IMG/VR virus record: IMGVR_UViG_3300021511_000003
Coordinates: 1-64,000 of that record
Direction: 5' to 3' (one strand)
Length of the DNA stretch: 64,000 nucleotides
Below the pieces are notes generated by a model. The model saw only the letters and a program-made list of their open reading frames with translations, made no database searches and was not told where the DNA came from. A program made the translations under genes and the position numbers. Positions within the stretch are counted from its first letter, which is position 1; each line of letters opens with the position of its first letter. This document shows, piece after piece, positions 1 to 64,000 of the stretch.

Positions 1-55
1 CATTTCTAGGGCCACCAGATTGATTCGGAGGTCCTTGTCCATTTTGTTTTGGCAT
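1..55 (-). CDS. 5' part of a gene running off the window; Gly/Pro-rich start MPKQNGQGPPNQSGGPRN (resembles DUF5320-type N-termini)
   Basis: Manual translation; ATG at 55-53 preceded by AAAGGA; the frame stays open to the window edge. Confidence 0.4.
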   Translation of the reverse strand, partial: MPKQNGQGPPNQSGGPRN

Positions 56-87
56 AATACATTCCTTTTTGTTATGGGTTAATATAA

Positions 88-280
88 TATCACGAAGATT
101 CGTGACTTAAATTTATATGTGGGCGATACTGTTGCACCATTGTCGCCAGTATTCTAATTCGGGGAAGCTTTATCCCAATCCGGACTCACTAAATAATTTT
201 GGGGTGAGTCATCACTTTCTTGGAACAGGCTCCAGATGACTCGATCCAGAAATCCCCCAAGCATAGCACCCCCAAAACCT
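88..280. ncRNA. Candidate structured intergenic RNA or cis-regulatory leader, family not recognised
   Basis: 77/160 G+C over 121-280 in an AT-rich genome. Complementary pairs: 90-95/100-105, 122-126/143-147, 126-131/147-152, 183-189/204-210, 206-213/235-242, 197-204/270-277. Confidence 0.35.
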
Positions 281-540
281 TAATTACTCATGTAATAAAA
301 CATTGTTATAACGACCGTAATTACAAATATGAATATAAACCAGATTCCGTAGTTATAAGGTACTTGTTGAGTACGTTCACCGTAGACATACTTTACGGCG
401 TTATCAATTGCAATATTTCTGATGTTTTGTTCTCCTAACCTCTGTATTGATACAGGTTTATCTTCTGATGTTAATTTTCCGATAATTATTTCAAGGTTAG
501 GATAATTTTGTCGATGTGTTAATGTCTTTTCTAATTTCAT
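280..540 (-). CDS. Small hypothetical protein with C-terminal transmembrane helix
   Basis: ORF track; GGAG RBS; hydrophobic run IWFIFIFVITVVITMFYY. Confidence 0.7.
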   Translation of the reverse strand: MKLEKTLTHRQNYPNLEIIIGKLTSEDKPVSIQRLGEQNIRNIAIDNAVKYVYGERTQQVPYNYGIWFIFIFVITVVITMFYYMSN

Positions 541-575
541 TAATATATCTCCTTTAAAATAATAAGTATTTGATA

Positions 576-597
576 TTCACTTATTTATATATATAGT
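576..597 (-). promoter_or_regulatory. Motif A (ACTATATATATAAATAAGTGAA), candidate phage promoter
   Basis: Near-identical 22-mers at 7457-7478 (-) and 25071-25092 (+); all three are intergenic. Confidence 0.55.
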
Positions 598-628
598 AAA
601 ATATATATAAATGATATTGTAAATTTTT

Positions 629-642
629 TAGAACAAATTATA
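629..642 (+). promoter_or_regulatory. Motif B (TAGAACAAATTATA), candidate late promoter
   Basis: An AGAACAAA-type core recurs upstream of genes at 1609, 7515, 25037-25050 (-) and 26544-26558 (-). Confidence 0.5.
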
Positions 643-725
643 TGAAACGTCTGCACGATAAATCACCCAACAGACTTTAAATACAAAACGAGGTTTTAGT
701 CTGTAACCTGATAAGGAGAAATATC

Positions 726-1517
726 ATGACTTATAAAGAAAATTTTGTAGTAGAATTAAAATGCAATGGTAAAATTATGCGTGTTAAAGATGGAGTTGTT
801 TATTTACCTTATGGATCTGAATATACGCTTCTTCTCAAAAATCTTAACTCAAGAAAAGCATCAGTCAAGATTCACATTGATGGTCAGGATGTTCTTGATT
901 ATAGCAGTTTAATTCTTGAAGCAAATTCCAGTACTGAACTTAAAGGATTCCTTAATGGTTCCGTTGCTAAAAATCATTTCAAGTTTATTCATAAAACAAG
1001 AAAAATTCAAGAACATAGAGGCGATAAAATTGATGATGGATTAATAAGAGTTGAATTTGCTTTCGAAAAAGTACAACCTAAGATTCTTAAAAGATCTGTT
1101 ATATATGATAATAATAGTTGGTTTGATGCAGATACAACTGTATATAAAACAATTGCTCAACCAATGGTTTCAAATAATGCCAGTAATTTTGTAAAGGGTT
1201 CAATAGATGGAAAAATTAGAGGTATTTCTAATGATTTTCACGTTGATTATTTGGGAATTGAATCTATTGGTCAACCTCTTGATGATGAAGGTATTACTGT
1301 TAAGGGATCTGAATGTAATCAATCATTTAGGTATGGAATGATCGGTGAAACCGAACAATCGAATGTAATAACCATACAATTAAAAGGTATGACCGGATCA
1401 GGTACTCAAGTAAAACAACCCATAACGGTAAATAAAAAACTTGAATGTTATATATGTGGAACAAAATCAAAATCATCATTTAAATATTGTCCTGTTTGTG
1501 GAACATTTTTAGAATAA
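726..1517 (+). CDS. Hypothetical protein with C-terminal zinc ribbon
   Basis: ORF track; AAGGAG RBS; C-terminal CYICG...CPVCG. Confidence 0.75.
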   Translation: MTYKENFVVELKCNGKIMRVKDGVVYLPYGSEYTLLLKNLNSRKASVKIHIDGQDVLDYSSLILEANSSTELKGFLNGSVAKNHFKFIHKTRKIQEHRGDKIDDGLIRVEFAFEKVQPKILKRSVIYDNNSWFDADTTVYKTIAQPMVSNNASNFVKGSIDGKIRGISNDFHVDYLGIESIGQPLDDEGITVKGSECNQSFRYGMIGETEQSNVITIQLKGMTGSGTQVKQPITVNKKLECYICGTKSKSSFKYCPVCGTFLE

Positions 1518-1541
1518 AAATAAATCATGCAGATTTAAAAA

Positions 1542-1576
1542 AAACGATGGTTAATTAATTTTTGTTACCATCGTTT
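1542..1576 (+). terminator. Hairpin AAACGATGGT/ACCATCGTTT after the 726-1517 gene
   Basis: 10-bp perfect inverted repeat; only a short T run follows. Confidence 0.4.
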
Positions 1577-1608
1577 ATATTATTTTAGTTCTAAACCTTC
1601 CATCAACT

Positions 1609-1622
1609 AAGAACAAAATATA
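1609..1622 (+). promoter_or_regulatory. Motif B copy (AAGAACAAAATATA)
   Basis: Matches the other motif B copies; lies ~40 nt upstream of ATG 1660. Confidence 0.5.
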
Positions 1623-1659
1623 AAGTGTGTCCACCATCGTTTTAAAGGAAACTTAAAAT

Positions 1660-2349
1660 ATGGAAAAGAAATTAGAATCAAAAGAAATTCTCATCAAAGA
1701 TATATACGGTGATCATTGTTTAAACGATTCCTTAGGGGGTCCGTCTAGATCTAAAAAAGGAAATCCATCTGGATATGTTGAAATTTATGAGGTGAATGAA
1801 AATAATAATAAAAAATTACTTGGGCGATATAATCTAGTTCTTTATATTGGTCGAGAATGGTTAGCCCAAAGAATATTTAATGTAAATAATATAAATATTA
1901 CATCAACCAGAGAAGAGTTTATCAGTTGGTTTGGATTAGGAAATGGTGGTGTCATTCCAGGTGACCCATTAAATCCATCCCCTCCAACATTAGATGATGA
2001 AGGTCTATCTTCTGAAGTTATGATATCCCCTTCTGATTCATCAGCTGCGGACTATCATGTAGTGGATGTAGATCATCCAGAAGAAGGTTATTATAAAATA
2101 CCGTTTGATTCAGTTATATTTGAATCTGATGCTCTTAATAATGATAGATGGTTGGTAATAAATGTTACTACTACTGTCGGTGCTAGTTATGCAAACGACA
2201 AACAGTTAAGTGAAGCAGGTTTATTTTCTGCAGCAAGTTCTGTCGGAGGATATACCGGAAATTTTACAATTTTTTCAAGAGTTACATTCCCATCAATTGT
2301 TAAAACAACTGATAGAAGATTAATATTTTCATGGTTCATATATGTATAA
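1660..2349 (+). CDS. Putative virion/baseplate structural protein
   Basis: Directly upstream of the tail sheath gene; beta-rich, with LSEAGLF and FSRVTFP segments typical of phage tail-associated proteins. Confidence 0.5.
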   Translation: MEKKLESKEILIKDIYGDHCLNDSLGGPSRSKKGNPSGYVEIYEVNENNNKKLLGRYNLVLYIGREWLAQRIFNVNNINITSTREEFISWFGLGNGGVIPGDPLNPSPPTLDDEGLSSEVMISPSDSSAADYHVVDVDHPEEGYYKIPFDSVIFESDALNNDRWLVINVTTTVGASYANDKQLSEAGLFSAASSVGGYTGNFTIFSRVTFPSIVKTTDRRLIFSWFIYV

Positions 2350-2437
2350 AAATTATAGACCTGGAGAGAAAGGAAGATAAAAAAATAGAAAAATAAATAA
2401 ACATTAGAGAAATTAATTTATTTAGGAGGAAACTAAC

Positions 2438-4390
2438 ATGGCTGCTAATGTTTCGCCAGGAGTTTTTAGTAAAATTATAGACCTTTCTCAATTCGTTCAA
2501 GCAGTACCATCAACAATTGGATTTATTGCTGCCCTTACTGAAAAAGGTGAGGATAATGTATTAAAATTTATCGGTTCAAGATCTGATTATATCAGCGAGT
2601 TTGGTGAACCAAATATTTCTACTTATGGAAAACAATATGGGCAAGGACCATATTGTGCATATAATTATTTGGGAGAATCAGGTGCTTTATATTTCATGAG
2701 ATGCCTGCCTGATAATGCAACATTTTCAAATATTAGAATTGATACAACAGTTGGAGCAGGTGACTCAACCGCTGGGTATCAAATTACATTTGTGGAAGGA
2801 ATGAATTCACAATCTGAACTTAAAAGCAATTTACAGCAAGATGGAACTACATATCCAATTTGTTTCTTATATCCAATTGGAAGAGGTCAGTGGTATAATA
2901 AATTAGGTGTAAGAATCACAGAGGTATCTAATCCAACTATTTGGGAGCAATATATCTTAGATATCTATGAAAAACAATCTGATGGGCAAGATGCAATTAT
3001 TGAATCATTTGGTATTTCATTTGAACAAAATGCTAAAGACACAGGTGGAGAATCTATTTGGATTGTTGATGTTTTGAACACATATTCATCTGTATTAAGA
3101 GCTGAAATGTATGTCGATGAAAATCTAGATATTAAATCAGCTGGTTATAATGAAAATATCAAATTTTATGATAAAGATATTGATACAAATGTTAGAGTTA
3201 CCTTAACACCTGGCTCAGCAGATATCACAGATATTAAACAAGATTTTTCAGATTGGGAAGGTTCCGCATCAGGTAATTTTGTTATTATTGCTAAAGATGG
3301 TAAAGGTAATGAAATTTGGGGTTGGTTAGGAACTGCCGGTGGCGTTGATGATGAAGTTATTACAGTATTTTCAGAAGTGTCACTATCAACACAATCATGG
3401 AATGGTTCTATATCAGAATTTGATGATGGAAGTACCATTGAATATCGTATTAAGAAATCATATGGTTCCGTAGTAGGTGCATTTGCATCAGCCAACCCTG
3501 TTCCATTAAGAAAGGGTGGAGATGGTGATTTGTTACAAGCTGATGGTTCATTAGATACAGTAGAAGCTACAACTTTATTGAACCAAGCCTATAATGGTAT
3601 TATTGATGATAATGTTCTCGATAATGAAAATATTTATTTTTCAATGGTATTTGATTGTGGTTATCCAGCGGATGTAAAATCAGCTATCAGTACATTATGT
3701 CAAACAAGACGTGACTGTGTTGGTATTTTAGATAATGGTGATAATTCATCTGCTAATTTAGCACTTACTGCAAGAAATAATGTTAATACTTTTAATAATT
3801 ATTTTGTTGCTCTTTATGAATCATATAATAAAGTATTTGATCCATTCACAGGTCAAGACGTTTGGTTTTCACCTATTTATCATATGTCTTATATTTTGCC
3901 AAGAAATGATACTGTTGCTGAACTTTGGTATGCAGCAGCAGGTTTCAATAGAGCAGCAATTGATACTATTAAAGAACAACGTTATAATCCAAGACTTGGT
4001 CAAAGAGATCAACTGTACTTAAAACAATTAAATCCAATTGTAAAATTTAATCCGGGTTATGTTGTTTGGGGCCAGTTAACCTCTCAAGCTAAAGCTAGTG
4101 CTCTTCAAGATCTTAATATTGTTCGACTTGTTTTATATATCAAGAGAGCGTTTGAAGACTTCTGTAGATTTTTCATCTTTGAGCAAAATGATGCAATCAC
4201 TTGGTCATTAGTATCAGGTAAATTGGTTGACTTTCTCGAAGTAATCAGAAAGAAACGTGGTCTTGTAAATTATACAATAGATGTTGGAGCTACAGAGTAC
4301 GAACAACGTACTAAGAGATTCCATGTCAATGTAACATTAGAACCTACAAGAACTGTTGAACAAATTGAATTGAACTTCTTTATAATATAA
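2438..4390 (+). CDS. Contractile tail sheath protein (T4 gp18-like)
   Basis: N-terminal SPGVFSKIIDLS; C-terminal WYAAAGFNRA, LNIVRLVLYIKR, FIFEQND, LEPTRTVEQI. Confidence 0.93.
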   Translation: MAANVSPGVFSKIIDLSQFVQAVPSTIGFIAALTEKGEDNVLKFIGSRSDYISEFGEPNISTYGKQYGQGPYCAYNYLGESGALYFMRCLPDNATFSNIRIDTTVGAGDSTAGYQITFVEGMNSQSELKSNLQQDGTTYPICFLYPIGRGQWYNKLGVRITEVSNPTIWEQYILDIYEKQSDGQDAIIESFGISFEQNAKDTGGESIWIVDVLNTYSSVLRAEMYVDENLDIKSAGYNENIKFYDKDIDTNVRVTLTPGSADITDIKQDFSDWEGSASGNFVIIAKDGKGNEIWGWLGTAGGVDDEVITVFSEVSLSTQSWNGSISEFDDGSTIEYRIKKSYGSVVGAFASANPVPLRKGGDGDLLQADGSLDTVEATTLLNQAYNGIIDDNVLDNENIYFSMVFDCGYPADVKSAISTLCQTRRDCVGILDNGDNSSANLALTARNNVNTFNNYFVALYESYNKVFDPFTGQDVWFSPIYHMSYILPRNDTVAELWYAAAGFNRAAIDTIKEQRYNPRLGQRDQLYLKQLNPIVKFNPGYVVWGQLTSQAKASALQDLNIVRLVLYIKRAFEDFCRFFIFEQNDAITWSLVSGKLVDFLEVIRKKRGLVNYTIDVGATEYEQRTKRFHVNVTLEPTRTVEQIELNFFII

Positions 4391-4397
4391 GTAGAAT

Positions 4398-4435
4398 AAG
4401 GAGCCGCACACATTAAGTGAGTGGCTCCTTTTTTT
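4398..4435 (+). terminator. Intrinsic terminator after the sheath gene (between convergent genes)
   Basis: AAGGAGCC...GGCTCCTT stem followed by a T tract. Confidence 0.8.
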
Positions 4436-4447
4436 CGTTGGAATATT

Positions 4448-4942
4448 TTATGGAGATAGTGGTTTACCCAATGGTACAACTGATAACGAATGTTTTAATG
4501 ATCCATCTAAAATTTTAGTTGTGTAAACCAAATATACTAACATATTCATTTTTTTATCATAGAATCTAGCAATTTTCATTACCTTTGATCCAATGGATTT
4601 ACTGATGTGAGTAATGTTTGTTCTTGTTGTTTTATCAACTACCATTTTTCCATTTTTAATGGGGATTTCCCCTGTAAGTCTTGCTGCAATTGCTGTGTTA
4701 CTGGGGTCTGCTATTGCGAACATTCGACCAGATTTGATTGTTGTGAAAACAATTGAAATGAATGGATTATCAGGATCTTGAACCCTAATTATTTTTATTT
4801 TATCCCCACCTTGAATTAATCGTTTAACACATTCAACTTCACCAATTTGAACAATTGCATCATTTCCTGCAAACGATTTATTTACACCAATCATACCAAT
4901 CATAACAAGCACTATACATGTGAGTTTTACATTTTTACTCAT
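4448..4942 (-). CDS. creA: CreA family protein (exported)
   Basis: Signal-peptide-like N-terminus; DKIKIIRVQDPD, ADPSNTAIA, ARFYDKKMNMLVYLVY, DGSLKHSLSVVP parallel CreA as I recall it. Confidence 0.7.
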   Translation of the reverse strand: MSKNVKLTCIVLVMIGMIGVNKSFAGNDAIVQIGEVECVKRLIQGGDKIKIIRVQDPDNPFISIVFTTIKSGRMFAIADPSNTAIAARLTGEIPIKNGKMVVDKTTRTNITHISKSIGSKVMKIARFYDKKMNMLVYLVYTTKILDGSLKHSLSVVPLGKPLSP

Positions 4943-4950
4943 AATTTTCC

Positions 4951-5502
4951 CTAATCAATTTTAAATTCATTTTTATTAACTTCTATTTGAAATTTATATA
5001 TATCATTCATAGCATCCCATGATTCATCAATAATTTTATTATTTAATAGTGGTACTATATTAATGATGAGAAAACTAATTGCATGTTGCTCTTGTATATA
5101 TCCGGATTTATCATTCTCGTATCTTTTTGAAAGTTGTTTATATTCAATGTTGGACCTTCTTAGAGGATTATAAATATTTTTTATAATAAGATTCAATTCA
5201 CTTATTAATTGAAGAAAGAATAAACATGTATTTGAATTTATATTTGGATTGTTCATAGAACTAAATAATGCTGAGTTGGCAACTCCATCTGAAATAATTG
5301 ATAGCTGCTTTAAATTAATGTCTTTCAATTCAAATAATCCAATATGTTCTCTCATAGATAAATGACTTTGAATATCAAAATCTGGAGGGATAGCTACAAA
5401 TTCTGCTAAAACATAATTATCTATAGTACTTTGATCGATCATCTCATGAGAATTATCGATAGGTAGACTATCACGGTTTTTACTGGTCGGTTTTATAATC
5501 AT
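4951..5502 (-). CDS. Hypothetical protein
   Basis: Start moved from 5628 to the ATG at 5502 to avoid a 113-nt overlap with the upstream gene. Confidence 0.5.
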   Translation of the reverse strand: MIIKPTSKNRDSLPIDNSHEMIDQSTIDNYVLAEFVAIPPDFDIQSHLSMREHIGLFELKDINLKQLSIISDGVANSALFSSMNNPNINSNTCLFFLQLISELNLIIKNIYNPLRRSNIEYKQLSKRYENDKSGYIQEQHAISFLIINIVPLLNNKIIDESWDAMNDIYKFQIEVNKNEFKID

Positions 5503-5515
5503 TTCATCTTTATAA

Positions 5516-6016
5516 TTAATGTTGACTGACTTTGATATATGGGAGTCCACCCCAGTCGTTGTCGTGTTCGAGGTCAGAAAAGAATTCACCATCTTCATCA
5601 CCGTATTGAAAAAAGTATATATATCCATTATTCTCCTCTAGTAATTTTTTGCCTTTATTTAAAGCATCATTTTTTTGTATCATATCTATTTCATCATCAC
5701 ATTGTTTTTGCCATGCTTGATTATGCCATAAGTCCCTTTCTGTTATTCCTTCTCGCTTACAAAAAGTTTTAGAGTGGTCCCATGATGAAATAATTCCATC
5801 AACCCAACCTGAACACAGAACTTCAATAATTTGTGGCAAAGCTTCTGGTCCAGCTTTTAATGGTTTTTGTTTGATGCCATCGGTAAATATTTGTTTTTGA
5901 AAATCAGGTCTACTTATATAACGAGATACATTTTTTTCATTTTCAATCTTACATGGCCAAATAACAATGAATGAAGAAGAACTTGAGTTAGTTACAAAAT
6001 CACTTTTTATTTTCAT
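5516..6016 (-). CDS. TNSSS-motif protein 1 (N-terminus MKIKSDFVTNSSSSSF)
   Basis: ORF track; motif shared with 47769-48149 and 51663-51944; 1 nt downstream of a radical SAM gene. Confidence 0.8.
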   Translation of the reverse strand: MKIKSDFVTNSSSSSFIVIWPCKIENEKNVSRYISRPDFQKQIFTDGIKQKPLKAGPEALPQIIEVLCSGWVDGIISSWDHSKTFCKREGITERDLWHNQAWQKQCDDEIDMIQKNDALNKGKKLLEENNGYIYFFQYGDEDGEFFSDLEHDNDWGGLPYIKVSQH

Positions 6017-6017
6017 T

Positions 6018-7016
6018 TTATAATCCTAGTGGGCATGAGTATCTATTATTGTTTAATGATTCTCTAAATAGTTGAAATGGGGATGTATTATTCCAGATAT
6101 ATTCAATGTCGTGATCGTTTGTTATGGGAACTGACCACAAATTCTTATCTGCAAAACTACATGGCATAAGTCGCATATCTGGAGTTATATATGCTGACAT
6201 TCGTGCCGCTTCACAGGAATCAATTGACATTTGTTGTAGTTTATTTGGAGTAACATATTTTAAAACATGATTTACTAAACAGCTATCCATTCCAATTTTA
6301 AATTTACTTTGTGGTTTGAAAACAACTTCTGAAAATTTTTTCAATTGGTGGGGTTCGGGTACCCAATCAAGGTTTACACCTGCACCTGCTGGTTTGAATA
6401 ATAGAAATATAACAGCATTTAATTTATCAATATCAACCAAACTCGATTCACCTTCTTGCCAAGGGTTTTCTCCAGATAATATTTGTACTGCCATATTATA
6501 TGATTCTTTTGAAAAAATTGTATGGATGTTAGTTTTAACTCCAGCATTCAATAATTTTTCAATGGCATTATATGTATACTCTTTACAATAATTACTAATT
6601 GCAACCGCTCCACACACTTTTGATATTTCAATATGTTTATCTGTTAACCCAATACCACTTGTTGTATAGTTTGGTGTAACCCCATTATCTTTGGCATATG
6701 TCACAATTTTCTCAAATTCTTCATGCTGATTAGGATCACCTCTACCACCCAAAGCAACTTGGTTTGTGTGATGTTTAGTTTGATCTATTATTATTTTGAA
6801 ATTATCAAATGACATGTTTGGTTCATTGATATGACCTTGATAACAAAATTTACATTTGTTTTTACAATGACCCATAATTCCAACGTCAATTAATGAGGGA
6901 AGATATAATGAAAAAGGATCTTCTTTTCCAGTTGTTCCTCTTAGTACTTCAACACCGGTTGCAGTGCTAAAAAATAATTCATAGTCATTATTTTTAAAAA
7001 ATTTATTGAATATCAT
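6018..7016 (-). CDS. Radical SAM enzyme with SPASM/twitch-like C-terminus
   Basis: CKNKCKFC (CxxxCxxC); GGRGDP; C-terminal SCEAA...ITPDMRLMPCSF. Confidence 0.9.
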   Translation of the reverse strand: MIFNKFFKNNDYELFFSTATGVEVLRGTTGKEDPFSLYLPSLIDVGIMGHCKNKCKFCYQGHINEPNMSFDNFKIIIDQTKHHTNQVALGGRGDPNQHEEFEKIVTYAKDNGVTPNYTTSGIGLTDKHIEISKVCGAVAISNYCKEYTYNAIEKLLNAGVKTNIHTIFSKESYNMAVQILSGENPWQEGESSLVDIDKLNAVIFLLFKPAGAGVNLDWVPEPHQLKKFSEVVFKPQSKFKIGMDSCLVNHVLKYVTPNKLQQMSIDSCEAARMSAYITPDMRLMPCSFADKNLWSVPITNDHDIEYIWNNTSPFQLFRESLNNNRYSCPLGL

Positions 7017-7420
7017 AATTTTTTCATGCCGATTTCGTTGTTTGGCTTTTCTTTCTCAATGGGTTTAATTTTTTCCACCACTTCGTCTTCAATGGTTTCT
7101 TTTTCAATAGGTTTTTTTTCTTCTTTGATATCTTGTGTCTTGTCATTTCTCTCCTCGCCCTTTATTTTAATTTCATGTACAACAATGTCTACACCATCTT
7201 TTATAATATTAATACCATCCTTCATAATTACTTTTGTTTTTTTACCAAGTTCTTTAAATTTTATTTCTAAAGATGACCTCCCTGTTGTAACCTTTTGGTT
7301 AACTTCTGTTTTAACTTGGTTGATTTTTTTTTCATCGTCATGGTCATTTATTACAATGTAGCTTATGATAACAACAATAATAATTGGCCAACTAACAATA
7401 AATCTAATTATTTTACTCAT
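7013..7420 (-). CDS. Membrane-anchored hypothetical protein, Lys/Glu-rich
   Basis: N-terminal hydrophobic helix; charged tail ending GMKKL. Confidence 0.7.
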   Translation of the reverse strand: MSKIIRFIVSWPIIIVVIISYIVINDHDDEKKINQVKTEVNQKVTTGRSSLEIKFKELGKKTKVIMKDGINIIKDGVDIVVHEIKIKGEERNDKTQDIKEEKKPIEKETIEDEVVEKIKPIEKEKPNNEIGMKKL

Positions 7421-7456
7421 ATTTTCTCCTTTTAAAAAATTAAAGTTAATTATTGT

Positions 7457-7478
7457 TTCATTTATTAATATATATAGT
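7457..7478 (-). promoter_or_regulatory. Motif A copy (ACTATATATATTAATAAATGAA)
   Basis: 20/22 identical to 576-597; upstream of the leftward accessory operon. Confidence 0.55.
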
Positions 7479-7514
7479 TATTGATTTAATTTATGAACAA
7501 TGTCCCACACAGTT

Positions 7515-7528
7515 TAGAACAAAATATA
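7515..7528 (+). promoter_or_regulatory. Motif B copy (TAGAACAAAATATA)
   Basis: Upstream of the HAD/tail tube operon. Confidence 0.5.
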
Positions 7529-7570
7529 AAATTGTTCGCCGGTACTATATAAAAATTATGGAAACTAATT

Positions 7571-8065
7571 ATGAAAAAAGTCAAAGATAATGAGGCGGTT
7601 GGAGGGTTTGCTATCGACTCGTTTCCACGAAAAAAGAAACAGAAAGATAATAGAGTTGTATACCCAGAAATTAAATCTGAACCGATATTTAAAAGAGCTA
7701 TGATTGATCTTGATGGTACTATTCATAGATATTCTCAGGGTTATAAAAATGGTGAAATCTATGATGATGCGTTTGATGGAGCTAAAGAGGTCATAGAATG
7801 GTTAAAACAAAATGGGTACGAGATAGTCATATTCACTACTCGAGCATCAAAACAAAATGCTAAAGAATTTGGTGGTAATGATCAAGAACAAATTAAAAAT
7901 GTGGGTAAATGGTTAACTGATAAAGGTATTTATTTTGATAAAATTACTGCTGAAAAACTTGCAGCGGATTTTTATATCGACGACAAAGCCATCAGTATTT
8001 CGAATGGTAATTGGAAAGCAGTTTTAAATGTAATAAAAAAACGTATAAAGTACAAAGTTGTATAA
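7571..8065 (+). CDS. HAD-superfamily phosphatase (capless, nucleotidase/PNK-phosphatase-like)
   Basis: DLDGT motif I, FTTR motif II, KLAADFYIDDK motifs III/IV. Confidence 0.8.
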   Translation: MKKVKDNEAVGGFAIDSFPRKKKQKDNRVVYPEIKSEPIFKRAMIDLDGTIHRYSQGYKNGEIYDDAFDGAKEVIEWLKQNGYEIVIFTTRASKQNAKEFGGNDQEQIKNVGKWLTDKGIYFDKITAEKLAADFYIDDKAISISNGNWKAVLNVIKKRIKYKVV

Positions 8066-8084
8066 CAACTAGGAGGATACTAAA

Positions 8085-8813
8085 ATGGGTATGAAATACT
8101 CTTTTGCCGAACTCGGAAATAATATATTAACAAGAAAGTTTGGTGGAACAACAGCTGGTGTTGCTGATCCTTATGTAACTGGTTATCATTTCATATGGTT
8201 TGATAAATTACCTGGTGCATTGGAAACTTATGTTAAAGAAGGTAATTCAGGGATACAATCAAATGCAGAAATTAGAAATGTGCTTGCGGCATCTTGTTTG
8301 TCAGTTACTCCACCAGGTGGAACTCTCAATAAAATTGAGTACACTGGTCTTGGTGGTGTAAAATGGGCTGTTCCTGGAAATATTGATTATGGAAATACTG
8401 TATCAGTAAAATTCTTAGAATTTAATAAAACTCCAATTCTTGATATTATGCATTCTTGGGTTAAACTTATTCGCGATTACAGAACAGGTATTACTGATCT
8501 TGATGATGGTGATAATGGTGAAGGATATACCAAGAAAACATATGCTGGATTGATGTATTACTGGACAACAGCACCGGATGCAAAAACAATAGAATACTAT
8601 GCAGCATATGATGGTGTTTTTCCAGCAAAAGATCCACAAGACTTATTTACAAGTGATGTTGAAACAGTTGGTAGATTAGATTTAGAAATGGAATTCAATG
8701 TTGATTATGCATGGCATGAACCTTGGGTACTTAATAAATGTCAAACACTATCTGCACCATTTACTAAATCAGCTGATAATATTAAAAAATATGGACCAAC
8801 ACAGGCTGCTTAA
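8085..8813 (+). CDS. Tail tube protein (T4 gp19-like)
   Basis: PGGTL...PGNIDYGNTVSVKFLE, W-x-K, YDGVFP pattern; located in the tail cluster. Confidence 0.75.
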   Translation: MGMKYSFAELGNNILTRKFGGTTAGVADPYVTGYHFIWFDKLPGALETYVKEGNSGIQSNAEIRNVLAASCLSVTPPGGTLNKIEYTGLGGVKWAVPGNIDYGNTVSVKFLEFNKTPILDIMHSWVKLIRDYRTGITDLDDGDNGEGYTKKTYAGLMYYWTTAPDAKTIEYYAAYDGVFPAKDPQDLFTSDVETVGRLDLEMEFNVDYAWHEPWVLNKCQTLSAPFTKSADNIKKYGPTQAA

Positions 8814-8825
8814 TGAGGCAAATAT

Positions 8826-9308
8826 ATGTTACCAAAATCTTATCTTAGAGTTATTGCTGCCTATATGGTTTACGAATCTGCACTTTCAAAGATTGCTAAA
8901 ATTCAGGCGTTTCGTTTTATTGAACTCGAAGCGTCTGATATACAACTAAAAGTATTTATTAATGAAGGGAAGATTCGTCAAGTATATGAAGGTGAGATGA
9001 TTCAGGATGCAGTTTTTATTCCTGCATTGATAATTGGAGCAGCTCTTGGGGCAGCAAAAATGGCATATTCTCAATTTTTATCAAAAGCTGCAATAAAATG
9101 TAAAGGGAAAGAACATTCAGAAAAACAAAAATGTATGCGGGATTATAGAATAAAAGCTAATTATATAAAAGTTGCAGCATTGAAAAGGGAAATAAGTAAA
9201 TGTAATCAAACAAACAATGTCAAAAAATGTCGAGATTTATTTCTCAAGCACATAAAGAAGATTGAAAGTCAAATTCAAAAAGATAAGATCAAAAATATTA
9301 GGAGGTAG
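8826..9308 (+). CDS. Putative virion protein with Cys-paired helical module
   Basis: C...KC...LKREISKC-x7-KC module shared with 11250-12398. Confidence 0.55.
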   Translation: MLPKSYLRVIAAYMVYESALSKIAKIQAFRFIELEASDIQLKVFINEGKIRQVYEGEMIQDAVFIPALIIGAALGAAKMAYSQFLSKAAIKCKGKEHSEKQKCMRDYRIKANYIKVAALKREISKCNQTNNVKKCRDLFLKHIKKIESQIQKDKIKNIRR

Positions 9309-9314
9309 TTACAA

Positions 9315-9794
9315 ATGGATACTAATAGAATGAGGTTAGGTCTTGTATATATTTTCGATGAAAATAAAAATATTCCATCAAAAGCCAAACTTCACTTGAT
9401 TAACTTTATCGAAAATGCTAATAAATATCAATTAAAAGTTTTAGCGATGGATGGTGAGCTTATACCAAAAGAATCAATTGATGAAAATACCAAATCTATC
9501 ATAGAGGATAGATTTGAAACAAGAAATGATATAAATGAAGTATTAAATAAAGCATCGTTAAAAGGGATTAAAGAAAGTATTTTTAAAAAGAGTAATAGGA
9601 CTTCAGCAAGACTTGAAAAATCTCTTAACTATTACAAACACAAACTTGCACAATGCCAAAAGAAATATGTTGGGAAACCAGATAAAATTAAGTTATGTCA
9701 AATAAAAATGAAAGAAGCTGTCAAAGAGTTTCAAGCTGCACTACAACATGTTAAACAAAATATAGCAGCTCAAAAAAATAACAAAACTAAATAA
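9315..9794 (+). CDS. Putative virion protein, paralog of 8826-9308
   Basis: Shared N-terminal FIE-x-A-x3-QLKV pattern; C-terminal paired Cys in a basic helix. Confidence 0.55.
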   Translation: MDTNRMRLGLVYIFDENKNIPSKAKLHLINFIENANKYQLKVLAMDGELIPKESIDENTKSIIEDRFETRNDINEVLNKASLKGIKESIFKKSNRTSARLEKSLNYYKHKLAQCQKKYVGKPDKIKLCQIKMKEAVKEFQAALQHVKQNIAAQKNNKTK

Positions 9795-9834
9795 AGAAAA
9801 AACTAATTCGATACGAAAGAAAGGAGATAAACAA

Positions 9835-10626
9835 ATGACATTCAAAGGATTTGCAGTACAGTATCCGGAATATGAAGTATTAACGCCACAAACCAAACAA
9901 TCATATACTTTAAGATCTCTTAGTGTTCAAGAGGAAGAGAGATTAAAAGGTAGTATGATTACACCAACTAAAATTGCGGAACATCTGAATAGTTGTATTT
10001 TTGATTCTTTAGTTAACAAACCAGAAGATGTTACAGATCTAGATTCATTTTTAAGGACTACAACATTAAAAGATAGAGACGCTTTATTATATGGTCTTTA
10101 TCACATAACATATGAAGAAATTAGAAACTATCAGGTCAAATGCACATCATGTGCTACTGAATATGCTGTAACAATTGCAGCATCTAGTACATTCAATTTT
10201 AATACTTATCAAGGTACAAATGTTTTAACTGATAAACATAAATTTGAGTTACCTGTTTCAAAGGGTGTTTTTGTTACAGTTAAACAACCAACATTATTTG
10301 ATGAAATTACTGCAATAAAACAACTGGGGAACAGACCTGGAAGTACAATTGAATTAATTACCGAAATTCTTATCATTGATAAATTCGAACAGGATGTTAA
10401 GGAAAGTAAAAAACAAATTCTTTATAATGATAGAATCGATATTCTTGATGCTTATCTTTCGCTTCCTGCTAAAGATAAAAGAGAAATTTATAAAGTATAT
10501 AATGAATCTTTCGGAAAATATGGTGTTGATCTTAAAATGCAAAGTAATTGTACAAGTTGTGGTAATCAAGATAATTATGATATTGATTTAGTGGAAAGCT
10601 TTTTTCGCTCATTGTTCTCAGCATAA
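9835..10626 (+). CDS. Baseplate hub assembly protein (T4 gp26-like)
   Basis: LRSLSVQEE, DRDALLYGL, CTSC and CTSCG Zn pairs, C-terminal SFF. Confidence 0.75.
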   Translation: MTFKGFAVQYPEYEVLTPQTKQSYTLRSLSVQEEERLKGSMITPTKIAEHLNSCIFDSLVNKPEDVTDLDSFLRTTTLKDRDALLYGLYHITYEEIRNYQVKCTSCATEYAVTIAASSTFNFNTYQGTNVLTDKHKFELPVSKGVFVTVKQPTLFDEITAIKQLGNRPGSTIELITEILIIDKFEQDVKESKKQILYNDRIDILDAYLSLPAKDKREIYKVYNESFGKYGVDLKMQSNCTSCGNQDNYDIDLVESFFRSLFSA

Positions 10627-10813
10627 TCAAATAGGTGAATTTAAAGATAACTTGTCTGAGAACATATTTTCGTGTATGGAATTAAGCAAACAATCATATA
10701 ATGATGTTATACTTATGCCCGTCAAAAGATTTACAGACTATCTCAAATGGAAAAGCAGTTTAGAGGAAGAAAAACAAAAGAGATACGAAGAGGAAACAAA
10801 AAAATATGGCTAA
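10592..10813 (+). CDS. T4 gp51-like short frame, absent from the ORF track; reached from the ATG at 10676 or by frameshift from the gp26-like gene
   Basis: Open frame 10592-10813: ...FKDNLSENIFSCMELSKQSYNDVILMPVKRFTDYLKWKSSLEEEKQKRYEEETKKYG; stop overlaps the gp25-like start. Confidence 0.6.
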   Translation, partial: WKAFFAHCSQHNQIGEFKDNLSENIFSCMELSKQSYNDVILMPVKRFTDYLKWKSSLEEEKQKRYEEETKKYG

Positions 10814-11249
10814 TTTATTAGATAGATTTAATGAAACAGTTGCTGGTTCAAATTCTAAATTAGCTGATTATATTTCAAAGATTTCTGTAAGAAGTGATTT
10901 TAAAAGAATTACAGATATTAAAGTTTTAATTAATTCTTGGAACAATATTTTGATAACTCCAAGAAGAACTTATATGTATGACCCTGAATATGGTAGCGAA
11001 TTATATAAAATGATTTTTGAACCTGCTGATGAATCAACAGTTAATAAAGTTATTGAAGAAGTAACATCTAATTTATTGAGATATGATGATCGAGCAACTA
11101 TTGAAGATGTGAATGTTACGTTTTTTCCTAATAGAAAAGGGTTTTCTGTTGCAGTTGATATAAATTATGAGGGGGAGACCGGTCAATTAGAAGTTATAGT
11201 TGATGAGGATGTTTACTTTAAATTTTTTGAATCTACTGAGGCGAATTAA
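10806..11249 (+). CDS. Baseplate wedge protein (T4 gp25-like)
   Basis: NILITPRRTYMYDPEYGSEL...IFEP...RYDDRA pattern. Confidence 0.85.
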   Translation: MANLLDRFNETVAGSNSKLADYISKISVRSDFKRITDIKVLINSWNNILITPRRTYMYDPEYGSELYKMIFEPADESTVNKVIEEVTSNLLRYDDRATIEDVNVTFFPNRKGFSVAVDINYEGETGQLEVIVDEDVYFKFFESTEAN

Positions 11250-12398
11250 ATGCTTACTCAATATAATAGACATATTTTAAAAGAGGCTGGACAAAAATAT
11301 TTATTCGATATTGCTATAGATAGTCAAGTCTTAAAGAAAAAATTAACATTTATAGAACATGTTGAATTGTGTAATTCAATTTATTCTCTAACATATGAGG
11401 AAATTATTGGCTTAACAATTACAGAAGATATAAAAGAATTTGAAAGTAAATTTAAAAAGTTTTTAAAATATAGTCTTGCCACAATTGCAAGCGCAATCAC
11501 ACTTGGTCCTCTAGCTCCACCGATTGCAATGTTTATTTTATATTTATTTAGAAAGATGACTGATACATGTTCAAGAAGATGCATTAGAATGATGCCAACA
11601 TCAATTAAAAGAAAAATATGTCGTTATGAGTGTCAAGTTAATGCATGTCGTCAAATTGTAAATAAATTGAGATCTGAAATATCAAGATGTAGTACATTTT
11701 CTAATAGTGACAAGTGTGAAAAAAAATTAAAAAAAGAATTTATTAAATGGTCAAAAAGACTTCAACAACAAATAATTAAATTACAACAGGCCAAATTAGG
11801 TGTTGAAGAAAAAAAGAGAAAATTAAAATCAAAAGAACTTTCAAAAAAGATAAGAACAATTACTAATAATTATAATTTACCAAAGAGCCAATTAATGAAA
11901 ATAGTTGTTGAAAGTAAAAGGTTAAGACAGTCAATTCCATTTAGAAATCATTTAAAAATGTATCAAAGAGTTACAGCTTTAAAAGAAAATGAATATACAA
12001 TTAACCCTCCAAAAATTGATCCTGCAAAAGAAAAATATGCAAGACAAGCTCTTTACCTTGGTTTGTGGATTATACCAATACCATTTTTTAATGATGTTGT
12101 TAATTATATAATAAAAAAATATAATTTTGCATGTGTTGGAAAATGTTTAGGGCAGAAAAAATATTCTAAAATATTATGTATTCACCAATGTTCTTATCTT
12201 TCTGCACAATATGGTGTGCAGTTGTTAAAAAAACAGCTTTCTAAATGTAATAAATCTAACAATCCAGTTAAGTGTAAGAAAAAAATTTATAGTCTTCTTG
12301 AAGATTGGAAACAAAGAGAGATTGAAGCAAAAATTAAATTTCAATCATCACTAAGAAATGAAATGAGGAAAGCTAAAGAAAGAGAAGGAAAACAATAA
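11250..12398 (+). CDS. Putative virion protein with two copies of the Cys-rich module
   Basis: Internal repeat: hydrophobic segment, then C-x3-C...C-x3-C...SxC-x7-KC, twice. Confidence 0.55.
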   Translation: MLTQYNRHILKEAGQKYLFDIAIDSQVLKKKLTFIEHVELCNSIYSLTYEEIIGLTITEDIKEFESKFKKFLKYSLATIASAITLGPLAPPIAMFILYLFRKMTDTCSRRCIRMMPTSIKRKICRYECQVNACRQIVNKLRSEISRCSTFSNSDKCEKKLKKEFIKWSKRLQQQIIKLQQAKLGVEEKKRKLKSKELSKKIRTITNNYNLPKSQLMKIVVESKRLRQSIPFRNHLKMYQRVTALKENEYTINPPKIDPAKEKYARQALYLGLWIIPIPFFNDVVNYIIKKYNFACVGKCLGQKKYSKILCIHQCSYLSAQYGVQLLKKQLSKCNKSNNPVKCKKKIYSLLEDWKQREIEAKIKFQSSLRNEMRKAKEREGKQ

Positions 12399-13075
12399 TG
12401 TCGGATATTCAAAACTACGAAAGAATATACCAGTATGTGCATGAATATCAAAATTTGTTATATAAATATTATAGCAAACATGTCGTTAGATATTTAGTAA
12501 CATATTACAATTTAAATATTGATAACACTATATGGGAAGATGAAGATGTGTTTGGTGGTGCTTATGAACAAACCGGTAATCTTACAGGTATAAGAAGAAA
12601 TAAAATTTTATTACTGCCTGTATATTTTCCGGAAGAAATAAATACAGCATTTGATGGTGAGGATGTTGGTTATAACAAAACTACAGAAACAACTATTGTA
12701 ATACCAAGCACATATGGATTTAAACCATACCCACATGATATTATTAAACTAGAACAGGAATTTTTAAGAACCAATGATGATACATATCCATTATATCAAG
12801 TAACTGGTGTTGAAGTTCATCCCAATACAGATAAAAGATATTGGAAACTAAAATGTCAAGTATTTCAAAGTGAATCATTAAATGTAGTAGATGAACAAGT
12901 TGAAAATATATATTCTTTTGTTGAATATGATAAACAAATTCATACTCTTGATAATAGTCGATTCATTTCAAGAATGTTATATAAAGATTCATTGTTAAAA
13001 CCAGTTTTAAAAGATGTATTATTTGATAATAGAGTTGGTTTTTATTTTACACCAAGAACACCACCTGGATGTTAA
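12398..13075 (+). CDS. Putative virion structural protein (neck/head-closure-like)
   Basis: Position in the structural operon with coupled start; beta-rich; family not firmly recognised. Confidence 0.4.
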   Translation: MSDIQNYERIYQYVHEYQNLLYKYYSKHVVRYLVTYYNLNIDNTIWEDEDVFGGAYEQTGNLTGIRRNKILLLPVYFPEEINTAFDGEDVGYNKTTETTIVIPSTYGFKPYPHDIIKLEQEFLRTNDDTYPLYQVTGVEVHPNTDKRYWKLKCQVFQSESLNVVDEQVENIYSFVEYDKQIHTLDNSRFISRMLYKDSLLKPVLKDVLFDNRVGFYFTPRTPPGC

Positions 13076-13086
13076 GGAGATAACGA

Positions 13087-15573
13087 ATGGCTGATACATT
13101 ATTATCAGAACAAATATATTTATCTAGAGATTCGTTCCGTGAATTGATTTCTGCTGAGGCGAAAAAATATTTAGAACTAGAAAATGTGGATTTAACGAAA
13201 TCGTCATTTCTCAGTTTCCTCATTGATACAATTTCTACAGTATCTGGTAATCTTTTGTTTTATCAATTATCATCATACCGTGAATTTTTTCTCACAAAGG
13301 CTCAATTACCCGAATCAATTCTAAATCTTTCTTCATTTCTTGGATATAATACAGTTGAAGCAACACCAGCTACTGTTAATGTTTTAATGACATTCCCGTT
13401 TGGTTTTGAAGATCCAATAAGTCAATTTGTTATATCAGAAGGGTTTGTATTTACTGCTGATAATGATGTTGATTTTGTAACATACTATTCAACAACAGTG
13501 GAAGTAATAAATAATGCAAATGTAAATGTTCAAATTACTGAAGGTAATAAACGGTATAATTTACCAGTTGAAATAACAACTGATTCATTTAGTTTTGTTT
13601 TACCATTAAAACAAATCAAAACATCTGAACAGGAATTTCAAATTGATTCTGATACAAGAGAGTATCAATTTGTTTCGTTGAATGTTCCTATTACAGGTGA
13701 AGTTGCCGACTTACAAATTGAAATACAAGATCCTGGAAGTTCTGGTACAACAATATGGGATGAATTTACAAGTTTGTTTCTTATGTCGTCTTCTGATAAG
13801 GGTTATATATCAAGGAGAACAGATTATGGAAGAGTTGTGACATTTGGTAATGGTTTAATTGGTGTTCAACCAACTCCTGGTTCTTCTGTTTTTATGAATA
13901 TATTAACAACATTAGGAGCTGACGGAAATGTAATTGCTGGATCAATAAGAGAAGGTGAAAGAATTTATTTAACAACTTTAGGTGGTACAACACAAATTGT
14001 TGATTACGAAGTTATTAACAATTCTTCAGCGTTTGGTGGTAAAGATGAGGAGTCACTTGAAGAAATAAGACGAAATTCAATTGAGTCGATTAGGTCATTA
14101 GAGCGTCTTGTTTCATCTGATGATTATAAAAGTATCAATATAGTTGTTCCTGATATTCCATTTGCTCAAAATGCATTACCTGTTTTAAAGAGATCTGATT
14201 TACAAGTTAATGAAATTGAATTGTTTACTGCTTTACTCTTTGGTTCTAACGAAGTAGGTGAATTTTCAAATCTTGTACCAACACGAAATGCAGTTTTTAC
14301 AGTTCCAATAACAACATCGAGATTGTATAGAAATGATATAATAACGATTGGAAGTTCAGAATATTATAATATTTTTGAAATAGAAATTGATACACAAAAT
14401 ACTGTTGGTATTTATGAGTATATTATTTTAGCAATCGAAGTGATACCAGCATTAGAAACAAGTTATACATCTACATATAACATATATGCAGATCTTTTAG
14501 AAATCGAAAGAAACGGAACAGAGGGTATATTTAAGTTACATTATAAATCACTTGAAGTCGACCCAGACTTAACAACATGTGAAATGGTAATACAATCAAG
14601 TGGTTCAACGAAGACAATGATTAATGATGCAACCAATGGCTATTTTATTTATACATTTGATCCTTACACAGGTATACCAATTGGTGAGCAAACATATGAA
14701 TTTACAATTAGTGACCCATATGGTTCTGAGGTTGCTTTATATTCGAACAAGGTTACATTTAGAGCAGACTTGAGCTCATTTATGAGATCAAATGTTCAAT
14801 TTGATTCAACAAATGTTATTATTTATGATGTGCCGGTAATTGAAAAAGAATACTATGATTCAATTGATCAAAAGGGATTTGAACTTCAAGTATTACAAAC
14901 ATTGATTAGCAGTGCTGATTTATCAAATGCAAGAATGTTAACTGATTTTTCAAATGTTAAATTTACAAATACACACGGTATTCTTAATACTATGCTTCTC
15001 AATCAACCTACGATTACTTCAGTTATTGATATAGTAGAAACCATTCCTGTCACACCTGCGATAGGTGATAGATATATATTTTCACCAACATCTAGAAATG
15101 ATGAATATCAAGATAATATCATGAGATGTACTAGTCTTGGTCCTGTTGAATTTGTATATGAAAAACCTGTTGCTGATTCTATTGTGTATATTACAAATAT
15201 TGGTGAGAATTATATTCATTCAGAATCAGGATGGATTCCATTACCAATTTATAACGTACCAGTTGAAGTTGAAATAGAAGTATTTAGAGATAACACATTC
15301 ACCGGGAATTTATCATCTCTTCAAGATACTGTTAGAACAACTATCATTGAAGCTTTTGAGGATAGATTTGGTACTGCTGCAGAGATATATAGATCAGAAA
15401 TTATTGATACTGTTCAAGAAATTGCTGGTATTAGTCATTGTAGATTACGAAAACCAATAACTAGTATTTTCTTTAACTTTGATTTGAAGGACTTAACCGA
15501 GGATGAACTATTAAGATATGGACCAGAGTATGTTTATTTTACAAAAGACACTATTTCAGTTAGGGTGGTATAA
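13087..15573 (+). CDS. Baseplate wedge protein (T4 gp6-like)
   Basis: REFFLTKAQLPESILNL, VTFGNGLIG, GGKDEESLEEIR, RLVSSDDY. Confidence 0.85.
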   Translation: MADTLLSEQIYLSRDSFRELISAEAKKYLELENVDLTKSSFLSFLIDTISTVSGNLLFYQLSSYREFFLTKAQLPESILNLSSFLGYNTVEATPATVNVLMTFPFGFEDPISQFVISEGFVFTADNDVDFVTYYSTTVEVINNANVNVQITEGNKRYNLPVEITTDSFSFVLPLKQIKTSEQEFQIDSDTREYQFVSLNVPITGEVADLQIEIQDPGSSGTTIWDEFTSLFLMSSSDKGYISRRTDYGRVVTFGNGLIGVQPTPGSSVFMNILTTLGADGNVIAGSIREGERIYLTTLGGTTQIVDYEVINNSSAFGGKDEESLEEIRRNSIESIRSLERLVSSDDYKSINIVVPDIPFAQNALPVLKRSDLQVNEIELFTALLFGSNEVGEFSNLVPTRNAVFTVPITTSRLYRNDIITIGSSEYYNIFEIEIDTQNTVGIYEYIILAIEVIPALETSYTSTYNIYADLLEIERNGTEGIFKLHYKSLEVDPDLTTCEMVIQSSGSTKTMINDATNGYFIYTFDPYTGIPIGEQTYEFTISDPYGSEVALYSNKVTFRADLSSFMRSNVQFDSTNVIIYDVPVIEKEYYDSIDQKGFELQVLQTLISSADLSNARMLTDFSNVKFTNTHGILNTMLLNQPTITSVIDIVETIPVTPAIGDRYIFSPTSRNDEYQDNIMRCTSLGPVEFVYEKPVADSIVYITNIGENYIHSESGWIPLPIYNVPVEVEIEVFRDNTFTGNLSSLQDTVRTTIIEAFEDRFGTAAEIYRSEIIDTVQEIAGISHCRLRKPITSIFFNFDLKDLTEDELLRYGPEYVYFTKDTISVRVV

Positions 15574-15576
15574 TAT

Positions 15577-16695
15577 ATGGATCAATTACTTGCAAAGGCA
15601 AAAATTAATGATGCACAATTAAAAAGACATATAGTGAGAGTTGTGGCTAAAAATTTGGGTGCATTAACCGAACCTTGTTATTTTCCGCAAATTAAAAAAA
15701 ATTTTTATGAATTTTTAAAGTTAACTAATTTAACAGAACAAGATATTAGAGATTTTGCTAAGCGAAGATGGAAAGGAAGAAAGGAAGCAAAATTCGGTAC
15801 TCAAAGTAGTCATGTTGCAAATTTTTATGTTTTTCTTATGCAATATTTTTTGAATAAAAGAGATAAAACAACATATAAATACCTAATGGTTTTTTATATG
15901 ATTAGAATTTATGCTGGTTTTATGCATAAGGCTTTTAAAAAATATTGTAATGATGATGTTTTTAAATATGCATTAGATACTTTAACAAAAACACATTTAT
16001 TTTCAAGAGAAAAAACAATACCGAATGCTTTGTTTTATATTGCAGGTGAAATGGTTAGACGATGGACTAAAGGAATAAGAACAGGTGATCTTGATAATAT
16101 TTCCAAATTTATGCAGGATAGTAGAACAAGAGTAACTCAGAGTATGAAAAGTTTTGCAAATACATATTACAAAGCATCTGATGCTGGGGTAGGTATTAAA
16201 AGTGAAGAAGAACCATCAGATGATGAAAATAATTATCAAATAAAAGTTGCTGATAAAGGTATAAAACTTGCTGATACTATTACAAAAAAAATAACAGTTT
16301 ATAGATTTACAGATCGTAAAAGTCAAGAAAATGCAAGACGACTTGCAAAAATTAATTCATCGCTTGCAACCCAAATTGTTTCTAAACTTAATAATATTAA
16401 ATTAGCAGATAAGTTAAGACTTATTTTCAGATTATATATGAAGGATTTACCCGACGCTGAATCTATATGTGGAGATAAATATGAATCTTACATTAGACAA
16501 TTAATGTCTATTAAAAGAACAAAAATAAAAATTTACTTTAAACAACAAGTTAATTTATTACTTATAAATATATTAGATGATATTAACTATAAAGATAAAT
16601 ATGATGAACTTACCTCACAAACTCAATTTCTTATTAATTTATTTCTTGCCTACTATTTAACTATGGTATTAAAAAATACTGTTTGTGTTAATTAA
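15577..16695 (+). CDS. Hypothetical helical protein, last gene of the rightward operon
   Basis: ORF track, 372 aa; no motif recognised. Confidence 0.65.
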   Translation: MDQLLAKAKINDAQLKRHIVRVVAKNLGALTEPCYFPQIKKNFYEFLKLTNLTEQDIRDFAKRRWKGRKEAKFGTQSSHVANFYVFLMQYFLNKRDKTTYKYLMVFYMIRIYAGFMHKAFKKYCNDDVFKYALDTLTKTHLFSREKTIPNALFYIAGEMVRRWTKGIRTGDLDNISKFMQDSRTRVTQSMKSFANTYYKASDAGVGIKSEEEPSDDENNYQIKVADKGIKLADTITKKITVYRFTDRKSQENARRLAKINSSLATQIVSKLNNIKLADKLRLIFRLYMKDLPDAESICGDKYESYIRQLMSIKRTKIKIYFKQQVNLLLINILDDINYKDKYDELTSQTQFLINLFLAYYLTMVLKNTVCVN

Positions 16696-17942
16696 GTAGT
16701 ATAAATTGGCCCGCCCTTAGCAACTAAGTCATCTTCTGTTTTTTTACTTTCATGTGGCGCTCTATTACTAGTAATAACTTGACTAACTTCTGCATTTTGT
16801 CTTTTTGCTACAGCGTTATTTCTTGCAATTAAATCCATTTCTTCTGTAATATTACTTCTTGAAGCTGATACATAACCTTTAGATGCTCCATTTGTTGAAC
16901 CAGCTAAATTTGAAGCAATAGAATTTACACGACCTCTCTTTGTTGATAATGACCTATCATCAGCTGATAAAGATTTAAGATAACTTCTTAGTGTTGGTCT
17001 ATTTGAGAATTTTTTATTTTCTTCTATTAAAATACTTCCATATAAACTTGTAAACTCTATTCTTACATCAACCATAGCAAGCTTTTGATTATATGATATT
17101 TGTTGTTGATCACCACCTTTAATGACAGTAACGTTTGTTATAACAGAAGGGTCCAGATTATAAATACCAGGAGCATTTATTTTATGAAAAAATGGCCAAT
17201 TATATGTTTCACCATCTTTTGATCTTGGAAGAGCAAGAGCTAATATTACAGCGAGAGGTCCAATGATATGTTGTTTAGTAGAATTTTCATTGCCAGGATT
17301 TGGATTGTATAATCTAACGGTTGCTGTATATGAAGGTTGAAAACCACTATTTCTCCATACTTGAGGAAAATCAACTCTATGACCAGCAAGCATACTATTA
17401 ATCACCCCTGCTCCACCACCTACCATTTTTGAAAATTCCGAACCTTCTTGATTCGCTTTTCCAGCAATTTTGTTTATTCCACTGGCCATCTTAGTCATAC
17501 CACCACCGCCGCTTTTAAGAATACTTCCAATAACTCCCTCCATACTACCGCCAAGATCAGTCATGGCCCCACCCATCTTTTTTACACCCTCACTTGCGGT
17601 TTCTGAACCTGTCATTTGCATTAGTTGAGACATACCTTGTGACGCAACATCTGTAAACTTTTGTAAGAAGGTTTCTCCGTATTCATTTGTAAAGGTATCT
17701 GTTGGAAAACTATCTGCTAAAAAAGCTAAATGAATAGGTACTTCTGTTGTAAAACCATGACTTTTCAAAATCCTTAAATAAGATTTTTTATCTTCTTCAA
17801 TGGTAAACAAATTTAAACCAGTTGAAAAATGTGGCTTACATGGTTTGATTTCAAATACTGGCATGGTATTAACAATCATTTCATCGCTAACCCATGTACT
17901 TGGAGGTAACCCAAAGGCTCCATTAATAGGTTCTAGACGCAT
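16692..17942 (-). CDS. Putative baseplate/tail-tube initiator (T4 gp48/gp54-like)
   Basis: Immediately after the tape measure gene; FPQVW, YNWPF, ITNVTV, VDVRIEF pattern. Confidence 0.5.
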   Translation of the reverse strand: MRLEPINGAFGLPPSTWVSDEMIVNTMPVFEIKPCKPHFSTGLNLFTIEEDKKSYLRILKSHGFTTEVPIHLAFLADSFPTDTFTNEYGETFLQKFTDVASQGMSQLMQMTGSETASEGVKKMGGAMTDLGGSMEGVIGSILKSGGGGMTKMASGINKIAGKANQEGSEFSKMVGGGAGVINSMLAGHRVDFPQVWRNSGFQPSYTATVRLYNPNPGNENSTKQHIIGPLAVILALALPRSKDGETYNWPFFHKINAPGIYNLDPSVITNVTVIKGGDQQQISYNQKLAMVDVRIEFTSLYGSILIEENKKFSNRPTLRSYLKSLSADDRSLSTKRGRVNSIASNLAGSTNGASKGYVSASRSNITEEMDLIARNNAVAKRQNAEVSQVITSNRAPHESKKTEDDLVAKGGPIYTT

Positions 17943-17952
17943 TTTTATCTCC

Positions 17953-20900
17953 TTACTTGATATTACACATAGTTACATCTCTTGCTGCATTAAGACCAGA
18001 AGAAAATTGAATACCTCGACGTCCTGGCCCACCATGATTAACAACTTGATTTGCAGATTTATTAGTTGAAGTTAAAACATTTGTATTTTGTACAATTGCA
18101 GCTGTTGTTTGTGTTTGACCTTTTTCGTAACTTGTGGCCATTCGTTCAGCAAGAGTTTTATATCCAGCTGTTTTTGCTTGAGCTTCTGTCGCCATTTTTG
18201 CTCCACTCATATTAACAATATCTTTTCTTCTTGTTCCATCTGAATAATTATCAATACCAATAATATCATTATATAATTCTTTTTCAATATTATTTAATTG
18301 AGCTTTTTTATCTATTGGTATTTTAGTTGCTTGTATTGTTTTTCTTGTATTGCTACTTTCTTCCAATGCCTGCTCTAATTTATTAGCTAAATTTCCTTCT
18401 TTGATATCTTTGATAGTTCCAATCAATTTCTTAAATATAGTTCCGATTACAGGAAGACTACTAATTTTATTAACAAATTGATCTTTTAAATAAGTATAAG
18501 CTTTTTTCAATCCCACAAGTGGAAACATAGCAGTGAATATAATTTCTTTTACAAGATTGCCATATCGTTTTAATAAATTATCACCGAATATACCTCTTAG
18601 TTTTTTACCAAGCCATTTAAATGGTGTCATAATCCAGTTAACAATTTTTGATACCCACTCTGAAACAAAACTTACTGAGTCTTGTAAAATACCTGGTTTT
18701 GCCATCCAATCATTTATCCATTTTTTGACGTTTCCTAAACCAAATTTTGCAAGTACCCAAACACTTTTTATACCTTCTTTAAATGCTCTAAATGGAAACA
18801 TTGCAATATTCCACATTCCTTTTGCGAGATCTCCAATTGTTGATAATGATTTACTGATACCTTCAGATATTTTCTTACCACCAACGAATCCTAAAACACC
18901 ACCAGCTACTGCACCGATTGCACCACCAATTAATGTACCAATACCAGGCACAACACTACCAATAGCTGCACCCATTGCAGCACCTTTCAATGCACCATGT
19001 GTAGAACCTGCAAGACCAGTTTCTTTTCCGCCAACAAACCCAGCCAACCCACGAATTAAGAAATTACCCATAAATGCTTCTGGGTCTCTGATTGCTTGTA
19101 TGGCATCCCATAACCCCATTCCACCAGCAACAAGACCTCCACCAACAAGACCAGCTGCCGAACCGGCCATTTTTAATCCACCACGGGCCATATAACTAAC
19201 AACCCCTCGTGCTCCACCACCAGCTGCTGCACCTGAAAAACCACCCATATATTTTCCTACTGCACCAAACGGAGATGTGAGGAGTCCTTTTATACCTTTA
19301 CTACCAAGTCCTTTAAATAATGTTCCAAGAGGACCGAGTACTGTTTTAAATACTCTAAAGAATGGTCCTAATAAAAATATTGACATTCCTGCAAGTTTAT
19401 TAAAAATACCAGTGGTAGTTCTTATCAATGTTGAAGCAAAACCAATTAGAATACCAGTCCAACCTTTTCTATCTTTTCTATTTTGTGACAATATCCAAGA
19501 CATCTTCTCTCTAATCCATGAAGATTTCTTGTTTTGTTTGTTTAGTTCATCTAATTTTTTTGAAGATTGTCTACCTTGTTTTCTCATTTCTGCTAAATGT
19601 TTTTGTGTCTTATATTCATTAGAGTAACTCTTTTTATATCTATCTTTTGCTGCTTTTTTAAATGAAATGATACTCTTCTTTATTGATGAAATTGTTTTGA
19701 AAATTGATTTTAAAAATTTATTATTTTTGAGTCTAGATTTTATACCCTCTACTGTTGTTTCATATAAACCTGAAATTTTTTCTTTTGTATCATTTACAAG
19801 CTTATTATTTAATATAGCTTCTTTTGCAGATGTCGCTATATTCTGAGCCATACTTGGAGAATGAGGACCTTCTCTTTCTTCTTGCGCTTCTTTCATTTTA
19901 TTTAGATTTGAAATTTTTTCTGCAATTTTAATCCATAACTTATAAATTGAAGACTCTTCAGCTGCTTTTCCATACCCCTCAAATATTGAACCACCAATAT
20001 TTTGTTTTGATACACCCATATTTCGAAGTATTTTTATTGGATTGAGAAGATTCATAGGGGTATTTATGCCCGCTTCTCTCATAGCATCTCTATCAAGATT
20101 ATACTTTTCAGCGAGGTTATCCATAAATCCTGGTCGTTCACCAATTTTTCTTGAAGTTAAAACTTCTTTAATTTTTCCAAATATTGTATAAGTATATTGT
20201 TTAGGACCTTTTATTTCTTCTCCAACAACAGCTTCTGCTGACGTTTTTGTATAAAGAACTAGTTTATCAAGTTTTGGCATCATATTACTATATATAAGAC
20301 CAAGAAGATTTGATATTCTTAAAAATGCATTGCTAGTACTTGTTGCTTTTCTTACATCACCTGCATACCCACCTCTAACTCCAAAAAGGAATTGCATAGG
20401 CGCAAGAAGACCTGATTTCATTAAATCAGTAAACATAAGCATATTTCTAAATGTAGGATGTTGTAATAAAGTTCTCTGCCATGCAATTGTCAATCGAGAA
20501 GTCATACCAACCATAGCAACTTTTAATTCAAGTATACCTCTTAACAATCTCTTTTGAAATGTTTCCTCATTATCCCCCCGTGCACGTTTATATTCATCCA
20601 CGAATGTTTCTAATATATTATTTGACCTTTTATCTCTTTCAACAACAACTGTTTCTAATCGTATGAGATTTTCAGACATCATTGATAGAGTACTATTTAA
20701 TTTTTTTGAGATATCAGCAGATTTTGCTTCATCAATCTGTTTTAAGATTTTATCAATTGGGGCAACAATTTCAGCTGAATGAACTTCAACAACACCACCT
20801 TCTTTAATATAACCACCATCTTGTAGTTTTGGTGGATTTGCTTCAATTGTTTGTTGAAGTTTTTCTAAATCAGCTATTGATGCATGCTTTTTATCTTGTT

Positions 20901-21495
20901 CTTCACCTTCGATTTTTTTACCTTTTTTGAAAATATTTGCAATACCGCTACCTGCTTTTGACAAGCCTTCGGTCATTGCATTACCAACTTTATCTTTTAT
21001 TTTACGAGCTGCACCTTGAAAAACATCTGTTTCCATGAATTTTGCTGCAAAGAAACCAAAAAGAGGAGTGGCTTTTGCTAAAGACATTGCAACTGTATTA
21101 GTTTTATTTATACTAATATCATCTCCAATTGCTTTACCATATTGTGAAACAGCATCTGCAGTTGCTTTACTTGTATCAATAGTTATATTTTTAACGCCAC
21201 TTGCCAAAGAATTGATTGTTCTTCCTAATCCTTTTAAAACAGTATTATATCCTTGGGCTGTTTCAGCTGTCATATCAGTACGTTCTTGGTCAAGTTGCGT
21301 CATCATTTTTTGTTGTTGTTTAGTAATCGAACTGATCTCAGTTGATATTTGTAACCTTTTCCTATTTTGCTCTTGAACTAAATCGTCAACACTACGATGC
21401 AAACTATTAATACGACGAGCTCTATCACTTGCTATATTTTGACTATTTTCATCAAGTAAGTTTGTTCCTGGTGGTAAATTTTCATTAGCAGCCAT
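17953..21495 (-). CDS. Tail tape measure protein
   Basis: 1180 aa helical protein with a Gly/Ala-rich hydrophobic block (GAAMGAAIGSVVPGIGTLIGGAIG) and W-spaced repeats. Confidence 0.8.
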   Translation of the reverse strand: MAANENLPPGTNLLDENSQNIASDRARRINSLHRSVDDLVQEQNRKRLQISTEISSITKQQQKMMTQLDQERTDMTAETAQGYNTVLKGLGRTINSLASGVKNITIDTSKATADAVSQYGKAIGDDISINKTNTVAMSLAKATPLFGFFAAKFMETDVFQGAARKIKDKVGNAMTEGLSKAGSGIANIFKKGKKIEGEEQDKKHASIADLEKLQQTIEANPPKLQDGGYIKEGGVVEVHSAEIVAPIDKILKQIDEAKSADISKKLNSTLSMMSENLIRLETVVVERDKRSNNILETFVDEYKRARGDNEETFQKRLLRGILELKVAMVGMTSRLTIAWQRTLLQHPTFRNMLMFTDLMKSGLLAPMQFLFGVRGGYAGDVRKATSTSNAFLRISNLLGLIYSNMMPKLDKLVLYTKTSAEAVVGEEIKGPKQYTYTIFGKIKEVLTSRKIGERPGFMDNLAEKYNLDRDAMREAGINTPMNLLNPIKILRNMGVSKQNIGGSIFEGYGKAAEESSIYKLWIKIAEKISNLNKMKEAQEEREGPHSPSMAQNIATSAKEAILNNKLVNDTKEKISGLYETTVEGIKSRLKNNKFLKSIFKTISSIKKSIISFKKAAKDRYKKSYSNEYKTQKHLAEMRKQGRQSSKKLDELNKQNKKSSWIREKMSWILSQNRKDRKGWTGILIGFASTLIRTTTGIFNKLAGMSIFLLGPFFRVFKTVLGPLGTLFKGLGSKGIKGLLTSPFGAVGKYMGGFSGAAAGGGARGVVSYMARGGLKMAGSAAGLVGGGLVAGGMGLWDAIQAIRDPEAFMGNFLIRGLAGFVGGKETGLAGSTHGALKGAAMGAAIGSVVPGIGTLIGGAIGAVAGGVLGFVGGKKISEGISKSLSTIGDLAKGMWNIAMFPFRAFKEGIKSVWVLAKFGLGNVKKWINDWMAKPGILQDSVSFVSEWVSKIVNWIMTPFKWLGKKLRGIFGDNLLKRYGNLVKEIIFTAMFPLVGLKKAYTYLKDQFVNKISSLPVIGTIFKKLIGTIKDIKEGNLANKLEQALEESSNTRKTIQATKIPIDKKAQLNNIEKELYNDIIGIDNYSDGTRRKDIVNMSGAKMATEAQAKTAGYKTLAERMATSYEKGQTQTTAAIVQNTNVLTSTNKSANQVVNHGGPGRRGIQFSSGLNAARDVTMCNIK

Positions 21496-21506
21496 TAAAT
21501 ATCTCC

Positions 21507-22445
21507 TTACAATTTGTTAATCAGCTTATAAACTTTTTGACTTGGACGTTTAACTAATGCAGGCAATGAGATTACCTCTGATGGAGCATATAATTCTTGG
21601 TAACATAATTCTTTTATATGTTTTACATTAATTCCAAATACAGTTTTATATGCTGTATAAAGAGGAGTAATAAATTTTCTATTTACAAATACTACCTTTT
21701 CAATAAGTTGTGGTGAATTTGAAGATATTCCTTTCCAGATAATTTTTATCATTACAATATAGTCTGTAATAAGTTTTTCTATTTCTTCTTTGTTCAATGT
21801 TGTTATATCAGTAAAAGTTTCCAATAGTAGTTTATGATACTGACTTAACATTTTATTTGTTCTTTCTTTTATTTCAATATTTAAATAAATAAACGATATT
21901 AATTTTTGTGTCTGTTTAATATCTAATTTTCCAGACTGTACTGAAAATATTTTTGACCAATAAAAATGATAAAACATTGTCAATTCAGATTTGAATGTTT
22001 GATAAAATTGATTCGGAAATTTATTGGATGATTTATGTATAAGTTCATGTAAAGTTGTTATTGATAATTCATTATTTGATGCAAAACCAAATATATTTAC
22101 ATCATTATCAACAAATACTAAAATATATTTACCCATTGTAAAACCAGCGTACCCTTTAAATTCCGGAGGTTGTCTTTTTAACAATACCTTATATATTTTA
22201 TCTGTCAAATAACAAGGGAAAAATTCTCCTTTTTTCATCAATTTAACCAGTGTTTTAACAATAGGAGCAACTCGTGAAGTCTTACCCATAGCTTTAATGA
22301 AGTTTTGTTTTAATAAAACAGAACTATATATGTTTACACCACCCATATTTAAAACGAGACGAAGATCTCCTTTTGGTGCAGCAAACATTTCATTAATATG
22401 TGTAATTTGATCTCCCATATTTAACATCTCCTTAATTTTTTTCAT
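21507..22445 (-). CDS. Putative zincin metallopeptidase
   Basis: TLHELIH (HExxH) with a downstream SEV glutamate candidate. Confidence 0.55.
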   Translation of the reverse strand: MKKIKEMLNMGDQITHINEMFAAPKGDLRLVLNMGGVNIYSSVLLKQNFIKAMGKTSRVAPIVKTLVKLMKKGEFFPCYLTDKIYKVLLKRQPPEFKGYAGFTMGKYILVFVDNDVNIFGFASNNELSITTLHELIHKSSNKFPNQFYQTFKSELTMFYHFYWSKIFSVQSGKLDIKQTQKLISFIYLNIEIKERTNKMLSQYHKLLLETFTDITTLNKEEIEKLITDYIVMIKIIWKGISSNSPQLIEKVVFVNRKFITPLYTAYKTVFGINVKHIKELCYQELYAPSEVISLPALVKRPSQKVYKLINKL

Positions 22446-24084
22446 ATAAACTTAATATATCTATAAATCCACCCATTTCTTCTATATGTTTTTGTACATG
22501 CCCCATAACGCCTTCATTTGTAAAATTATTTGGCACATCACTATTACTAGAAATAATACTTGCCATTTCATTTGTAATCGCTGAGAATTCTTGTGTATCT
22601 ATCATCAATGGAGGATCATATTTTCTTACATAATGTACACATGATGTGGCTAGCGCCAAGTCATCGTGACATCCTGTATCTGCTTCAACTCTACCATTTG
22701 TTTTAGTAACAAGCCCAATTAATTCTAGTACTAATCTTTCAGATTTAATACATTCAGGATATTGTGTTGTGTATGAATATAATGAATCAATCATTAATGG
22801 TCTTGTTTTTGAATTTGTTGAAAGGCCCGGAAGTACAGTTTGCTTCCCACGTTTTTCTTTATAAATCATAAAGGAAAATTCACTGTTATTTAATTGCTCA
22901 ACAACTTGATTACCATATGAATTTGATTCAACAACAATCATTCCACTATATTGTTGTGCTAGAACTTTAATAACTTTGACATAATCCAGTACCTTACATT
23001 TTCCTTGATATTCAGCTACCTGTTCGAGAGTCTCATAATCCCACACTGTAGCTGCCGATTTATCTTCACCATGTTCAGGAGCTGTATCGACGCCCATTAT
23101 ATAGTATCTACCGGGTATTGGATTTTTAAATTTCCACAATTCTCCGTTAAATAGTTTCAATCTTTCAATTGGTTCTGTTACTGAATTTTGTAGCGCCTCA
23201 ACTGTATCAGTTTCAAAGAATGAACCTTCTGTTGGTAGGAATTTTAATTCCAATTCCTGTGCAATTTTGCGTTGGTCACCATCAAATAATCTACATTGAG
23301 TCTTATACCAATCCGGATCATCAGCTAATTCAGGAATCATTTTCCAATGAATCACAAATGGTTCAAAAATATCATCTCTTGATACTGCTTTCATATATCG
23401 TTGAAAATACCATTCCCCAATACCATTGGTTTTATTTGGAGTAGATAAAACAACTGTTCCATATGGTACTTGTGCTTTCTTAGCTTGCATCTGGTTTGTA
23501 GAAAGTGCTGGCACAAGTGAAGTCCAAGCTGTATCAATGTGATGAACGAATGCTGCCTCATCAATTACAAGAAAAGTGATAGCTTTACCACGAAGAGTTT
23601 TATCTGGAGCATTTGGATTAACAGGTGATGCAAATACTTTACTTCCATTTGTAAGAATGAATGATTGCTCTGTTCTTTTTGAGAAACCTCTTCCTAAAGG
23701 TCCTTTTGGTGGTTTCATCCAATTGGGTAACTTTTCAACCATACCTCTAATTGCACGAGCAAAATCAGTGGCTTCTTTTCCATCCTTTGAAATAATACCG
23801 ATAACAGCATTATCAAAAAATACAGTTAACCATGCAGAATATGCCTGGATAATTGTTGATATTCCTATCTGACGACTCTTTAGAACGAGTACGTAATGTT
23901 TTTTTTCAATGAGGTTGACAAGTTCAACCTGTTTTCGATATGGTTTTAAGTTTACATCTCGTCCCGGTATTTCGATTAAAACATAATTGCGACAAAAGTG
24001 GTCAAAATCAGCCTTACATTTTAGGTATTCCGAAAGATACTCATCAGCTTTTCCCTTAACTTCAGAGGCTTGTAATCTTGGCAT
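22432..24084 (-). CDS. terL: Terminase large subunit (T4 gp17-like)
   Basis: KSRQIGIST (Walker A), LRG...VIDEAAF (Walker B), STPN, MGVDTA and HDDL nuclease motifs. Confidence 0.93.
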   Translation of the reverse strand: MPRLQASEVKGKADEYLSEYLKCKADFDHFCRNYVLIEIPGRDVNLKPYRKQVELVNLIEKKHYVLVLKSRQIGISTIIQAYSAWLTVFFDNAVIGIISKDGKEATDFARAIRGMVEKLPNWMKPPKGPLGRGFSKRTEQSFILTNGSKVFASPVNPNAPDKTLRGKAITFLVIDEAAFVHHIDTAWTSLVPALSTNQMQAKKAQVPYGTVVLSTPNKTNGIGEWYFQRYMKAVSRDDIFEPFVIHWKMIPELADDPDWYKTQCRLFDGDQRKIAQELELKFLPTEGSFFETDTVEALQNSVTEPIERLKLFNGELWKFKNPIPGRYYIMGVDTAPEHGEDKSAATVWDYETLEQVAEYQGKCKVLDYVKVIKVLAQQYSGMIVVESNSYGNQVVEQLNNSEFSFMIYKEKRGKQTVLPGLSTNSKTRPLMIDSLYSYTTQYPECIKSERLVLELIGLVTKTNGRVEADTGCHDDLALATSCVHYVRKYDPPLMIDTQEFSAITNEMASIISSNSDVPNNFTNEGVMGHVQKHIEEMGGFIDILSLYEKN

Positions 24085-24085
24085 A

Positions 24086-25024
24086 TTATTCCTTTTTACA
24101 TTTTATAATAGATAATTTTTGAGTGTTGCATTCTGTTTCTTTTTTATGACCATATTTATAATGACACTTCTTACAAACAGCTATTGTATAATCAGGATCA
24201 AGTGCAAAAAATGGTTCTAATTTTTTTGGTTTTATATGATGAACTTCTGTTGCTTTTTTACCACAATATTGACAAGTATAATTATATCTTGTCATTACAA
24301 ATTGATTAAGAGTATGGAGTTCACTTGAACTATATGTGAATTTATCATCTTCTTCTGTTTTATATGGATCATTTCTTAGTCTATATAATGGACATTCATT
24401 TTTACATTCTTCACAACAATAAAAATAACTTCCACCGTTACCTTTTTCTAATTGTCTTATTCTTTCATAAAGTTGAATATAAGTTGGTGTAAACCAACCA
24501 CCTTGTTCTTTAGAATTCGAGCAATTGTGATTTTTACATCTAACTTGAATTTCTTTTACATCAATATTAATAGGGTTATAACGCATTTCTTCAATTTTAG
24601 AAAAAAACGGATATCTTTTATTAATAACTTTTATTGTCATCCTTCTATTTTCATATACACTTTGTTTATATTTTTTTCCTTTGGCATTCACATTTCCTTT
24701 TAAAGCTTTTTGTAGTTTTTCTTTTGTCTCTTTATTAATTATTTTTCCTTTGTGGGAATCACTAATTTTTTGTTTGTGTATTTCTGTTAATTTTTGATGA
24801 TGCCAATAATTTTTTATTCCTGAATGTGACTCTTTCATTTTTTTTAAAGTTTCTTCTGAGTATATATTAGTCTTTCCTTTATTCCATGGAATATACTTTT
24901 TCATCTTTACGCTTATTTTACGTTTTACTTCGGGGCAATGATTATAATTTTTACTACAACACCATTTTCCATTTTTAAATTGGTAGTTTACTTCTTGACC
25001 ACATCCATAGTCACACTTTGGCAT
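24086..25024 (-). CDS. HNH homing endonuclease with NUMOD3-like repeats
   Basis: PWNKGK...YSEETLKKMKESH, KISDSHKGK; C-terminal CQYCG...VHHIKP...CKKCH. Confidence 0.85.
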   Translation of the reverse strand: MPKCDYGCGQEVNYQFKNGKWCCSKNYNHCPEVKRKISVKMKKYIPWNKGKTNIYSEETLKKMKESHSGIKNYWHHQKLTEIHKQKISDSHKGKIINKETKEKLQKALKGNVNAKGKKYKQSVYENRRMTIKVINKRYPFFSKIEEMRYNPINIDVKEIQVRCKNHNCSNSKEQGGWFTPTYIQLYERIRQLEKGNGGSYFYCCEECKNECPLYRLRNDPYKTEEDDKFTYSSSELHTLNQFVMTRYNYTCQYCGKKATEVHHIKPKKLEPFFALDPDYTIAVCKKCHYKYGHKKETECNTQKLSIIKCKKE

Positions 25025-25036
25025 ACTACACTCCTT

Positions 25037-25050
25037 TATTTTTTGTTCTA
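25037..25050 (-). promoter_or_regulatory. Motif B copy (TAGAACAAAAAATA)
   Basis: Upstream of the HNH-terminase-tape measure operon. Confidence 0.5.
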
Positions 25051-25070
25051 AATTAGTATATATATCTCAA

Positions 25071-25092
25071 GTTATATATATTAATAAATGAA
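25071..25092 (+). promoter_or_regulatory. Motif A copy (GTTATATATATTAATAAATGAA)
   Basis: 20/22 identical to 7457-7478. Confidence 0.55.
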
Positions 25093-25112
25093 TATAAAGA
25101 ATGGTTTTTAAC

Positions 25113-25147
25113 ATCGGGAAAGGAGAATCGGGAAAGGAGAATCGGGA
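25113..25147 (+). repeat. 14-bp tandem repeat ATCGGGAAAGGAGA x2.5
   Basis: Read directly: 25113-25126, 25127-25140, partial 25141-25147. Confidence 0.9.
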
Positions 25148-25239
25148 TATGCAAAATGTAAAGACTAGGAAATGTTACACACAACGAAAATTAAACATTT
25201 ATTTTTTTAAACTTTGCTGACGTGATAATAATAGTGAAT

Positions 25240-25256
25240 ATAGGGCGTTGCCCTAT
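25240..25256. terminator. Hairpin ATAGGGC-GTT-GCCCTAT at the stop of the 25253-26530 gene
   Basis: 7-bp stem with AT-rich flanks. Confidence 0.5.
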
Positions 25257-26530
25257 TTCTTTTTGTTTGTTCTAATTAAGTTTACTACCGCGGTTGTTTC
25301 CCAATCTTTTTTTCTTTCGAATGAAACCTCTGAACTCCACAAGATATATTTTCCTTCAAAATCTTGATATTCTATTGTCATTGGTTTAAATTTTACACAT
25401 TCACCAACATCAATTAAATTCAATACTGGTAAATTTCTTTCTATATTTATTGAAATGCTTGATAAATCACCAACTGTTCTTGCATATCTCGAATTAAATA
25501 TTATCTCATTTTCATCAAACCCTGTATCTTCATTATAATATCTTACTCGATCTGCTGATGAATCTATATTTAATTGTGGGGGTAATCCTTGTGATGAATA
25601 AATTAATGAATAATCTTTTGCAACATCTTTCAATTCTTGTGTTATTGTTTTTGTAAGTTTGTTTTTTGGTCTTATTAAATGTTTTAATGTAGTTCCTAAC
25701 TTCGCAAATTTTGCATTACCTGAATAGTCTGTCTCAATTGCATCATATGTGTAAAATGTTTTTCCTTTCATAGCTTCTTGTAATATTTTATTTGACTCTT
25801 GTTTTTCTTGATAATTTGCTATTTGATATATTGTAAAAGTTTGATCTTTTTTAAACTTGTCGGTTAAATTTTTTATATAAACTGTATTATCATGTTGACA
25901 AAACACTCCTGGTACTCCATCAAATAAACCAAATCGTTGATCTAAATATCCATCAAATACATCCGGATCATTTCTTGTATGCTCTTTAATGATTTTATAA
26001 AATGTTGTTGGTGGAATACAAACTTGACTAATTACTTTTTTATTTTGATTTTTCTTATCATATTCTAAAGTTGCTCCAACATCACCTGCTAATTCATCTA
26101 GAATCTCGGGTATTTTTTTTCCAATAAAAACTTTATTAACAAGAGTGTTCATTGTTTTATAGGCTTCTCTTGCTACAGTGACAATTGTAAGTACAGTTCT
26201 ATCTTTATCAGGAATCTTTGACATTTTTTCTTTTTGTATAAGTTGAAAAGATGATGTGATATACATTAATTCAATATCAATTGATGGTCCTGAAACTGTA
26301 TATTCTCTATTCAAAGTAATTTGTAGTTTAATTGGTTCACCACCAAAAATATCTTCAATGATTACATCAGTCGGATCAATAAGCATAGATAAAGTTATTA
26401 CCTGATATGCACTTGATAATGACGATCCGATTACAACATTTATCATTTCATTTGAGTAATCCAGATCTTTAATTTTTACCTGGATTTCATATAGTTGTCT
26501 TGGGACAAACACTTTTTTAGTTTCTGGCAT
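25253..26530 (-). CDS. Putative baseplate hub / tail protein (gp27/gpD-like)
   Basis: Size and layout of hub proteins; C-terminal IDVGECVKF...EGKYILWSSEV; preceded by motif B. Confidence 0.5.
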   Translation of the reverse strand: MPETKKVFVPRQLYEIQVKIKDLDYSNEMINVVIGSSLSSAYQVITLSMLIDPTDVIIEDIFGGEPIKLQITLNREYTVSGPSIDIELMYITSSFQLIQKEKMSKIPDKDRTVLTIVTVAREAYKTMNTLVNKVFIGKKIPEILDELAGDVGATLEYDKKNQNKKVISQVCIPPTTFYKIIKEHTRNDPDVFDGYLDQRFGLFDGVPGVFCQHDNTVYIKNLTDKFKKDQTFTIYQIANYQEKQESNKILQEAMKGKTFYTYDAIETDYSGNAKFAKLGTTLKHLIRPKNKLTKTITQELKDVAKDYSLIYSSQGLPPQLNIDSSADRVRYYNEDTGFDENEIIFNSRYARTVGDLSSISINIERNLPVLNLIDVGECVKFKPMTIEYQDFEGKYILWSSEVSFERKKDWETTAVVNLIRTNKKK

Positions 26531-26543
26531 TACACATATCCTT

Positions 26544-26558
26544 TATTTTTTTGTTCCA
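26544..26558 (-). promoter_or_regulatory. Motif B variant (TGGAACAAAAAAATA)
   Basis: Immediately upstream of the RBS of the hub-like gene. Confidence 0.4.
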
Positions 26559-26669
26559 AAAAAAAATATATAAAAATATGAAGAATGGGATAATAATCTT
26601 AACCAGGTGACCGAACCCAATTAAGTTCCCATCCTTCACTTAACAAAAGGAGTAATCCACAATGTGGAT

Positions 26670-27593
26670 TTATGATGACTGAAGTTGGTCTAATACTTCA
26701 TACATCCGAGGTGGAATAACAAGTACAGCTTCCGCAGCATTTTCCAATAGTCTTTTAATATTCAAATTGGCTTCAAAACTACTATACCGTACAATTGCTA
26801 AAAAGATGTTCCATACTGATGGCATACCACCTGTTGGAGTCATCTCTGATAGAAGAGTAGATACAGCTTCTCTTCTTTTTTTACCGAACCCTTCAATAAC
26901 ATCAAGGGTGGACATCATATCATCTTCGGTTAATGTGGTATTAAAACTTTGAGTAATCATGTCAAAGATATTATCTGTAAATACCGCCATATATGAATTG
27001 ACAGCAGAAGTCATACTTGTTGTTGAACTTTCAACATGAACCTGACGAATTTCACCTAAACTAAAACCAAATGTACATCTTTGACTGTTATAATCCATAG
27101 TAATACCAAAAGAAATAGATGCCGCTTTTGTTCCGTTGTAACTATTGTTCACAATCATAACAGGAAGAATATCACCAACATTTACTACATTTTGTGAACT
27201 CTGAATGATAATTTCATTCCTTAGTTGTGTAAGAAAATAATCAGAAACAGCATTCTCTGTCATAATCGGCATACCAACTTCTGTAATTGCATCCCTGATT
27301 TTTTGATTGAGTACATCATTTCCCATAAATTTGTATAATTGTGAAACGTACCCTGCATGTTTATATTCTTCCCATTCAGGAGATTTTGTATAAATAGCTA
27401 TTTTGGGAACTTCAAGCCCATCTGTTGGGTGAATATTTGGATCTTCAAGATTTAATAATTGAGTTGCAAGTTGTCTATATACAACTTCGCCATATCTATC
27501 ACTGTATGAAAATAGACCTTTTTCAGCAAGAGAAGTATCAAGCCCCATTGCTTCAGCTCTTTCACTAAATGGTGTCATATTTTCCCCTTTCAA
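26670..27593 (-). CDS. DUF932-like protein
   Basis: IVNNSYNGTKAASISFG resembles the DUF932 NS(H/Y)DG motif; C-terminal SVWNIF. Confidence 0.45.
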   Translation of the reverse strand: MKGENMTPFSERAEAMGLDTSLAEKGLFSYSDRYGEVVYRQLATQLLNLEDPNIHPTDGLEVPKIAIYTKSPEWEEYKHAGYVSQLYKFMGNDVLNQKIRDAITEVGMPIMTENAVSDYFLTQLRNEIIIQSSQNVVNVGDILPVMIVNNSYNGTKAASISFGITMDYNSQRCTFGFSLGEIRQVHVESSTTSMTSAVNSYMAVFTDNIFDMITQSFNTTLTEDDMMSTLDVIEGFGKKRREAVSTLLSEMTPTGGMPSVWNIFLAIVRYSSFEANLNIKRLLENAAEAVLVIPPRMYEVLDQLQSS

Positions 27594-27852
27594 TTACTTT
27601 GTTAATTGCTGTTTTTATTTTTGTTTGCATCCCTGCCTGAAATAGTTTTAAACGACCGTTAAATAAATGTTCAGTTAAAATAAGTGATAAAATTTCAACC
27701 AATTCTTCAGTTGTATTCTTACCATGCTGACCATATCTATTTTTATAAATATCAATACCATGTATATGATCTAAAAATATTATGATGTCTGCACTATACA
27801 CTTTTTCATTTAATGTTGGTCGTTTAATTTTATAAGAACGTTCTGAACTCAT
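27565..27852 (-). CDS. Small hypothetical protein resembling a DnaB helicase C-terminal fragment
   Basis: KRPTL...ADIIIFL...IYKNRYGQHG echoes DnaB KRP...DADLIMFI...KQRNGP. Confidence 0.35.
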   Translation of the reverse strand: MSSERSYKIKRPTLNEKVYSADIIIFLDHIHGIDIYKNRYGQHGKNTTEELVEILSLILTEHLFNGRLKLFQAGMQTKIKTAINKVIERGKYDTI

Positions 27853-28448
27853 TAGATTCTTTTCGCCTTGAATCTGAGATATATATTACGTCCATCGAAT
27901 GAATAATTTTGATCAATTTCTTTTATTACAAATCGTCCTTCCATTTGAAAGAAATGAATTGCTCTGTCGGCAGTCCATATTGAAGCATGTGGGCATCCCG
28001 GTTCATTAACAAGTTCGGTTGTAAGAAGAATATTATTCTTTTCAAAATCAGGATGGTTAACTTTTTCATCAAGTAGCATTTGAGCAAGAATTCTATAATT
28101 CGGAACAATTATATCAATCAATCCTCCCTTCCGAATAACAGTTGATAATAAATATATAAAATACATTATTCTATCGAATGGAATATGTTCAAGAAATCTG
28201 TATAAGCATATCCTATCGAATTGTATGGTTGTTCGTTCCATAAATTCAAATGCATCTTTATTACAATAATATTTAACATTACACCGATCACCATCACTAT
28301 ACCACTTAGAAAGATCTGTCTCAATTAATTCAGGTGCAGTAGATCTATAATATGACGTATCCAAATTGACCAATGCGTATGATGCTAATTCTTCAACATC
28401 CTTCAATATCGGTTTGAGTTTCCCTGCTGCTATGTTTAATATAAGCAT
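27852..28448 (-). CDS. Class I SAM-dependent methyltransferase-like protein
   Basis: LNIAAG motif I, VNLD, FLEHI, IRKGG...VPN. Confidence 0.7.
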   Translation of the reverse strand: MLILNIAAGKLKPILKDVEELASYALVNLDTSYYRSTAPELIETDLSKWYSDGDRCNVKYYCNKDAFEFMERTTIQFDRICLYRFLEHIPFDRIMYFIYLLSTVIRKGGLIDIIVPNYRILAQMLLDEKVNHPDFEKNNILLTTELVNEPGCPHASIWTADRAIHFFQMEGRFVIKEIDQNYSFDGRNIYLRFKAKRI

Positions 28449-28460
28449 ATTTTATCCTTA

Positions 28461-29195
28461 TCATCTAACAAATTCTATGACAATACTTTTAGTAAACGGT
28501 TCAATATAATGTTTAAAATATCTTTGTTTATCAATATCGTCTGTGTCGATGATTTTTAATGTTTGTGATGAAATTACTATTTCACCATATCCTTTAAGAA
28601 AGATACTCACTTTTCCATTTTTTAATGGTATACCAAATAGTCTAGCATTTTTACTTGCTATAAATTTATCTTTTATTTTTTGAAGATTTCTGAATATTGA
28701 ATCCTTATTAGCAAAATTAATTCTACAAATCTGTTCAAATATTTTATCAATTTCTGGATATCTATACGGGACACCTTTAATAGATATTTGATGTTTGCTA
28801 TCAAATGAGATATATTTTTTTCGGTCTATAGATGAAATGAATATTTGATAATGCTTTCTTACGTGTAAAGGAACATGATTTAAAAAAGATGTCTCGTTTA
28901 AAGTTTTTGTTATAATAATGCCATCATATTGTCTAAGAATTATATCATCTTCTGTAATTTTATTTCTCAAAATATATTCATCTATAATTGATCGTGTTGT
29001 ACTTCGTAACATTGATGTTAATTTAGGATTTTTTTTCATCATTTTACCGATCTGAGTATTTCTTTGTAACTTATTATTCTTATCAATACCAGGCATATCA
29101 ATTCCGAGTTTTGTTAATATTGTATAATGACATGCTTCAATGTCATATAAATAAACATCTCTTAAAACTAGTTTTGCATTTTTATTAATATTCAT
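28461..29195 (-). CDS. Minimal family-B-like DNA polymerase catalytic domain (probable split polymerase subunit)
   Basis: YDIEACHY (motif A-like), RQYDGII (motif C-like), RKKY, IKGV, DIDKQRYFKHYIEP. Confidence 0.6.
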   Translation of the reverse strand: MNINKNAKLVLRDVYLYDIEACHYTILTKLGIDMPGIDKNNKLQRNTQIGKMMKKNPKLTSMLRSTTRSIIDEYILRNKITEDDIILRQYDGIIITKTLNETSFLNHVPLHVRKHYQIFISSIDRKKYISFDSKHQISIKGVPYRYPEIDKIFEQICRINFANKDSIFRNLQKIKDKFIASKNARLFGIPLKNGKVSIFLKGYGEIVISSQTLKIIDTDDIDKQRYFKHYIEPFTKSIVIEFVR

Positions 29196-29241
29196 AGTAA
29201 GTAAAGGACGGGACTACTAAGTAGTTACCCGCCCAACATCC

Positions 29242-29985
29242 TTATGTTAAAATATTAATTAGAACACCATCAATTTGAAGATGATGGTTAATATCTGTAA
29301 CTGATGCCTGACGTTCAATAAGCCAATTCACAACATCCTGAATTGTTGTAAGATCTTTAACTGCTTTTGCACTTTGTTTATATAGAAGTTGTAATGATTC
29401 TAGATCAGCATTCAAAGGAAGTTTTTCAATGACTGATGCTGGATCGTTTGTAACAACTTCAAGCTCAGTATCTTTCTTTTTGGGTTTGATAATTGTATAT
29501 GGGATCAAATTTCCATCAATGTTATTACAGAAAACAGCAATCATTCCTGTTCTGACCCCATAACATTTGATGAATATGTTATTTTGATATTCATAAACAA
29601 TCCTGAAACCATTGTTATATACATCCATCGTTTCACCAGGCATATTCAATACTGGGTGAGTATCGGCATTTTCATAAACACGAAGGCTTCGTTTATCGTT
29701 ACCTTCCGAATCTTGTTCACCGGATAAATTTTTCACAGCCATGATAAGAGTCTTTTCTGAATTGACTCCACGAATAGCTACTTTTACTTGATTGATGTTT
29801 TCAAAATTGTTACAGTTTGATTCAAACCAACTTGCTAAAGATGTAATACCGATTACATCTGTAGTTTCACCTGCCTCTTCTTCAACGGGAACGGCATTTT
29901 CTGGGATATCCAGGTCTGTTTCTGGGAATACAACTGGTTCATCTGCCGGTGCGTCTTTAACCATTTGGGATAAATTCTCGTTCAT
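29242..29985 (-). CDS. Hypothetical acidic protein
   Basis: ORF track; AAGGAG RBS. Confidence 0.7.
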   Translation of the reverse strand: MNENLSQMVKDAPADEPVVFPETDLDIPENAVPVEEEAGETTDVIGITSLASWFESNCNNFENINQVKVAIRGVNSEKTLIMAVKNLSGEQDSEGNDKRSLRVYENADTHPVLNMPGETMDVYNNGFRIVYEYQNNIFIKCYGVRTGMIAVFCNNIDGNLIPYTIIKPKKKDTELEVVTNDPASVIEKLPLNADLESLQLLYKQSAKAVKDLTTIQDVVNWLIERQASVTDINHHLQIDGVLINILT

Positions 29986-30012
29986 AATACTCCTTTATAT
30001 TAAAATGTCTTT

Positions 30013-30366
30013 TTATTCGTTGAGTTCTTTTTTAAGTTCAGGTCTCCAATTTTCGGCATCTACATCTGTATATGTTTCTAGTGCAGCTCCTGCTAAACCC
30101 ATAATTTTTATAACTTCTTCATATGCCTTAATAGGTGCTACTCCATGATTTTGTAATTCTCTACAATCCTTTAACCATGTAGGTTTTTCTCTTTGCCACT
30201 TTCCTGTATATGCTGTAATTGCTTTGTCAACATACGTTTTCAAAAATAATAGAAAACTTGGAAAACTTAAAGATTTATCATCGATATATTCGCCGAATAT
30301 ATGAGTTTCATAATCACGTTCTTTGATATATAATTTTATAACTTCTAATTCTTTTGTTTTACTCAT
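30013..30366 (-). CDS. Hypothetical protein
   Basis: ORF track; GGAG RBS. Confidence 0.65.
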   Translation of the reverse strand: MSKTKELEVIKLYIKERDYETHIFGEYIDDKSLSFPSFLLFLKTYVDKAITAYTGKWQREKPTWLKDCRELQNHGVAPIKAYEEVIKIMGLAGAALETYTDVDAENWRPELKKELNE

Positions 30367-30965
30367 ATATTATTCTCCAATAATTCTTTTATTTGCTTGA
30401 GAAACATGTTTCGAGAAAATTCATTATTTCCATAATTTTTTATTAATTCTGTTATAAATTTTGAAAGGTTAAAGTTATAGATAGACCATATTTTATTTGT
30501 AATATGAAATGGTTTTTTCATTTTTACATGAATACCACCTCCTTGTTTAATATGTGGAAATTTTGATATTATTTTATATGGGTATGTTGTATAATATTTC
30601 CTTATATGACCTGGTTTAGAACCAGTTAACATCATAATAATTACACCATAATCTGCAAAGGTACGATATTTATATTTAACAACTCTATATCTATTAATAA
30701 CAATTCCATATTCATTCATTGCATAAAAAGGTATTTTTTTATTTCGTCTATAAAACTTTTTTTTATCTTCTTGGTTAACAAACCACTCACGCCAGTCATA
30801 AAAATTATTTTTATGATAACCGCTATTGAATTTTATTATATCTCCTTTTCTACTTGAAAGTTTTTTACTATCAAGTACTGCTTCAAATGTTCGCTGAAAT
30901 ATTGAATGACGATAACCCATTCCATGATAATAATCACTATGTTTTTGATAATCCCATACTTCCAT
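30363..30965 (-). CDS. Hypothetical basic/aromatic protein
   Basis: ORF track; stop overlaps the next start. Confidence 0.6.
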   Translation of the reverse strand: MEVWDYQKHSDYYHGMGYRHSIFQRTFEAVLDSKKLSSRKGDIIKFNSGYHKNNFYDWREWFVNQEDKKKFYRRNKKIPFYAMNEYGIVINRYRVVKYKYRTFADYGVIIMMLTGSKPGHIRKYYTTYPYKIISKFPHIKQGGGIHVKMKKPFHITNKIWSIYNFNLSKFITELIKNYGNNEFSRNMFLKQIKELLENNI

Positions 30966-31006
30966 TATTTGGTATCCTTTGTTAGGTCGGTTTACAATTG
31001 TATCTT

Positions 31007-31894
31007 TTATAAATAACGTCTACCATCAAATCCGTTAATGTGACCGCCTTTCCAATTAACTGCAATTGCTTCGGAAGTGTGTATTGATTCCTCATGACTA
31101 CATTTGATAATCCAATCTATAATACCATCCAGTGAATTAATCGAAGTTGAAATTGATCGTATAGCATCTTCAACAAACATTGGATTTTCGCCAGCAATTC
31201 GAGCAATTTCTTGTTCATCAACTCTTTTAATTATAGGGTATGGTAGAGTTGGAATAACATTTTCAACAGCTTCAATAACATCTTCCAGCCAGACATATTT
31301 ATCGCTGGATGTATCAGTTTCAACTAATACATCTGCATATGATCTTTGATTATGAGGGTATCCTTTTGTTTCAAGAACGCTACATAATTCAGCAGAACAC
31401 GGACAGTATGATGCATATTGTATTGTTGCTCCCTGAAAGAATCTATAATACCAATTTTGTTGATCTATGATTACATCATCATATAATTGACCTTCAAATC
31501 TACATTTATAATAAAGCGGAAATTGATTATCAGATATGACCGACTTTCTAATTATTGGTATTCTGAAATCAAATGTCATGTATGCAGCATTGGTTCCAGG
31601 TGTTTCATTCAGTCCAATATTTTCAAGTAATTTTTCAAGTATTTCTTTTATCAATTTGCTTTTTAAAGGCAAATCCAAATATGGTTTTAATGTAAGTAGT
31701 AATCTTGACATTGAAATACCTTTAATATTAGAATCAAGTCTTGTTCTTAAAGACACATTGGCAATTGCTTCATTAAACCCGCCGTACTTAGATTCTAACT
31801 TAAATGGTACCTCCACATTTTCAACCCCAACTTGCATAATGGGCATTTTAATGTTTGGTATTGTGCATTGAATATCTGGTAAATCTTTGGACAT
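31007..31894 (-). CDS. folE2: GTP cyclohydrolase I, FolE2/MptA type
   Basis: LPDIQ, GISMSRL, YCPCS, PHNQRS, ENPMFVEDAIR, ESIH. Confidence 0.92.
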   Translation of the reverse strand: MSKDLPDIQCTIPNIKMPIMQVGVENVEVPFKLESKYGGFNEAIANVSLRTRLDSNIKGISMSRLLLTLKPYLDLPLKSKLIKEILEKLLENIGLNETPGTNAAYMTFDFRIPIIRKSVISDNQFPLYYKCRFEGQLYDDVIIDQQNWYYRFFQGATIQYASYCPCSAELCSVLETKGYPHNQRSYADVLVETDTSSDKYVWLEDVIEAVENVIPTLPYPIIKRVDEQEIARIAGENPMFVEDAIRSISTSINSLDGIIDWIIKCSHEESIHTSEAIAVNWKGGHINGFDGRRYL

Positions 31895-31963
31895 AAATAG
31901 TTCTCCTGTTGTTTATAATTATCCAAATTATCTGAGTCAAAAACTGGCAAATATCTATATTAT

Positions 31964-34900
31964 TCAGTTATGGTCCACTCCTATGACAGTAAGATAGGAA
32001 TTAAGTAATTTAACTGATTCTGGTGTTGTATCTATTGATTGTTTCTCATCTGTTAAAGTTGAATTGATGAAAGTACGGATGTAAGAATTTTTTAAATCAA
32101 TACAGTCAGATTTAGTAGTAAGAAACTCATGTAAATTACATGGTGCATCATGCCCAATTAAACATGCAGTTTCCATCTCACCACATCTTTGACCGCCTTT
32201 ATTTTTTCTACCACCCAATGGTTGAAGTGTTCTCCTTGCATACGCTCCAATACCTCTTGCAGCTAATTTTTCTTCTGCAATATGAACCATTCTAAAAAAG
32301 TAAATAAACCCAACTGCAACAGGATTTACTAAAGATGCTTTTGATAATGGATCATATATTGGAAATTTAAAATCGCTTTCAACGTATTCTATTGCTTTTT
32401 CAACATGTTGTAATTTACATGATTGAAAGGGTGCTTGTATGATTGTAAAATTTTTCAAAAATTCTGCATTGATTTCTTCTGGTAATTGTTCATTAAATTG
32501 GTTATAATACCAATTGTTATCTGTACAATCTATTACCTCAATAAATCCCAGTAAATATTTCTTTATTTCTTCTTGGTTAATCCCATCTTCAGACATTTTT
32601 ATAATATTTTGTTTGAGTTTATCAACAGCCATAGCCATATGTAATTCATACAACTGGCCAATATTCATTCTCGATATAATACCAAGTGGATTAATGCAAA
32701 TATCAAGATGTCTCCCATCTGGCAACTGTGGCATTTTTTCATGATCAACAATTCTGGAAATTACTCCTTTATTTCCATGTCTATTAGCCATTTTATCACC
32801 AACTTGGACTCTCCTGAAATGAACACCAAACATTTCAACATGTATCCCATTGATTCGTTCACGTTTCTTTTTATATTTCCCAACGAACGAAAATTTATCA
32901 AGACTTTTTTCTCTAATAACTTTTAAAGCATCTTCTTTCGACATAACATCCCGTAGAATTTTATGAAGAAATTTTTCTTTATCTTGTTGATCTGCAAGTT
33001 TATTTTCAACCCACTCTTTGTATTCAGGTACTTCTTCATTCCATGTATTTCCGTATATATTAACTTCGGAAATAATATAATTTTTTCGGGCTTCTAATGG
33101 TACAGTTTCAGAAAATACTGAATATTGTTCATCGGAATTTAATTTTTTCAAGATGGCATAAGGATCGCCAGATTTAATTGTTTCAAGTTCTTCAGGTAAT
33201 GGTTTATACTCACCATTTTGTAATGACAAAAGAACCTTATCTGGTGTTATTGTAAATGATAAATCTTTATAATGAACTGATGTTAAAACGTCTTCCTTTA
33301 CAAGTCTATCTGATATAACAATTCCATCCTCATAATTATTACCGTAATAAACCATAACACCAGTTAATAAATTTTTTCCAATATTAATATTACCATTATT
33401 ACAGAAATTACTTTCTGCAATAATATCCCCTGCTTTAAATTTATCTCCGCTTTTTACATATATATTCATAAAGTCCATATGTTCAACATAGATTTTTCTA
33501 TAACGGATATCAAATATATCGGTATCTTTATCATTATAAATAACAATTATATATTCTTTATCAATATGAACGACTTCCCCATCTTTCTTTGCAATTTTAA
33601 CGAATTGCGTATATGATGTGTATAACCCTTCTGACCCTGAACTGATTAGCGGAGTATCAAATTTTCTAAGCATAATTGACTGTCTCATTTGTGATGCAGC
33701 CATTTGTAGTCGAGTTTGATCATTATGCTTTAAAAATGGAGTCATTGATACCGGTATTGATATTGGATGTTTGTCACAAATTTCATCTGTGAATTTCATC
33801 TTTTCATTGATATGTACATTTGGAAGAATGTTTTGTAATACTCCACAGTTGTCTCTATCTGGTGTATCAACAGGACATAATCTACCGAACATACTTGGGC
33901 AAATATCTCTTAAATGCTTGGGAATGTTCTCCCGTTTGAAGCCTCCGGGTCCAAGAAGACTAATTCTCGATAACTTTGTTAATTCTTCAATTGGATTAAT
34001 TGAGAAATCAAATTGAACAATATCTGAAACGTTACACTCTGAAAGTATTTGAGTTGAATTAATATTAAATTTGGGTTGCCTTGCAGTTCGATTTGCAAAA
34101 CATAGATCGAATATGATTTTTGAAATTTTTGCAATGACAATATATTCAAAGCATCTGATTCTTTTATTCGTAAATAGTGTATCATCAACCGAACCAGTTT
34201 TTAATATTTCAGATATTTCTTCAAGGATTGTTGGGTATGTCATAAATTGTGCTGTAATTAAATCAACTTTTGGTATTAAATCAATTGCGTAAAGAATATC
34301 CTCACCTTTTGATTTTGCATTATACCTAGAATAAAGTCTTCCAAGTTCTAATATAAAATCGTCTATTGTGTAACCAATTGATTCATCAATGTATAATTTT
34401 AGATCTTGTCTTAATATATCAAAGAGGTTATCTCTTTCTTGTTCAATATCTATATCTAAATCATATTTTTCTGTGATACCTTCAATTCCATAATATGCAA
34501 GTAATATTAATGATAAAGGAACTTTTTTACCCATGAAGCTAATTTTAATACGTGGTCCTTCTTTGTCTTTAAATGCCATTATGGTTGCTACATTCGTACG
34601 TAGCTTTATATTTTCTCCCCTTGTTACTATGGGTATATCAAAAAGTTGTAATAAGGGAATTTTTCTTCTTCCATTGATATAAATATAATTTTTATCAACC
34701 AATTTTGGAATGAAAATACTTATATCAATTTCAGAAGATCCTTTTTGTAATTTAATAGCCAATGTTTCTTTGAGTGTTTTGGCCAATTCACCAGATGAAA
34801 ATCGTGAATCTTTTAAACTAATATCATTTATTTGAAATCCGATTTCTTCAACCGGTTTTACTATATTTTGTACAATAGGTAAAATATTTTCATAATCCAA

Positions 34901-34966
34901 TTGTCTTAAAGTGAATATATTATTTTCACTATTTTGTATTACAGCATTCGGGTTGATTATTTTCAA
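31964..34966 (-). CDS. rpoB: Multisubunit RNA polymerase beta subunit (TTG start)
   Basis: GRLCPVDTPD, RLQMAASQMRQ, YGNNYEDG, GDKMANRHGNKGVIS, NPLGIISRMNIGQ, GGQRCGEME; GGAGG RBS. Confidence 0.95.
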   Translation of the reverse strand: MKIINPNAVIQNSENNIFTLRQLDYENILPIVQNIVKPVEEIGFQINDISLKDSRFSSGELAKTLKETLAIKLQKGSSEIDISIFIPKLVDKNYIYINGRRKIPLLQLFDIPIVTRGENIKLRTNVATIMAFKDKEGPRIKISFMGKKVPLSLILLAYYGIEGITEKYDLDIDIEQERDNLFDILRQDLKLYIDESIGYTIDDFILELGRLYSRYNAKSKGEDILYAIDLIPKVDLITAQFMTYPTILEEISEILKTGSVDDTLFTNKRIRCFEYIVIAKISKIIFDLCFANRTARQPKFNINSTQILSECNVSDIVQFDFSINPIEELTKLSRISLLGPGGFKRENIPKHLRDICPSMFGRLCPVDTPDRDNCGVLQNILPNVHINEKMKFTDEICDKHPISIPVSMTPFLKHNDQTRLQMAASQMRQSIMLRKFDTPLISSGSEGLYTSYTQFVKIAKKDGEVVHIDKEYIIVIYNDKDTDIFDIRYRKIYVEHMDFMNIYVKSGDKFKAGDIIAESNFCNNGNINIGKNLLTGVMVYYGNNYEDGIVISDRLVKEDVLTSVHYKDLSFTITPDKVLLSLQNGEYKPLPEELETIKSGDPYAILKKLNSDEQYSVFSETVPLEARKNYIISEVNIYGNTWNEEVPEYKEWVENKLADQQDKEKFLHKILRDVMSKEDALKVIREKSLDKFSFVGKYKKKRERINGIHVEMFGVHFRRVQVGDKMANRHGNKGVISRIVDHEKMPQLPDGRHLDICINPLGIISRMNIGQLYELHMAMAVDKLKQNIIKMSEDGINQEEIKKYLLGFIEVIDCTDNNWYYNQFNEQLPEEINAEFLKNFTIIQAPFQSCKLQHVEKAIEYVESDFKFPIYDPLSKASLVNPVAVGFIYFFRMVHIAEEKLAARGIGAYARRTLQPLGGRKNKGGQRCGEMETACLIGHDAPCNLHEFLTTKSDCIDLKNSYIRTFINSTLTDEKQSIDTTPESVKLLNSYLTVIGVDHN

Positions 34967-35153
34967 ACTGAATCCTCCTATCTTTACAGTATACTTTCAA
35001 GTTTTCCTCCAATTTGTCATCGTCAATATAATAAGGATCCCCATGTACTAATAAAACATTCATAATAAGTTGAGTTAAACGAAGATCTGGGTTATTGTAC
35101 CAAACCTTTTTAATTAATACAAGAATTCTATCAATTCTTTTTATGTCTCTCAT
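34929..35153 (-). CDS. Small conserved phage protein (MRDIKRID...PDLRLTQL)
   Basis: Start moved to the ATG at 35153, which overlaps the upstream TGA. Confidence 0.65.
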   Translation of the reverse strand: MRDIKRIDRILVLIKKVWYNNPDLRLTQLIMNVLLVHGDPYYIDDDKLEENLKVYCKDRRIQFENNQPECCNTK

Positions 35154-35636
35154 AAAATGTATCTCCTTAGAACTATAGCTTGATACCATGCTTTATGCCA
35201 CGTTCTATTATAATTTGCTGTTGTATTACAACTATTACAAATAGTTATAAGATTTAATGGGTTACAATCTTTTTTATTATAATTGATATGATGAACAACT
35301 AAATTTGAAGGATTTATTAAATAATTACATACAGGATTTAAACATCTATAACCATCGCGATATTTTATATATTCTTTGTAGATGATTTTTATATGTTCCT
35401 GAAATGAATTTGTAACCATACATGTTTAATGTTTTTTTAATATTATGAATACTTTTCTTTTTTTTTACCTGAGCATTTTAAACATCTTCGACCATTTCTA
35501 AAATTATTTTAAATGAATGATTATTATCACATACCCAGATTAAAGGATCATATCTTGTTTTGTATTCTTTTGATATACAAACATAAGAAAATTGCTTAGC
35601 ATATTCTTTTATGAATTGTATGGTTACTTTTTTCAT
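35150..35636 (-). pseudogene. Frameshifted HNH homing endonuclease remnant between rpoC and rpoB
   Basis: Successive frames give MKKVT...WVCDNNHSF, then NFRNGRRCLKCSGK, then GYKFISGTYKN, then YRDGYRC...VHHINYNKKDC...ICNSC; first stop at 35478-35480. Confidence 0.75.
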
Positions 35637-38348
35637 CTATATAATTTTTTCTCCCTTTAGTATTTTATCCATAACACCAGAATATCTTCCTTCATATAGA
35701 ATTCCTTGTAGAATTGCTCTTTTGGGATTTGAGAACGCCATTGCCAAAATCCAACTTTCTTGGTTGGGTACAGTTTGAATACTATAATACTTTGGAGATA
35801 CTTTTTCACGATTTTCTATCAATCTCCATTTTTTATTATCTCTCCACATTAACTGAGCAACTACAGATTCAAAATGAACATTATGAATATCTTTACCATA
35901 TGCATCAAATAATTCATCAACTATCATGGTATATGTTTTATTTTCGAATTTATGTAATAATTTAGAAACAGATGCAAGATCTCCAATAATATCCTTTTGC
36001 TTCATAGATGTATCATCATCCCCTATTTCTTCACCTTTGATGACTGCTGATCCAGAAGTATGAAATGTACGAAGAACTAATTGAGTTCCTCTCTCACCCA
36101 ATGTTTGAGCTGCTATAATTCCAATAAATCGACTATTAAGAATTTTATATAAATCACCATAACACTTTTTACATATTTTAGGTGATTTACATAATATTGG
36201 GCTTCGTATAAAAATAATTTTTCCGATTATATTTTTATAATTATCTTCTGTGATTTTATATAGGGTTTTATCTTCTTCATTAAGAGCCCATCTGTTAATT
36301 AACATTCGAGCTTTTCTATTATTTTTTACATCAACTTCCAATAAATCTGTTGTACCACAATCGTCAAGATCTTTATCAATCTGTAAATTGGCACATGTAA
36401 AAATAAGTTTTCTTGAAAGATAACCTGATGTTCCTGTATTTAATGCAACGTCCAACAAACCTTTTCTACAACCATATGTTGAATAGAAAAATTCTTTTTG
36501 TGTAAGCCCATCAACTAGAGAATTTTTGATTGGATGGGGTAAAATTTCTCCATCGAAGTTTGAAATAAACCCTCTGGATAAAATTAATTGTTTAACTTGT
36601 CCCCAACTTCCTCTTGCACCTGATTCTATCATATATGAATATTTGAATTTTTCTTTTAACTCATCAATCAAACTTGGATCCGAAAATGCAGTTAATTGAT
36701 TTCTTATACTGCTATGTGAAAAAATATCATGTCTTATTTTCTTTGCTCCTACAATAGGAAAATCTTTTAGTGACATCGTTGTACCATAAAGAGTTGCAAA
36801 TTTAAACCCGGTCTTTTTAATATTATCAAGAATTACAATTGTTTCTTCTTGTGGGTATTTATTTTTAATATCATTCAGGATTCGAAGTAAACCTTTTTCT
36901 GAAATCTTTTTATCGACAACTGGATAATCTTTTGGTAATTGTCTATTAAATTCAGCTCGACCGATTAATAATTTATGTTCTTTATATGTAATTATTTTTT
37001 TTGAAAATTCCTCAGATGTTAAATAATATATTCCCAGAATAATATCTTGACTCGGTGTTGTTGTTAAGTACTCATTAGATGGACTACTTAGATTCGATGT
37101 TATTACAATCTTTTCTTTAATTTCATTTTTGGCGTCATCTGAAATGGGTATATATACAGCCATTTGATCCCCATCAAAATCTGCATTAAATGGAGGACAT
37201 GCGAGCGGATGTATTTTAATAACTGAATCTAATGTAATCTTAATTTTAAAACCTAACATTCCAAGTTTGTGAAGCGAAGGTTGTCTATTTAATATACAGT
37301 ATTCATTTTTTGTTACGTCTTTACAAATTTTTAATAAGACAGGTGTTTTATTTTCAATACATTCGTTTACATAATCAATTGATTTATTGAGTAATTTGAA
37401 TTTACCAAGTTGGATGATTCTTTTTGCTATAGGAAGTTTAAATATTTCAAGTACCATTATATATGGTAACTTACACTCATCCAATGAAAGAGTTGGATCA
37501 GGGGAAATAACTGCACGACCGGAGAAGTCAATTCTTTTTCCAAGAATATTCCCTCGTATCAACCCCTCTTTTTTAGCCATCTTTTCAAGAATTCTTGTAT
37601 AAAGTTCGCTAACGTCTTTTTGTAATTGTTTAAAATATGTATAATAGAGAGCCTTATCACGTTGAATATCAATAATTGTGTCTCTCATAATTTCTTTTTT
37701 AGTTAGTATTTGAACATAATAACGATTGATTTTATCCATTAACTGTTTTGTTTCGCCTGAACTTTTTGATGTTGGTCGTAACTCAGGTGGTAATACAATA
37801 ATCTGATTTATCAATAAATTACTTAGATTATCTTTAATAATTTGCCATTCTGGTGGGTTATCTGGGTTTTCAGCAACAGCTCTGACCAACTCTTCAATTG
37901 CTTCCACTCGTTCCCACTTTTCTGCACCTACTGGTATTTGATCTTCACTTATTGTAACTACATATTCATCTAAAGCTGAGTCTAAATAAAGAATACTTTT
38001 ATCATTTTTCATAAGATCATCGATTGCTTTTTTTAAGCCTTTACCGCCCAAATTAACAATTAGATCATAAAATAATGGATTAACCACAGATATCGGTATT
38101 ACAATTTTTGCGAATGTTTTTCTTCTGGAATCACTATTTATAATAGGAACACCACAAATATCACACACACTACCGGATTTCGATACACCATGATAAATGC
38201 CACATTGGCATGTATAATTTCTCACTGGCCCAAATATTTGTTCAGAGAATAAGCCTTCTGGGTTAAACTTTTTCTTTCCGAATGTTTTTAGAGACGTTAC
38301 TTCGTCTAAGTTTTCACAGAAATCACTATAATTTAAAATCTTAGGCAT
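35637..38348 (-). CDS. rpoC: Multisubunit RNA polymerase beta-prime subunit
   Basis: GLFSEQIFGP...CQCG...CDICG, ILGKRIDFSGRAVI, NRQPSLH, FNADFDGDQM, SGARGS, TSGYLSRKL, QTLGERGTQLVLRTFH. Confidence 0.97.
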   Translation of the reverse strand: MPKILNYSDFCENLDEVTSLKTFGKKKFNPEGLFSEQIFGPVRNYTCQCGIYHGVSKSGSVCDICGVPIINSDSRRKTFAKIVIPISVVNPLFYDLIVNLGGKGLKKAIDDLMKNDKSILYLDSALDEYVVTISEDQIPVGAEKWERVEAIEELVRAVAENPDNPPEWQIIKDNLSNLLINQIIVLPPELRPTSKSSGETKQLMDKINRYYVQILTKKEIMRDTIIDIQRDKALYYTYFKQLQKDVSELYTRILEKMAKKEGLIRGNILGKRIDFSGRAVISPDPTLSLDECKLPYIMVLEIFKLPIAKRIIQLGKFKLLNKSIDYVNECIENKTPVLLKICKDVTKNEYCILNRQPSLHKLGMLGFKIKITLDSVIKIHPLACPPFNADFDGDQMAVYIPISDDAKNEIKEKIVITSNLSSPSNEYLTTTPSQDIILGIYYLTSEEFSKKIITYKEHKLLIGRAEFNRQLPKDYPVVDKKISEKGLLRILNDIKNKYPQEETIVILDNIKKTGFKFATLYGTTMSLKDFPIVGAKKIRHDIFSHSSIRNQLTAFSDPSLIDELKEKFKYSYMIESGARGSWGQVKQLILSRGFISNFDGEILPHPIKNSLVDGLTQKEFFYSTYGCRKGLLDVALNTGTSGYLSRKLIFTCANLQIDKDLDDCGTTDLLEVDVKNNRKARMLINRWALNEEDKTLYKITEDNYKNIIGKIIFIRSPILCKSPKICKKCYGDLYKILNSRFIGIIAAQTLGERGTQLVLRTFHTSGSAVIKGEEIGDDDTSMKQKDIIGDLASVSKLLHKFENKTYTMIVDELFDAYGKDIHNVHFESVVAQLMWRDNKKWRLIENREKVSPKYYSIQTVPNQESWILAMAFSNPKRAILQGILYEGRYSGVMDKILKGEKII

Positions 38349-38350
38349 AT

Positions 38351-38575
38351 TTATTCTCCTATATTTATATTTTCAATTATGAATTGCCCTATTGCAAGAA
38401 AATGACTTTTTATTTTTTGAGCAATTATTCGATCTAAATCAGGCATAATTTCATGAGCTATAATTTTTATATCATCTACTGACAATTCAATCTTTGAATC
38501 TTTTATAGCTTTGTCAACTATGCGGGTGATTTCCTTTTCTAATAGTGATGGTTGTTCGATATTAATCTTTTTCAT
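38351..38575 (-). CDS. Small hypothetical protein abutting the rpoC start
   Basis: ORF track; overlapped by the upstream gene. Confidence 0.6.
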   Translation of the reverse strand: MKKINIEQPSLLEKEITRIVDKAIKDSKIELSVDDIKIIAHEIMPDLDRIIAQKIKSHFLAIGQFIIENINIGE

Positions 38576-38780
38576 TTTTTTTAGATTCCTTTTTATCGAT
38601 CTTGATTTTTATCTTATCAACTCCTTTGTCAACTATTTCATCTGCTGTATCAGCAGTACGTTCAACCATCAGTTTAATTAATGATCTTATTGATTTTTTA
38701 CCTGTTGTTGCAATATCATCAATAATAATTTTAATCTGTTTTTTCACTTCTTTATTAGTTAATTTTTTTTTATTTTCCAT
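38562..38780 (-). CDS. Small basic hypothetical protein
   Basis: ORF track; GGAG RBS inside the upstream gene. Confidence 0.55.
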   Translation of the reverse strand: MENKKKLTNKEVKKQIKIIIDDIATTGKKSIRSLIKLMVERTADTADEIVDKGVDKIKIKIDKKESKKNEKD

Positions 38781-39127
38781 GCTCCTAACACCTCTTGTTT
38801 TTTATATTGTATTTCATCCCAAGGTGTAAAGTAACAGTCATCTAAATTAAAGCATAATAACATATTAGTAATCATATTTTTAGACTTGTTCGTTAAATTA
38901 TATTTTCGTAAACTATGTGGTATACAAAACTCTCCACTTTTTGGTATTGCATTTGGGTGTGGATTATCTAATATAACCATATCAATTTTACCATTAACAG
39001 TTTTAACAATAAAACCATCAACTTCAAATTTATTTGCTAGTTTCGTAATTGTATATATTTCATTTTTATATATTAATTTCCTTGGTTTGATAAATTCGGT
39101 TATTTCATGATTTTTTATTATCATCAT
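38759..39127 (-). CDS. Small putative E2/UBC-like protein
   Basis: HPNAIPKSGEFCIP resembles the E2 signature HPN-x(7)-C with one extra residue; coupled to the upstream ThiF gene by ATGA overlap. Confidence 0.5.
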   Translation of the reverse strand: MMIIKNHEITEFIKPRKLIYKNEIYTITKLANKFEVDGFIVKTVNGKIDMVILDNPHPNAIPKSGEFCIPHSLRKYNLTNKSKNMITNMLLCFNLDDCYFTPWDEIQYKKQEVLGAWKIKKN

Positions 39128-39984
39128 GCAGCTCCGGTTTCAGGAATTAACTCGACATAAACATTACTGTTTTCATTGTATAGTGATATTACAAAATTAT
39201 TAAAATCTGTCTGACAAGATACTAAAGACATAAATAATGTAATTAAATCTTTACCATTTTTCAAAGAGTTCATTGGAATCACTTTTTCAGAAACAGGAAA
39301 CATTCTACTTCCAAGAAATACAGTAACATCTTTATCTTTGTTTATATCCATTATTGGGACAATTTTATCTGGCAAATTTAAAAATTTTTCATTCCCCAGA
39401 ATGTTTTCATATACTATATCATAATTTTTATTATCAATATGCTTGACATAATCGAGTTCATATTTTTGAATAGATTTACTTTTTATAAGAGTTGTAATTA
39501 TATCACAATGAATCAACATAGAAATAATTGAAGCAGCATACCTCAAATCATTTCTTGATAATTCTAAAATATATTTTCCAGCCTGTAAGCAAGAGTATGT
39601 AACATTTTTTCTAAAGTCACCCATTAAATATCTTGATGATATGTAAAATCTTGCATCAATCTCTTTTTGTCGATCATAGGTATAATCTCTACAATCAATT
39701 ACTAAATCCTCTTTTATAAGTTTTGTTTTACCTTCCTTATATTTACTTTGAAATGCACATATTTCAAGATCAGGATTTTGATCATGTAGAATATCTTTTA
39801 GAGCTTCGACTTTTGGGGCACCTATATCGACTTGTCGGTAAATCGAATTCTTCAAATTCTTTTTCTCAACTATATCGTGGTCTAATATAACTATCTTCTC
39901 AATTCCTTCCAAATTAGCTATAGCTTCTGCTACAAATCCACCGAGTGTTCCTAACCCAATTATTACTATATTTTTATACACCAC
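39124..39984 (-). CDS. Divergent ThiF/E1-like protein with C-terminal extension
   Basis: IIGLGTLGG, DHDIVEKKNL, GAPKVEAL, IDCRD; lacks the canonical NxxRQ arginine; ends VELIPETGAA. Confidence 0.8.
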   Translation of the reverse strand: MVYKNIVIIGLGTLGGFVAEAIANLEGIEKIVILDHDIVEKKNLKNSIYRQVDIGAPKVEALKDILHDQNPDLEICAFQSKYKEGKTKLIKEDLVIDCRDYTYDRQKEIDARFYISSRYLMGDFRKNVTYSCLQAGKYILELSRNDLRYAASIISMLIHCDIITTLIKSKSIQKYELDYVKHIDNKNYDIVYENILGNEKFLNLPDKIVPIMDINKDKDVTVFLGSRMFPVSEKVIPMNSLKNGKDLITLFMSLVSCQTDFNNFVISLYNENSNVYVELIPETGAA

Positions 39985-40013
39985 GGGTCATAGTCTCCTT
40001 TACTGATATTGTG

Positions 40014-40032
40014 GGGGGATACAATATCCCCC
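40014..40032 (-). terminator. GC hairpin GGGGGATA-CAA-TATCCCCC (plus-strand sequence)
   Basis: 8-bp stem between 40052-40618 and the second ThiF gene; U tract weak. Confidence 0.5.
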
Positions 40033-40051
40033 TCATTATAAAAACTGATAT

Positions 40052-40618
40052 TTATAGTTGAGCTTCCTCCATCGGTTCAGTGAAAATATCTAGTTCTTTA
40101 AGCATTTGTTGTTCTTCAGTACCAACCGGAACTGGTCGATAATGTGATTTATACTTAAAGAAATTATTTGCCAATTTAATGGGATAGCTTAAGGGGATAT
40201 TATATGAATATTTCTTTATTTTACCACTTTTCAAAATATTAACTGGTAATGTCGGATCTATTCGTGATAATTCTCCAGCAATTTCACTCCTGAAATGAAG
40301 GTCACCTTTTGCATCTTTTACTTTAAAAGATCGGTTAATAACTTTATCATCTCGGGATGAACCGTTGATTTTCATTTTATTTTCTTTTCTGATCAATGCT
40401 TTCATAGCGCGACCAAATGCTATATTTTTTCCTTTTACTTTTGAAAATGTATCGCGTAGAGAGCATATTGCAACTCCTCTTGATTCAATACGTTTTAACT
40501 TTGAATTGATAAAAACACAAGCTGTGAAAACATTATTCGCAATAGCACTTCCTGCAACATAAAATGCTACTTTATCAACTCTATTGTTGTTCAATATCTT
40601 TTGTGTTTCAGGATTCAT
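40052..40618 (-). CDS. Conserved phage hypothetical protein
   Basis: GVAICSLRDTFSKVKGKNIAFGRA, a CSxxDxF-x-KxxG-xx-IA pattern I recognise from other phage proteins. Confidence 0.7.
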   Translation of the reverse strand: MNPETQKILNNNRVDKVAFYVAGSAIANNVFTACVFINSKLKRIESRGVAICSLRDTFSKVKGKNIAFGRAMKALIRKENKMKINGSSRDDKVINRSFKVKDAKGDLHFRSEIAGELSRIDPTLPVNILKSGKIKKYSYNIPLSYPIKLANNFFKYKSHYRPVPVGTEEQQMLKELDIFTEPMEEAQL

Positions 40619-40642
40619 ATCATATTCCTTTGTTATTGGTTA

Positions 40643-40660
40643 GGGGGCCCGAAGACCCCC
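40643..40660 (-). other. Stable RNA hairpin GGGGGUC-UUCG-GGCCCCC downstream of the Ubl gene
   Basis: C(UUCG)G tetraloop on the mRNA strand; no U tract follows. Confidence 0.7.
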
Positions 40661-40674
40661 ATTTCTAATGATAT

Positions 40675-41145
40675 TTAACCTTTCTTCCCTGCTGGTTTCA
40701 GGAATTCCAGATTGTCGCCGGAGTTTAGAACATACTCCGCATCGACTTCTTTGCCATTAACCAGTCCTGTAGAAAGACGATCAACATTCAGAACTTCACG
40801 AAGGAAGTCACCAACTTCTTTTACGCTCTTACCGGCAACTGGGAAATTACCAGAAGATGCTCCACAAGATACATGAATGGTTGTGGTGGCACGGGAACCG
40901 AAAGGGGCATCGGGTTTAGTAATTGTACTTTGACCGGTAAACTGAATACCGGTAAGTTTTTCCATTGCCTTTTCGGGAGCTTTGCTAATTGTTGAACCAC
41001 CGCCATAACGAGCGAGAATTGCATTGATAACGGTATTTTTATTTTTTTTGGAAACCCCCGGGATATTCAATTCATCAATACACATTCTTTTAAGGGCTTT
41101 GGATGTTTTGGCTTCAAGTTCTTCTCTTTTGAAAATTCTTCCCAT
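40675..41145 (-). CDS. Ubiquitin-like (beta-grasp) modifier with N-terminal HeH/Rho-N-like domain
   Basis: C-terminal ~70 aa IHVSCG...VAGKSVKEV...LVNGKEV...VLNSGDNLEFLKPAGKKG-COOH; N-terminal LEAKTSKALKRMC...IPGVSKKNKNTVINAIL. Confidence 0.8.
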   Translation of the reverse strand: MGRIFKREELEAKTSKALKRMCIDELNIPGVSKKNKNTVINAILARYGGGSTISKAPEKAMEKLTGIQFTGQSTITKPDAPFGSRATTTIHVSCGASSGNFPVAGKSVKEVGDFLREVLNVDRLSTGLVNGKEVDAEYVLNSGDNLEFLKPAGKKG

Positions 41146-41161
41146 TGTAAAATCTCCTTTG

Positions 41162-41848
41162 TTAATGTTTCACGATTCGAATTTTTGCATCTGCAGTCAT
41201 TTTTGTTAAATCAAAATAAACTTCAGATCGTTCATACTCGTCTTTGACTACAACGTTGTAGAAAGACCAACACATCAAAGTTGCAACCCCCAGATTTGCA
41301 AAGTATAGTTGGGGGTCAGAATGAGCAAGCTCATCACAACTCATTTCTTCTGGTAATTTATCATCTGGCTCTGCTATTTCTGGATGATATGCACATAGAT
41401 CAGGAGTTAAGTCTTTTCCATCTCTTCTAATATAAATCTGCACATTACCATCTGTATAGTCATTGCCACCAGAAATTAAAATAACATTTTGTAAATTTTT
41501 ACAGTAATTGGATACAATCATTCTGGTTTTGTGATTATCAACACATAGAAATACAATATAGTCTTCTTTAATAACTTCTTCTACAGTTTTTTCATTTACA
41601 AAAGCTTCGAATGCATTAAACTCTAGTCCATCAAATTTCATTTCAAGTTCGGTAGCTTTTATATCAGCTTTATTTCCGATACGAAAAAACTCTTGTCGTT
41701 CATAATTTTTTTGTTCATACTCGTCTCCATCCACCAATAGTAATTCTGCATCAAGATCTTTTGAATAGTTTAAAAATCTACATAATCTCTCAACTAATAT
41801 AGAACCAACTCCACCAAGTCCAATAACTGATATAAACATGTCAGACAT
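41162..41848 (-). CDS. ThiF/E1 family activating enzyme
   Basis: VIGLGGVG, DGDEYEQKNYERQ, LCVDNHKTR, SGGND...GNVQ, MSC (candidate catalytic Cys), QLYFAN. Confidence 0.92.
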   Translation of the reverse strand: MSDMFISVIGLGGVGSILVERLCRFLNYSKDLDAELLLVDGDEYEQKNYERQEFFRIGNKADIKATELEMKFDGLEFNAFEAFVNEKTVEEVIKEDYIVFLCVDNHKTRMIVSNYCKNLQNVILISGGNDYTDGNVQIYIRRDGKDLTPDLCAYHPEIAEPDDKLPEEMSCDELAHSDPQLYFANLGVATLMCWSFYNVVVKDEYERSEVYFDLTKMTADAKIRIVKH

Positions 41849-43386
41849 TATAAAACCTCTCTTTTAAATACTTTTTTAAACATAGCCATGAGACCATTTG
41901 GTTGTTCTGATATTGGTATTATGGTTGATCCTGGTTCCGGTATTCTTTGAATAGGTTCATCCTCCTTTTTAGCAGCTTGAGTTATCTCATCTACTTCTCG
42001 TGTTAAAAGCACTCCTTTATTTGTATATGGTTGTTCAGGTTTTTCTATACTATTAATTGGAGTGTAACAGAAAGGACAAGTTTCATCACTATTGTTTAAG
42101 TGAAAGCCATTACCACATTCTTTACATTTAATATATGAAGATTCTTCAATTTCTTTTGTAGAATCTTTTTTAAACATGTGGTCATATTCATCGCCTGGTA
42201 TATATTGATCTGACAGAACTTCCTCTTTATCTAATAGAATAAGATGTTCATTTGTATTACATGTGGAACATTGGAGTTCGAATCCTTCTTCCTCTTTAAC
42301 AATCTCGCCACAATTTTTACAAAAATACATCTCTTCAAAATCATCTTCCTCAATCTCAGAAGTAAGTTTGCAAAGTCTATGAGTGCATGTGGCACATGGT
42401 ACAAAGTCACCATCCTGAGTATGTGGAGGGAACTTTAAAGGTGTTGGTATCACTGGTTTAATACCTGGCTTGGAAGCACGTGAATTAATATTTTTTCCAT
42501 TTTGCTTCCAAATAGAACGATCATAATTAAAACCCCAACCATCATTATATGCATGAGCAGCATATCCATACCATCCAGCGTATCCATTACGATAACTTGG
42601 GAAGGTGTAAACACCCTTTTCTACCATACTCATCCAGTTTTTATTGAAAATACGATCCTCATCTGAGCATACTATATCATATCTACGATCAAATTTTTTA
42701 CGCTCGAATGGATATTTGGGCTTGACATCTACATCTTCAATAAGTTTTCCATTTTTCCATTTATAAACTGTTTTAACTGATTTATTATCAATGGAATTAG
42801 TTTCAGACATACACACTATATTATCAATATATTTTTCAGGTTCTATCATTTGTCGAAACCCGTTTGATACAATTGATGAAGAAAGGCTGGGATATTTATC
42901 ACCTAAATCTCCAAATGTCAGATGAAGTCCATCAAAATGTTCTTCATCACTATCATCAACTCCTGAATGAAACGCTGACATGTTTCCATGACTATGAATA
43001 GTTCCAATCATTGTATATCCATCAATAGTCAAACCTTTATCATAATCACAGCTAGCACCTGCGACTTTTTGATGTGGCGGAACAATTTTATGTTCTCCCG
43101 TTTGTTCATTATAGAACAATAGAACGATTGCTTCTGATCTGTTATATGTATCATATACTTCTCGAAAAAAGCTTATAACTTTTGCAATATATTTTCCAGG
43201 AATCTTTGTAATATGCATTCGTGCACTTGATGCCACACTTTCAAGAATTGAGATATTTTTAACCGGTGCAATACTTTCCATTACACCAAGTTTCTTTTTA
43301 AGAAATACTCCCTCCTTACCAATAATATAATAAATATCATCTTTAGGCATTTCATTTTGCCCATCATTCAGGACTACTTTAAACAT
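41848..43386 (-). CDS. JAB/MPN metalloprotease with C-terminal zinc ribbons
   Basis: SEAIVLL, GTIHSHGNMSAFHSGVDDSDE; CATC, CKNC...CSTC, CKEC...CPFC. Confidence 0.9.
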   Translation of the reverse strand: MFKVVLNDGQNEMPKDDIYYIIGKEGVFLKKKLGVMESIAPVKNISILESVASSARMHITKIPGKYIAKVISFFREVYDTYNRSEAIVLLFYNEQTGEHKIVPPHQKVAGASCDYDKGLTIDGYTMIGTIHSHGNMSAFHSGVDDSDEEHFDGLHLTFGDLGDKYPSLSSSIVSNGFRQMIEPEKYIDNIVCMSETNSIDNKSVKTVYKWKNGKLIEDVDVKPKYPFERKKFDRRYDIVCSDEDRIFNKNWMSMVEKGVYTFPSYRNGYAGWYGYAAHAYNDGWGFNYDRSIWKQNGKNINSRASKPGIKPVIPTPLKFPPHTQDGDFVPCATCTHRLCKLTSEIEEDDFEEMYFCKNCGEIVKEEEGFELQCSTCNTNEHLILLDKEEVLSDQYIPGDEYDHMFKKDSTKEIEESSYIKCKECGNGFHLNNSDETCPFCYTPINSIEKPEQPYTNKGVLLTREVDEITQAAKKEDEPIQRIPEPGSTIIPISEQPNGLMAMFKKVFKREVL

Positions 43387-45958
43387 TAATCATACTCCTT
43401 TCATCATTTATGAATTCAAATATTGAAGAATTACAGGTATAAGTATGTCCGTGGCAATTTGTCCAACCTCTTTTAGTACCAATTTCATTCTGTATTCTTT
43501 GTGAAATTCTTGGATTTAATATATAATCGAATTTGTAGTTTACAGCAGTATATTTATCCAGTAAAGTATACCTTGGAATTCGTGTATAATATTTCAAGTC
43601 TAATATATTTAACTTATGATTACCGTTTATCTTAAACACAATGCAACCGGCATCGGTTTGATATTCATTCTCACCAACAATAATATCACCAGGTTGAAAT
43701 TTAATTTTTGCAATATCAATGGGGGCATGTGAAATAGTTGCCCATTTTTTATTCGTCATTGAAATTTTCTTGAACTTATTGATTACATCACTGTACCATA
43801 AAGTACAACAATTTGAACATAGTACTAATGGATCAGACCCACCTGTATCTGTTATAAAACCAATGATAATATGTGTATCTTTTTTAAGGAAATGTAAAAT
43901 ACCAGTCTCTTGAGCTTGAATTTTCATCCCTGCTGTAAGGTTGCCATATACATTTGTAATATGCCTGATTTTTCCTGTAAATATTGATCCGGTTGGTCCA
44001 TCAACATACTTTATTTGGTGTAGTATACCTTCCTTATCAGCTAATATAAAATGTATATCTCCTCTCTCTTCATTAAATTTAAATCCTTGAATTATTTTTA
44101 TCGAAAGCATATTTATTGGATTTTCCCAATCAGAAGTAACAACTTTGTCTCCTATAGCAAAGTCAATGTTCATATCATAACTTTCAACTCTGAATTTATC
44201 ATCGTTCAAAATATATTTTTTTATTTCCAATGGTGATGGAATTGCGGCAGATTGATATCTATTATCAATTGCGACACCATTTGGAGTACCAAATGTTGTA
44301 CCTTCCATGGGATCATGTGTATTTCGTCTCGACATTATTAATGTACGACCGACTCTAACAAGTGGCGGTAATGGTTTGATAGTTTCTGTATCAAATATCA
44401 ATGAATTGTGTATTGTTGAATCTATGTTTATTCTAAAATAGTCATTATTTAAGTTATCATCTATACTTCGAAATTGTAGTTTTAATCTATCTGTATGATC
44501 AACATTAAAATCATCATATTTTACCAAATAACCACTGAGTAGGGGGGTTTCATTTGTTGCACCATTTATAAATAAATAAGTTTTATCCTTTGTTAGTTTA
44601 AGACCATTATATACTGGGTTTGATAAATTATAAACTTTCGCTTCTAAATGTTCAAGAATATAGAAACCATCACCAAAACATGCTTCGTGATATCCTTCTT
44701 GATTAAGACGAATATAACCAACCTTCTTATATACAGTATTACCGATACCATTTTTCATTTGAACAATGTCATCCTTTTTAACAATATCACCATTTTTCAA
44801 CGTACCTTCTTTTTCGTATCGAAGTTCTATAGTTTTTTCTTTCAGAAATTTTGAAAATGCTTTTGTGTTTTTATAAATAATCAAACGACCATCTTCTCTT
44901 TCAACTCTGAAATATTTGATACCTCCACTATTTTCAAAACTAATAAGCGAATTGATATAACACATACGTTTATTATTTTTAATAAGGAATGGATCTCCTA
45001 CATGAATATAAAATTTGTTATCCAGAAATACACCCTCTGCAACATCATAGTATAACTTATATTTCTTTTTGGCTCGCTTTGTTGGTTTGGCAACTTTACC
45101 TGTATCCATTTTTGTTGAAAACATTTGAGTGAGGGATTTATATTCAACTTGTTTTGTGGTTTTATTATTATGTCGTTTTATTTCATCAATGGCTTGACCA
45201 AAATTCATTGGAATTTTAATCCAGTCAACATTATAAATAAACATAGGATTTAATTTAGATAAACCCTGCCATTCCATATATGTACTAACACCAGCAACTT
45301 TTTCATATGCATGATAGTTATACATGTAGTCATTATTAAACTCAGCACCCCAGAATACATTAATTGCTTTTTCAACTGCTGCATTCAATGACTCAGATAT
45401 TCCACTTGATTTAGTACCAAAACAAATATACTGACTTTCTGAAATATTTGGTAATGGTATTTTAAGAAGATAATCTGATAATCCTGTTAATCTTGCAACT
45501 CTCAAAAATGCCTGACCACATCGTATATCATAAAAATCATCGATATATAAAATAAAGATAACATATGGGAATGCCAAATTAAATGACGGTACTTCATCAA
45601 TGTTGGTTGTAAAATTTTCACTATAATCATATTTTTCAAGTCTACCACTACGTTTTAGTATATTAGTTTCACGTTGAAAATTTAAATCGATTTTAATTGT
45701 TCTAAACGCTGGTGGTTCTTCAATAGCAATGATATACCCACCTTGTACTCTTTCCATAAATCTACAATTTGGTGGTAAAACATTCATTGATTGATCGTTT
45801 ATAGTAAGTGCAATACGTTTAAGATAATCTATAGTAAGAAGGGATTTCTTATGAATAACTGGTAATGAATCATTATTTAATATTGAATCCTTGTATTCAG
45901 ATCTATATAAATTCGTATACTTTGAGTTTATTCTTATTTCATTTTTTAAATTCATCAT
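43379..45958 (-). CDS. Prokaryotic E2-like conjugating enzyme (PRTRC-B/Prok-E2 type) with ~600-aa C-terminal extension
   Basis: LAFPYVIF...LLKIPLPNISESQYICFG...VFWGAEFNND within the first ~230 aa; adjacent to JAB, E1 and Ubl genes. Confidence 0.75.
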   Translation of the reverse strand: MMNLKNEIRINSKYTNLYRSEYKDSILNNDSLPVIHKKSLLTIDYLKRIALTINDQSMNVLPPNCRFMERVQGGYIIAIEEPPAFRTIKIDLNFQRETNILKRSGRLEKYDYSENFTTNIDEVPSFNLAFPYVIFILYIDDFYDIRCGQAFLRVARLTGLSDYLLKIPLPNISESQYICFGTKSSGISESLNAAVEKAINVFWGAEFNNDYMYNYHAYEKVAGVSTYMEWQGLSKLNPMFIYNVDWIKIPMNFGQAIDEIKRHNNKTTKQVEYKSLTQMFSTKMDTGKVAKPTKRAKKKYKLYYDVAEGVFLDNKFYIHVGDPFLIKNNKRMCYINSLISFENSGGIKYFRVEREDGRLIIYKNTKAFSKFLKEKTIELRYEKEGTLKNGDIVKKDDIVQMKNGIGNTVYKKVGYIRLNQEGYHEACFGDGFYILEHLEAKVYNLSNPVYNGLKLTKDKTYLFINGATNETPLLSGYLVKYDDFNVDHTDRLKLQFRSIDDNLNNDYFRINIDSTIHNSLIFDTETIKPLPPLVRVGRTLIMSRRNTHDPMEGTTFGTPNGVAIDNRYQSAAIPSPLEIKKYILNDDKFRVESYDMNIDFAIGDKVVTSDWENPINMLSIKIIQGFKFNEERGDIHFILADKEGILHQIKYVDGPTGSIFTGKIRHITNVYGNLTAGMKIQAQETGILHFLKKDTHIIIGFITDTGGSDPLVLCSNCCTLWYSDVINKFKKISMTNKKWATISHAPIDIAKIKFQPGDIIVGENEYQTDAGCIVFKINGNHKLNILDLKYYTRIPRYTLLDKYTAVNYKFDYILNPRISQRIQNEIGTKRGWTNCHGHTYTCNSSIFEFINDERSMINV

Positions 45959-45963
45959 AACAT

Positions 45964-46344
45964 TTATTCACCTCGTAGAAATTTATATCGTTTGGCATAT
46001 TCAGTTAATATCATTTCAGGTCTATTATCATTGATTGACCATACTCTTTGCCTCTTTATTGAGAGAGTTTTTGATTCTCTAAAAATATATTCTTTTCTAG
46101 ATGTTACAAATAATACAGCTAACCAAACATCTTCACTTTCACGTTCTAATGAAAGAAAAGCAATTTCATTTGTTATTCTTCCAGGAACTTCCAGTGTAAG
46201 AAATAGATTTGGTCCCTTTGGAATTATTTCAGTATGTATAATATTTTCTTCTTCTTCTTCAGAAATCATATCACATAATTGTCTTATTTCATCAATATTA
46301 TTATCACCTTTGATTTCTGAAAGTAATTTATTTAAAATTCCCAT
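45964..46344 (-). CDS. Hypothetical protein
   Basis: ORF track; AGGAG RBS. Confidence 0.65.
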   Translation of the reverse strand: MGILNKLLSEIKGDNNIDEIRQLCDMISEEEEENIIHTEIIPKGPNLFLTLEVPGRITNEIAFLSLERESEDVWLAVLFVTSRKEYIFRESKTLSIKRQRVWSINDNRPEMILTEYAKRYKFLRGE

Positions 46345-46366
46345 TTAGTATCTCCTTTATTAAGAT

Positions 46367-46717
46367 TTACTTGTAAGGTGTTCTTGGCGGTTTGGATTTT
46401 TTTGTGTAGTATCTCATTGTTTTAGTATCCATCCATTCAACTCCATCAAACGGAACAGAACGCCACGCTTTTTTATCTAGATCATAAACATGCATTATTT
46501 TATTTTTTTGAATCAAACTAAGTATATTTTGAATATTAACACCTTTTGGGTGATCCTTCTTTGGAATTTTTGTAAAATCCAATGTACATCTCATAATACG
46601 ATTAGTTTTATCTTTTTTTTCAAACTTGATAACAACTTCTTTTTCATCATAAACTTTTTTCCAAAATGTGATCGCACTCATAATTACATTGCTATCTAAA
46701 GGTTTTTGATCTACCAT
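46367..46717 (-). CDS. WYL_2/DUF2693-like SH3-fold protein
   Basis: VIKFEKKDKTNRIMRCTL...VYDLDKKAWRSV. Confidence 0.7.
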   Translation of the reverse strand: MVDQKPLDSNVIMSAITFWKKVYDEKEVVIKFEKKDKTNRIMRCTLDFTKIPKKDHPKGVNIQNILSLIQKNKIMHVYDLDKKAWRSVPFDGVEWMDTKTMRYYTKKSKPPRTPYK

Positions 46718-46720
46718 AAT

Positions 46721-47767
46721 TTATTCTCCCCGTTTATCAGAGTGTACTAACGTATTTACTCCTTCTTCTGTTTCATCAAGATATTGACTCATCATCAAGC
46801 ATGAATGATTACAGGATTTACAATAATATTGCTTGTCTGACACTATTGCATTGAATACATACGCAGATATAAGATGTGGATCTGTTTTATCAAACAACTG
46901 TGTTACATTCAATTCTGGACTCGAAACACCCTTGATTCTCAAACATAATCTAATTGTTCCATCTGCATCAATTGAAATATTATGCAAACCTTGTTCCAAT
47001 TTGCAATCATAATTTGTTGGTAATGTATTAAACATTTTTGGGATTAAAATGTCTTTCATATGAACATATAAAGATAGATTGTTTACAATATTAACCAACT
47101 CCTCTGCTAATCTGAATGTTGGTTGAACTAATGTTTTTATATCCCAAACATTTGAAAAGTCGTAAAATGGACTTTTTGCAATATCAACAAATGTAATATC
47201 GCTATATATGTTATTCATACTCAACTGTTCTACGAGTTTATACAATAGATGTTGATTATGATTCATAACTGTTATTTCAGCCACAACATCCTTAACTTTA
47301 CCTGCTTCCTGAATCTCCTTCAATCTTTTGAGACCTTCAATGCTTTTCATTACTCGATCTTCATCTGCACCGATTTCATTAAAGATTGGATCCACTGAAC
47401 TCGTAAAACCTTCTATATGATCAACCTTATCAAATAACTTTTTGATTAATGGTTGAATTGTTGGGGTGTTGTTCGTAATAATGGTATAGTAGATTTCATT
47501 GTCATTACAATAATTTATAATATCAGGTAGATCAGGTCTTAATAATGGTTCACCACCATAAAATATATGAAACACATCTGGATTGTGAACCTTAAATGCT
47601 GCAAGGGTTTTAATAACAACTTCTGTTGGCATTTCATTTTTGATATAATGTTTCATATCAGGATATAGATATGGTTTTCCATTATAGTTTCTCACAATAG
47701 CACAATATTCACATTCAAGATTACATTTTCTTGTGAGAAGCCAATTTACAATTCTTACTTGACTCAT
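46721..47767 (-). CDS. Radical SAM enzyme with SPASM/twitch-like C-terminus
   Basis: CNLECEYC, YGGEPLLR, C...ISIDADGTIRLC, CKSCNHSC. Confidence 0.92.
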   Translation of the reverse strand: MSQVRIVNWLLTRKCNLECEYCAIVRNYNGKPYLYPDMKHYIKNEMPTEVVIKTLAAFKVHNPDVFHIFYGGEPLLRPDLPDIINYCNDNEIYYTIITNNTPTIQPLIKKLFDKVDHIEGFTSSVDPIFNEIGADEDRVMKSIEGLKRLKEIQEAGKVKDVVAEITVMNHNQHLLYKLVEQLSMNNIYSDITFVDIAKSPFYDFSNVWDIKTLVQPTFRLAEELVNIVNNLSLYVHMKDILIPKMFNTLPTNYDCKLEQGLHNISIDADGTIRLCLRIKGVSSPELNVTQLFDKTDPHLISAYVFNAIVSDKQYYCKSCNHSCLMMSQYLDETEEGVNTLVHSDKRGE

Positions 47768-47768
47768 A

Positions 47769-48149
47769 TTATTCTCCAGTTATACTTAATGTTTGACCAC
47801 CACGTTCTTCAATTAAATCAAGGAGTTTTTCATGCCTTTCATGATTGTGTCTATTCATGACCACATAGATAGCATATAATCCTCTATCCAATGCTATACA
47901 TGAAATATCATAACAATGTTTATCCATCTGACTAAATACAGAAGGAGTATTCCTTGCTTTTGATATCCAATCGTTTTTGCCTTTTTCTGTAAAATGAATA
48001 AGACTTTTTTTATTTTTGAAACATCTAAATGTTTCACCCCAATATAACTTGAGATGTTTTTCAATATATTTTCTCAAAATTTTATTGGGGGCCTCAAAAA
48101 CATACATAGTAGATGAACTGTTTGTGTTAAAGTCTTGTTTGATTTTCAT
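47769..48149 (-). CDS. TNSSS-motif protein 2 (MKIKQDFNTNSSSTMY)
   Basis: Shared motif; 1 nt upstream of the radical SAM gene. Confidence 0.75.
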   Translation of the reverse strand: MKIKQDFNTNSSSTMYVFEAPNKILRKYIEKHLKLYWGETFRCFKNKKSLIHFTEKGKNDWISKARNTPSVFSQMDKHCYDISCIALDRGLYAIYVVMNRHNHERHEKLLDLIEERGGQTLSITGE

Positions 48150-48156
48150 AATATGC

Positions 48157-50367
48157 CTAATGAAGTGTTAATGTTTCATCAGCTTCCAATTGATCTTCAT
48201 GACGATGAGAAATCAATACTATTGATTTACCAAACTTCAAGTTTGATAACACTTTAGATACATAACCAATATTTTCTTCATCAAGACTATCAAAAATTTC
48301 ATCAAATAGTAATATATTTATTGATACATCTTGAATAGTCTCTTGTAAATTACCAAGAGTTAAAATAGTAGCAATATCAATAATTCGTGTTTGACCGCCT
48401 GATAATTGAATTCTTGAATTTGCTCGAGTATGTGTATCAACAACATTCACTGATATTTTATCTCTGAACTCGCCAGCTTTGGTTGATGCTAGTGTATCAA
48501 ATGACACAATATATCGCCCGTTTGTAAACTTATCTAAATAATAAGCTACCTTTTCATTCATAAATGGTATTGCTTCATCAATTAACATTGATGGGATACC
48601 CGAAGATGAGAAAGCTGTTTTCCAAAATTCAAGTATTTCACATTTTCTAATCAGTTTTAATTGTTTACTTTTAAAGTTTGTCGACTCTTTTTCAAGATCA
48701 ACTACTCGTTTATGATATAATATAAGTTGTGTTTTATCATATTTAACTTTTTCTTTTTCCGTTATTTGCATTTTTTCTTGACTTATATTATTTTTCAGAG
48801 TTTCGATTTTTGTATGTATATCATTCATTTCTTTAATTACTGCTTCTTGATCTTTTTTCTTTTTTTGCAATAATATTTTGGTTGATTCAAGCTCATGTGT
48901 TGATTTTTGTATTGCAGTTTCTTTTTGTTCTTTCTCATTTGATACTAACTTATTAACTTTATTAATTGTATTAGTTAATCTAAGATCCAATTGTTGTAAT
49001 TCAATTTTTTCTTTTGATATTAATTCATTATTTTCGTTTATAAGTCTATCAACACACAAGTTTAAGTCATCTGTCTCTTTAATTATTTTACTATTTAAAT
49101 CATTCATTTTTTCTTTTAATGTAATTATTAATTTATTTGCTACATCAATATTTATATTGAACTTATTAACTTTTTGTTGAAGTATATCAATTGTTTGATC
49201 AGATACTTTTTGTTCACATAAAGGGCATTCAGCAACACCAGCTTCAATTACATTTGTTTGAATTTCATTTATTCTTTCTTTCCAATTATTAATATCAGAA
49301 TAATTATTGTTAATTTTTAATTCAAGTTTATGCTTTCGAGCCTGACTTGTTGTAATAAGATCATTTCTTATTTCTTTTAATTCTGCTTTTTCTTTTATTA
49401 TACGATCATATTCGACTCTGAATTTAGATTTGATTTTTGTCTTTGCATCATCTACAGCACTTTTTAACTCAAGCATTTTACTTATTTTTCGTTGATCAAT
49501 TAATTTGAGCTCATTATAAAGTTCTGTTTGAAATGTTTTTATATGTGAATCAATATCTGCAAGTTCTGACACAGTATTTTCAATATCAGTATCTTCTTTT
49601 TCAAAATTTTTAAATGTTTCTTGCCATTTTTCTAACAGATGTTGATTTACTTCAATTGATTTTTTAAGTTCTGCTATAGCAGTTTCTTTTTCTGTTTTAT
49701 ATTTTTTCTCTACTGCTAATAGGATCTTAATTTGTTGGTTTGCATCTTTATTAAGTTCATCATTAATCGCCAGTTGCTTCTCAATCGCAGAGAGTTTCTC
49801 ATTAACTATTTTTAAGCGTTTGTCAACTTCTTTGTAATAAATTTGATATAATTCTAATGCTAATAGTTCTCTAAAGATTAATTTCTTATCAGAGTCAATT
49901 AAATCTGTAAAGAAGTCTTTCACCTTTTGTCCAAACATTAATGTGTTCACAAATGCTCGTTTTGAACAAATTAACCGTACAATTTCAGGGAGTACTTCTC
50001 TATGACCTTGTTTAATATCAACATTGTTTTTATTCAGAATAACTGTATTACCGAGTCTGGTATATTTTTGATATCGAGTTATTAAATAATTATCTGAGTC
50101 AATTTTAAACTTAACCCATGTCTTACAATCTTTACCTGTAATATTATTTACAACATCATCACCTTTTGCTCCACGACTTGTAACTCCATATAATGTATAT
50201 GGTATTGCATCAAGACACATTGTTTTACCAACCCCATTTGGGCCAGTCATCAAAACCATAGTGTTATTTTTAAATTGTAATATCATCGGGTCAAGATATG
50301 GACCAAAATTTTCCATTCCTACTTCTTCAAAATCAATATGTCTCATATCACACCTCACAATTTTCAA
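48157..50367 (-). CDS. sbcC: SbcC/Rad50 (gp46-like) ATPase
   Basis: GPNGVGKT, coiled coil with CPLC zinc hook, LSGGQ, LLFDEIFDSLD, ISH. Confidence 0.93.
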   Translation of the reverse strand: MKIVRCDMRHIDFEEVGMENFGPYLDPMILQFKNNTMVLMTGPNGVGKTMCLDAIPYTLYGVTSRGAKGDDVVNNITGKDCKTWVKFKIDSDNYLITRYQKYTRLGNTVILNKNNVDIKQGHREVLPEIVRLICSKRAFVNTLMFGQKVKDFFTDLIDSDKKLIFRELLALELYQIYYKEVDKRLKIVNEKLSAIEKQLAINDELNKDANQQIKILLAVEKKYKTEKETAIAELKKSIEVNQHLLEKWQETFKNFEKEDTDIENTVSELADIDSHIKTFQTELYNELKLIDQRKISKMLELKSAVDDAKTKIKSKFRVEYDRIIKEKAELKEIRNDLITTSQARKHKLELKINNNYSDINNWKERINEIQTNVIEAGVAECPLCEQKVSDQTIDILQQKVNKFNINIDVANKLIITLKEKMNDLNSKIIKETDDLNLCVDRLINENNELISKEKIELQQLDLRLTNTINKVNKLVSNEKEQKETAIQKSTHELESTKILLQKKKKDQEAVIKEMNDIHTKIETLKNNISQEKMQITEKEKVKYDKTQLILYHKRVVDLEKESTNFKSKQLKLIRKCEILEFWKTAFSSSGIPSMLIDEAIPFMNEKVAYYLDKFTNGRYIVSFDTLASTKAGEFRDKISVNVVDTHTRANSRIQLSGGQTRIIDIATILTLGNLQETIQDVSINILLFDEIFDSLDEENIGYVSKVLSNLKFGKSIVLISHRHEDQLEADETLTLH

Positions 50368-51376
50368 TTATATCAAATACTTCTTGTTCATATTCAATTT
50401 TAAAATTATCCGGGATTTCTTTGATTTCAAGATAACGTTTTATTCTATCTTGTTGAGACATTGTACTTGTTATGCCTCTATCGGTTATATCAGTTTCTGT
50501 TTTATCAATAATATTAAATTTTCCTTTGAATGGAGTTGTATCAACACGATCATCCAAAATAACTTTTACATGATGCCCATTTTCTTTTGCTTCTTGAGCA
50601 GATTTTAATGCATCATTTGTATTGTCGCTTCTTACATGAATTTCAATATGTTTTTTATACTGTGTTAATGGGATTGATTCAACATCAAGAGTATCTGAAT
50701 CAACAATCAAAAATCTTTTTTCTTCACCTTTTTCGCCCCAATCTAATTGAATTAATGAACCAACATAATAAAGAGCAAAACCTTCTTTTATAATTTCTTG
50801 AGGTTTATGATAATGTCCCAGTAATACTAATTTATAGTTTTTTACCAAATCTGCCACGCTAATATCAGATATAATACTCATACCTGAGTTCAAAACTCCT
50901 TCACTTAAACCAAAATGTGAAACAAGAATTTTAGCTTTGTTTTCTTTCACAACTTGTGGTACATTATATGAGTAAGGAACAAATAATATATCTTCATCAT
51001 CCATTCTATATGTTGTATTATGAGGAATCCAGTTAACACCTGGTATTGAATTAATAGATTTTAATGCTGAAACAACAGTTTGACCCTTACCAGATAAATC
51101 ATGATTTCCATCAATTACATAAAAGTTAATAAATTTACCATAGTGAGTAAGATACTCAATTATAAGATCTTGGGCAATTGCATAAATTATCGACTTTCCA
51201 TGAAGTATATCACCACCAATAATAATAGTTGAAATATCATGACTAATAGAATAGTCTACAACTTCGTGTAAAGCTAATTTAATACTATGCAATCGTTCAG
51301 GAAGATTTGATGCATATTCAATTTTATCTTGAGCATATCTCGAAAGATGTATATCTGCAATATATGCAAATTTCAT
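50348..51376 (-). CDS. sbcD: SbcD/Mre11 (gp47-like) nuclease
   Basis: ADIHL, GGDILH, DGNHD, SHF, LGHYH, YVGSL. Confidence 0.92.
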   Translation of the reverse strand: MKFAYIADIHLSRYAQDKIEYASNLPERLHSIKLALHEVVDYSISHDISTIIIGGDILHGKSIIYAIAQDLIIEYLTHYGKFINFYVIDGNHDLSGKGQTVVSALKSINSIPGVNWIPHNTTYRMDDEDILFVPYSYNVPQVVKENKAKILVSHFGLSEGVLNSGMSIISDISVADLVKNYKLVLLGHYHKPQEIIKEGFALYYVGSLIQLDWGEKGEEKRFLIVDSDTLDVESIPLTQYKKHIEIHVRSDNTNDALKSAQEAKENGHHVKVILDDRVDTTPFKGKFNIIDKTETDITDRGITSTMSQQDRIKRYLEIKEIPDNFKIEYEQEVFDIIENCEV

Positions 51377-51636
51377 AATTTCTTATTTACTCCTTTTGTT
51401 TTAAGATTACCTTTATAATTTTTGTCAGTGGGTTGAGTCTGTTCATTTGTATTATTCAATTGTTCTTCTTGTTCTTGAGTTATAACATTTTTCAATAGTG
51501 AACCATCGTTACTCGTAGGCCAAATATTTAAAAGACCTGGAAGTATCAGTGCTGCAAATATAGTAATTAATACGATAACAACTAATACTTCAACCAATGT
51601 AAATCCTTTACAACTTTTCACTTTTTGTATTAACAT
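51373..51636 (-). CDS. Type IV prepilin-like protein
   Basis: KGFTLVEVLVVIVLITIFAALILP: G|F cleavage site with E at +5. Confidence 0.8.
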   Translation of the reverse strand: MLIQKVKSCKGFTLVEVLVVIVLITIFAALILPGLLNIWPTSNDGSLLKNVITQEQEEQLNNTNEQTQPTDKNYKGNLKTKGVNKKL

Positions 51637-51662
51637 ATTTATTTTACCTTTTATTGTGTTAA

Positions 51663-51944
51663 TTAATAACTTTCATATTTTATATTGTCTCTATCAACAC
51701 CGATTTCTGATAAAATCCATAACATATCAAAGTTATCCATACTTGTTGAACCTTCAATTGTATCTTTGGTTTCTGTTATCACCCATCCACTATTGGTAGA
51801 TGATCCAATATTATATCGATGATACATTTTAGCATATTCATAATGATGTTTAATTAAAAGTATTTGTAGTTCTGTAATATTAATCTTTTGAATTATAAAA
51901 CTAGCTGATGAACTGTTGGTTACGAAATCTGATTTTATTTTCAT
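51663..51944 (-). CDS. TNSSS-motif protein 3 (MKIKSDFVTNSSSASF)
   Basis: Shared motif; ATGA overlap with the upstream gene. Confidence 0.75.
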   Translation of the reverse strand: MKIKSDFVTNSSSASFIIQKINITELQILLIKHHYEYAKMYHRYNIGSSTNSGWVITETKDTIEGSTSMDNFDMLWILSEIGVDRDNIKYESY

Positions 51945-52111
51945 TTTTCTACCTCAAAACAATTTATTATACTCATTTCATTATCAGTAGCACATTTAGA
52001 ACATATTGGTGGTCCATTATAAACTGCTTCGTAAATATCACATTTTTCTATATTTTTACACTCAACACACTCAAATTCAATTTGAATAGTTGATGGATTT
52101 ATCATTAACAT
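51941..52111 (-). CDS. 56-aa zinc-ribbon protein (not in ORF track)
   Basis: Manual translation MLMINPSTIQIEFECVECKN...PPICSKC...; coupled to both neighbours. Confidence 0.65.
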   Translation of the reverse strand: MLMINPSTIQIEFECVECKNIEKCDIYEAVYNGPPICSKCATDNEMSIINCFEVEK

Positions 52112-53508
52112 TATTCACCTCTAATTATTTTATATGTCGTTTCTCGGTCTATTTTATTTAATTTATTTTTTGAGTATATTAAATATTCAATAGGCCAGTT
52201 TTCTTCATTATAATAATGTTCACGTTTATAAAATGTATTCGCCATATATTTACAACCATAATCAACCATATCAACAACTATTGGTGTTAATTTTCCTTCT
52301 TTATTTCTAATAACTCTTCCTGTTAATTGTTTAATGTTTGATATAGGGGATGTCATAATAACTGAATCTTTCCATGGTGCATCAATACCATCTCGACATT
52401 TTCCGGGAGTTGCGAATGTTATTTGTGAATTAAGAGTTTCAAGTCCACCCGTCCCACAAAATTTGGCTTTGTCTTTATTAGGCATTAGTTCATAAAGATC
52501 ATCAATCAACTTAATTCTTTCAGCTATACATATCAGTTGTCTTGATTTAAAACGTCCCAATAAACCCCTCATTACCTCTATAAACGGTTTTGATTTTTTT
52601 ATTAGATTAAGATATCTAGATCGTTGAAAATCACCACCCCAACGAATATAACGTGACCTCCTTGGTGTATCTATTTGATAATCTAATAAAATTACAATAA
52701 CTTTCGCTGTCATTGTACCTTCTGAATCATCATCTGCATATATCGGTCCAAGATGAAATTCAATAATATCTCCATTCCCATCATGCCTATATGGAGTTGC
52801 ACTCAAACCATACACACATCTTGATGGAATATGTATTGAACATTCTGAAAATGTTGGTGCCCCAACTGTTGTATGTACTTCATCTGCTACACACACGCCC
52901 ACATTTGCGTCATTTAATTTAACTAAGAAATCTTTACGTTTTCTTTTTAATAATGATATAAATGTTTGAACTGTAGTAATAATTATTGGTTTATCAAGAT
53001 CCTTTTCAAATGTTGCTGAACTTAGAGTCGCAATATTATCATCTTTCAAATTTGTAAACTCTTTGAATCTATTACGCCATTGTTTTGCAAGAGGATCTCT
53101 ATGAACTAAAATTATTGCTTTCTTTTTTCTTTCAGCTATCATGTAAATTGAAATTATAGTTTTACCAACCCCCGGGGCTAGTTGTAATGTTGCATTTTCA
53201 TTTTCCATGATATGTTGTATTGCTTTTACTTGTGCTTCACTCCTTGGGGTAATATTATGCTCAATATTTATGTCTTGCCCATCATGCCTAATATCCTGGA
53301 TTTCACAGTCAGATATGTATTTTTGAATCGGAAAATCCCGTGGTATTAAGAGAAATTTCTCCGATTCAATATAGAAAGTTTGGATAGTATAATTGGATGT
53401 ATTATATGCTTTTATCCTTCTTTCCAAAAATTCTTTTATTCTAATGTACCATTCTTCATATTGATGATCCTTAGAAATTAGTAATCCAGAACGTTTTATA
53501 ATTTTCAT
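52111..53508 (-). CDS. SF2 DExH helicase (UvsW-like)
   Basis: APGVGKT, DEVH, LSATP, DGID, QLTGRVIR. Confidence 0.9.
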   Translation of the reverse strand: MKIIKRSGLLISKDHQYEEWYIRIKEFLERRIKAYNTSNYTIQTFYIESEKFLLIPRDFPIQKYISDCEIQDIRHDGQDINIEHNITPRSEAQVKAIQHIMENENATLQLAPGVGKTIISIYMIAERKKKAIILVHRDPLAKQWRNRFKEFTNLKDDNIATLSSATFEKDLDKPIIITTVQTFISLLKRKRKDFLVKLNDANVGVCVADEVHTTVGAPTFSECSIHIPSRCVYGLSATPYRHDGNGDIIEFHLGPIYADDDSEGTMTAKVIVILLDYQIDTPRRSRYIRWGGDFQRSRYLNLIKKSKPFIEVMRGLLGRFKSRQLICIAERIKLIDDLYELMPNKDKAKFCGTGGLETLNSQITFATPGKCRDGIDAPWKDSVIMTSPISNIKQLTGRVIRNKEGKLTPIVVDMVDYGCKYMANTFYKREHYYNEENWPIEYLIYSKNKLNKIDRETTYKIIRGE

Positions 53509-53939
53509 TCTCTACTATATACCGCCTTTGAATTTTCATTTTCATAAACTGTTACATACTCAAGTTTAAATTTAATCTTCATATCTGAAAAGATTTTATC
53601 TAATTTGAAAAACAGTTGTTGTGAAAGTCTTTCTGCTGTTGGATCATGATCTTCATTATCAAAAATCATTGATCTTAAGCACATTTTATCTGCAAGTGGT
53701 TTCAACCATTGTTCATCTATCTTATTAACTAACAATGTATGATCATATTGATCAAGCAAAGAACCAACGATTGATTTTAAATCTGAAAAGTCAATGATCA
53801 TATCATCTTTATTTAATTTCTCACTTTTCAAACCAACAAGAATTGTAAAATTGTGACCATGAATAGAAAAACAACGCCCTTTGTTTTTACTCAATCTATG
53901 ACCAATTGGTACTGTGAATCTTTTTTCAATTCTATACAT
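53505..53939 (-). CDS. queD: 6-carboxy-5,6,7,8-tetrahydropterin synthase
   Basis: GHRL...GRCFSIHGHN, IIDFSDLK, DHTLL, PTAE, VYENENS. Confidence 0.9.
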   Translation of the reverse strand: MYRIEKRFTVPIGHRLSKNKGRCFSIHGHNFTILVGLKSEKLNKDDMIIDFSDLKSIVGSLLDQYDHTLLVNKIDEQWLKPLADKMCLRSMIFDNEDHDPTAERLSQQLFFKLDKIFSDMKIKFKLEYVTVYENENSKAVYSRE

Positions 53940-53969
53940 AAACTTCTCCTTTTATGGAAGGTGATGATC

Positions 53970-54284
53970 TTAAATAATTTTATCTTTTAAAGTCGTGTTC
54001 ATTTTGAAATTTGAAATTTGAAATTCAATCTTCACATCAACTATTATTCCAAGATTCATTCCTTGGTTTCTTATTTCATGCACAAGTATATCAATATTAT
54101 TCATTGTCATTCTATATACCAAATTATGCTCAGGTGAATATGATGGGGGGGTACCTACTACATTAGATACCCAATCAACATTTCCTTCACCATTACATTT
54201 AGTACAAATTTTTTTAATACCTTCAATTGCTTGTGGAATAGCTCCATAACCACCACATTTTCTACAAGTATATTCAGAGATCAT
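53970..54284 (-). CDS. Small protein with DnaJ-type zinc finger
   Basis: CRKCGGYG...CTKCNGEG; start moved to the ATG at 54284. Confidence 0.65.
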   Translation of the reverse strand: MISEYTCRKCGGYGAIPQAIEGIKKICTKCNGEGNVDWVSNVVGTPPSYSPEHNLVYRMTMNNIDILVHEIRNQGMNLGIIVDVKIEFQISNFKMNTTLKDKII

Positions 54285-55572
54285 TATATTGCTCCAATAC
54301 AAATTTATCAATATTTTTTAAATTAGTTGTAAGTTCTTTTATTTTATCATCTATTTCAGTTGTATCTGTATTTAATGTAAACATTTTATGTATTCTATAT
54401 TTATTAATAAGAATTTTTGTTTTTTCAATAGATACACCTGTTAATTTCTCTATTTCACTAAGAGCAAAATCAATATCATTATTCTTACTAATATAATCTC
54501 CAAGTGGTTTACGAATAAGATCGAGAATTTTATATTCTTCAATAAGTTCCGTCAATTTCATAATTTCACAATCCAACATGCTTTTATTCATTGCTGAAAA
54601 CATTTTATATGTTTGTAATAACATATCATCAATAGATCTAACAACTACTTTTTGATTTGCATCTGTAAGATTAATCTCAAAAGATATAACCCCTACTACA
54701 ACAGATTTTAACTTTTTAACAAATTCTTTGTATATCTTATCTCTATTTCTTTCACGCAAAACTTGAAATTTAATTTCTGTTTCAGATGCTGACATATCTG
54801 TAAAACCAATCATCCCATCACCAAGCTCTTTTGAAAATTTATTCAATAGAGATTCAAACTTTTTTCCTGGTGGCCATGATTTCAATATAACTGTGTTTGT
54901 TCTAGCATTTTCTAAAATAATACCTTCAACTGCAATTTTTGCTTTACCTGTAGTTAATAACAATTCAAGTTTTTCTGGTTTAGCAGTAATATTACAATTT
55001 GATTTTGGTGCAATTGTTGGCTTTCTTTTTCTTATTCCCAGCAACCATAACAATCGTTGTTGAAGATCTCTTTGATCATAACATGGTATAACTGTTTTAA
55101 AACCAAACCCAATACCTTGTGTATAATCACTCCCCAATAAACATGCAGGATACATTATTGGAAGAAAAGTTGGTTCCTTATCTCCCAATTCACTAGCAAT
55201 CCATGGTACATGATCAATATATTTAAATGCTAGATCTAATGTTTTTGGGTTCATCTTACATTCAGTATATCTTGGAGCAGCAGGCCCAACTGGTTCAACA
55301 CCAACATTTGTACCAAAATTTCCCTGACCAATTAAAAATCCTTGACGAACCAATTGAACAATTGTACCATAACATTCACCATGAGGATGATAATGACCAA
55401 TTGTATACGCATCAACCTGCCGCGATTTTACAAACTTATGTCTCGCAATTTTAGATGTTGATAATAATACTCTTCGTTCAACTGGTTTTAGTCCATCAAT
55501 GTCAAGTGGAAAGTTTCTATAGTTAGAATACTCACCATAATCTTTATACAGCCTTGGCAGATTGTAATCCAT
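54274..55572 (-). CDS. gyrA: Type IIA topoisomerase subunit A (GyrA/ParC/gp52-like), no beta-pinwheel CTD
   Basis: DGLKPVERR, YHPHG, GQGNFG, APRYTE (catalytic Tyr); only 432 aa. Confidence 0.9.
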   Translation of the reverse strand: MDYNLPRLYKDYGEYSNYRNFPLDIDGLKPVERRVLLSTSKIARHKFVKSRQVDAYTIGHYHPHGECYGTIVQLVRQGFLIGQGNFGTNVGVEPVGPAAPRYTECKMNPKTLDLAFKYIDHVPWIASELGDKEPTFLPIMYPACLLGSDYTQGIGFGFKTVIPCYDQRDLQQRLLWLLGIRKRKPTIAPKSNCNITAKPEKLELLLTTGKAKIAVEGIILENARTNTVILKSWPPGKKFESLLNKFSKELGDGMIGFTDMSASETEIKFQVLRERNRDKIYKEFVKKLKSVVVGVISFEINLTDANQKVVVRSIDDMLLQTYKMFSAMNKSMLDCEIMKLTELIEEYKILDLIRKPLGDYISKNNDIDFALSEIEKLTGVSIEKTKILINKYRIHKMFTLNTDTTEIDDKIKELTTNLKNIDKFVLEQYNDL

Positions 55573-56005
55573 GTTTGTAATTTTTCTCCTGTGTTATATC
55601 TGTTACTATTGAAGGATTATTTTGCATCGTTGGAAATTTTATACTATATGGAACAAATGAATTTTCAATACTCTCTCCTTGGATGAATTTTAAAGGATCG
55701 AATAAATTTCCAATACTTGGTGAATATGCAAATACTCTTTCCTTTGTAAAAATATATGAATAATCAGTTAGATAACTATCTGACCATATCCATGGCCATT
55801 TATCGCCATCTTCTCTAATGAAGGAATCATCTCTAGACATATGTAAAAAATCCAAGATCATTTCTTCAAACATAATAGGATTTACTTGAATTAAAATATT
55901 CACTGGAATTTTTAAAGGATTACCATTATGTTTTTTACTTCCGATCCATACTATTTTATCATAATTTTCCATGTAAAAATCAGCTTTTGTTCCCATATTT
56001 TTCAT
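55544..56005 (-). CDS. Hypothetical protein
   Basis: ORF track; GGAG RBS. Confidence 0.65.
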   Translation of the reverse strand: MKNMGTKADFYMENYDKIVWIGSKKHNGNPLKIPVNILIQVNPIMFEEMILDFLHMSRDDSFIREDGDKWPWIWSDSYLTDYSYIFTKERVFAYSPSIGNLFDPLKFIQGESIENSFVPYSIKFPTMQNNPSIVTDITQEKNYKHGLQSAKAV

Positions 56006-56010
56006 CTCCG

Positions 56011-56277
56011 TTATTTGAGGATGTCTATATCACCATTTTCCTCAACTTTTTGATGCTCATAAGGTGCAACAACTCGTCGATAAAATTCCATCTTTGCAGA
56101 ATCTAAAACACCAATACATTCATTCATAGTTGTATATGATTTACCATTATCTTTTACATATCTTTGAATTAAACATGTAATACAATAATTCAATTCACCT
56201 GGTGACATGATTCCAATTGAAATTAATTCTAAATGATGATCTAATGATTGACGTATATCTTTTTTAATATATGGCAT
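56011..56277 (-). CDS. Conserved phage hypothetical protein (MPYIK...GELNYCIT...YEHQK)
   Basis: Pattern I recognise from other phage proteins. Confidence 0.7.
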   Translation of the reverse strand: MPYIKKDIRQSLDHHLELISIGIMSPGELNYCITCLIQRYVKDNGKSYTTMNECIGVLDSAKMEFYRRVVAPYEHQKVEENGDIDILK

Positions 56278-56279
56278 TT

Positions 56280-56432
56280 TTATCTCTTTAATTTACATAT
56301 CAAGGGTTTCTTGCCTTTTTGGGGTTCAAGGATTTTTTCTTGTTTACCCCAATGACATATCATTTGACTTCGCTTATTTATCTTCATGAGTTTACATGCA
56401 CTACAATCACTCGTTACTGATTTTTTTCTCAT
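56280..56432 (-). CDS. 50-aa Cys-containing protein (not in ORF track)
   Basis: Manual translation MRKKSVTSDCSACK...ICHW...IC; AAGGA RBS. Confidence 0.55.
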   Translation of the reverse strand: MRKKSVTSDCSACKLMKINKRSQMICHWGKQEKILEPQKGKKPLICKLKR

Positions 56433-56478
56433 AAGCAGTTTTCCTTATTTTTAAAAATCAAATTTATTAATTCTTTTC

Positions 56479-56952
56479 TCATAATGTAAGAATATCATGA
56501 GGCTTTTTAAATGTTTTATTTTGATCTACCAATTCTTCAACTGTAAGAATTTGTATCTTATCAACATCACCTAATTGTCCGTATGATTTAGCTTCTTGTA
56601 TCATACCCGATGTAACTTTATCTTTAAATGTTATATATACTCCAAGTTCTCCTGTTCCTTTACCAATTTCAGAACAGAATGCTTTAAGATGGTTTTTATC
56701 GACGCCTGTTGTTACCTGAACTAGTCCATTACGCATCTTGTCTTGATATTTAAACATAAAACGTCCATCAATAGATTTATCATTACCTTGCTTTTTATTG
56801 CCAATAACATTGTTTAAATAGTATCTTATAATAACATCTTCAAAAGCAAATTTACTATTTTTCTGTTTACCTAATAGGTTATTATCAACTAAATGTTTTA
56901 ATTCACTACTAATTTTCGTTTCTCTTGTGCACTTGAAAATAATTTTATAAGA
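56479..56952 (-). pseudogene. 5'-truncated Mrr-like restriction endonuclease domain of the type fused to DNA methyltransferases
   Basis: Frame open 65 codons upstream of the ATG at 56757: KFAFED...KKQGNDKSIDGRF...VQVTTG...GVYIT...MIQEA...KIQILTVEEL. Confidence 0.55.
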
Positions 56953-58688
56953 TCATTTATTTTTTTACTATATGTTATCGGAGTATGATTTCTTGTTGCT
57001 TCATCTAATAAACATATTTTTAGTTGAGCAGGATTCATTTCCCCAAGACCTTTATATCTTTGAATATTTCTTCCTTTGTTTCTTGCAGCTTGTAACATTT
57101 TATCATTCCATAAAGGAATGAATACGTTTTTCTCTTTAATTGCAAAGAGTGGAGTTTGAGCAATAAAATATTTCCCTGACCTTATCATTTCAGGTAACAA
57201 GACAGCAATAACCATTGTAACAAGACATGCAATATGATTTCCATCATGATCAGCATCTGTTGCACATACTATTTTGTCATATCTCAATTTTGATATATCA
57301 AATTGAGGATCAATACCTGTACCAATGGCTCTGACTAATTCTCCTACTTCTTTATTATCAAGAATACCTTTCTTTGTTGTAACATTTGGAATTGATTTTC
57401 CTCTTAATGGTAAAACTGCATGTATTCTTGGATCTCGTGATTGTATAATAGAACCACCTGCTGAATCACCTTCCACAATATATAATTCACCTTTTCTACT
57501 GGTACAATCTCTTAATTTGGTGAATGTTGTAGATGCTCTTCTTCCACCAGTTCTATTTGTTTTCATTTTATTTGCATCTAATTTTTTTCTATATTCCTGA
57601 AATCTTTCCAAATATTCAACGAGTATTTGTTCTTGGTTTCTTGCAAAAGTTTCTAATTGTTTTCGAAATTCAGCTTCGAATCTTTTAAAATCTGATTTTG
57701 GATTAATCAATCTATCTTTTGTCTGACCTGCAAATTTTGGTTCAATCATACTTAATACAAGATAAATTCTTAATCGAAAGAATATATCATTTGGTTGAAA
57801 TTTAAATCCATATTTTTTTGCTTTTAACATAAAAAAGTCTCGTAACATATCACAAAACCAACCTACATGATTTCCTCCATTATCAACTGGTAATAGATTT
57901 ACCGAAGAAAGTGCTTTATAACCAACTGCACCAGTAGGTTCATATGTAAACAACACTTCAAATTTTTCTGGTTTCTTTTCTGAAATTAATCTTATTATAT
58001 TAATATTTTCTATTGGACTATTAATAGTTGATTGTGTAAAATGAGTTTTTACATCTAATTTGAATACTTCTTTTACTCCATCAATAATTAAGACAAAACT
58101 TAAATCTTCCGGTAACTCTGCTGATGCGGTTGTTAGTCTTCTTCTTAACCTTTTTAAATCTGGTTTCAAAGTTTCAAAATATTTCTTATTCGGTTTGAAT
58201 TCGATTTTAGTTGAGAATGGGTGGTCTCCATTGGGTTTATCAATCTTTTTTGATTTCAATTTACCATCTTTAAAAGTAAATAATGCATGTTTCGTGTTTC
58301 TAAATATTTCAACAGAATAAACACTACTGAGTGCATTAATGGCAATTAAACCCACACCATGCAATCCTGAACTAATCTCATATGCTGTTTTTTTATCTTG
58401 AAATTTTGCACCTGAAAATAATTTTGATGATATGATAATAGGTGTATCATCTTCAAGAGGTATTCCTCTTCCATTATCAAGAACAGAAAAATTATTTAAT
58501 TTTGTATCAATAATAACAGCAACAATTGTGGCATGCCCAGCAAGAGCCTCATCGAGTGCATTATCTAAAGCTTCTTCAATAAGATGAACAGGATTTGATG
58601 TCTCACCTATATACATTCCAGGATTTAATCTAACATGCTCAATTTCTTCTAAAACCCTGATATCTTTTGATGTGTAATTAAGAGACAT
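56898..58688 (-). CDS. gyrB: Type IIA topoisomerase subunit B (GyrB/ParE-like)
   Basis: EHVRLNPGMYIG, EALDNALDE, DNGRGIP, SGLHGVG, VEGDSAGG, PLRGK, TDADHDG, RYKGLGEM. Confidence 0.95.
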   Translation of the reverse strand: MSLNYTSKDIRVLEEIEHVRLNPGMYIGETSNPVHLIEEALDNALDEALAGHATIVAVIIDTKLNNFSVLDNGRGIPLEDDTPIIISSKLFSGAKFQDKKTAYEISSGLHGVGLIAINALSSVYSVEIFRNTKHALFTFKDGKLKSKKIDKPNGDHPFSTKIEFKPNKKYFETLKPDLKRLRRRLTTASAELPEDLSFVLIIDGVKEVFKLDVKTHFTQSTINSPIENINIIRLISEKKPEKFEVLFTYEPTGAVGYKALSSVNLLPVDNGGNHVGWFCDMLRDFFMLKAKKYGFKFQPNDIFFRLRIYLVLSMIEPKFAGQTKDRLINPKSDFKRFEAEFRKQLETFARNQEQILVEYLERFQEYRKKLDANKMKTNRTGGRRASTTFTKLRDCTSRKGELYIVEGDSAGGSIIQSRDPRIHAVLPLRGKSIPNVTTKKGILDNKEVGELVRAIGTGIDPQFDISKLRYDKIVCATDADHDGNHIACLVTMVIAVLLPEMIRSGKYFIAQTPLFAIKEKNVFIPLWNDKMLQAARNKGRNIQRYKGLGEMNPAQLKICLLDEATRNHTPITYSKKINDLIKLFSSAQEKRKLVVN

Positions 58689-58836
58689 TATTTTTTTCCT
58701 TTTTTCGTGGTTTAATACATTTTTTAATAATTTTAGGGTTTCTCATTGGATTATCATCTCCAAATATTAATTTATTATTTGTATTGCCTAACATAGAAGG
58801 TCTTGGTTTACCTGTTAATGATTTACTTATTTTTCT
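58678..58836 (-). pseudogene. NUMOD3-like homing endonuclease remnant upstream of gyrB
   Basis: Manual translation RKISKSLTGKPRPSMLG...GDDNPMRNPKIIKKC; no start or nuclease domain. Confidence 0.4.
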
Positions 58837-58840
58837 TTAA

Positions 58841-58886
58841 AAAACACCAATGAATAAATATTCTAATATTTATTCATTGGCGTTTT
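58841..58886 (-). terminator. Long AT-rich hairpin terminator
   Basis: AAAACACCAATGAATAAATA / TATTTATTCATTGGCGTTTT, 20 bp with one mismatch; T6 follows on the minus strand. Confidence 0.7.
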
Positions 58887-58888
58887 AA

Positions 58889-59050
58889 TTAATCCTCCGT
58901 TATATATAATGGAAATATTAATACTATACCATTAAACATTCCCATAATTGAAAATAATAACATCCCATCGCTTCCCTTATTAATAGCAGAAATGAATTTG
59001 CTTAATATATAAGTATAATAAAACATTGATAATATTAAATGATGTTTCAT
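58889..59050 (-). CDS. 53-aa membrane protein (not in ORF track)
   Basis: Manual translation MKHHLILSMFYY...LLFSIMGMFNGIVLIFPLYITED; ATGA overlap with the vWA gene. Confidence 0.55.
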   Translation of the reverse strand: MKHHLILSMFYYTYILSKFISAINKGSDGMLLFSIMGMFNGIVLIFPLYITED

Positions 59051-60306
59051 ATTTGTACCACATACCCTGTTCGATTAACATTTTTTGCTGTACCATTTTT
59101 GTTAATCACCCAAATAATTTTCTTTGGTAGTCGTTTTCTTGAAATAGAGTTTATATCTTCAACATAGCCATCCGTAAAAACTAAACAAACATCAACATTC
59201 AATTGTTTTAATCTTTCAAGACCAGGTAGTAATTTTGTTCCACCACGACCTTTTACATTAAATTGAATATCTCTAACCCTTTTTACTCTATATTCTTTTT
59301 CAATAATAGTATCAACTTCGAGTACAGTTGTATAACAATAACGATCTTTTTCAATTATACTCTTGATGCCTGATAAACCCTCCTTAATTTCATCTATAGA
59401 CATACTAGCGGAAACATCAAGAAGAACACCAATATCGAATGTTGTATCTCTTATTTTGCCTGGAAAAGGCGATATTTGTGGGATACATTTATCATCCTTT
59501 AATGTAAAAACATATGTACGTTTACGGTTTATCTTTGTAGGACTTCTTCGAAATTTACTGAATCTCGACCCCCGTACTAACTTTCTGATAATTTGATAGT
59601 ATGGTGCTTTTGGTGGGGCAAGAGCTCCTTCAATTAAAGTCGAAATATGACCTGGTATTGTTCCACGATGTTTATTAAAACTTTTAACTGACTCTTTAAT
59701 AATACCTTGAACATGATGATCTATTTTTCTTGATAATGAACTTAAATCAGCTACTCCATCAACTCCGTTATTCCATTGTTCATGCCCATTAAATGCTTTA
59801 TTCGATGGGAATTTAATTGTCTTTGCATTCTTTAATAATTTATAAAAATAATATTCGGTTAATTTACCTTCTTGTAACTTAAAGTTTTCTGGAAGACATG
59901 GTTTCCAAGATTCACCATTTACTATAAGAGGAGTCCTAATATTTGCTTGAACATTAACACAACAGTCTGCTGCAATATTCCATATATTAAACTTATCTTT
60001 CTTTTTTTCCTCAGATGTTTCATTTGCTAAAATTCTGATATATCGTGATACATGTTTATTTAAAACATGCATACCTTCATGTTCAATTATTCTCAATATT
60101 TCCTTATCAGTAGTTCCAGCTAACAACTCTGGTTCATAATAAAGAGATAAGGTCCCATCTTTCTCAGAAGCTATTCCCATTACCGATTGAAGTTTTGCAA
60201 ATGTAATAGGTTTTCTTCGAATCCTTGAGAACAAGTAACCCCAATAATTATATTTCAATACAAATCTTGCAATTAATTCTTTGAGTCGTTCTCCTTGATT
60301 TTTCAT
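59047..60306 (-). CDS. Metallopeptidase-like plus vWA domain protein (DUF2201 type)
   Basis: IEHEGMH (HExxH), WNIAADC, LLDVSASM (MIDAS), GRGGT, FTDGY. Confidence 0.85.
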   Translation of the reverse strand: MKNQGERLKELIARFVLKYNYWGYLFSRIRRKPITFAKLQSVMGIASEKDGTLSLYYEPELLAGTTDKEILRIIEHEGMHVLNKHVSRYIRILANETSEEKKKDKFNIWNIAADCCVNVQANIRTPLIVNGESWKPCLPENFKLQEGKLTEYYFYKLLKNAKTIKFPSNKAFNGHEQWNNGVDGVADLSSLSRKIDHHVQGIIKESVKSFNKHRGTIPGHISTLIEGALAPPKAPYYQIIRKLVRGSRFSKFRRSPTKINRKRTYVFTLKDDKCIPQISPFPGKIRDTTFDIGVLLDVSASMSIDEIKEGLSGIKSIIEKDRYCYTTVLEVDTIIEKEYRVKRVRDIQFNVKGRGGTKLLPGLERLKQLNVDVCLVFTDGYVEDINSISRKRLPKKIIWVINKNGTAKNVNRTGYVVQI

Positions 60307-61550
60307 TAAAAATTTCCTTCACCAGCTTTTACAATCGGATCGTAAAAATTTTCTTTGTATGAAGATGAGCTTTTTAAAAGAGATAAATGAATCTTTGTCA
60401 TGTATTTAAATGATTTACTATTTCGTTCAAATGAATCAACCTGTGATATAAATAATGCCGCTGTATCAATGGGCATCATTAATAGAAAATCAAGTACATT
60501 ATTCAACTGCGAAAGATTATATTTAGGCATTGAAGTTGTCATAAATGTACAAAACCCGACCATCAATTCACCCAATTTCGCATTATCATTTTCTTTCAAT
60601 AGTTTTTGGATCTGAGGTTTTATATGACTAAAATCATAGAATACATCCTTTGGATTGATATCTTTCTTATCTCGAGCAAATTCAATAAACATTCGTGTCA
60701 TGTTTGTATTAAGAAGACCAGCTGCTTTATGTTCTATTTCATCAAAATCAATTTTACCTCTACCAATTTCCATTTTCCATAAATGATCTGATAGTTTTTC
60801 ATAACTTGCTGGATTTGCATACACAGATCCAATTTTTTGTGCTTGAAAATCATATAGATATTCTGGATGAGTTTGAATAAACTCAATTACATATGGATGA
60901 AAATTACATTCAATTGCATATTTTAAGAAATCTGTTGCAAGCACTTCTGTATAAATATGCAATTGTCTTCTAAGTCCAGCTGCATCTTCAAGATTATCCA
61001 TTGAATATTCCGAGTCATCCGGATTATCAATTGATACAACAAACCAACCTTTTGGAAACTGATGTCTGTGAACAGAGTATTCATTTTGAATTTGCCATAG
61101 TAGTTGCTGTAATTGATGGTCACCACGTGAAAATTCATCAATAACAAACAAACCATAAGAGTTTTTCTCTTTCGGTACAAAATCTGAATACAACATCCTA
61201 AATGATGGATCTCCAATTTCTGCAGCAACCGGGAATGGAATAATAAAGTCATCTCTTGATAGAACAGGAGATTTAACCATAAGACATTGAAACTTCATAT
61301 CTTTTTGATCGGCAAATAAATCTTGTGTTAATTCATTTGCAATTTGATAACATATTTGTGTTTTACCGACGCCCGCTGGTCCAATAATATGATAACATTG
61401 TTTGTCAACATTACGACCTTTTTGCCAAGTACTGATCGTATCTTTGATATCATTTTTCAGTAATGTCTTAATCTTCGCAATTGAGAGGACTGAAATATTC
61501 AGTCTCTCGTAATATTTCAATTCTTCTTCTTTAGTATTTTCGTCAGGCAT
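60306..61550 (-). CDS. MoxR-like AAA+ ATPase
   Basis: GPAGVGKT, FVIDEFSR, DN, LRRQ; adjacent to the vWA gene. Confidence 0.85.
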   Translation of the reverse strand: MPDENTKEEELKYYERLNISVLSIAKIKTLLKNDIKDTISTWQKGRNVDKQCYHIIGPAGVGKTQICYQIANELTQDLFADQKDMKFQCLMVKSPVLSRDDFIIPFPVAAEIGDPSFRMLYSDFVPKEKNSYGLFVIDEFSRGDHQLQQLLWQIQNEYSVHRHQFPKGWFVVSIDNPDDSEYSMDNLEDAAGLRRQLHIYTEVLATDFLKYAIECNFHPYVIEFIQTHPEYLYDFQAQKIGSVYANPASYEKLSDHLWKMEIGRGKIDFDEIEHKAAGLLNTNMTRMFIEFARDKKDINPKDVFYDFSHIKPQIQKLLKENDNAKLGELMVGFCTFMTTSMPKYNLSQLNNVLDFLLMMPIDTAALFISQVDSFERNSKSFKYMTKIHLSLLKSSSSYKENFYDPIVKAGEGNF

Positions 61551-61574
61551 TATTAACTCCTTTTATTATTTTAA

Positions 61575-62531
61575 CTAAAATTGTATATCATCAAAACTAA
61601 ATGTTTTTTCATCTTCCGGTGTTACTTCCTGTTGTTTCGCAGGAGTTTCTGGTAAGGGTGTTTCTGTTTCTGGTGAGGGTGTTTCTGTTGTTAATATACC
61701 ATCTGTTTTTGCTCCATACCCAGTGGTTTGTGCTTGTTTGCTTTTTGACCAATCGAATTTTTCATTAAACTTCCCAACTGTATCTTTAGATAATTTTAAT
61801 ATTTTCAATACAGCATCCTTTGGTAATTCGGCACCCTTTTTCATTGCAAAGATATTTACCTCATTATTATATGACGAAGTTGCTGTAGTTCTCGTAATAT
61901 TTGTCACATATCTTTTTTGATTCACAACTGATTTCTCGAACATTTTACTTTGTTCAGTAACCGGTTCAAAGATGGGGGGCAAATCTTCATTATACAGATT
62001 ATTAAGATATTCGGAAATATTTGAATATTTCATCCCTTTCCCTCTGATAAATATAAAAATTGGTTTCTTATCATCAGTCAAAATGGGACTGCCGTTTTTA
62101 TTACAATAAATACCTGCAACTAACAACTGTGATCGACATGCATTACAAAAATCAACCGTGGCTCTTTCCGCTGAGGTCATTGGGCATGTTCTTATTTCAC
62201 CATTTGCCAATTTACTTGAGCCTTTCCATGGCGGAGTTCCTTCTTTGAAAGAAAAACATATAATTGTATCACGTCCACGTTCATTTTCAATTTTCGCCAA
62301 AATCTCTTTGGTGTGCGTAATAATCATATTTACTTCACTCAAATTATATTCAACACCTCTTATCTGAAAGTGCTCAATCTTTTCTTCAATATTCAAATGG
62401 TTTTTTCTTGTTTTACCGGAAATATAAACACTGTGAAAAAACTCATCCTCTGGAGCAATTTTTTCGCCACTACCACCTTGAAAACCAGTTCCCTGTAGAT
62501 CTTGATATTCCTCAAAACTCATAATGTACAT
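61575..62531 (-). CDS. Putative single-stranded DNA-binding protein
   Basis: Pro/Thr/Glu linker and acidic-aromatic tail FSFDDIQF; beta-rich core. Confidence 0.5.
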   Translation of the reverse strand: MYIMSFEEYQDLQGTGFQGGSGEKIAPEDEFFHSVYISGKTRKNHLNIEEKIEHFQIRGVEYNLSEVNMIITHTKEILAKIENERGRDTIICFSFKEGTPPWKGSSKLANGEIRTCPMTSAERATVDFCNACRSQLLVAGIYCNKNGSPILTDDKKPIFIFIRGKGMKYSNISEYLNNLYNEDLPPIFEPVTEQSKMFEKSVVNQKRYVTNITRTTATSSYNNEVNIFAMKKGAELPKDAVLKILKLSKDTVGKFNEKFDWSKSKQAQTTGYGAKTDGILTTETPSPETETPLPETPAKQQEVTPEDEKTFSFDDIQF

Positions 62532-62543
62532 CCTCCTTTAAAG

Positions 62544-63119
62544 TTACTTATTTGGTATCAAACACCAATTTTGGCCATTTCTGTCATCTGGTATTGTAAC
62601 AAGAGAAAACTCGTTGTTAAACCAGCATCTTATATATTGATCTAATAAATCACTTGAAATAAAATCACATAATTTATCATATTCAGGTAACGCAACTAAA
62701 TTTGAATCTTCAATTGTAATTGGGGTGATTTTTCTTACCTTTGAATCTGTTATATCACCTGTGATTAATTTAGGGTGTGGGCAATAAACTATTACTAATC
62801 TTTTTCCCACCATTCTAAAGATTTCATTTTTATACAAGTACGTATTTGTATCTAAATCATATGCAACATTCCTGGCGGTTAATACTCGATCAATTGATGT
62901 ATGTTGTCTGCATAAAATACCATCTTTAGCTTTCATTTTACAAACTTCACAATTTGAATGATCAACCGTATATTTAACTCTTAGTTCAAAATTATCGTTT
63001 GCAGCTTTAGAAAAATATGATATTATCCGCCGTTTATTTAATAAAAATTTTACAATAGTTATTGGGTATACATCTGCACCCATTTTTTCAATGAACTTTT
63101 CAACTGAAACTTGTTTCAT
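62544..63119 (-). CDS. Hypothetical protein with possible zinc finger
   Basis: CEVC...LCRQH. Confidence 0.65.
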   Translation of the reverse strand: MKQVSVEKFIEKMGADVYPITIVKFLLNKRRIISYFSKAANDNFELRVKYTVDHSNCEVCKMKAKDGILCRQHTSIDRVLTARNVAYDLDTNTYLYKNEIFRMVGKRLVIVYCPHPKLITGDITDSKVRKITPITIEDSNLVALPEYDKLCDFISSDLLDQYIRCWFNNEFSLVTIPDDRNGQNWCLIPNK

Positions 63120-63316
63120 TTATTAACTCCTTTGCTTTTTTTCTTTAATTTTTTCAGAACAAAAAACCAGCTATTTTGGCATATCTCCCACTTAGTAAAA
63201 TTTAATATAACTTTATTACCTAAATTAAAAGGATATAAAAGCTATATCAAACCACTAAGTGGAGAGACGATGCTAGTATTCGCATTGAAAAGTTCATATA
63301 TATCAGTAGATAATGT

Positions 63317-63478
63317 TTAATTACTATTATCCTTAGATATATACCGATTTCTGATATTATCAGAAACATTTATTTTACATATATCTGCGACCTTGATTAA
63401 CATCTCAGGAGTCGTATTTCTTAAAAATTCCTCTATACGTCTTCGCAGTTTTCGAAGCTGGTTATCAATCTGTTTCAT
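63317..63478 (-). CDS. 53-aa hypothetical protein (not in ORF track)
   Basis: Manual translation MKQIDNQLRKLRRRIEEFLRN...; AGGGG RBS. Confidence 0.55.
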   Translation of the reverse strand: MKQIDNQLRKLRRRIEEFLRNTTPEMLIKVADICKINVSDNIRNRYISKDNSN

Positions 63479-63487
63479 TTATTCCCC

Positions 63488-64000
63488 TTAAAGTACGAGT
63501 GACAAATATACAGGTTTATTTTTTTGGTAAATTATATCACCACCACCAGATGATGTTTGGATCAATGTTGTTTGAAGTGAGCCAATTTGATCTATAGTTT
63601 TACTGGATTTAATTTTAATATTTTCCATAAGAGGTAATATTTCCTCTCTAAGATGTTGAGAGAATTTTTCTAAAATATATTTAACATCAGATGGTGTTGC
63701 ATCGTTTGGAAATTCTGGCAATAATAATACTTTATTATTCAATTTACCCAATAGTTTTAACCTAACCATTTCTGCTCCATAACATCCACGGATTAAAAGT
63801 TTCCAGTATTCTTCCCAATGCTCACTTGATGGCATGATTTCGATACCAACTGGAACACCTGAAAACATAATGATGGCACCAATTTGATTTTCAACTGGTT
63901 CAAACTCTGCCGCAAAAATTTCGAGTTCTTCTTTAATAGTCGGATTATCATAAAAATATCTCAAATGCGCTGAACCAATATTAACACTTGGAATTCCCCT
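63488..64000 (-). CDS. 3' part of an ARPP-1/DUF6569-like protein (continues beyond the window)
   Basis: FEPVENQIGAIIMFSGVPVGIEIMPS...YW; frame open to 64000. Confidence 0.5.
   Translation of the reverse strand, partial: RGIPSVNIGSAHLRYFYDNPTIKEELEIFAAEFEPVENQIGAIIMFSGVPVGIEIMPSSEHWEEYWKLLIRGCYGAEMVRLKLLGKLNNKVLLLPEFPNDATPSDVKYILEKFSQHLREEILPLMENIKIKSSKTIDQIGSLQTTLIQTSSGGGDIIYQKNKPVYLSLVL

What the first reader, a model, noticed from the sequence alone, without database searches (positions are those of the whole stretch)
38759..45958. Phage-encoded, apparently complete ubiquitin-like conjugation system (E2-JAB-E1-Ubl) next to the phage RNA polymerase genes
Seen: four contiguous co-oriented genes, the first three overlapping. 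They are an E2-like ORF (LPNISESQYICFG), a JAB protease (HSH-x7-S-x2-D), a ThiF/E1 (GLGGVG, NYERQ, SC) and a beta-grasp protein ending in a free Gly (AGKKG). Established: E1+E2+JAB+Ubl operons are the architecture of PRTRC-type cassettes and of the bacterial Bil antiphage system, which conjugates a Ubl to phage proteins; CBASS Cap2/Cap3 uses related enzymes. Inference: here the whole machinery is on the phage side, among core replication and transcription genes, with no defence effector or mobility genes nearby. The phage may tag host or its own proteins, or counter host Ubl-based defence. The Ubl already ends in Gly, so the JAB would act as a deconjugase and make the mark reversible. I cannot verify how novel this arrangement is without a search.
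Basis: partly seen in the sequence, partly recalled or inferred. Interest (0 to 1): 0.92.

Follow-up and report, generated by a model that had tools for sequence, protein, structure and literature searches.

The report
Phage-encoded ubiquitin-like conjugation gene module
An uncultivated jumbo phage, and every sampled relative in its clade, carries next to its RNA polymerase genes a conserved set of genes that looks like a complete, reversible ubiquitin-like protein-tagging system, which suggests that phages as well as bacteria may use such tags.

Summary
On the minus strand lie an 859-aa protein with an N-terminal Prok-E2_D-type E2 domain (invariant Cys179), a JAB protease with an intact JAMM motif, a ThiF-type E1 (invariant Cys171), and a Ubl ending in an invariant Gly.
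- The E2 is fused to about 600 aa of KOW/Tudor-like beta-barrels.
- The Ubl carries an N-terminal Rho_N/SAP-like module.
- A second E1-like gene follows, with an invariant G-[A/G]-A C-terminus.
- That gene is translationally coupled to a 122-aa protein with an invariant HPN...C motif, a candidate mini-E2.
- A 126-aa partner lies upstream.
- A conserved hairpin follows the Ubl gene.

Gene order is identical in all 70 related phage loci (26-54% identity). The family is nearly absent from 185,579 cellular genomes.

The core triad is homologous to the uncharacterised Prok-E2_D–JAB–ThiF cassettes (Iyer 2006 class 6d, PRTRC-like). It is not a Bil or CBASS member. Similar triads occur in isolated Bacillus and Vibrio phages, one with a poly-Ubl. 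I found no paper describing them.

I read it as a working conjugation and deconjugation system with unknown targets (confidence 0.6). It is a new variant of a known, functionally unstudied kind.

The parts
45964..46344 (-). g126: a conserved 126-aa protein immediately upstream of the E2 gene. Its fold is unknown. The C-terminus is ...K[F/Y]LRG followed by one acidic residue, and three homologues end exactly at LRG. It is a possible second modifier or precursor, or an accessory subunit.
   Evidence: Present in 64 of 70 loci; the rest are cut by contig ends. Gly125 is at least 90% conserved. No Pfam or PDB sequence match.
43379..45958 (-). E2L859: an 859-aa protein. It has a small N-terminal alpha+beta unit (residues 1-54), a Prok-E2_D-type E2 domain (about residues 60-250) and a chain of SH3-like beta-barrels (about residues 284-859). 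I read the barrels as target- or partner-binding, which would make this an E2/E3-like hybrid.
   Evidence: 34 of 35 family members hit Prok-E2_D. hhalign against stand-alone E2_D proteins gives 93.6-96% probability. The AF2 model has pLDDT 87.6. Top Foldseek hits are Spt5/DSIF KOW repeats (E 7e-7) and the SETDB1 tandem Tudor (E 8e-4). 85 full-length homologues of about 860 aa were found.
45209..45781 (-). The E2 (UBC-like) domain of E2L859. The active-site loop LPNISESQYICFG is at 45416-45454, and the invariant Cys179 codon is at 45422-45424.
   Evidence: N171, C179 and G181 are invariant in 35 sequences. The motif was translated. It aligns with PFxN...[IV]CWG of plasmid and phage Prok-E2_D proteins.
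41848..43386 (-). JAB/JAMM metalloprotease (512 aa). It has a PRTRC_A-type N-terminal domain, a JAB core, and a variable C-terminal half with Zn-ribbon-like CxxC pairs. The JAMM motif is at 42955-42996.
   Evidence: Prok-JAB E 7.5e-5 and PRTRC_A E 8.6e-10 over residues 19-176. E85, H131, S132, H133, S141 and D144 are at least 95% conserved in 60 sequences. The motif was translated.
41162..41848 (-). ThiF1: a 228-aa E1-like adenylating enzyme. Its nucleotide-binding motifs are intact (GLGGVG, DGD, NYERQ, VDN) and it has an invariant Cys171 as candidate thioester site.
   Evidence: Pfam ThiF 6.7e-17 and PRTRC_ThiF 5.8e-11 over residues 4-218. The best PDB match is UBA5, at 2e-4.
40675..41145 (-). 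Ubl: 156 aa. It has an N-terminal Rho_N/SAP-like helix-extended-helix module (about residues 5-45), a variable linker, and a C-terminal ThiS/TGS-like beta-grasp (about residues 85-156). It ends in an invariant G-x-K-G.
   Evidence: Of 46 family members, 37 hit Rho_N (best 1.1e-8), 36 hit TGS, 31 hit ThiS and 11 hit Ub-Mut7C. G153, K155 and G156 are invariant, and some homologues carry one or two extra C-terminal residues.
40643..40660 (-). A GC-rich hairpin (7-bp stem, UUCG loop) 15 nt after the Ubl stop codon. It is probably a terminator, attenuator or mRNA 3' stabiliser. It separates g126-E2-JAB-E1-Ubl from the ThiF2-g122-RNAP genes.
   Evidence: Sequence. All 52 distinct related loci have a strong hairpin in the 70 nt after the Ubl gene (-12.8 to -32.9 kcal/mol), with differing sequences. 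Background 70-nt windows average -7.9 with sd 3.75, and 0.44% reach -20 or lower.
40052..40618 (-). g188: a 188-aa ORF of unknown function. It is an optional insert between the two halves of the module.
   Evidence: Present in 21 of 70 loci only. No Pfam hit.
39124..39984 (-). ThiF2: a second E1-like protein (286 aa). Residues 1-100 form a Rossmann half that best matches the E1 domain of CBASS Cap2. The canonical NxxRQ arginine is not conserved. The C-terminal half is novel and ends in an invariant G-[A/G]-A at the very C-terminus.
   Evidence: Pfam ThiF 2.9e-19 over residues 5-116. PADLOC E1-E2 7.1e-14. hhalign against ThiF1 gives 95.9% over about 100 residues, with N46/S47 aligned to R51/Q52. 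C-termini are L[IL]xETG[AG]A in about 60 sequences, and G284 is invariant. The fold of the C-terminal part is unresolved.
38759..39127 (-). g122: a 122-aa candidate mini-E2. It has invariant His57-Pro58-(Asn59) and Cys68. It overlaps ThiF2 by 4 nt, so the two are translationally coupled.
   Evidence: Alignment of 47 sequences. A profile search of PDB places the motif on the HPN...C active site of UBC enzymes, weakly (E 0.16 and 0.36). The AF2 model has pLDDT 93.2. Top Foldseek hits are E2 enzymes but weak: E 0.7-2, TM about 0.3. hhalign against the E2L859 E2 domain aligns HPN...C with LPN...C, P = 0.034. Present in 68 of 70 loci.

Best explanation
This is a phage-borne, reversible ubiquitin-like protein-conjugation system. 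It descends from the Prok-E2_D–JAB–ThiF–Ubl cassettes of plasmids and other mobile elements, and it is fixed as a core module of one clade of jumbo phages.

Proposed path (every step is inferred from homology; none is measured):
1. The JAB protease trims any residue after the Ubl's C-terminal Gly.
2. ThiF1 adenylates Gly156 of the Ubl with ATP and may hold it as a thioester on Cys171.
3. The Ubl passes to Cys179 of the E2 domain of the 859-aa protein.
4. That protein's C-terminal array of KOW/Tudor-like barrels chooses the target, so it would act as an E2/E3 hybrid. The Ubl is then joined to a target lysine.
5. The JAB removes the mark again.

The Ubl's Rho_N/SAP-like head would bring a nucleic-acid or partner-binding module to whatever is tagged.

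A second, translationally coupled pair lies behind a conserved hairpin. It consists of ThiF2 (Cap2-like) and the 122-aa HPN...C protein. This pair forms a second E1-E2 arm. It may load the same Ubl, or it may activate another C-terminus; ThiF2's own invariant G-[A/G]-A tail and the LRG-[E/D] tail of g126 are candidates.

Targets are unknown. The position of the module, among replication, recombination and RNA polymerase genes on the same strand, suggests action early or mid infection on host or phage DNA- or RNA-associated proteins.
For: - Domain identities are supported.
- All catalytic residues are invariant or nearly so across 35-60 diverged homologues. These are E2 N171/C179/G181, JAB E85/H131/H133/S141/D144, ThiF1 G-x-G-G-x-G, NxxRQ, VDN and C171, and the Ubl terminal G-x-K-G.
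- 17 Ubl homologues carry a 1-2-residue extension after the Gly. This makes sense only if the Gly carboxylate must be exposed by a protease.
- Gene order g126–E2–JAB–E1–Ubl–(g188)–ThiF2–g122 is kept in all 70 loci, at 26-54% identity.
- The E2, JAB and E1 genes overlap, and so do ThiF2 and g122.
- The E2 domain is homologous to stand-alone Prok-E2_D proteins that sit in the same E2–JAB–ThiF order on Bacillus and Alicyclobacillus plasmids and in Bacillus phage KLEB27-3. The phage also has a 4x Prok_Ub protein.
- A high-confidence model shows beta-barrel repeats after the E2 domain.
- No thiamine or molybdopterin synthase, rhodanese or cysteine desulfurase was found among the ORFs scanned.
- Published precedent exists that bacterial E1/E2/JAB sets do conjugate proteins: Bil and CBASS Cap2/Cap3 (PMC10097602, PMC11601596).
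Against: - There is no biochemical evidence, and the phage is uncultivated.
- The window's own E2 and JAB scores are below Pfam and NCBIfam cut-offs. The E2 call rests on family-wide and profile-profile evidence.
- I could not test the UBC fold of the E2 domain by structure search on its own. The long barrel array dominated the Foldseek list.
- The closest cellular relatives (PRTRC / class 6d) have themselves never been shown to conjugate anything.
- The Ubl's best sequence matches are ThiS and TGS, and both E1s are small ThiF-type enzymes without a separate Cys domain, as in sulfur-carrier systems.
- The Ubl ends K-G, not G-G.
- The roles of ThiF2, g122 and g126 are guesses. Fold-level support for g122 as an E2 is weak (TM about 0.3).
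Confidence: 0.6

Rival explanations
1. One pathway, different wiring. ThiF1 and ThiF2 form a heterodimeric E1, with one active and one degenerate adenylation domain, as in eukaryotic SAE1/SAE2 or the tandem domains of BilD. The 122-aa HPN...C protein is the true E2. The 859-aa protein is an E3-like scaffold whose E2-like domain, or its invariant C-terminal Cys714, relays or positions the Ubl.
For: - ThiF2 lacks the conserved NxxRQ arginine that ThiF1 keeps.
- Both E1-like genes are present in all 70 loci.
- g122 carries the full canonical HPN...C motif, whereas E2L859 has LPN...C.
- The C-terminal region of E2L859 has a cluster of invariant polar residues: R665, K679, D704, C714, S715, N716, T719, Q755, D758 and R817.
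Against: - A conserved hairpin separates the two E1 genes into different transcription units.
- ThiF2 is translationally coupled to g122, not to ThiF1.
- Related plasmid and phage cassettes work with a single ThiF and a stand-alone E2_D.
- ThiF2 keeps its invariant glycine loop, D35, K58 and the DCR motif, so it need not be inactive.
Confidence: 0.15
2. Counter-defence device. The module mainly acts on host ubiquitin-like immunity (Bil, type II CBASS, Bub). The JAB would strip host Ubl or cGAS conjugates from phage proteins. The E1/E2 enzymes would divert or exhaust the host modifier, or load a decoy Ubl.
For: - Host systems that tag phage proteins with Ubls, and that are reversed by JAB enzymes, are documented (PMC11601596, PMC10097602).
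- The Rossmann half of ThiF2 is most similar to Cap2 E1 domains (7.1e-14).
- ThiF2's C-terminal G-[A/G]-A resembles the conserved Gly/Ala C-terminus of Cap2 substrates (PMC10097602).
Against: - The JAB, E2 and Ubl have no PADLOC match to BilA, BilB, BilC or Cap3.
- The phage encodes its own strictly conserved Ubl, co-transcribed with the enzymes. A pure eraser would not need one.
- The module is universal and syntenic in the clade (70 of 70 loci). Anti-defence genes are usually patchy accessory genes.
Confidence: 0.12
3. Sulfur-carrier or adenylation chemistry, not protein tagging. The E1 enzymes adenylate and thiocarboxylate the ThiS-like Ubl. The Ubl then donates sulfur for a cofactor, tRNA or DNA-base modification. 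This could be linked to the nearby radical SAM, FolE2 and QueD-like genes.
For: - The Ubl's beta-grasp matches ThiS, TGS and MoaD best.
- Both E1s best match ThiF and MoeB adenylyltransferases.
- JAB + ThiS-like + E1 sets do occur in sulfur-assimilation operons (PMC1779556, Table 1 row 4).
- A radical SAM gene is syntenic two genes upstream, and 7-deazaguanine pathway genes are in the window.
Against: - Two E2-like proteins with invariant cysteines are part of the module, and sulfur carriers do not need them.
- The Ubl ends K-G rather than the G-G of ThiS and MoaD.
- The Ubl carries a Rho_N/SAP-like head.
- No rhodanese, cysteine desulfurase, ThiG/MoaE or PP-loop thiolase was seen in the scanned ORFs.
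- The known 7-deazaguanine pathway does not use ThiF (my own knowledge).
Confidence: 0.1

Closest known systems
Prok-E2_D–JAB(JAB-N)–ThiF–Ubl cassettes of plasmids and mobile elements (Iyer, Burroughs & Aravind 2006, class 6d; TIGRFAM/NCBIfam 'PRTRC' system)
   Same: - The three enzyme families are the same, in the same order E2–JAB–E1.
- The JAB has the PRTRC_A-type N-terminal domain.
- The E2 lacks the His of HPN.
- The Ubl has a conserved C-terminal Gly.
- The cassette is carried on a mobile replicon, often beside replication genes.
(PMC1779556)
   Different: - Scores are far below the PRTRC cut-offs (42 against 145 bits, and 38 against 102 bits).
- No PRTRC B-F or ParB proteins are present.
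- No invariant His follows the catalytic Cys.
- The E2 is fused to about 600 aa of beta-barrels.
- The Ubl is fused to a Rho_N/SAP-like module.
- There is an extra E1-like/E2-like pair and g126.
- The function of the reference family is itself unknown.
Bacillus phage vB_BauM_KLEB27-3 gp194-gp199, with related genes in Bacillus phages Edson and vB_BceM_WH1 and in Vibrio phages D69, D181 and D148
   Same: These are phage-encoded. KLEB27-3 has gp196 Prok-E2_D, gp195 JAB (noted in GenBank as 'PRTRC_A domain-containing'), gp194 ThiF, and gp199 with four Prok_Ub repeats. The Vibrio phages have adjacent E2_D and JAB genes.
   Different: - The E2 is a stand-alone protein of about 250 aa.
- The modifier is a poly-Prok_Ub, not a Rho_N + ThiS-like Ubl.
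- There is no second E1/E2 pair.
- The cassette is not next to RNAP genes.
- Accessory proteins show no detectable similarity to those here.
- I found no publication on these genes.
Bil (bacterial ISG15-like) antiphage system, BilA-D
   Same: The parts list is the same: a Ubl, an E2, a JAB deconjugase and an E1. Conjugation of a Ubl to a protein target is demonstrated there (PMC11601596 and references within).
   Different: - Bil is host-encoded defence.
- BilD is one large E1 with tandem inactive/active adenylation domains and a Cys domain.
- PADLOC BilA, BilB and BilC profiles do not match. BilD matches ThiF1 only at E 0.009.
Type II CBASS Cap2 (E2-E1 fusion) and Cap3 (JAB)
   Same: The first 100 residues of ThiF2 best match Cap2 E1 domains (7.1e-14). 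Cap2 substrates have a conserved C-terminal Gly or Ala (PMC10097602), and ThiF2 itself ends in an invariant G-[A/G]-A. ThiF2 is coupled to a small E2-like protein.
   Different: - The E1 and E2 are separate proteins, in the order E1 then E2.
- There is no CD-NTase and no effector.
- There is no Cap3 profile match.
- The system is encoded by the phage.
Lambda/T1 tail assembly proteins TAPI (Ubl) and TAPK (JAB + NlpC/P60); E1-like genes of Asgard-archaeal 'Nidhogg' viruses
   Same: Both are earlier cases of Ubl/JAB or E1-like genes in viruses of prokaryotes (PMC1779556; bioRxiv 10.1101/2021.07.29.454249).
   Different: Lambda has no E1 or E2, so it is a processing-only system. The Nidhogg viruses have only E1-like genes and are proposed to hijack host E2 and Ub. 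The set here is self-contained.

Membership tests
Prok-E2_D–JAB–ThiF–Ubl cassette (Iyer 2006 class 6d) | E2-like protein of the Prok-E2_D type, with a conserved Cys and without the His of HPN | tested here: met
   34 of 35 family members hit PF14460 (best 6.7e-6), though the window protein itself scores 15.8 bits against a gathering score of 25. hhalign against four stand-alone E2_D proteins gives 93.6-96%. LPN...C179 is invariant.
Prok-E2_D–JAB–ThiF–Ubl cassette (Iyer 2006 class 6d) | JAB peptidase with an extra N-terminal alpha+beta domain (JAB-N / PRTRC_A) and an intact JAMM motif | tested here: met
   PRTRC_A aligns over residues 19-176 (model positions 28-186 of 192), E 8.6e-10. E85, H131, H133, S141 and D144 are conserved. 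I did not check the conserved Arg/Trp of JAB-N individually.
Prok-E2_D–JAB–ThiF–Ubl cassette (Iyer 2006 class 6d) | Small beta-grasp protein with a conserved C-terminal Gly in the same operon | tested here: met
   G156 is invariant, and the family hits ThiS, TGS and Ub-Mut7C. The protein here is larger, with a Rho_N-like head.
Prok-E2_D–JAB–ThiF–Ubl cassette (Iyer 2006 class 6d) | An absolutely conserved His C-terminal to the catalytic Cys of the E2, and a rapidly diverging alpha-helical partner protein | tested here: not met
   No His is among the invariant or nearly invariant columns after C179 within the E2 domain. No helical partner was recognised. g126 shows no similarity to accessory proteins of the plasmid and phage cassettes.
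PRTRC system (NCBIfam TIGR03735-TIGR03741 set) | Proteins reach the curated cut-offs of PRTRC_A and PRTRC_ThiF, and PRTRC B-F plus a ParB-related protein are present | tested here: not met
   PRTRC_A scores 38.5 bits against a cut-off of 101.8, and PRTRC_ThiF scores 42.2 against 144.75. No other PRTRC model hit any of the seven proteins. No ParB appeared among the Pfam hits of neighbouring genes.
Bil system (BilA-D) | BilA, BilB and BilC profile matches, and an E1 with tandem inactive/active adenylation domains plus a Cys domain | tested here: not met
   PADLOC gives no hit for the E2, JAB or Ubl. BilD matches ThiF1 only at E 0.0094. The E1s are separate proteins of 228 and 286 aa.
Type II CBASS (Cap2/Cap3) | An E2-E1 fusion protein, a Cap3 JAB, and a CD-NTase with an effector | tested here: not met
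   Only the Rossmann half of ThiF2 matches Cap2 models. No fusion, CD-NTase or effector domain was found in the module.
ThiS/MoaD sulfur-carrier systems | A carrier ending in Gly-Gly, and a partner synthase or sulfurtransferase (ThiG, MoaE, rhodanese, IscS) in the neighbourhood | tested here: not met
   The Ubl ends in an invariant K-G. No such partner appeared among the 30 window ORFs scanned with Pfam. The rest of the 223-kb genome was not examined.
Canonical UBC E2 fold (for the 122-aa protein) | An HPN motif followed 8-9 residues later by the catalytic Cys | tested here: met
   H57, P58 and C68 are invariant, and N59 is at least 90% conserved, in 47 sequences.
Canonical UBC E2 fold (for the 122-aa protein) | UBC three-dimensional fold, or a significant UQ_con profile match | tested here: inconclusive
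   The AF2 model is confident (pLDDT 93.2). 12 of the top 30 Foldseek PDB hits are E2 or UEV (E2-variant) chains, including 6 of the top 7, but at E 0.7-4.5 and TM about 0.3. UQ_con was hit by 1 of 47 members, at 0.0059. The profile against PDB scores E 0.16-0.36 at the active-site motif only.

The most novel reading that the evidence does not exclude
This jumbo-phage clade runs its own two-armed writer/eraser ubiquitin-like system to reprogram transcription or the nucleoid during infection. The E2's KOW/Tudor-like barrel array docks on RNA polymerase or a DNA-bound complex, of either host or phage. It attaches a Ubl whose Rho_N/SAP-like head then tethers or blocks nucleic acid. The second arm, Cap2-like ThiF2 with the mini-E2, conjugates a different C-terminus: ThiF2's own G-A-A tail or that of g126. 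This would be the first virus-encoded, self-sufficient ubiquitination-like cascade acting inside a bacterial cell. It would also give the PRTRC-like cassettes their first function.
Probability: 0.15. Interest if true: 0.92.

Novelty: new variant of a known kind. Interest (0 to 1): 0.72.

Why it matters
Ubiquitin-like tagging in bacteria has so far been shown only as host defence against phages (Bil, type II CBASS). The much older predicted E2–JAB–E1–Ubl cassettes of plasmids (class 6d / PRTRC) still have no known function.

Here a whole phage clade keeps such a set as a core, syntenic module next to its RNA polymerase genes, and has elaborated it. The elaborations are an E2 fused to a large binding array, a Ubl with a nucleic-acid-type head, and a second E1/E2 pair.

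If the module conjugates proteins, three things follow:
- Phages also write and erase Ubl marks.
- The PRTRC-like family gains a testable biological context.
- Compact new E1/E2/Ubl parts become available for study.

Related triads in isolated Bacillus and Vibrio phages make the question experimentally approachable, even though this phage itself is uncultivated.

Tried and rejected
Searches that found nothing:
- blastn of the 7.2-kb region and tblastn of the 859-aa protein against 50,697 phage records gave no match. No cultured close relative exists.
- Single-sequence PDB searches of the E2, JAB and Ubl proteins were uninformative.
- PADLOC gave E1 hits only, so I rejected Bil and CBASS membership.
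- The literature searches found no description of a jumbo-phage E1/E2/JAB/Ubl system. The library is incomplete, so absence is not proof.
- A scan of 185,579 species genomes found only two MAG contigs. This argues against a cellular home for the family.

Tests that were blocked or inconclusive:
- The Foldseek search with the full 859-aa model was dominated by the beta-barrel repeats, so the E2 domain could not be tested alone.
- I asked whether ThiF2's C-terminal 90 aa is a fused Ubl. hhalign against the Ubl beta-grasp (P 0.32) and a profile against PDB (best E 0.24) gave nothing. Its beta-beta-alpha-beta-beta pattern is only my reading of the alignment.
- I asked whether g126 is a Ubl. It has no Pfam or PDB signal, and its conserved tail looks helical. 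This is left open.
- I asked whether the barrel array, g126, the Ubl or g122 are homologous to accessory proteins of the Bacillus, Alicyclobacillus or Vibrio cassettes. All hhalign probabilities were below 2%. The one exception is a partial E1-like match of ThiF1 to a Vibrio phage 251-aa protein, at 74%.
- Sigma-70-type promoter matches are not above shuffled expectation (77 against 64.7 +/- 7.3). No operon start could be called.
- No tRNA gave a host clue.

I also rejected the idea of inert or decaying genes, because of the invariant catalytic residues and the universal synteny.

Full report
**What is there**

The window is part of IMG/VR contig UViG_3300021511_000003 (223 kb). It has about 30% G+C. 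It carries a tail sheath, unsplit bacterial-type RNA polymerase beta and beta' genes, type II topoisomerase subunits, a helicase and SbcCD. These are the marks of a jumbo myovirus.

- 859 aa at 43379-45958
- 512 aa at 41848-43386
- 228 aa at 41162-41848
- 156 aa at 40675-41145

The first three overlap, by 8 nt and 1 nt. The quoted motifs translate as written.

**Identity of the four core proteins**

- *The 228-aa protein is a ThiF-family E1.* Pfam gives 6.7e-17. The best NCBIfam model is PRTRC_ThiF over residues 4-218, and the best PDB relative is UBA5. Across 59 homologues the glycine loop, DGD, NxxRQ, VDN and Cys171 are at least 95% conserved.
- *The 512-aa protein is a JAB/JAMM protease.* Prok-JAB scores 7.5e-5, and PRTRC_A scores 8.6e-10 over residues 19-176. 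Glu85, His131, His133, Ser141 and Asp144 are conserved. The C-terminal half is variable and contains Zn-ribbon-like motifs.
- *The 859-aa protein alone gives only a weak Prok-E2_D hit* (E 0.012). However, 34 of 35 diverged family members hit that model (best 6.7e-6). A profile of residues 55-260 aligns to stand-alone Prok-E2_D proteins from E2–JAB–ThiF cassettes at 93.6-96% hhalign probability. The alignment matches PLPNIS..QYICFG to PFxN....[IV]CWG. Asn171, Cys179 and Gly181 are invariant. From memory, the Asn-to-Cys spacing of 8 equals that of UbcH5 (Asn77 to Cys85).
- *The 156-aa protein family is a two-domain Ubl.* Its N-terminal part matches Rho_N in 37 of 46 members (best 1.1e-8). Its C-terminal 70 residues match TGS (36 of 46), ThiS (31 of 46) and Ub-Mut7C (11 of 46). 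So it is a helix-extended-helix head plus a beta-grasp. It ends in an invariant G-x-K-G.

1. *The E2 is fused to a barrel array.* An AlphaFold model of the 859-aa protein (35-sequence alignment, pLDDT 87.6) shows a chain of small beta-barrels from about residue 284 to the end. Its best PDB matches are the KOW-repeat region of Spt5/DSIF in Pol II complexes (E 7e-7 to 1e-4) and the tandem Tudor of SETDB1 (E 8e-4). TM-scores are low, as expected for flexible multi-domain chains. I therefore claim only SH3-like Tudor/KOW-type barrels. This region holds many invariant polar residues, including a C714-S-N motif.

2. *There is a second E1-like gene, ThiF2* (39124-39984; Pfam 2.9e-19).
   - Its first 100 residues best match the E1 domain of CBASS Cap2 (7.1e-14).
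   - It lacks the conserved NxxRQ arginine.
   - Its C-terminal half matches nothing.
   - It ends in L[IL]xETG[A/G]A in essentially every homologue, with Gly284 invariant.

3. *ThiF2 is coupled to a candidate mini-E2.* It overlaps by 4 nt a 122-aa gene (38759-39127) with invariant His57-Pro58 and Cys68 and near-invariant Asn59. This is the canonical E2 HPN...C signature.
   - The model is confident (pLDDT 93.2). It has a beta-meander, then the HPN loop and Cys, then helices.
   - E2 enzymes dominate the top Foldseek hits, but weakly (E 0.7-2, TM about 0.3).
   - A profile places the motif on UBC active sites at E 0.16-0.36.
   - I call it a candidate mini-E2, not a proven one.

4. *A conserved 126-aa gene lies directly upstream of the E2* (45964-46344). 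It ends ...LRG plus one acidic residue, and three homologues end at LRG. Its fold is unknown.

5. *A GC-rich UUCG hairpin sits 15 nt after the Ubl stop* (40643-40660).
   - All 52 distinct related loci have a strong hairpin of different sequence at that place (-12.8 to -32.9 kcal/mol).
   - Background 70-nt windows average -7.9 +/- 3.75.
   - It probably ends or stabilises the g126–E2–JAB–E1–Ubl transcript and sets it apart from ThiF2–g122–RNAP.

**Conservation and distribution**

- The 859-aa protein has 85 full-length homologues in metagenomes, at 27-54% identity, on contigs up to 309 kb. It also has 66 loci in IMG/VR.
- In all 70 loci fetched, the order is g126–E2–JAB–ThiF1–Ubl–(188-aa ORF in 21)–ThiF2–g122–...–RNAP beta'.
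- Only two MAG contigs among 185,579 species genomes encode the protein. Archaeal labels on some MAG contigs are therefore probably binning artefacts.
- No cultured phage has the 859-aa protein. RNAP beta' is only about 28% identical to its nearest phage or bacterial relatives.

**Relatives of the core triad**

- ThiF1 finds E2_D–JAB–ThiF sets on large plasmids, near replication genes. Examples are B. thuringiensis pAM65-52-3-235K and Alicyclobacillus p1, with further hits in clostridia. These belong to class 6d of Iyer et al. 2006, which lists B. cereus and B. thuringiensis (PMC1779556).
- Isolated jumbo Bacillus phage vB_BauM_KLEB27-3 carries gp199 (four Prok_Ub repeats, 5e-27), gp196 (Prok-E2_D), gp195 (JAB) and gp194 (ThiF).
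- Vibrio phages D69, D181 and D148 carry adjacent E2_D and JAB genes.

Phage-borne sets of this kind are therefore already in GenBank. I found no paper discussing them. The 2021 comparative survey of jumbo phages mentions no E1, JAB or Ubl. The nearest published idea concerns E1-like genes in Asgard viruses, which are proposed to hijack host ubiquitin systems.

**Mechanism**

The best-supported reading is a reversible Ubl-to-protein conjugation system. All steps are inferences from homology:
1. The JAB trims the Ubl where needed. 17 homologues carry one or two residues after the Gly, mostly Cys.
2. ThiF1 adenylates Gly156.
3. The Ubl moves to Cys179 of the E2 domain.
4. The barrel array selects the target.
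5. The JAB reverses the mark.

The second arm (ThiF2 + g122) may be a second E1-E2 pair. Cap2 substrates are defined by a conserved C-terminal Gly or Ala (PMC10097602). The invariant G-[A/G]-A tail of ThiF2 and the LRG-[E/D] tail of g126 are therefore candidates for additional activated C-termini. This is speculation.

**Rivals**

- A single pathway with a ThiF1/ThiF2 heterodimer and g122 as the true E2.
- A counter-defence device aimed at host Bil or CBASS marks.
- A sulfur-carrier role.

Features that count against the sulfur-carrier rival:
- The two E2-like proteins have invariant cysteines.
- The Ubl ends K-G.
- The Ubl carries a Rho_N-like head.
- No sulfurtransferase or synthase appears among the scanned ORFs.

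It is not excluded. The closest cellular relatives have never been characterised either.

**Membership and novelty**

The triad meets the architectural features of the class 6d / Prok-E2_D cassettes: E2_D without His, JAB with JAB-N, a ThiF, and a Ubl with terminal Gly. It fails the PRTRC equivalog cut-offs, and it lacks PRTRC B-F, ParB and the conserved His after the E2 Cys. It is not Bil and not CBASS by profile or architecture.

I therefore file it as a new variant of a known, functionally unstudied kind. What is new:
- The E2–barrel fusion.
- The Rho_N–Ubl fusion.
- The second E1/E2 pair and g126.
- The fixed position beside the RNAP genes.
- Its status as a universal core module of a phage clade.

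I score interest at 0.72. A specialist in bacterial ubiquitin-like systems would want to test it, and culturable phages with simpler versions exist. It is not categorically new, and nothing about function has been measured.

Noticed in passing
window 40643-40660 (minus strand), and the 70 nt after the Ubl gene in L001-L069: A GC-rich hairpin (7-bp stem, UUCG loop) lies directly after the Ubl stop codon. All 52 distinct related loci have a strong hairpin of different sequence at the same place, some followed by a U-tract. This is a conserved terminator, attenuator or mRNA-stabilising element.
   Followed up: partly
window 39124-39984 (minus strand), last 3-8 codons: The second E1-like protein ends in L[IL]xETG[A/G]A in essentially every homologue. 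Gly284 is invariant and the tail sits at the exact C-terminus. This resembles the Gly/Ala C-termini that Cap2-type E1-E2 enzymes activate. The fold of its last 90 residues is unresolved.
   Followed up: partly
window 45964-46344 (minus strand): The conserved 126-aa protein upstream of the E2 ends ...K[F/Y]LRG plus one acidic residue, and three homologues end exactly at LRG. The tail looks like that of a ubiquitin precursor, but there is no detectable beta-grasp signal.
   Followed up: partly
window 43379-44200 (C-terminal quarter of the 859-aa protein): A cluster of invariant polar residues lies within the barrel array: R665, K679, D704, C714-S715-N716, T719, Q755, D758 and R817. This suggests a second catalytic or specific binding site.
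   Followed up: no
window 31007-31894, 46721-47767 and 53505-53939 (all minus strand): The window holds FolE2 GTP cyclohydrolase (Pfam 8e-58), a radical SAM protein with a QueE-like PHROG match, and a PTPS/QueD-like gene (assigned by synteny with L001). This is a probable 7-deazaguanine (queuosine-precursor) pathway, as used by some phages for DNA modification.
   Followed up: no
L073 (Bacillus phage vB_BauM_KLEB27-3, OM634661) 718-6708; L074 (Vibrio phage D69) 4104-5879: Isolated phages carry simpler versions. The Bacillus phage has four Prok_Ub repeats, a 559-aa unknown, Prok-E2_D, JAB and ThiF. The Vibrio phages have adjacent E2_D and JAB genes, plus a 251-aa protein with a partial E1-like match. 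All are annotated as hypothetical.
   Followed up: partly
L003 (GCA_048882605.1, labelled Thorarchaeota), P0029 (labelled Pacearchaeota), L075 (labelled Thermoplasmatales MAG): Contigs of this phage clade, which have bacterial-type RNAP beta and beta', are deposited inside archaeal MAGs. This is probably a binning artefact. The host of the clade is unknown.
   Followed up: no
one search hits P0090, P0165, P0169, P0180, P0212 and P0226: The 122-aa HPN...C family has 359 clusters at 50% identity. This may make it broader than the 859-aa family, although the two counts come from different searches. Some members of 237-305 aa contain two tandem copies.
   Followed up: no
window 24086-25024 (minus strand): An ORF with NUMOD3 and HNH motifs, likely a homing endonuclease, sits among the structural and replication genes.
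   Followed up: no
window 59047-60306 (minus strand): A protein with a VWA-like domain (DUF2201) and a putative metallopeptidase N-domain lies near the topoisomerase genes.
   Followed up: no

What the first reader, a model, noticed from the sequence alone, without database searches (positions are those of the whole stretch)
40643..41145. Ubl carries a HeH/Rho-N-like nucleic-acid-binding domain, is unusually GC-rich and is followed by a cUUCGg hairpin
Seen: the N-terminal ~45 aa match the helix-extension-helix pattern of Rho-N domains, joined by a GGGS linker to the beta-grasp domain. The two lines counted (40681-40800) have 54/120 G+C, well above flanking genes. An ultra-stable GGGGGUC-UUCG-GGCCCCC hairpin without a U tract follows the stop. 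Inference: a highly expressed modifier whose mRNA is stabilised relative to downstream genes. Conjugation would give targets a DNA/RNA tether, an unusual readout for a Ubl.
Basis: partly seen in the sequence, partly recalled or inferred. Interest (0 to 1): 0.62.

Follow-up and report, generated by a model that had tools for sequence, protein, structure and literature searches.

The report
Phage ubiquitin-like modifier with DNA-binding-type head
An uncultured jumbo phage carries, as a core gene next to its RNA polymerase genes, a ubiquitin-like protein fused to a Rho-N/HeH domain; its codon usage points to high output, it is followed by a conserved very stable RNA hairpin, and it sits in a cassette of E2-like, JAMM-peptidase and E1 genes.

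Summary
All three observations are real and all are conserved traits of a family, not oddities of this window.

**The protein.** The ORF at 40675-41145 (minus strand, 156 aa) has three parts: a basic three-helix Rho_N/HeH domain, a flexible linker that includes GGGS, and a MoaD/ThiS/ubiquitin-type beta-grasp. The beta-grasp ends in an invariant AGKKG, which about half of the relatives extend by a Cys or more.

**GC content.** The gene has 42% GC in a 30% GC genome. About half of the excess comes from amino-acid composition. The rest comes from a shift to particular codons (NNC, CTG, CGT; no ATA or TTA). This shift is seen in 54 of 54 related loci and, more weakly, in the major head protein gene.

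**The hairpin.** In 51 of 61 loci it is the most stable local fold on the sense strand in about 12 kb. It is kept by compensatory changes, is rich in UNCG/GNRA loops and almost never has a U tract. The head and sheath genes of the same genome end in canonical hairpin-plus-U terminators.

**Context.** The order E2-like, JAMM, E1, Ubl, second E1-like, then RNA polymerase beta' is conserved in all 60 related loci. A model docks the Ubl tail into the E1 ATP site (0.83, best control 0.00).

**Not shown.** High expression is supported only indirectly. mRNA stabilisation, nucleic-acid binding and conjugation are untested. No RNA run was listed.

The parts
40675..41145 (-). Ubl gene (156 aa plus TAA stop): HeH domain, linker and beta-grasp ending in AGKKG
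41002..41145 (-). Residues 1-48: basic (net +6) three-helix Rho_N/HeH-type domain. Invariant L10, C22, L26, G30, K33, K36 and I43.
40894..41001 (-). Residues 49-84: linker. The first part is variable and includes GGGS. The second part is a conserved motif (TG.EFTGQS..TKP.A.FG) that is poorly modelled.
40678..40893 (-). Residues 85-156: beta-grasp (order beta-beta-alpha-beta-beta) with invariant VSCGAS, LNV, VNG, GD.LEF and a C-terminal LKPAGKKG
   Evidence: docks on the E1
40643..40660 (-). RNA hairpin GGGGGUC-UUCG-GGCCCCC, 14 nt after the stop codon. No U tract follows, and the Shine-Dalgarno site of the next gene lies about 15 nt downstream.
41154..41159 (-). AAGGAG Shine-Dalgarno site, 8 nt before the Ubl ATG
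41162..41848 (-). E1a: 228-aa ThiF/MoeB-type adenylating enzyme. Conserved GxGGxG, DGD..N..RQ, DN...R and invariant Cys171 and Cys193. Predicted to take the Ubl tail into its ATP site.
41848..43386 (-). JAMM/JAB peptidase (HSHx7SxxD, PRTRC_A-like N-domain) with five conserved CxxC pairs in its C-terminal half
43379..45958 (-). 859-aa protein whose N-terminal part is E2-like: an invariant Asn171 and Cys179 eight residues apart in PLPNI....IC.G. A homologue carries Pfam Prok-E2_D.
39124..39984 (-). E1b: second ThiF-like protein (286 aa). The Rossmann motif is kept, the NxxRQ motif is poorly conserved, and the C-terminal tail ...PETGAA is conserved.
40052..40618 (-). Accessory 188-aa gene of unknown function, present between the Ubl and E1b in 19 of 60 related loci
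40014..40032 (-). Second G5/C5 hairpin (GGGGGAU-AUUGU-AUCCCCC), after the 188-aa gene and just before the E1b Shine-Dalgarno site

Best explanation
**What the gene encodes.** It encodes the modifier of a phage-borne ubiquitin-like system. The protein has a basic HeH (Rho_N-type) head, a flexible linker and a MoaD/ThiS-class beta-grasp. The invariant C-terminal Gly of the beta-grasp is the reactive end.

**Proposed pathway (inferred).**
1. Where residues follow that Gly (a Cys in about half of the relatives, long tails or further Ubl repeats in others), the neighbouring JAMM peptidase would trim them.
2. The adjacent 228-aa E1 would adenylate the Gly.
3. The E2-like domain of the 859-aa protein (Cys179) would take over the Ubl and pass it to targets that are still unknown.
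4. Because attachment is through the C-terminus, every conjugate would keep the HeH head.

**Shown here:** the two folds, the conserved terminus, the conserved gene order and a predicted E1 docking mode.

**Inferred:** processing, thioester transfer, conjugation and nucleic-acid binding.

**Expression design.** The cistron looks built to yield more product than the enzyme genes. It has its own strong Shine-Dalgarno site. It also uses codons that avoid the A-ending codons served by the phage's own tRNAs (ATA, TTA, AGA) in favour of NNC, CTG and CGT. That codon choice, together with a Gly/Ala/Pro/Arg-rich composition, produces the GC peak.

**The hairpin.** It acts at the RNA level. The most likely role is a barrier to 3'-to-5' exonucleases, a partial stop to transcription, or both. 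Either would leave the Ubl message more abundant than the downstream E1b and RNA polymerase genes.
For: **Folds**

**Family and C-terminus**
- 382 close homologues and 685 clusters at 50% identity.
- The terminus is an invariant ...AG.KG.
- Variants with extra C-terminal residues, tandem poly-Ubl repeats each ending in AGKKG-like motifs, and one to three HeH copies imply cleavage after the Gly.

**Gene order and descent**
- The order E2-like, JAMM, E1a, Ubl, E1b, then beta' holds in all 60 related loci.
- Ubl and E1a are nearly as conserved as beta' (median identity 59, 66 and 68%).
- Ubl divergence tracks that of its neighbours (rho 0.77-0.92).

**Enzymes**
- The JAMM motif and the E1 motifs are conserved.
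- Complex model of E1a with Ubl residues 85-156: score 0.83, best of 3 controls 0.00. That mark was reached by 51 of 78 solved complexes and 2 of 108 mismatched pairs. The runs agree in at least 98% of contacts and the partner's pLDDT is 88.
- In that model, tail residues 149-156 touch E1a residues 10 and 12-15 (the GxGGxG loop) and 102-106.

**GC and codons**
- In 54 of 54 loci GC3 exceeds expectation (0.38 against 0.216).
- The shift is codon-specific.
- The phage carries tRNA genes for Ile-UAU, Leu-UAA and Arg-UCU.
- The window's gene has no ATA or TTA codon and ranks 3rd of 250 ORFs for C over C+T at third positions.
- The major head protein shows the same direction of bias.

**Hairpin**
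- It is the top-ranked fold in 51 of 61 loci and in the top three in 58 of 61.
- Among 54 distinct hairpin sequences, 18 have UNCG loops and 4 have GAAA loops; only 2 are followed by a U tract.
- All 9 stem pairs show compensatory changes, 96.5% of cells are paired, and 0 of 500 shuffles reach the observed value.
- Canonical U-tract terminators follow the sheath and head genes of the same genome.
Against: - There are no expression data: no RNA run was listed.
- The complex pass may reflect memory of MoeB-MoaD and ThiF-ThiS structures (caveat stated).
- The E2 assignment rests on one Pfam hit in a homologue, an Atlas look-alike and a motif. The profile found nothing in the PDB.
- No E3 or target is known.
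- A penultimate Lys (KG rather than GG) is unusual for E1 substrates.
- The hairpin is not specific to the Ubl. A second one follows the accessory 188-aa gene in 12 of 15 distinct loci, and locus L055 has only that one. The constant position may therefore be 'just upstream of E1b'.
- The sheath gene has GC3 of only 0.16, so codon bias is not uniform among genes that are probably abundant.
- The covariation alignment was anchored on predicted hairpins, so its percentage paired is partly circular.
Confidence: 0.6

Rival explanations
1. The hairpin serves the downstream message. After a cut or a start just upstream of it, it becomes a 5'-terminal stem-loop, next to a strong Shine-Dalgarno site, that protects the E1b and RNA polymerase mRNA from 5'-end-dependent decay. 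It may do this as well as, or instead of, protecting the Ubl 3' end.
For: - The hairpin always lies 5-25 nt before the next ribosome-binding site.
- Where the accessory gene is present, a hairpin again sits directly before the E1b Shine-Dalgarno site.
- Locus L055 keeps only that hairpin.
Against: - In loci with the accessory gene, the post-Ubl hairpin is kept although it no longer precedes E1b.
- No promoter or processing site is known.
- The Ubl, not E1b, carries the codon signature of high output.
Confidence: 0.2
2. The hairpin is a true transcription terminator for an RNA polymerase that does not need a U tract, for example the phage's own beta/beta' enzyme. It would close an operon of E2-like, JAMM, E1a and Ubl genes.
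For: - It is the most stable local structure in most loci.
- The phage encodes its own beta' and beta subunits just downstream.
- A few relatives do have U-rich tails (L020, L021).
Against: - Only 2 of 54 distinct hairpins are followed by at least 5 U in the next 8 nt.
- The same genome uses canonical hairpin-plus-U terminators after the head and sheath genes.
- The gap between the stem and the next ribosome-binding site is too short to hold a promoter, so the downstream genes need read-through.
Confidence: 0.2
3. The beta-grasp protein is a sulfur carrier of the ThiS/MoaD/TtuB type rather than a protein modifier. E1a would make a thiocarboxylate and the JAMM enzyme would only trim the precursor.
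For: - The nearest sequence and fold relatives are MoaD, ThiS and TtuB.
- A JAMM enzyme that removes residues after the terminal Gly is known for sulfur carriers (QbsD/QbsE and Mec+/CysO; own knowledge).
Against: - No TtuA- or MnmA-type sulfurtransferase was found in the 223 kb held. The record is only 71% complete.
- An E2-like protein with an invariant Cys is encoded in the cassette.
- Poly-Ubl repeats and HeH fusions fit a modifier better than a carrier.
Confidence: 0.12
4. The GC-rich gene is a recent horizontal acquisition from a GC-richer donor.
For: It is a local GC peak in a 30% GC genome.
Against: - The excess is present in 54 of 54 related loci, whatever their own GC.
- Ubl divergence tracks that of beta', E1a and the E2-like gene (rho 0.77-0.92).
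- The shift is codon-specific, not a blanket GC shift.
Confidence: 0.03
5. The HeH head is a protein-binding or localisation module, for example one that contacts the polymerase or a partner of the cassette, and is not a nucleic-acid tether.
For: - The matching part of Rho is its N-terminal helix bundle. Its main RNA site is the adjacent OB-fold, which this protein lacks (for the aligned range; own knowledge for the rest).
- The cassette is always next to the polymerase genes.
Against: - The domain has a net charge of +6 and an invariant K-K-x-K loop.
- SAP and LEM-type HeH domains bind DNA (own knowledge).
- Relatives carry two or three HeH copies, and some carry Lys-rich tails.
Confidence: 0.3

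Closest known systems
MoaD/ThiS with MoeB/ThiF, and archaeal SAMP/UbaA/HvJAMM1 and Thermus TtuB/TtuC (prokaryotic beta-grasp proteins activated by a single-domain E1, some trimmed or removed by a JAMM peptidase)
   Same: - The beta-grasp fold is the same (MoaD Z 5.8-6.2).
- There is a C-terminal Gly.
- A short single-domain ThiF-type E1 is encoded next door.
- A JAMM peptidase is in the cassette.
- The predicted docking mode puts the tail in the ATP site.
   Different: - It ends in KG, not GG.
- It carries an N-terminal HeH domain.
- It is phage-encoded.
- It comes with an E2-like protein and a second E1-like protein.
- No sulfur-transfer partner was found.
- Matches to NCBIfam MoaD models are only weak (best E 0.0019, below cut-off).
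Bacterial Ubl conjugation operons: Bil, Bub (6E) and type II CBASS Cap2/Cap3 (PMC11601596, PMC11601603, PMC10557695)
   Same: - The gene set is the same: separate or fused E1, E2, JAB and Ubl.
- Ubls of these operons can carry varied N-terminal domains and one to three beta-grasp repeats (PMC11601603).
   Different: - Those are host anti-phage systems. This one is a core cassette of the phage itself.
- PADLOC gives no hit for the Ubl, the JAB or the E2-like protein. E1a gets only marginal hits.
- E1b matches only the adenylation-domain part of the E1-E2 (Cap2-type) models.
- An HeH head is not among the N-terminal domains listed in PMC11601603.
PRTRC cassette (ParB-related, ThiF-related; NCBIfam TIGR03734-03742)
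   Same: The JAMM N-domain and E1a give their best NCBIfam hits to PRTRC_A (E 8.6e-10) and PRTRC_ThiF (E 5.8e-11).
   Different: - Both scores are far below the curated cut-offs (38.5 against 101.8 bits, and 42.2 against 144.75 bits).
- PRTRC_B and PRTRC_C are not found.
Eukaryotic ubiquitin genes (polyubiquitin and ubiquitin-extension fusions) and Sde2 (Ubl fused to a SAP-domain protein); own knowledge
   Same: - Relatives occur as head-to-tail repeats, or with C-terminal extensions after the reactive Gly.
- The sequence is very strongly conserved.
- A Ubl is combined with an HeH/SAP-type module.
   Different: - Here the HeH lies N-terminal to the Ubl, so it would stay on the modifier after conjugation. 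In Sde2 the Ubl is cut off.
- There is no sequence kinship beyond the shared fold.
C(UUCG)G hairpins of phage T4 intercistronic regions, and intercistronic stem-loops that set differential mRNA stability in operons (Tuerk et al. 1988; the E. coli malE-malF REP element; the Rhodobacter puf operon); own knowledge
   Same: - It is a very stable UNCG tetraloop stem.
- It lies between two cistrons of one phage transcription unit.
- It has no U tract.
   Different: - Its function has not been measured here.
- The loop sequence is not fixed across relatives (UUCG in 12, UCCG in 5 and GAAA in 4 of 54).

Membership tests
Beta-grasp ubiquitin-like modifier / ThiS-MoaD class | Beta-grasp fold | tested here: met
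   - The domain model has pLDDT 78.
- Foldseek matches TGS, SUMO, ubiquitin (TM 0.69, rmsd 2.1 A) and MoaD at probability 1.0.
- VIA-align gives MoaD at Z 6.2.
Beta-grasp ubiquitin-like modifier / ThiS-MoaD class | Conserved C-terminal Gly at the end of the fold, exposed or exposable by cleavage | tested here: met
   - G156 and K155 are invariant in 90 sequences.
- The protein ends at the Gly, or is followed by a Cys, by tails, or by further repeats.
Beta-grasp ubiquitin-like modifier / ThiS-MoaD class | Cognate E1 that binds the tail in its adenylation site | tested here: met
   - An adjacent E1 is conserved in all loci.
- The complex model scores 0.83, with the best control at 0.00. This is a prediction, not a measurement.
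Beta-grasp ubiquitin-like modifier / ThiS-MoaD class | Covalent attachment to targets, or thiocarboxylate formation | not testable with these tools
   This needs biochemistry or mass spectrometry.
Rho_N / HeH (SAP, LEM) domains | Sequence match to the family | tested here: met
   - The family profile matches Rho N-termini in the PDB at E 1.4e-4.
- PF07498 is recorded on homologues P0047, P0079 and P0097.
Rho_N / HeH (SAP, LEM) domains | Helix-extended loop-helix fold | tested here: met
   - The model has helices at 7-12, 15-24 and 36-47.
- It aligns to 1a62 residues 1-47 with Z 5.8 and rmsd 2.7 A.
- The Atlas gives TM 0.74-0.82.
Rho_N / HeH (SAP, LEM) domains | Binds DNA or RNA | not testable with these tools
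   Only the net charge of +6 and conserved Lys residues can be cited.
Intrinsic (Rho-independent) terminator | GC-rich stem-loop | tested here: met
Intrinsic (Rho-independent) terminator | U tract directly after the stem | tested here: not met
   - The tail on the sense strand is UAACCAAUAACA.
- Only 2 of 54 related hairpins have at least 5 U in the next 8 nt.
- The tool's only terminator call at this site is on the untranscribed plus strand.
UNCG extra-stable tetraloop hairpin | C(UUCG)G loop with its closing pair on a G-C-rich stem | tested here: met
   - The window's stem has this form.
- 18 of 54 distinct related hairpins have UNCG loops.
PRTRC system | Members reach the curated NCBIfam cut-offs, and PRTRC_B and PRTRC_C are present | tested here: not met
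Bil / Bub / CBASS-Cap2 defence operons | Matches to PADLOC models of the components | tested here: not met
   - There is no hit for the Ubl, the JAB or the E2-like protein.
- E1a gets only marginal hits (E-values of 0.0017 and 0.0094).
- E1b hits only the E1 part of the E1-E2 models.
Prok-E2_D (PF14460) for the 859-aa neighbour | UBC-like core with a conserved catalytic Cys | tested here: inconclusive
   - Asn171 and Cys179 are invariant and 8 residues apart.
- Homologue P0273 carries PF14460.
- An Atlas look-alike gives TM 0.67 over 200 residues.
- There is no sequence match in the PDB.

The most novel reading that the evidence does not exclude
A large clade of uncultured jumbo phages runs its own complete ubiquitin-like conjugation pathway (E2-like, JAMM, E1, and a Ubl as conserved as the polymerase) as a core function linked to transcription. 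Its modifier carries a nucleic-acid-binding head, so modification would place or hold target proteins on DNA or RNA. This would be a phage counterpart of SUMO-type chromatin tagging, and the mirror image of the host's Bil defence.
Probability: 0.35. Interest if true: 0.85.

Novelty: new variant of a known kind. Interest (0 to 1): 0.68.

Why it matters
Ubiquitin-like conjugation in prokaryotes is so far known mainly as sulfur chemistry or as host defence against phages (Bil, Bub, CBASS). In this case the phage itself carries the machinery.

- The cassette is found in every one of 60 related genomes.
- It always lies next to the phage RNA polymerase genes.
- Its modifier and E1 are about as conserved as the polymerase.

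If the system conjugates, three things follow:
- Phages would use Ubl tagging for their own programme.
- The HeH head would be a new kind of readout for a Ubl.
- The poly-Ubl and extension variants would give an independent example of ubiquitin-style precursor processing.

The gene is also a clean natural case for testing how codon choice and a 3' stem-loop set the ratio of products within one operon.

Tried and rejected
**Searches that found nothing**
- PHROGs, NCBIfam and PADLOC gave no family for the Ubl.
- tblastn of the Ubl against 50,697 phage records gave no match.
- The nearest cultured phages are Bacillus jumbo phages with a PRTRC_A-like plus ThiF pair at about 30% identity. They have no Ubl beside the pair.
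- RNA evidence: none was listed by the look-up of sequencing runs.
- Rfam: nothing relevant in 39900-41300.
- PRTRC_B, PRTRC_C, TtuA-type and MnmA-type families: no hit in the 223-kb record.
- The profile of the E2-like region found no relative in the PDB.
- Literature searches found no description of this phage cassette or of an HeH-Ubl fusion. The 2021 jumbo-phage survey (PMC7824862) does not mention E1, JAB or Ubl genes.

**Explanations rejected**
- Horizontal transfer as the cause of the GC peak.
- A canonical terminator.

**Weak or technical results**
- The first whole-protein model was weak for beta-strand 1 (pLDDT below 50 at residues 86-96). A domain-only model resolved it.
- MAFFT shifted five hairpins in the first loop-anchored alignment (A5), so they were left out of A6.
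Full report
**Setting.** The window is the first 64 kb of a 223-kb IMG/VR virus record estimated to be 71% complete, with 30% GC. It is a jumbo myovirus:
- tail sheath, baseplate, large terminase, SbcC and topoisomerase II genes are present;
- the major head protein gene lies elsewhere in the record;
- the beta' and beta subunits of a multisubunit RNA polymerase are encoded;
- there are 23 tRNA genes.

Every gene from about 16.7 kb to 64 kb is on the minus strand.

**The observation.** The ORF at 40675..41145 (minus strand) encodes 156 aa.

*N-terminal domain.* Residues 1-48 form a Rho_N/HeH-type domain.
- A profile of 90 family members matches the N-terminus of Rho in the PDB (3l0o, E 1.4e-4, plus many other Rho chains).
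- Three homologues of about 69% identity carry Pfam PF07498.
- The AlphaFold model has three helices with pLDDT 78-89.
- Model residues 5-52 superpose on residues 1-47 of E. coli Rho (1a62; Z 5.8, rmsd 2.7 A, 47 aligned).
- The Atlas model aligns residues 1-49 to Rho_N clusters at TM 0.74-0.82.
- The domain has a net charge of +6.

*Linker.* A low-confidence linker containing GGGS follows. Its second half, TG.EFTGQS..TKP.A.FG, is conserved.

*C-terminal domain.* Residues 85-156 are a beta-grasp.
- The domain-only model has pLDDT 78 and pTM 0.61.
- Foldseek matches TGS, SUMO, ubiquitin, NEDD8 and MoaD at probability 1.0.
- VIA-align gives MoaD at Z 5.8-6.2.

*GC content.*
- The count of 54/120 is exact.
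- The gene has GC 0.42 and GC3 0.32. The ORF means are 0.300 (sd 0.041) and 0.197.

*Hairpin.*
- It lies at 40643-40660 (minus strand), 14 nt after the stop, and has no U tract.

**A conserved family.**
- The protein has 382 close homologues of 63-79% identity.
- A profile search finds 685 clusters at 50% identity.
- The beta-grasp is nearly invariant and always ends in ...AG.KG. About half of the close relatives add a Cys.
- Wider relatives include stand-alone 68-73-aa Ubls.
- Some relatives are head-to-tail poly-Ubls of three or four repeats, each ending in AGKKG-like motifs.
- Some relatives have two or three HeH copies before one Ubl.
- Some relatives have long Lys-rich extensions after the Gly.
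- These variants only make sense if a peptidase cuts after that Gly, as happens with ubiquitin precursors.

**Context.**
- In 60 related loci the gene order is constant: 859-aa protein, JAMM protein, E1a, Ubl, E1b, small genes, then beta' (and beta in the two loci whose genes were listed).
- An extra 188-aa gene lies after the Ubl in 19 of the 60 loci.
- Median identity to the window's proteins is 68% for beta', 66% for E1a, 59% for the Ubl, 41% for E1b and the JAMM protein, and 35% for the 859-aa protein.
- Ubl divergence tracks that of its neighbours (rho 0.77-0.92), which indicates vertical descent.
- The JAMM protein has an intact HSHx7SxxD motif and five conserved CxxC pairs.
- E1a keeps the nucleotide-binding and catalytic motifs of ThiF/MoeB and has two invariant Cys residues.
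- E1b keeps the Rossmann motif, has a poorly conserved NxxRQ motif and has a conserved C-terminal tail.

*The 859-aa protein is E2-like.*
- In 36 sequences an invariant Asn171 and Cys179 lie eight residues apart in PLPNI....IC.G. This recalls the HPN...C core of UBC enzymes.
- A homologue of 45% identity carries Pfam Prok-E2_D.
- The Atlas's model resembles Prok-E2_D clusters at TM 0.67 over 200 residues.
- This remains a lead. The PDB profile search was blank and I could not fold the protein.

*Predicted E1-Ubl complex.*
- E1a with Ubl residues 85-156 scored 0.83, with the best of 3 controls at 0.00.
- That mark was reached by 51 of 78 solved complexes and 2 of 108 mismatched pairs.
- The runs agree in at least 98% of contacts, and the partner's pLDDT is 88.
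- Tail residues 149-156 sit against the GxGGxG loop and the DN..R motif.
- Because MoeB-MoaD-type complexes are solved, this shows likeness to them, not proof of binding.

*Gene spacing.* The three enzyme genes overlap one another (by 8 nt and by 1 nt). The Ubl has a 16-nt spacer and its own AAGGAG site.

**Why the gene is GC-rich.**
- Across 54 loci the Ubl gene averages GC 0.458. Its amino-acid sequence and local codon usage predict 0.392, and neighbouring genes average 0.321.
- GC3 is 0.38 against 0.216 expected, and it is higher than expected in 54 of 54 loci.
- About half of the excess therefore comes from composition and half from synonymous choice.
- The synonymous shift is specific to particular codons (Ubl against neighbours):

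| Codon | Ubl | Neighbours |
|---|---|---|
| TTC | 0.57 | 0.25 |
| ATC | 0.38 | 0.13 |
| ACC | 0.38 | 0.11 |
| CTG | 0.32 | 0.05 |
| CGT | 0.33 | 0.10 |
| ATA | 0.07 | 0.34 |
| TTA | 0.06 | 0.42 |

- GCG, GGG, ACG and TCG are not raised, and AAG and GAG hardly change.
- This is the signature of translational selection, not of a GC-rich donor or of blanket GC enrichment.
- The avoided codons are the ones read by phage tRNAs Ile-UAU, Leu-UAA and Arg-UCU.
- The window's gene has no ATA or TTA codon at all and ranks 3rd of 250 ORFs for C over C+T at third positions.
- The major head protein gene and a 347-aa gene of unknown function that ends in a canonical terminator show the same direction more weakly: ATA 0.00-0.12, and CTG 0.19 or CGT 0.50.
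- The sheath gene shows it only in ATA avoidance.
- High output is therefore supported indirectly. Early expression, before the phage tRNAs accumulate, would fit equally well.

**The hairpin.**
- In 51 of 61 loci the stem-loop just after the Ubl stop is the most stable 34-nt fold on the sense strand in about 12 kb. In 58 of 61 it is in the top three.
- There are 54 distinct hairpin sequences, with a median energy of -20 kcal/mol, placed about 14 nt after the stop. The window's hairpin (-13.5) is one of the weakest.
- Loops are UUCG in 12, UCCG in 5, GUCG in 1 and GAAA in 4. The extra stability of such loops belongs to RNA rather than DNA (own knowledge), which points to a role in the transcript.
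- On a loop-anchored alignment of 32 tetraloop versions, all 9 pairs show changes on both sides, 96.5% of cells pair, and no shuffle of 500 reaches this. The anchoring makes the percentage paired partly circular. The ranking is the independent test.
- Only 2 of 54 hairpins have a U tract.
- In the same genome the sheath gene, the major head gene and the 347-aa gene end in textbook hairpin-plus-U terminators. The post-Ubl element is therefore a different class.
- It lies 5-25 nt before the next ribosome-binding site, too close for a promoter in between, so downstream genes need read-through.
- My best reading is a 3' exonuclease barrier, a partial stop, or both, that raises the Ubl over the downstream genes. 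This is the arrangement known from T4 CUUCGG hairpins and from intercistronic stabilisers (own knowledge).
- One caveat applies. Where the 188-aa gene is present it is usually followed by its own hairpin (12 of 15 distinct loci; 40014-40032 in the window), and L055 has only that one. The element may therefore mark cistron boundaries upstream of E1b rather than the Ubl alone, and it could also protect the 5' end of the downstream message.

**Comparison with known systems.**
- By fold and neighbourhood this works like the MoaD/ThiS-E1 and SAMP/TtuB systems, and like the bacterial Bil, Bub and Cap2/Cap3 conjugation operons (PMC11601596, PMC11601603).
- It is not a member of those families by the tests available. 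PADLOC models do not match the Ubl, the JAB or the E2-like protein.
- PRTRC_A and PRTRC_ThiF are the best NCBIfam hits but fall far below cut-off, and PRTRC_B and PRTRC_C are absent.
- MoaD models match only weakly.
- No TtuA- or MnmA-type sulfurtransferase was found. This lowers the sulfur-carrier reading but does not exclude it.
- No cultured phage in the collection has the Ubl.
- The papers I could search do not describe it.

**Verdict.** I file it as a new variant of a known kind. It is a phage-encoded ubiquitin-like cassette linked to the polymerase genes, and its modifier carries an HeH head and a KG terminus.

Noticed in passing
G000 168062-168133 (minus strand), outside the window: One of the 23 phage tRNA genes has anticodon CUA, which would read the TAG stop codon (ARAGORN labels it Pyl). 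TAG may be read through or recoded in part of this genome. The genes studied here end in TAA and have no in-frame TAG.
   Followed up: no
window 40052-40618 (minus strand) and 40014-40032 (minus strand): A 188-aa gene of unknown function lies between the Ubl hairpin and E1b in only 19 of 60 related loci. It is usually followed by its own strong G/C hairpin, so hairpins bracket this accessory gene.
   Followed up: partly
window 39124-39984 (minus strand): The second ThiF-like protein (E1b) keeps the Rossmann motif, has a poorly conserved NxxRQ motif and has a conserved C-terminal tail ...PETGAA. It may be an inactive partner of E1a, like the heterodimeric E1s of eukaryotes, or its tail may itself be a substrate.
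   Followed up: partly
window 41848-43386 (minus strand), residues about 330-440: The JAMM peptidase carries five conserved CxxC pairs (331/334, 356/359, 373/376, 421/424, 437/440). These are probable zinc ribbons. Whether they form a RING-like E3 module is unknown.
   Followed up: partly
proteins P0160, P0187, P0217, P0245 and P0249; P0167 and P0215; loci L049 and L051: Relatives of the Ubl occur as tandem poly-Ubls, as (HeH-Ubl) x 2, and with Lys-rich C-terminal extensions after the reactive Gly that contain repeated NRPEVKAK-like motifs. From memory, those motifs resemble NUMOD3 DNA-binding motifs.
   Followed up: partly
window 40903-40959 (minus strand), residues 63-81 of the Ubl: The second half of the 'linker' is well conserved (TG.EFTGQS..TKP.A.FG) although it is modelled with pLDDT below 50. 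It may be a docking motif rather than a spacer.
   Followed up: no
locus L062 (Bacillus phage vB_BauM_KLEB27-3, OM634661.1 162788-173354): A cultured jumbo Bacillus phage has an adjacent pair of a PRTRC_A-like JAB gene and a ThiF gene (about 31% identity to E1a). No Ubl ORF lies beside the pair.
   Followed up: partly
window 58841-58886: A perfect AT-rich inverted repeat with 21-bp arms lies in an intergenic region.
   Followed up: no
G000 78684-80556 (minus strand), outside the window: Two adjacent genes for proteins with signal-peptide-like N-termini have the highest GC in the genome (0.43 and 0.46). They share part of the C-ending codon bias.
   Followed up: no

What the first reader, a model, noticed from the sequence alone, without database searches (positions are those of the whole stretch)
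43379..45958. Giant E2-like protein with a long tail of possible SH3/KOW-like barrels
Seen: the E2-like core occupies only about the first quarter of 859 aa. The rest has recurring [IVFL]-x-x-G/D-D-x-[VI] strand starts (IHVGDPF, VKKDDIV, FAIGDKV, LTAGMKI, FQPGDII). Established: prokaryotic Ubl systems often lack an E3. Inference: tandem small beta-barrels could be a built-in substrate-recognition (E3-like) module that defines the targets.
Basis: inference. Interest (0 to 1): 0.6.

Follow-up and report, generated by a model that had tools for sequence, protein, structure and literature searches.

The report
Phage E2 enzyme with beta-barrel tail
A jumbo phage from marine sediments encodes an 859-residue protein with a divergent ubiquitin-conjugating (E2) domain followed by six or seven small SH3/KOW/Tudor-like barrels; it sits in a conserved operon with an E1, a JAB peptidase and a ubiquitin-like protein, and its layout resembles the eukaryotic E2/E3 hybrid UBE2O.

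Summary
The ORF is real (43379-45958, minus strand, 859 aa). Residues 58-265 are a divergent E2/UBC domain. All 58 family members scanned hit Pfam Prok-E2_D, structure searches return almost only E2s, and Asn171 and Cys179 are invariant in 220 homologs. Residues 283-859 are mostly beta (42% strand). They split into six segments that match PRC-, KOW/BAH-, SH3- and Tudor-like barrels, plus one unassigned segment. The barrels are not detectably related to each other by sequence.

The gene is translationally coupled to an intact JAB peptidase and a minimal ThiF E1. Downstream lies a highly conserved Rho_N-beta-grasp protein ending in AGKKG, with or without one capping residue. This module is also found in a distant phage whose E2 has only a ~110-residue tail, so the long tail is a lineage-specific addition.

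The fold prediction is supported. The E3-like target-selection role stays an inference, backed by analogy to UBE2O. Docking of the system's own partners, or nucleic-acid tethering, remain open. I rate it a new variant of a known kind and moderately interesting.

The parts
43379..45958 (-). Whole gene, 859 aa (P0001): N-terminal unit, E2-like domain, then a beta-barrel tail
   Evidence: ORF and translation. More than 120 full-length homologs of ~860 aa. 267 representative clusters with the same architecture.
45788..45958 (-). Residues 1-57: three strands plus a helix, weakly PC4/Sub1/YdbC/PurA-like (ssDNA-binding fold)
   Evidence: Secondary structure. VIA wide search Z 3.0-3.6 over 48-55 aligned residues at rmsd 4-6 A. 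This is only a weak lead.
45164..45787 (-). Residues 58-265: divergent E2/UBC-like domain with an insertion at ~95-125
   Evidence: Pfam Prok-E2_D hits in 58 of 58 members, best E 3.8e-7; P0001 itself scores 17.9 bits against a cutoff of 25. The VIA wide list is almost all E2/UEV, Z up to 4.8 over 111-136 aligned residues at rmsd 4.2-6.0 A (rows 1-10). ESM Atlas TM 0.65 to a phage-rich cluster carrying Prok-E2_D.
45422..45454 (-). Residues 169-179, LPN-x7-C: putative active site with Asn171 and Cys179
   Evidence: N171 and C179 are conserved in 220 of 220 full-length homologs. The Asn-to-Cys spacing of 8 is read directly from the sequence. It equals the HPN-to-Cys spacing of canonical E2s, which is my own knowledge.
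45113..45163 (-). Residues 266-282: Lys-rich linker with low model confidence
   Evidence: pLDDT dips at 266-269. Median net charge is +3.5 over residues 266-300.
44819..45112 (-). B1, residues 283-380: PRC-barrel-like domain plus a helix (contains IHVGDPF)
   Evidence: VIA wide: reaction-centre H subunit, PRC-barrel 3htr, MTH1859 and CdpB at Z 3.8-4.6. Also matches the KOWx part of Spt5.
44630..44815 (-). B2, residues 382-443: KOW/BAH-like barrel (contains LKNGDIV and VKKDDIV)
   Evidence: Spt5 KOW at Z 4.0-4.4, rmsd 1.9-2.7 A, 50-55 aligned residues. Rsc2 and AIPP3 BAH at Z 3.7-4.2.
44213..44629 (-). B3 and B4, residues 444-582: beta-rich and the least conserved part. B3 resembles an SH3/MBT-like barrel. 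B4 has no independent match.
   Evidence: L3MBTL MBT repeats at Z 3.0-3.2. BirA C-terminal domain at Z 3.7 over residues 455-524. Conservation is 0.34-0.36. Boundaries are approximate.
43958..44212 (-). B5, residues 583-667: Tudor-like barrel (contains FAIGDKV)
   Evidence: SETDB1 Tudor, DNMT1 and UHRF1 TTD at Z 2.4-3.4, rmsd 2.4-2.9 A, ~60-70 aligned residues.
43724..43957 (-). B6, residues 668-745: SH3/KOW-like barrel and the most conserved segment of the protein. It carries the D704...P710-x2-L-C-S-N-x2-T-x-W signature (contains LTAGMKI).
   Evidence: DUF1653 3be3 at Z 5.2, OSF SH3 at 5.0, S4e KOW at 4.9, FeoA at 4.7. Conservation is 0.69. N716 is conserved in 220 of 220, S715 in 217, T719 in 218, and C714 in only 202.
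43511..43723 (-). B7, residues 746-816: SH3/Tudor-like barrel (contains FQPGDII)
   Evidence: BAHCC1 TTD at Z 4.5, BIN1 SH3 at 4.1, RecD SH3-like at 4.0. UBR5 barrel at Z 3.9. Q755, G757 and D758 are conserved in 216-218 of 220.
43379..43510 (-). Residues 817-859 plus the stop codon: short C-terminal beta element with no fold assignment
   Evidence: Secondary structure. P816 and R817 are near-invariant.
41848..43386 (-). JAB/JAMM peptidase, 512 aa, with a C-terminal multi-Zn-ribbon extension. Its start overlaps the E2 gene's stop by 8 nt.
   Evidence: Pfam Prok-JAB E 7.5e-5 plus weak C1/PHD/Zn-ribbon hits. The HxH-x7-S-x2-D motif is conserved in 4 loci. The Zn-ribbon part is present only in the window and L003.
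41162..41848 (-). Minimal E1-like ThiF adenylase, 228 aa, overlapping the JAB stop by 1 nt
   Evidence: Pfam ThiF E 6.7e-17. Conserved next to the E2 and JAB genes in L002, L003 and L005.
40675..41145 (-). Ubiquitin-like protein candidate, 156 aa: Rho_N helical domain, linker, then a ThiS/TGS-like beta-grasp ending in AGKKG
   Evidence: Weak Pfam Rho_N and TGS hits. 382 homologs found. Of the best 120, 36 end at the Gly and 84 have one extra residue, mostly Cys. The 100-aa L005 homolog hits ThiS at E 0.0095.

Best explanation
The gene encodes the conjugating enzyme (E2) of a phage-borne ubiquitin-like (Ubl) modification module. This module belongs to the conserved core genome of a clade of jumbo myoviruses from marine sediments and vents.

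Shown by computation:
- The N-terminal third is a divergent UBC-fold domain with an invariant Asn-x7-Cys centre.
- The remaining ~580 residues are six SH3-superfold barrels (PRC-, KOW/BAH-, SH3/MBT-, Tudor-, SH3/KOW- and SH3/Tudor-like) plus one unassigned beta segment.
- The gene is translationally coupled to an intact JAMM peptidase and a minimal ThiF E1.
- A highly conserved beta-grasp protein lies downstream, and its C-terminal Gly is either free or capped by one residue.

Inferred mechanism:
1. The JAB peptidase trims the cap.
2. ThiF adenylates the Ubl's terminal Gly.
3. The Ubl passes to Cys179 of the E2.
4. The E2 transfers it directly to targets, with no separate E3 and no second cysteine relay.
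5. The conserved, net-basic barrel array acts as a built-in recruitment platform that brings a conserved target (or the site of action) to the active site. UBE2O's five SH3-like domains do this for its UBC domain.

The target is unknown.
For: E2 domain:
- Prok-E2_D is hit in 58 of 58 members, best E 3.8e-7.
- VIA hit lists are almost entirely E2/UEV folds and include the bacterial Cap2, CdnG-E2 and BubCD entries.
- ESM Atlas gives TM 0.65 to a Prok-E2_D-bearing phage cluster.
- N171 and C179 are conserved in 220 of 220 homologs.

Barrels:
- Model pLDDT is 88.9.
- Foldseek matches Spt5 (E 2e-6), SETDB1 Tudor (probability 0.98) and UBE2O (E 9e-4).
- The tail is 42% strand and 12% helix.

Module:
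- The order E2, JAB, ThiF, Ubl is kept at 27% identity (L002), in L003 and in the short-tailed lineage L005.
- The JAMM motif is intact.
- The Ubl ends in AGKKG with zero or one further residue. Within the same phages the Ubl is far more conserved (63-81% identity) than the E2 (27-54%).

Tail as an accessory module:
- Relatives of 241-621 aa share the E2 core.
- The tail profile was found only behind this E2, in 267 clusters, of which the 150 best were inspected.
- The tail is as conserved as the E2 and has invariant polar residues, which points to a conserved ligand.
- C714 is F, L, M or A in 18 of 220, so there is no second catalytic Cys, as in E2/E3 hybrids.

UBE2O precedent: five SH3-like domains form the substrate cavity facing the UBC cysteine (PMC12818219).

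E2-Ubl pairing (complex prediction, full protein plus Ubl residues 80-156): the verdict was WEAK support. The score was 0.55 and the best of 3 controls was 0.00. That mark was reached by 58 of 80 solved complexes and 2 of 110 mismatched pairs. At 0.60 or under it was reached by only 7 of those 80 and by both mismatches that passed. The runs agree in at least 73% of contacts and the partner's pLDDT is at least 76. No interface was reported.
Against: - No biochemical or expression data exist. All sequencing runs holding this DNA are DNA metagenomes.
- The E2 assignment is divergent. P0001 is below Pfam's cutoff (17.9 against 25 bits), Foldseek on the isolated domain has no hit at E<=0.001, and VIA Z stays below 5, a range the tool calls middling. 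The His of the HPN motif is absent.
- Single-barrel Z scores of 3-5 show fold class only.
- UBE2O's platform is N-terminal and acidic. This one is C-terminal and basic, with median net charge +13.
- The minimal E1 lacks any E2-recruiting domain, so the tail may instead hold the E1, JAB or Ubl.
- A second ThiF and a possible mini-E2 lie downstream, so the cognate E2 of the Ubl is not settled.
- The JAB protein's Zn-ribbon extension could be an E3 in this phage.
- The complex prediction is only weak support and does not locate the interface.
Confidence: 0.5

Rival explanations
1. The barrel tail is an assembly scaffold for the pathway's own parts. It docks the minimal E1 (which lacks a ubiquitin-fold or E2-binding domain), the JAB peptidase and/or the Ubl. 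In effect it replaces the covalent E1-E2 fusion seen in CBASS Cap2. Targets would be chosen elsewhere or not chosen specifically.
For: ThiF#1 is only 228 aa, an adenylation domain alone. The E2 resembles Prok-E2_D, the Cap2-type E2, which Pfam describes as usually fused to an E1 (that description is my recollection; the hits are). E2, JAB and ThiF#1 are translationally coupled. The tail is strongly conserved alongside the very conserved Ubl. The full-length protein plus the Ubl gave weak support for binding: score 0.55, best control 0.00, with the same calibration counts as stated in the best explanation and no interface reported.
Against: The short-tailed relative P0128 has the same JAB, minimal ThiF and Ubl partners but only ~110 residues after the E2 core. 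A 580-residue scaffold is therefore not needed for the core chemistry. No E1-tail or JAB-tail prediction was run.
Confidence: 0.22
2. The tail, together with the N-terminal PC4-like unit, tethers the enzyme to nucleic acid or to the transcription machinery. Conjugation is thereby confined to DNA-, RNA- or RNA-polymerase-associated proteins. This would be localisation rather than recognition of a particular substrate.
For: The best fold matches are KOW, PRC, Tudor, BAH and S4e-type barrels, which often bind nucleic acids or polymerase and ribosome surfaces. The tail is net basic, with median charge +13 and pI 9.0. Residues 1-57 weakly resemble PC4/PurA ssDNA binders. The Ubl carries a Rho_N domain. 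The module always sits between recombination/replication genes and the phage RNAP beta-prime/beta genes.
Against: No Pfam KOW, Tudor or S1 hit was reported at E<=0.1. SH3-like barrels bind proteins just as often. Gene order within one clade may simply be inherited. The PC4 similarity is weak (Z 3.6, rmsd ~5 A).
Confidence: 0.18
3. The module does not conjugate proteins. The ThiF/beta-grasp pair is a sulfur-carrier or other small-molecule activation system linked to the neighbouring radical-SAM and PTPS genes (nucleotide or DNA modification). The E2-like protein would serve a non-canonical or purely structural role.
For: ThiS/MoaD-like beta-grasp proteins paired with ThiF and JAB act in sulfur transfer in many prokaryotes (Iyer 2006, PMC1779556). 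A radical-SAM gene lies ~760 bp upstream in the same orientation and a PTPS gene lies nearby in the related loci L002 and L003. The short-form locus sits beside 7-deazaguanine genes.
Against: The Asn-x7-Cys centre is invariant in 220 of 220 members and E2 and JAB always co-occur with the pair, which is the signature of conjugation-type operons (row 6d of Iyer 2006). No sulfurtransferase or rhodanese was seen among the neighbours scanned. A one-residue cap after the Gly fits Ubl processing.
Confidence: 0.08

Closest known systems
UBE2O (eukaryotic E2/E3 hybrid; PDB 7un3; PMC12818219)
   Same: One polypeptide combines a UBC-fold catalytic domain with an array of SH3-like barrels, and there is no conserved second catalytic cysteine. 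UBE2O appeared among Foldseek's matches (E 9e-4). In UBE2O the barrels form the substrate-binding cavity.
   Different: There is no detectable sequence homology. The barrels lie C-terminal to the E2 here and N-terminal in UBE2O. There are six or seven barrels of mixed subtype rather than five. The platform is net basic here and acidic in UBE2O. The global superposition is poor (Z 3.2, rmsd 20.8 A). The resemblance is best read as convergence.
CBASS type II Cap2 (E2-E1 fusion) with Cap3 (JAB)
   Same: The E2 domain's only Pfam match is Prok-E2_D, the Cap2-type E2. Cap2 7to3_A and CdnG-E2 8hsb_B appear in the fold lists. A JAB peptidase is adjacent. The downstream ThiF#2 matches Cap2 E1 halves at E 7e-14.
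   Different: E1 and E2 are separate genes. No match to a CD-NTase model was found among the ten neighbours scanned against PADLOC. A dedicated beta-grasp Ubl is present in place of a cyclase C-terminus. It is phage-encoded and part of the core genome, not a bacterial defence island. Cap2 has no barrel tail.
Bil (BilABCD) and the 'Ubl + JAB + E1-like + E2-like' operons of Iyer et al. 2006 (row 6d)
   Same: The same four parts are present: Ubl, E2, JAB and E1.
   Different: PADLOC finds no BilB-like match for the E2 and only a marginal BilD hit for ThiF#1 (E 0.0094). The Ubl has a Rho_N domain. The E2 is ~5 times larger. The module is carried by a virus rather than used as bacterial defence against viruses.
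Spt5/NusG multi-KOW arrays and SETDB1/L3MBTL tandem Tudor/MBT readers
   Same: They are the best structural matches for the tail as a string of small barrels.
   Different: The similarity is at fold level only, with 5-17% identity and no Pfam KOW, Tudor or MBT hit. Aromatic-cage or KOW sequence motifs were not examined.

Membership tests
E2/UBC superfamily (Pfam Prok-E2_D, PF14460) | UBC fold (helix, four-stranded antiparallel sheet, active-site loop, C-terminal helices) | tested here: met
   The top 24 rows of the unbiased VIA search with the isolated domain are almost all E2/UEV chains. The top ten rows have Z 4.4-4.8 over 111-136 aligned residues at rmsd 4.2-6.0 A. ESM Atlas gives TM 0.65 over 188 aligned residues at rmsd 2.2 A to a cluster with Prok-E2_D. 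The scores are modest, and Foldseek on its own is not significant.
E2/UBC superfamily (Pfam Prok-E2_D, PF14460) | Profile match above the family's curated threshold | tested here: inconclusive
   P0001 scores 15.8-17.9 bits against a cutoff of 25. All 58 members hit this family and no other consistently, best E 3.8e-7. Precomputed PF14460 hits exist for ~15 homologs.
E2/UBC superfamily (Pfam Prok-E2_D, PF14460) | Conserved catalytic Cys preceded by the HPN-type Asn | tested here: met
   N171 and C179 are conserved in 220 of 220 homologs with spacing 8. The His of HPN is not present: positions 168-170 are P/N, L/F/M and variable.
E2/UBC superfamily (Pfam Prok-E2_D, PF14460) | Forms a Ubl~Cys thioester after E1 activation | not testable with these tools
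   This needs biochemistry. The only weak computational support for E2-Ubl contact is score 0.55 against a best control of 0.00.
CBASS type II (Cap2/Cap3) | E2 and E1 fused in one protein, operon with a CD-NTase and an effector | tested here: not met
   E2 and both ThiF genes are separate ORFs. PADLOC returned only E1-E2/BilD-type hits for the two ThiF proteins among the ten neighbours, with no CD-NTase or effector model. The rest of the 223-kb record was not scanned for a cyclase.
Bil system (BilABCD) | BilB-type E2 and BilD-type E1 recognised by the Bil models | tested here: not met
   No PADLOC hit for P0001. BilD hits ThiF#1 only at E 0.0094.
UBE2O-type E2/E3 hybrid | UBC domain plus multiple SH3-like domains in one chain, with no second catalytic Cys | tested here: met
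   C714, the only conserved tail cysteine, is replaced by F, L, M or A in 18 of 220 members.
UBE2O-type E2/E3 hybrid | Homology and shared layout (N-terminal SH3 array, acidic substrate groove) | tested here: not met
   No sequence match to any PDB chain. The array is C-terminal and net basic. This is an analogue, not a member.
UBE2O-type E2/E3 hybrid | Barrel array binds substrates and is needed for E3-independent transfer | not testable with these tools
   The targets are unknown and the host is uncultured.
KOW / Tudor / SH3 sequence families | Significant profile match to the Pfam families | tested here: not met
   No such Pfam hit at E<=0.1 for the whole protein. There is only fold-level similarity.

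The most novel reading that the evidence does not exclude
A clade of jumbo phages carries, as core genes, a complete and self-sufficient ubiquitin-like conjugation cascade. Its E2 would be a true E2/E3 hybrid that arose independently of UBE2O and BIRC6. The barrel array would select a conserved host or phage nucleic-acid-associated target, such as the transcription or replication machinery, and the enzyme would tag it with a Ubl that itself carries a Rho_N nucleic-acid-binding domain. That would be ubiquitin-like modification used by a virus of prokaryotes during infection, rather than by the host in defence.
Probability: 0.25. Interest if true: 0.8.

Novelty: new variant of a known kind. Interest (0 to 1): 0.6.

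Why it matters
Prokaryotic E1/E2/JAB/Ubl operons have so far been characterised as bacterial anti-phage defences (CBASS Cap2/Cap3, Bil, Bub). Here the same machinery is a conserved core module of a large clade of uncultured jumbo phages, with at least 267 clusters at 50% identity. Its E2 has acquired a ~580-residue array of SH3-like barrels.

If the array selects targets, this would be an independent invention of the E2/E3-hybrid solution known from UBE2O. It would also give a compact and testable system (E1 228 aa, Ubl 156 aa, one E2) for asking how E2s achieve specificity without an E3, and what a phage gains by Ubl-tagging proteins. Natural length variants of 241, 377, 621 and 859 aa supply truncation series for such experiments.

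Tried and rejected
1. Second catalytic cysteine (HECT/RBR-like relay) at C714 in the most conserved motif. Rejected: C714 is F, L, M or A in 18 of 220 homologs, while the neighbouring S715, N716 and T719 are (near-)invariant.
2. A zinc site in the tail. Rejected: only C714, C718 (157 of 220), H744 (151) and H836 (175) are semi-conserved, so there is no four-ligand set.
3. Barrels as recent tandem duplicates. Rejected: all 28 profile-profile comparisons among the eight tail segments gave at most 14% probability. The recurring motif is a fold-level hairpin signature.
4. The short relative's ~110-residue tail matched none of the barrel profiles (at most 4.7% probability).
5. Sequence-level searches that found nothing:
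   - PHROGs and PADLOC for P0001.
   - tblastn against 50,697 phage records.
   - IMG/VR pattern scan.
   - PDB profile searches with the whole family and with the E2 domain. The only hit was a spurious Protein M match at E 0.038.
   - Protein-language-model look-alikes for residues 583-859. The Atlas's own model is poor and gave TM below 0.3.
6. Literature searches for a described phage E1/E2/JAB system of this type found none. This is absence in the held library only.
7. Virion or structural role. Disfavoured: the gene lies in the replication/transcription block, not in the sheath/baseplate/terminase block at 1-24 kb.
8. Expression evidence. None is obtainable because every holder run is a DNA metagenome.

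Full report
**1. Setting**

The window is the first 64 kb of a 223-kb IMG/VR virus record with ~30% GC. CheckV estimates it as 71% complete.
- It encodes a tail sheath, baseplate wedge and large terminase at 1-24 kb.
- It also encodes full-length RNA polymerase beta and beta-prime, topoisomerase II subunits, SbcCD and a helicase. So it is a jumbo myovirus-type phage.
- Near-identical DNA occurs in marine-sediment and hydrothermal-vent metagenomes from several studies. No RNA run holds it.

**2. The observation**

The ORF at 43379-45958 (minus strand) is intact and encodes 859 aa.
- The five quoted heptads are at residues 318, 393, 600, 674 and 754.
- The strict pattern occurs 4 times against 0.29 expected, and the loose pattern 7 times against 0.52. 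No shuffle out of 2000 reached these counts, although the pattern was chosen after seeing the sequence.
- More than 120 clusters at 90% identity align over the full length at 27-54% identity, all ~835-890 aa and all unnamed.

**3. The N-terminal third**

Sequence evidence:
- Pfam gives only a sub-threshold Prok-E2_D hit for P0001 (15.8-17.9 bits, cutoff 25).
- Every one of 58 diverse members hits that family and no other consistently, best E 3.8e-7.

Structural evidence:
- The domain folded alone has pLDDT 92.
- An unbiased alignment against 48,161 PDB representatives returns an almost pure list of E2/UEV chains for residues ~58-250. The top ten rows have Z 4.4-4.8 over 111-136 aligned residues at rmsd 4.2-6.0 A.
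- The list includes bacterial Cap2, CdnG-E2 and BubCD entries. The whole-protein search gave the same picture.
- Foldseek alone is not significant, with top hit UBE2L6 at E 0.1. The domain is therefore strongly diverged, with an insertion at ~95-125.
- The ESM Atlas holds phage-dominated clusters of 267-397-aa proteins matching residues 54-269 at TM 0.58-0.65. One of them is annotated Prok-E2_D.

Active site:
- The sequence LPN-x7-C (residues 169-179) has the Asn-to-Cys spacing of canonical E2s.
- N171 and C179 are conserved in all 220 full-length homologs, down to 24% identity.

Residues 1-57 form an extra three-strand-plus-helix unit that weakly resembles PC4/PurA ssDNA binders (Z 3.0-3.6).

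**4. The tail**

The full-length model is confident (mean pLDDT 88.9, pTM 0.62). From residue 283 it is 42% strand and 12% helix.

Foldseek against the PDB is led by Spt5 multi-KOW chains (E 2e-6), the SETDB1 triple Tudor domain (probability 0.98) and UBE2O 7un3 (E 9e-4).

DALI-like alignments assign the pieces as follows:

| Segment | Residues | Best fold matches | Z |
|---|---|---|---|
| B1 | 283-380 | PRC barrel, KOWx | 3.8-4.6 |
| B2 | 382-443 | KOW/BAH (rmsd ~2 A) | 4.0-4.4 |
| B3 | within ~444-525 (matched ranges 441-569) | SH3/MBT-like | 3.0-3.7 |
| B4 | 526-582 | none | - |
| B5 | 583-667 | Tudor | 2.4-3.4 |
| B6 | 668-745 | SH3, S4e-KOW, FeoA, DUF1653 | 4.7-5.2 |
| B7 | 746-816 | SH3/Tudor | 3.9-4.5 |

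- These Z values are near what 55-80-residue domains can reach, but they establish only the fold class.
- I had no access to coordinates, so the boundaries come from secondary structure and the aligned ranges.
- Each quoted motif lies on the strand-turn-strand hairpin that opens one barrel.
- The barrels show no significant profile similarity to one another (at most 14% probability). They are not recent repeats.
- No enzyme-like fold was found in the tail.

**5. Conservation of the tail**

- The tail is as conserved as the E2 domain. Mean top-residue frequency is 0.50 for the tail and 0.57 for the E2. B6 is the most conserved part of the protein at 0.69, and B3/B4 the least at ~0.35.
- Near-invariant polar residues include D322, R665, D704, S715, N716, T719, Q755, D758 and R817.
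- C714, which was invariant in the first 58 sequences, is hydrophobic in 18 of 220. It is therefore structural and not a relay cysteine.
- The tail is net basic, with median charge +13 and pI 9.0.

**6. Distribution of the tail**

- An exhaustive profile search of 1.84 billion representatives with the tail alone found 267 clusters, 226 of them at E<=1e-30.
- In the 150 listed, the tail always begins at residue ~260-320 of 820-960-aa proteins, or the hit is a fragment.
- The 117 weaker hits were not listed, so other architectures cannot be excluded.
- The E2 core does occur with shorter tails:
  - P0128 (377 aa) is 32% identical over residues 60-265 with the LPN...C motif kept.
  - Atlas clusters have 267-397 aa.
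  - BFVD holds uncharacterised Caudovirales proteins of 241-621 aa at probability 1.00.

**7. The operon**

Layout:
- The E2 stop overlaps the start of a 512-aa JAB protein by 8 nt.
- The JAB stop overlaps a 228-aa ThiF by 1 nt.
- Downstream come, in order:
  - a 156-aa protein with Rho_N and a TGS/ThiS-like beta-grasp;
  - a 188-aa unknown;
  - a second ThiF of 286 aa, which matches the E1 half of CBASS Cap2 at E 7e-14;
  - a 122-aa ORF;
  - RNAP beta-prime and beta.
- This order is kept in contigs whose E2 is 27% and 43% identical (L002 and L003).

In the distant short-tail phage L005 the order is:
- E2 (377 aa), JAB (294 aa) and ThiF (227 aa);
- a 137-aa ORF;
- a 100-aa beta-grasp protein.

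Partner proteins:
- The JAMM motif HxH-x7-S-x2-D is intact in all four loci.
- The beta-grasp protein is much more conserved than the E2 (63-81% identity).
- It ends in AGKKG in every case. Of 120 homologs, 36 stop at the Gly and 84 carry one more residue, Cys in 81. This is the precursor layout expected for a Ubl trimmed by a JAB peptidase.

Binding test:
- A complex prediction of the full E2 protein with Ubl residues 80-156 gave WEAK support.
- The score was 0.55 and the best of 3 controls was 0.00.
- That mark was reached by 58 of 80 solved complexes and 2 of 110 mismatched pairs. At 0.60 or under it was reached by only 7 of the 80 and by both mismatches that passed.
- The runs agree in at least 73% of contacts, the partner's pLDDT is at least 76, and no interface was reported.

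**8. Interpretation**

The best-supported reading is a phage-encoded Ubl conjugation cascade: JAB trimming, ThiF adenylation, then an E2~Ubl thioester on C179.

The barrel array is a lineage-specific, conserved add-on:
- It is dispensable for the core chemistry in other lineages.
- It has a conserved surface.
- It lacks a second catalytic Cys.

So the simplest mechanistic model is direct transfer from the E2 to a partner held by the array. This is what has been shown for UBE2O, whose five SH3-like domains build a substrate cavity facing the UBC cysteine (PMC12818219).

The analogy is structural and probably convergent. The array here is on the other side of the E2, is basic rather than acidic, and shares no sequence similarity.

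The rival readings are given in their own section:
- a scaffold for the minimal E1, the JAB and the Ubl;
- tethering to nucleic acid or RNA polymerase;
- a non-conjugating sulfur-carrier system.

Only experiments can separate them.

**9. Novelty**

The operon type (Ubl, JAB, E1-like, E2-like) has been known since Iyer et al. 2006 (PMC1779556). Bacterial versions act in anti-phage defence.

I found no description of this phage family or of an E2 with a barrel tail in the held literature. All database members are "hypothetical protein". Hence my rating: a new variant of a known kind.

- The costly exhaustive protein search was used once, on the tail. The family scans had left the tail open, and the claim of a fixed architecture rests on it.
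- The domains were searched separately, as advised.
- Only genetic code 11 was needed.
- No sequence was taken for human, and no reads were laid.

Noticed in passing
window 38759-39127 (-) and 39124-39984 (-); L002:16124-16468; L003:16960-17322: The 286-aa second ThiF matches the E1 half of CBASS Cap2 (E 7e-14). It is followed, overlapping by 4 nt, by a 114-122-aa ORF with a conserved HPNA-x-P-x2-GE[FL]C motif, the canonical E2 HPN...Cys signature. This may be a second, minimal E1/E2 pair. The motif occurs only once per locus and is absent from the short-form locus L005. ThiF#2 ends in a conserved TG[AG]A.
   Followed up: partly
window 40675-41145 (-): The Ubl candidate fuses an N-terminal Rho_N (helix-extended-helix, nucleic-acid-binding type) domain to the beta-grasp through a variable Ala/Pro-rich linker. 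The L005 homolog lacks Rho_N. The C-terminus is AGKKG plus zero or one residue, Cys in 81 of 120.
   Followed up: partly
window 41848-43386 (-), residues ~330-470: The JAB peptidase carries a C-terminal extension with several CxxC pairs and weak Pfam C1/PHD/zf-C2HC5/Zn-ribbon hits. It is present in the window and L003 but absent in L002 (334 aa) and L005 (294 aa). It could be a treble-clef or RING-like module.
   Followed up: partly
window 46367-46717 (-), 46721-47767 (-), 45964-46344 (-): Directly upstream in the same orientation lie a radical-SAM enzyme (348 aa), a WYL_2 Sm/SH3-like barrel protein (116 aa, phrog_1086) and a 126-aa unknown. This order is conserved in L002 and L003, and a PTPS (QueD-like) gene lies a few kb further upstream in those two loci. 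A link to the Ubl module was not tested.
   Followed up: no
L005:11649-15514 and L005:119-1018: The short-tail relative's contig carries a full 7-deazaguanine set (GTP cyclohydrolase I, PTPS/QueD, radical-SAM QueE-like, QueC) and a PAPS-reductase-like gene within 10 kb of its E2/JAB/ThiF/Ubl module.
   Followed up: no
window 31964-34966 (-) and 35637-38348 (-): The phage encodes unsplit, full-length RNA polymerase beta (1000 aa) and beta-prime (903 aa) genes immediately downstream of the Ubl module. The same arrangement holds in L002 and L003.
   Followed up: no
window 45788-45958 (-), residues 1-57 of P0001: The N-terminal three-strand-plus-helix unit before the E2 core weakly resembles PC4/Sub1/YdbC/PurA ssDNA-binding folds (Z 3.0-3.6).
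   Followed up: partly
homologs P0029 and P0081: Two family members are deposited as proteins of archaeal MAGs (Candidatus Pacearchaeota, Candidatus Thorarchaeota). P0081 lies on a 255-kb contig. These are probably phage contigs binned into MAGs, or they hint at archaeal hosts.
   Followed up: no
window 17953-21495 (-): A 1180-aa ORF next to the terminase and virion genes has no Pfam hit and only weak PHROG matches to families of unknown function.
   Followed up: no
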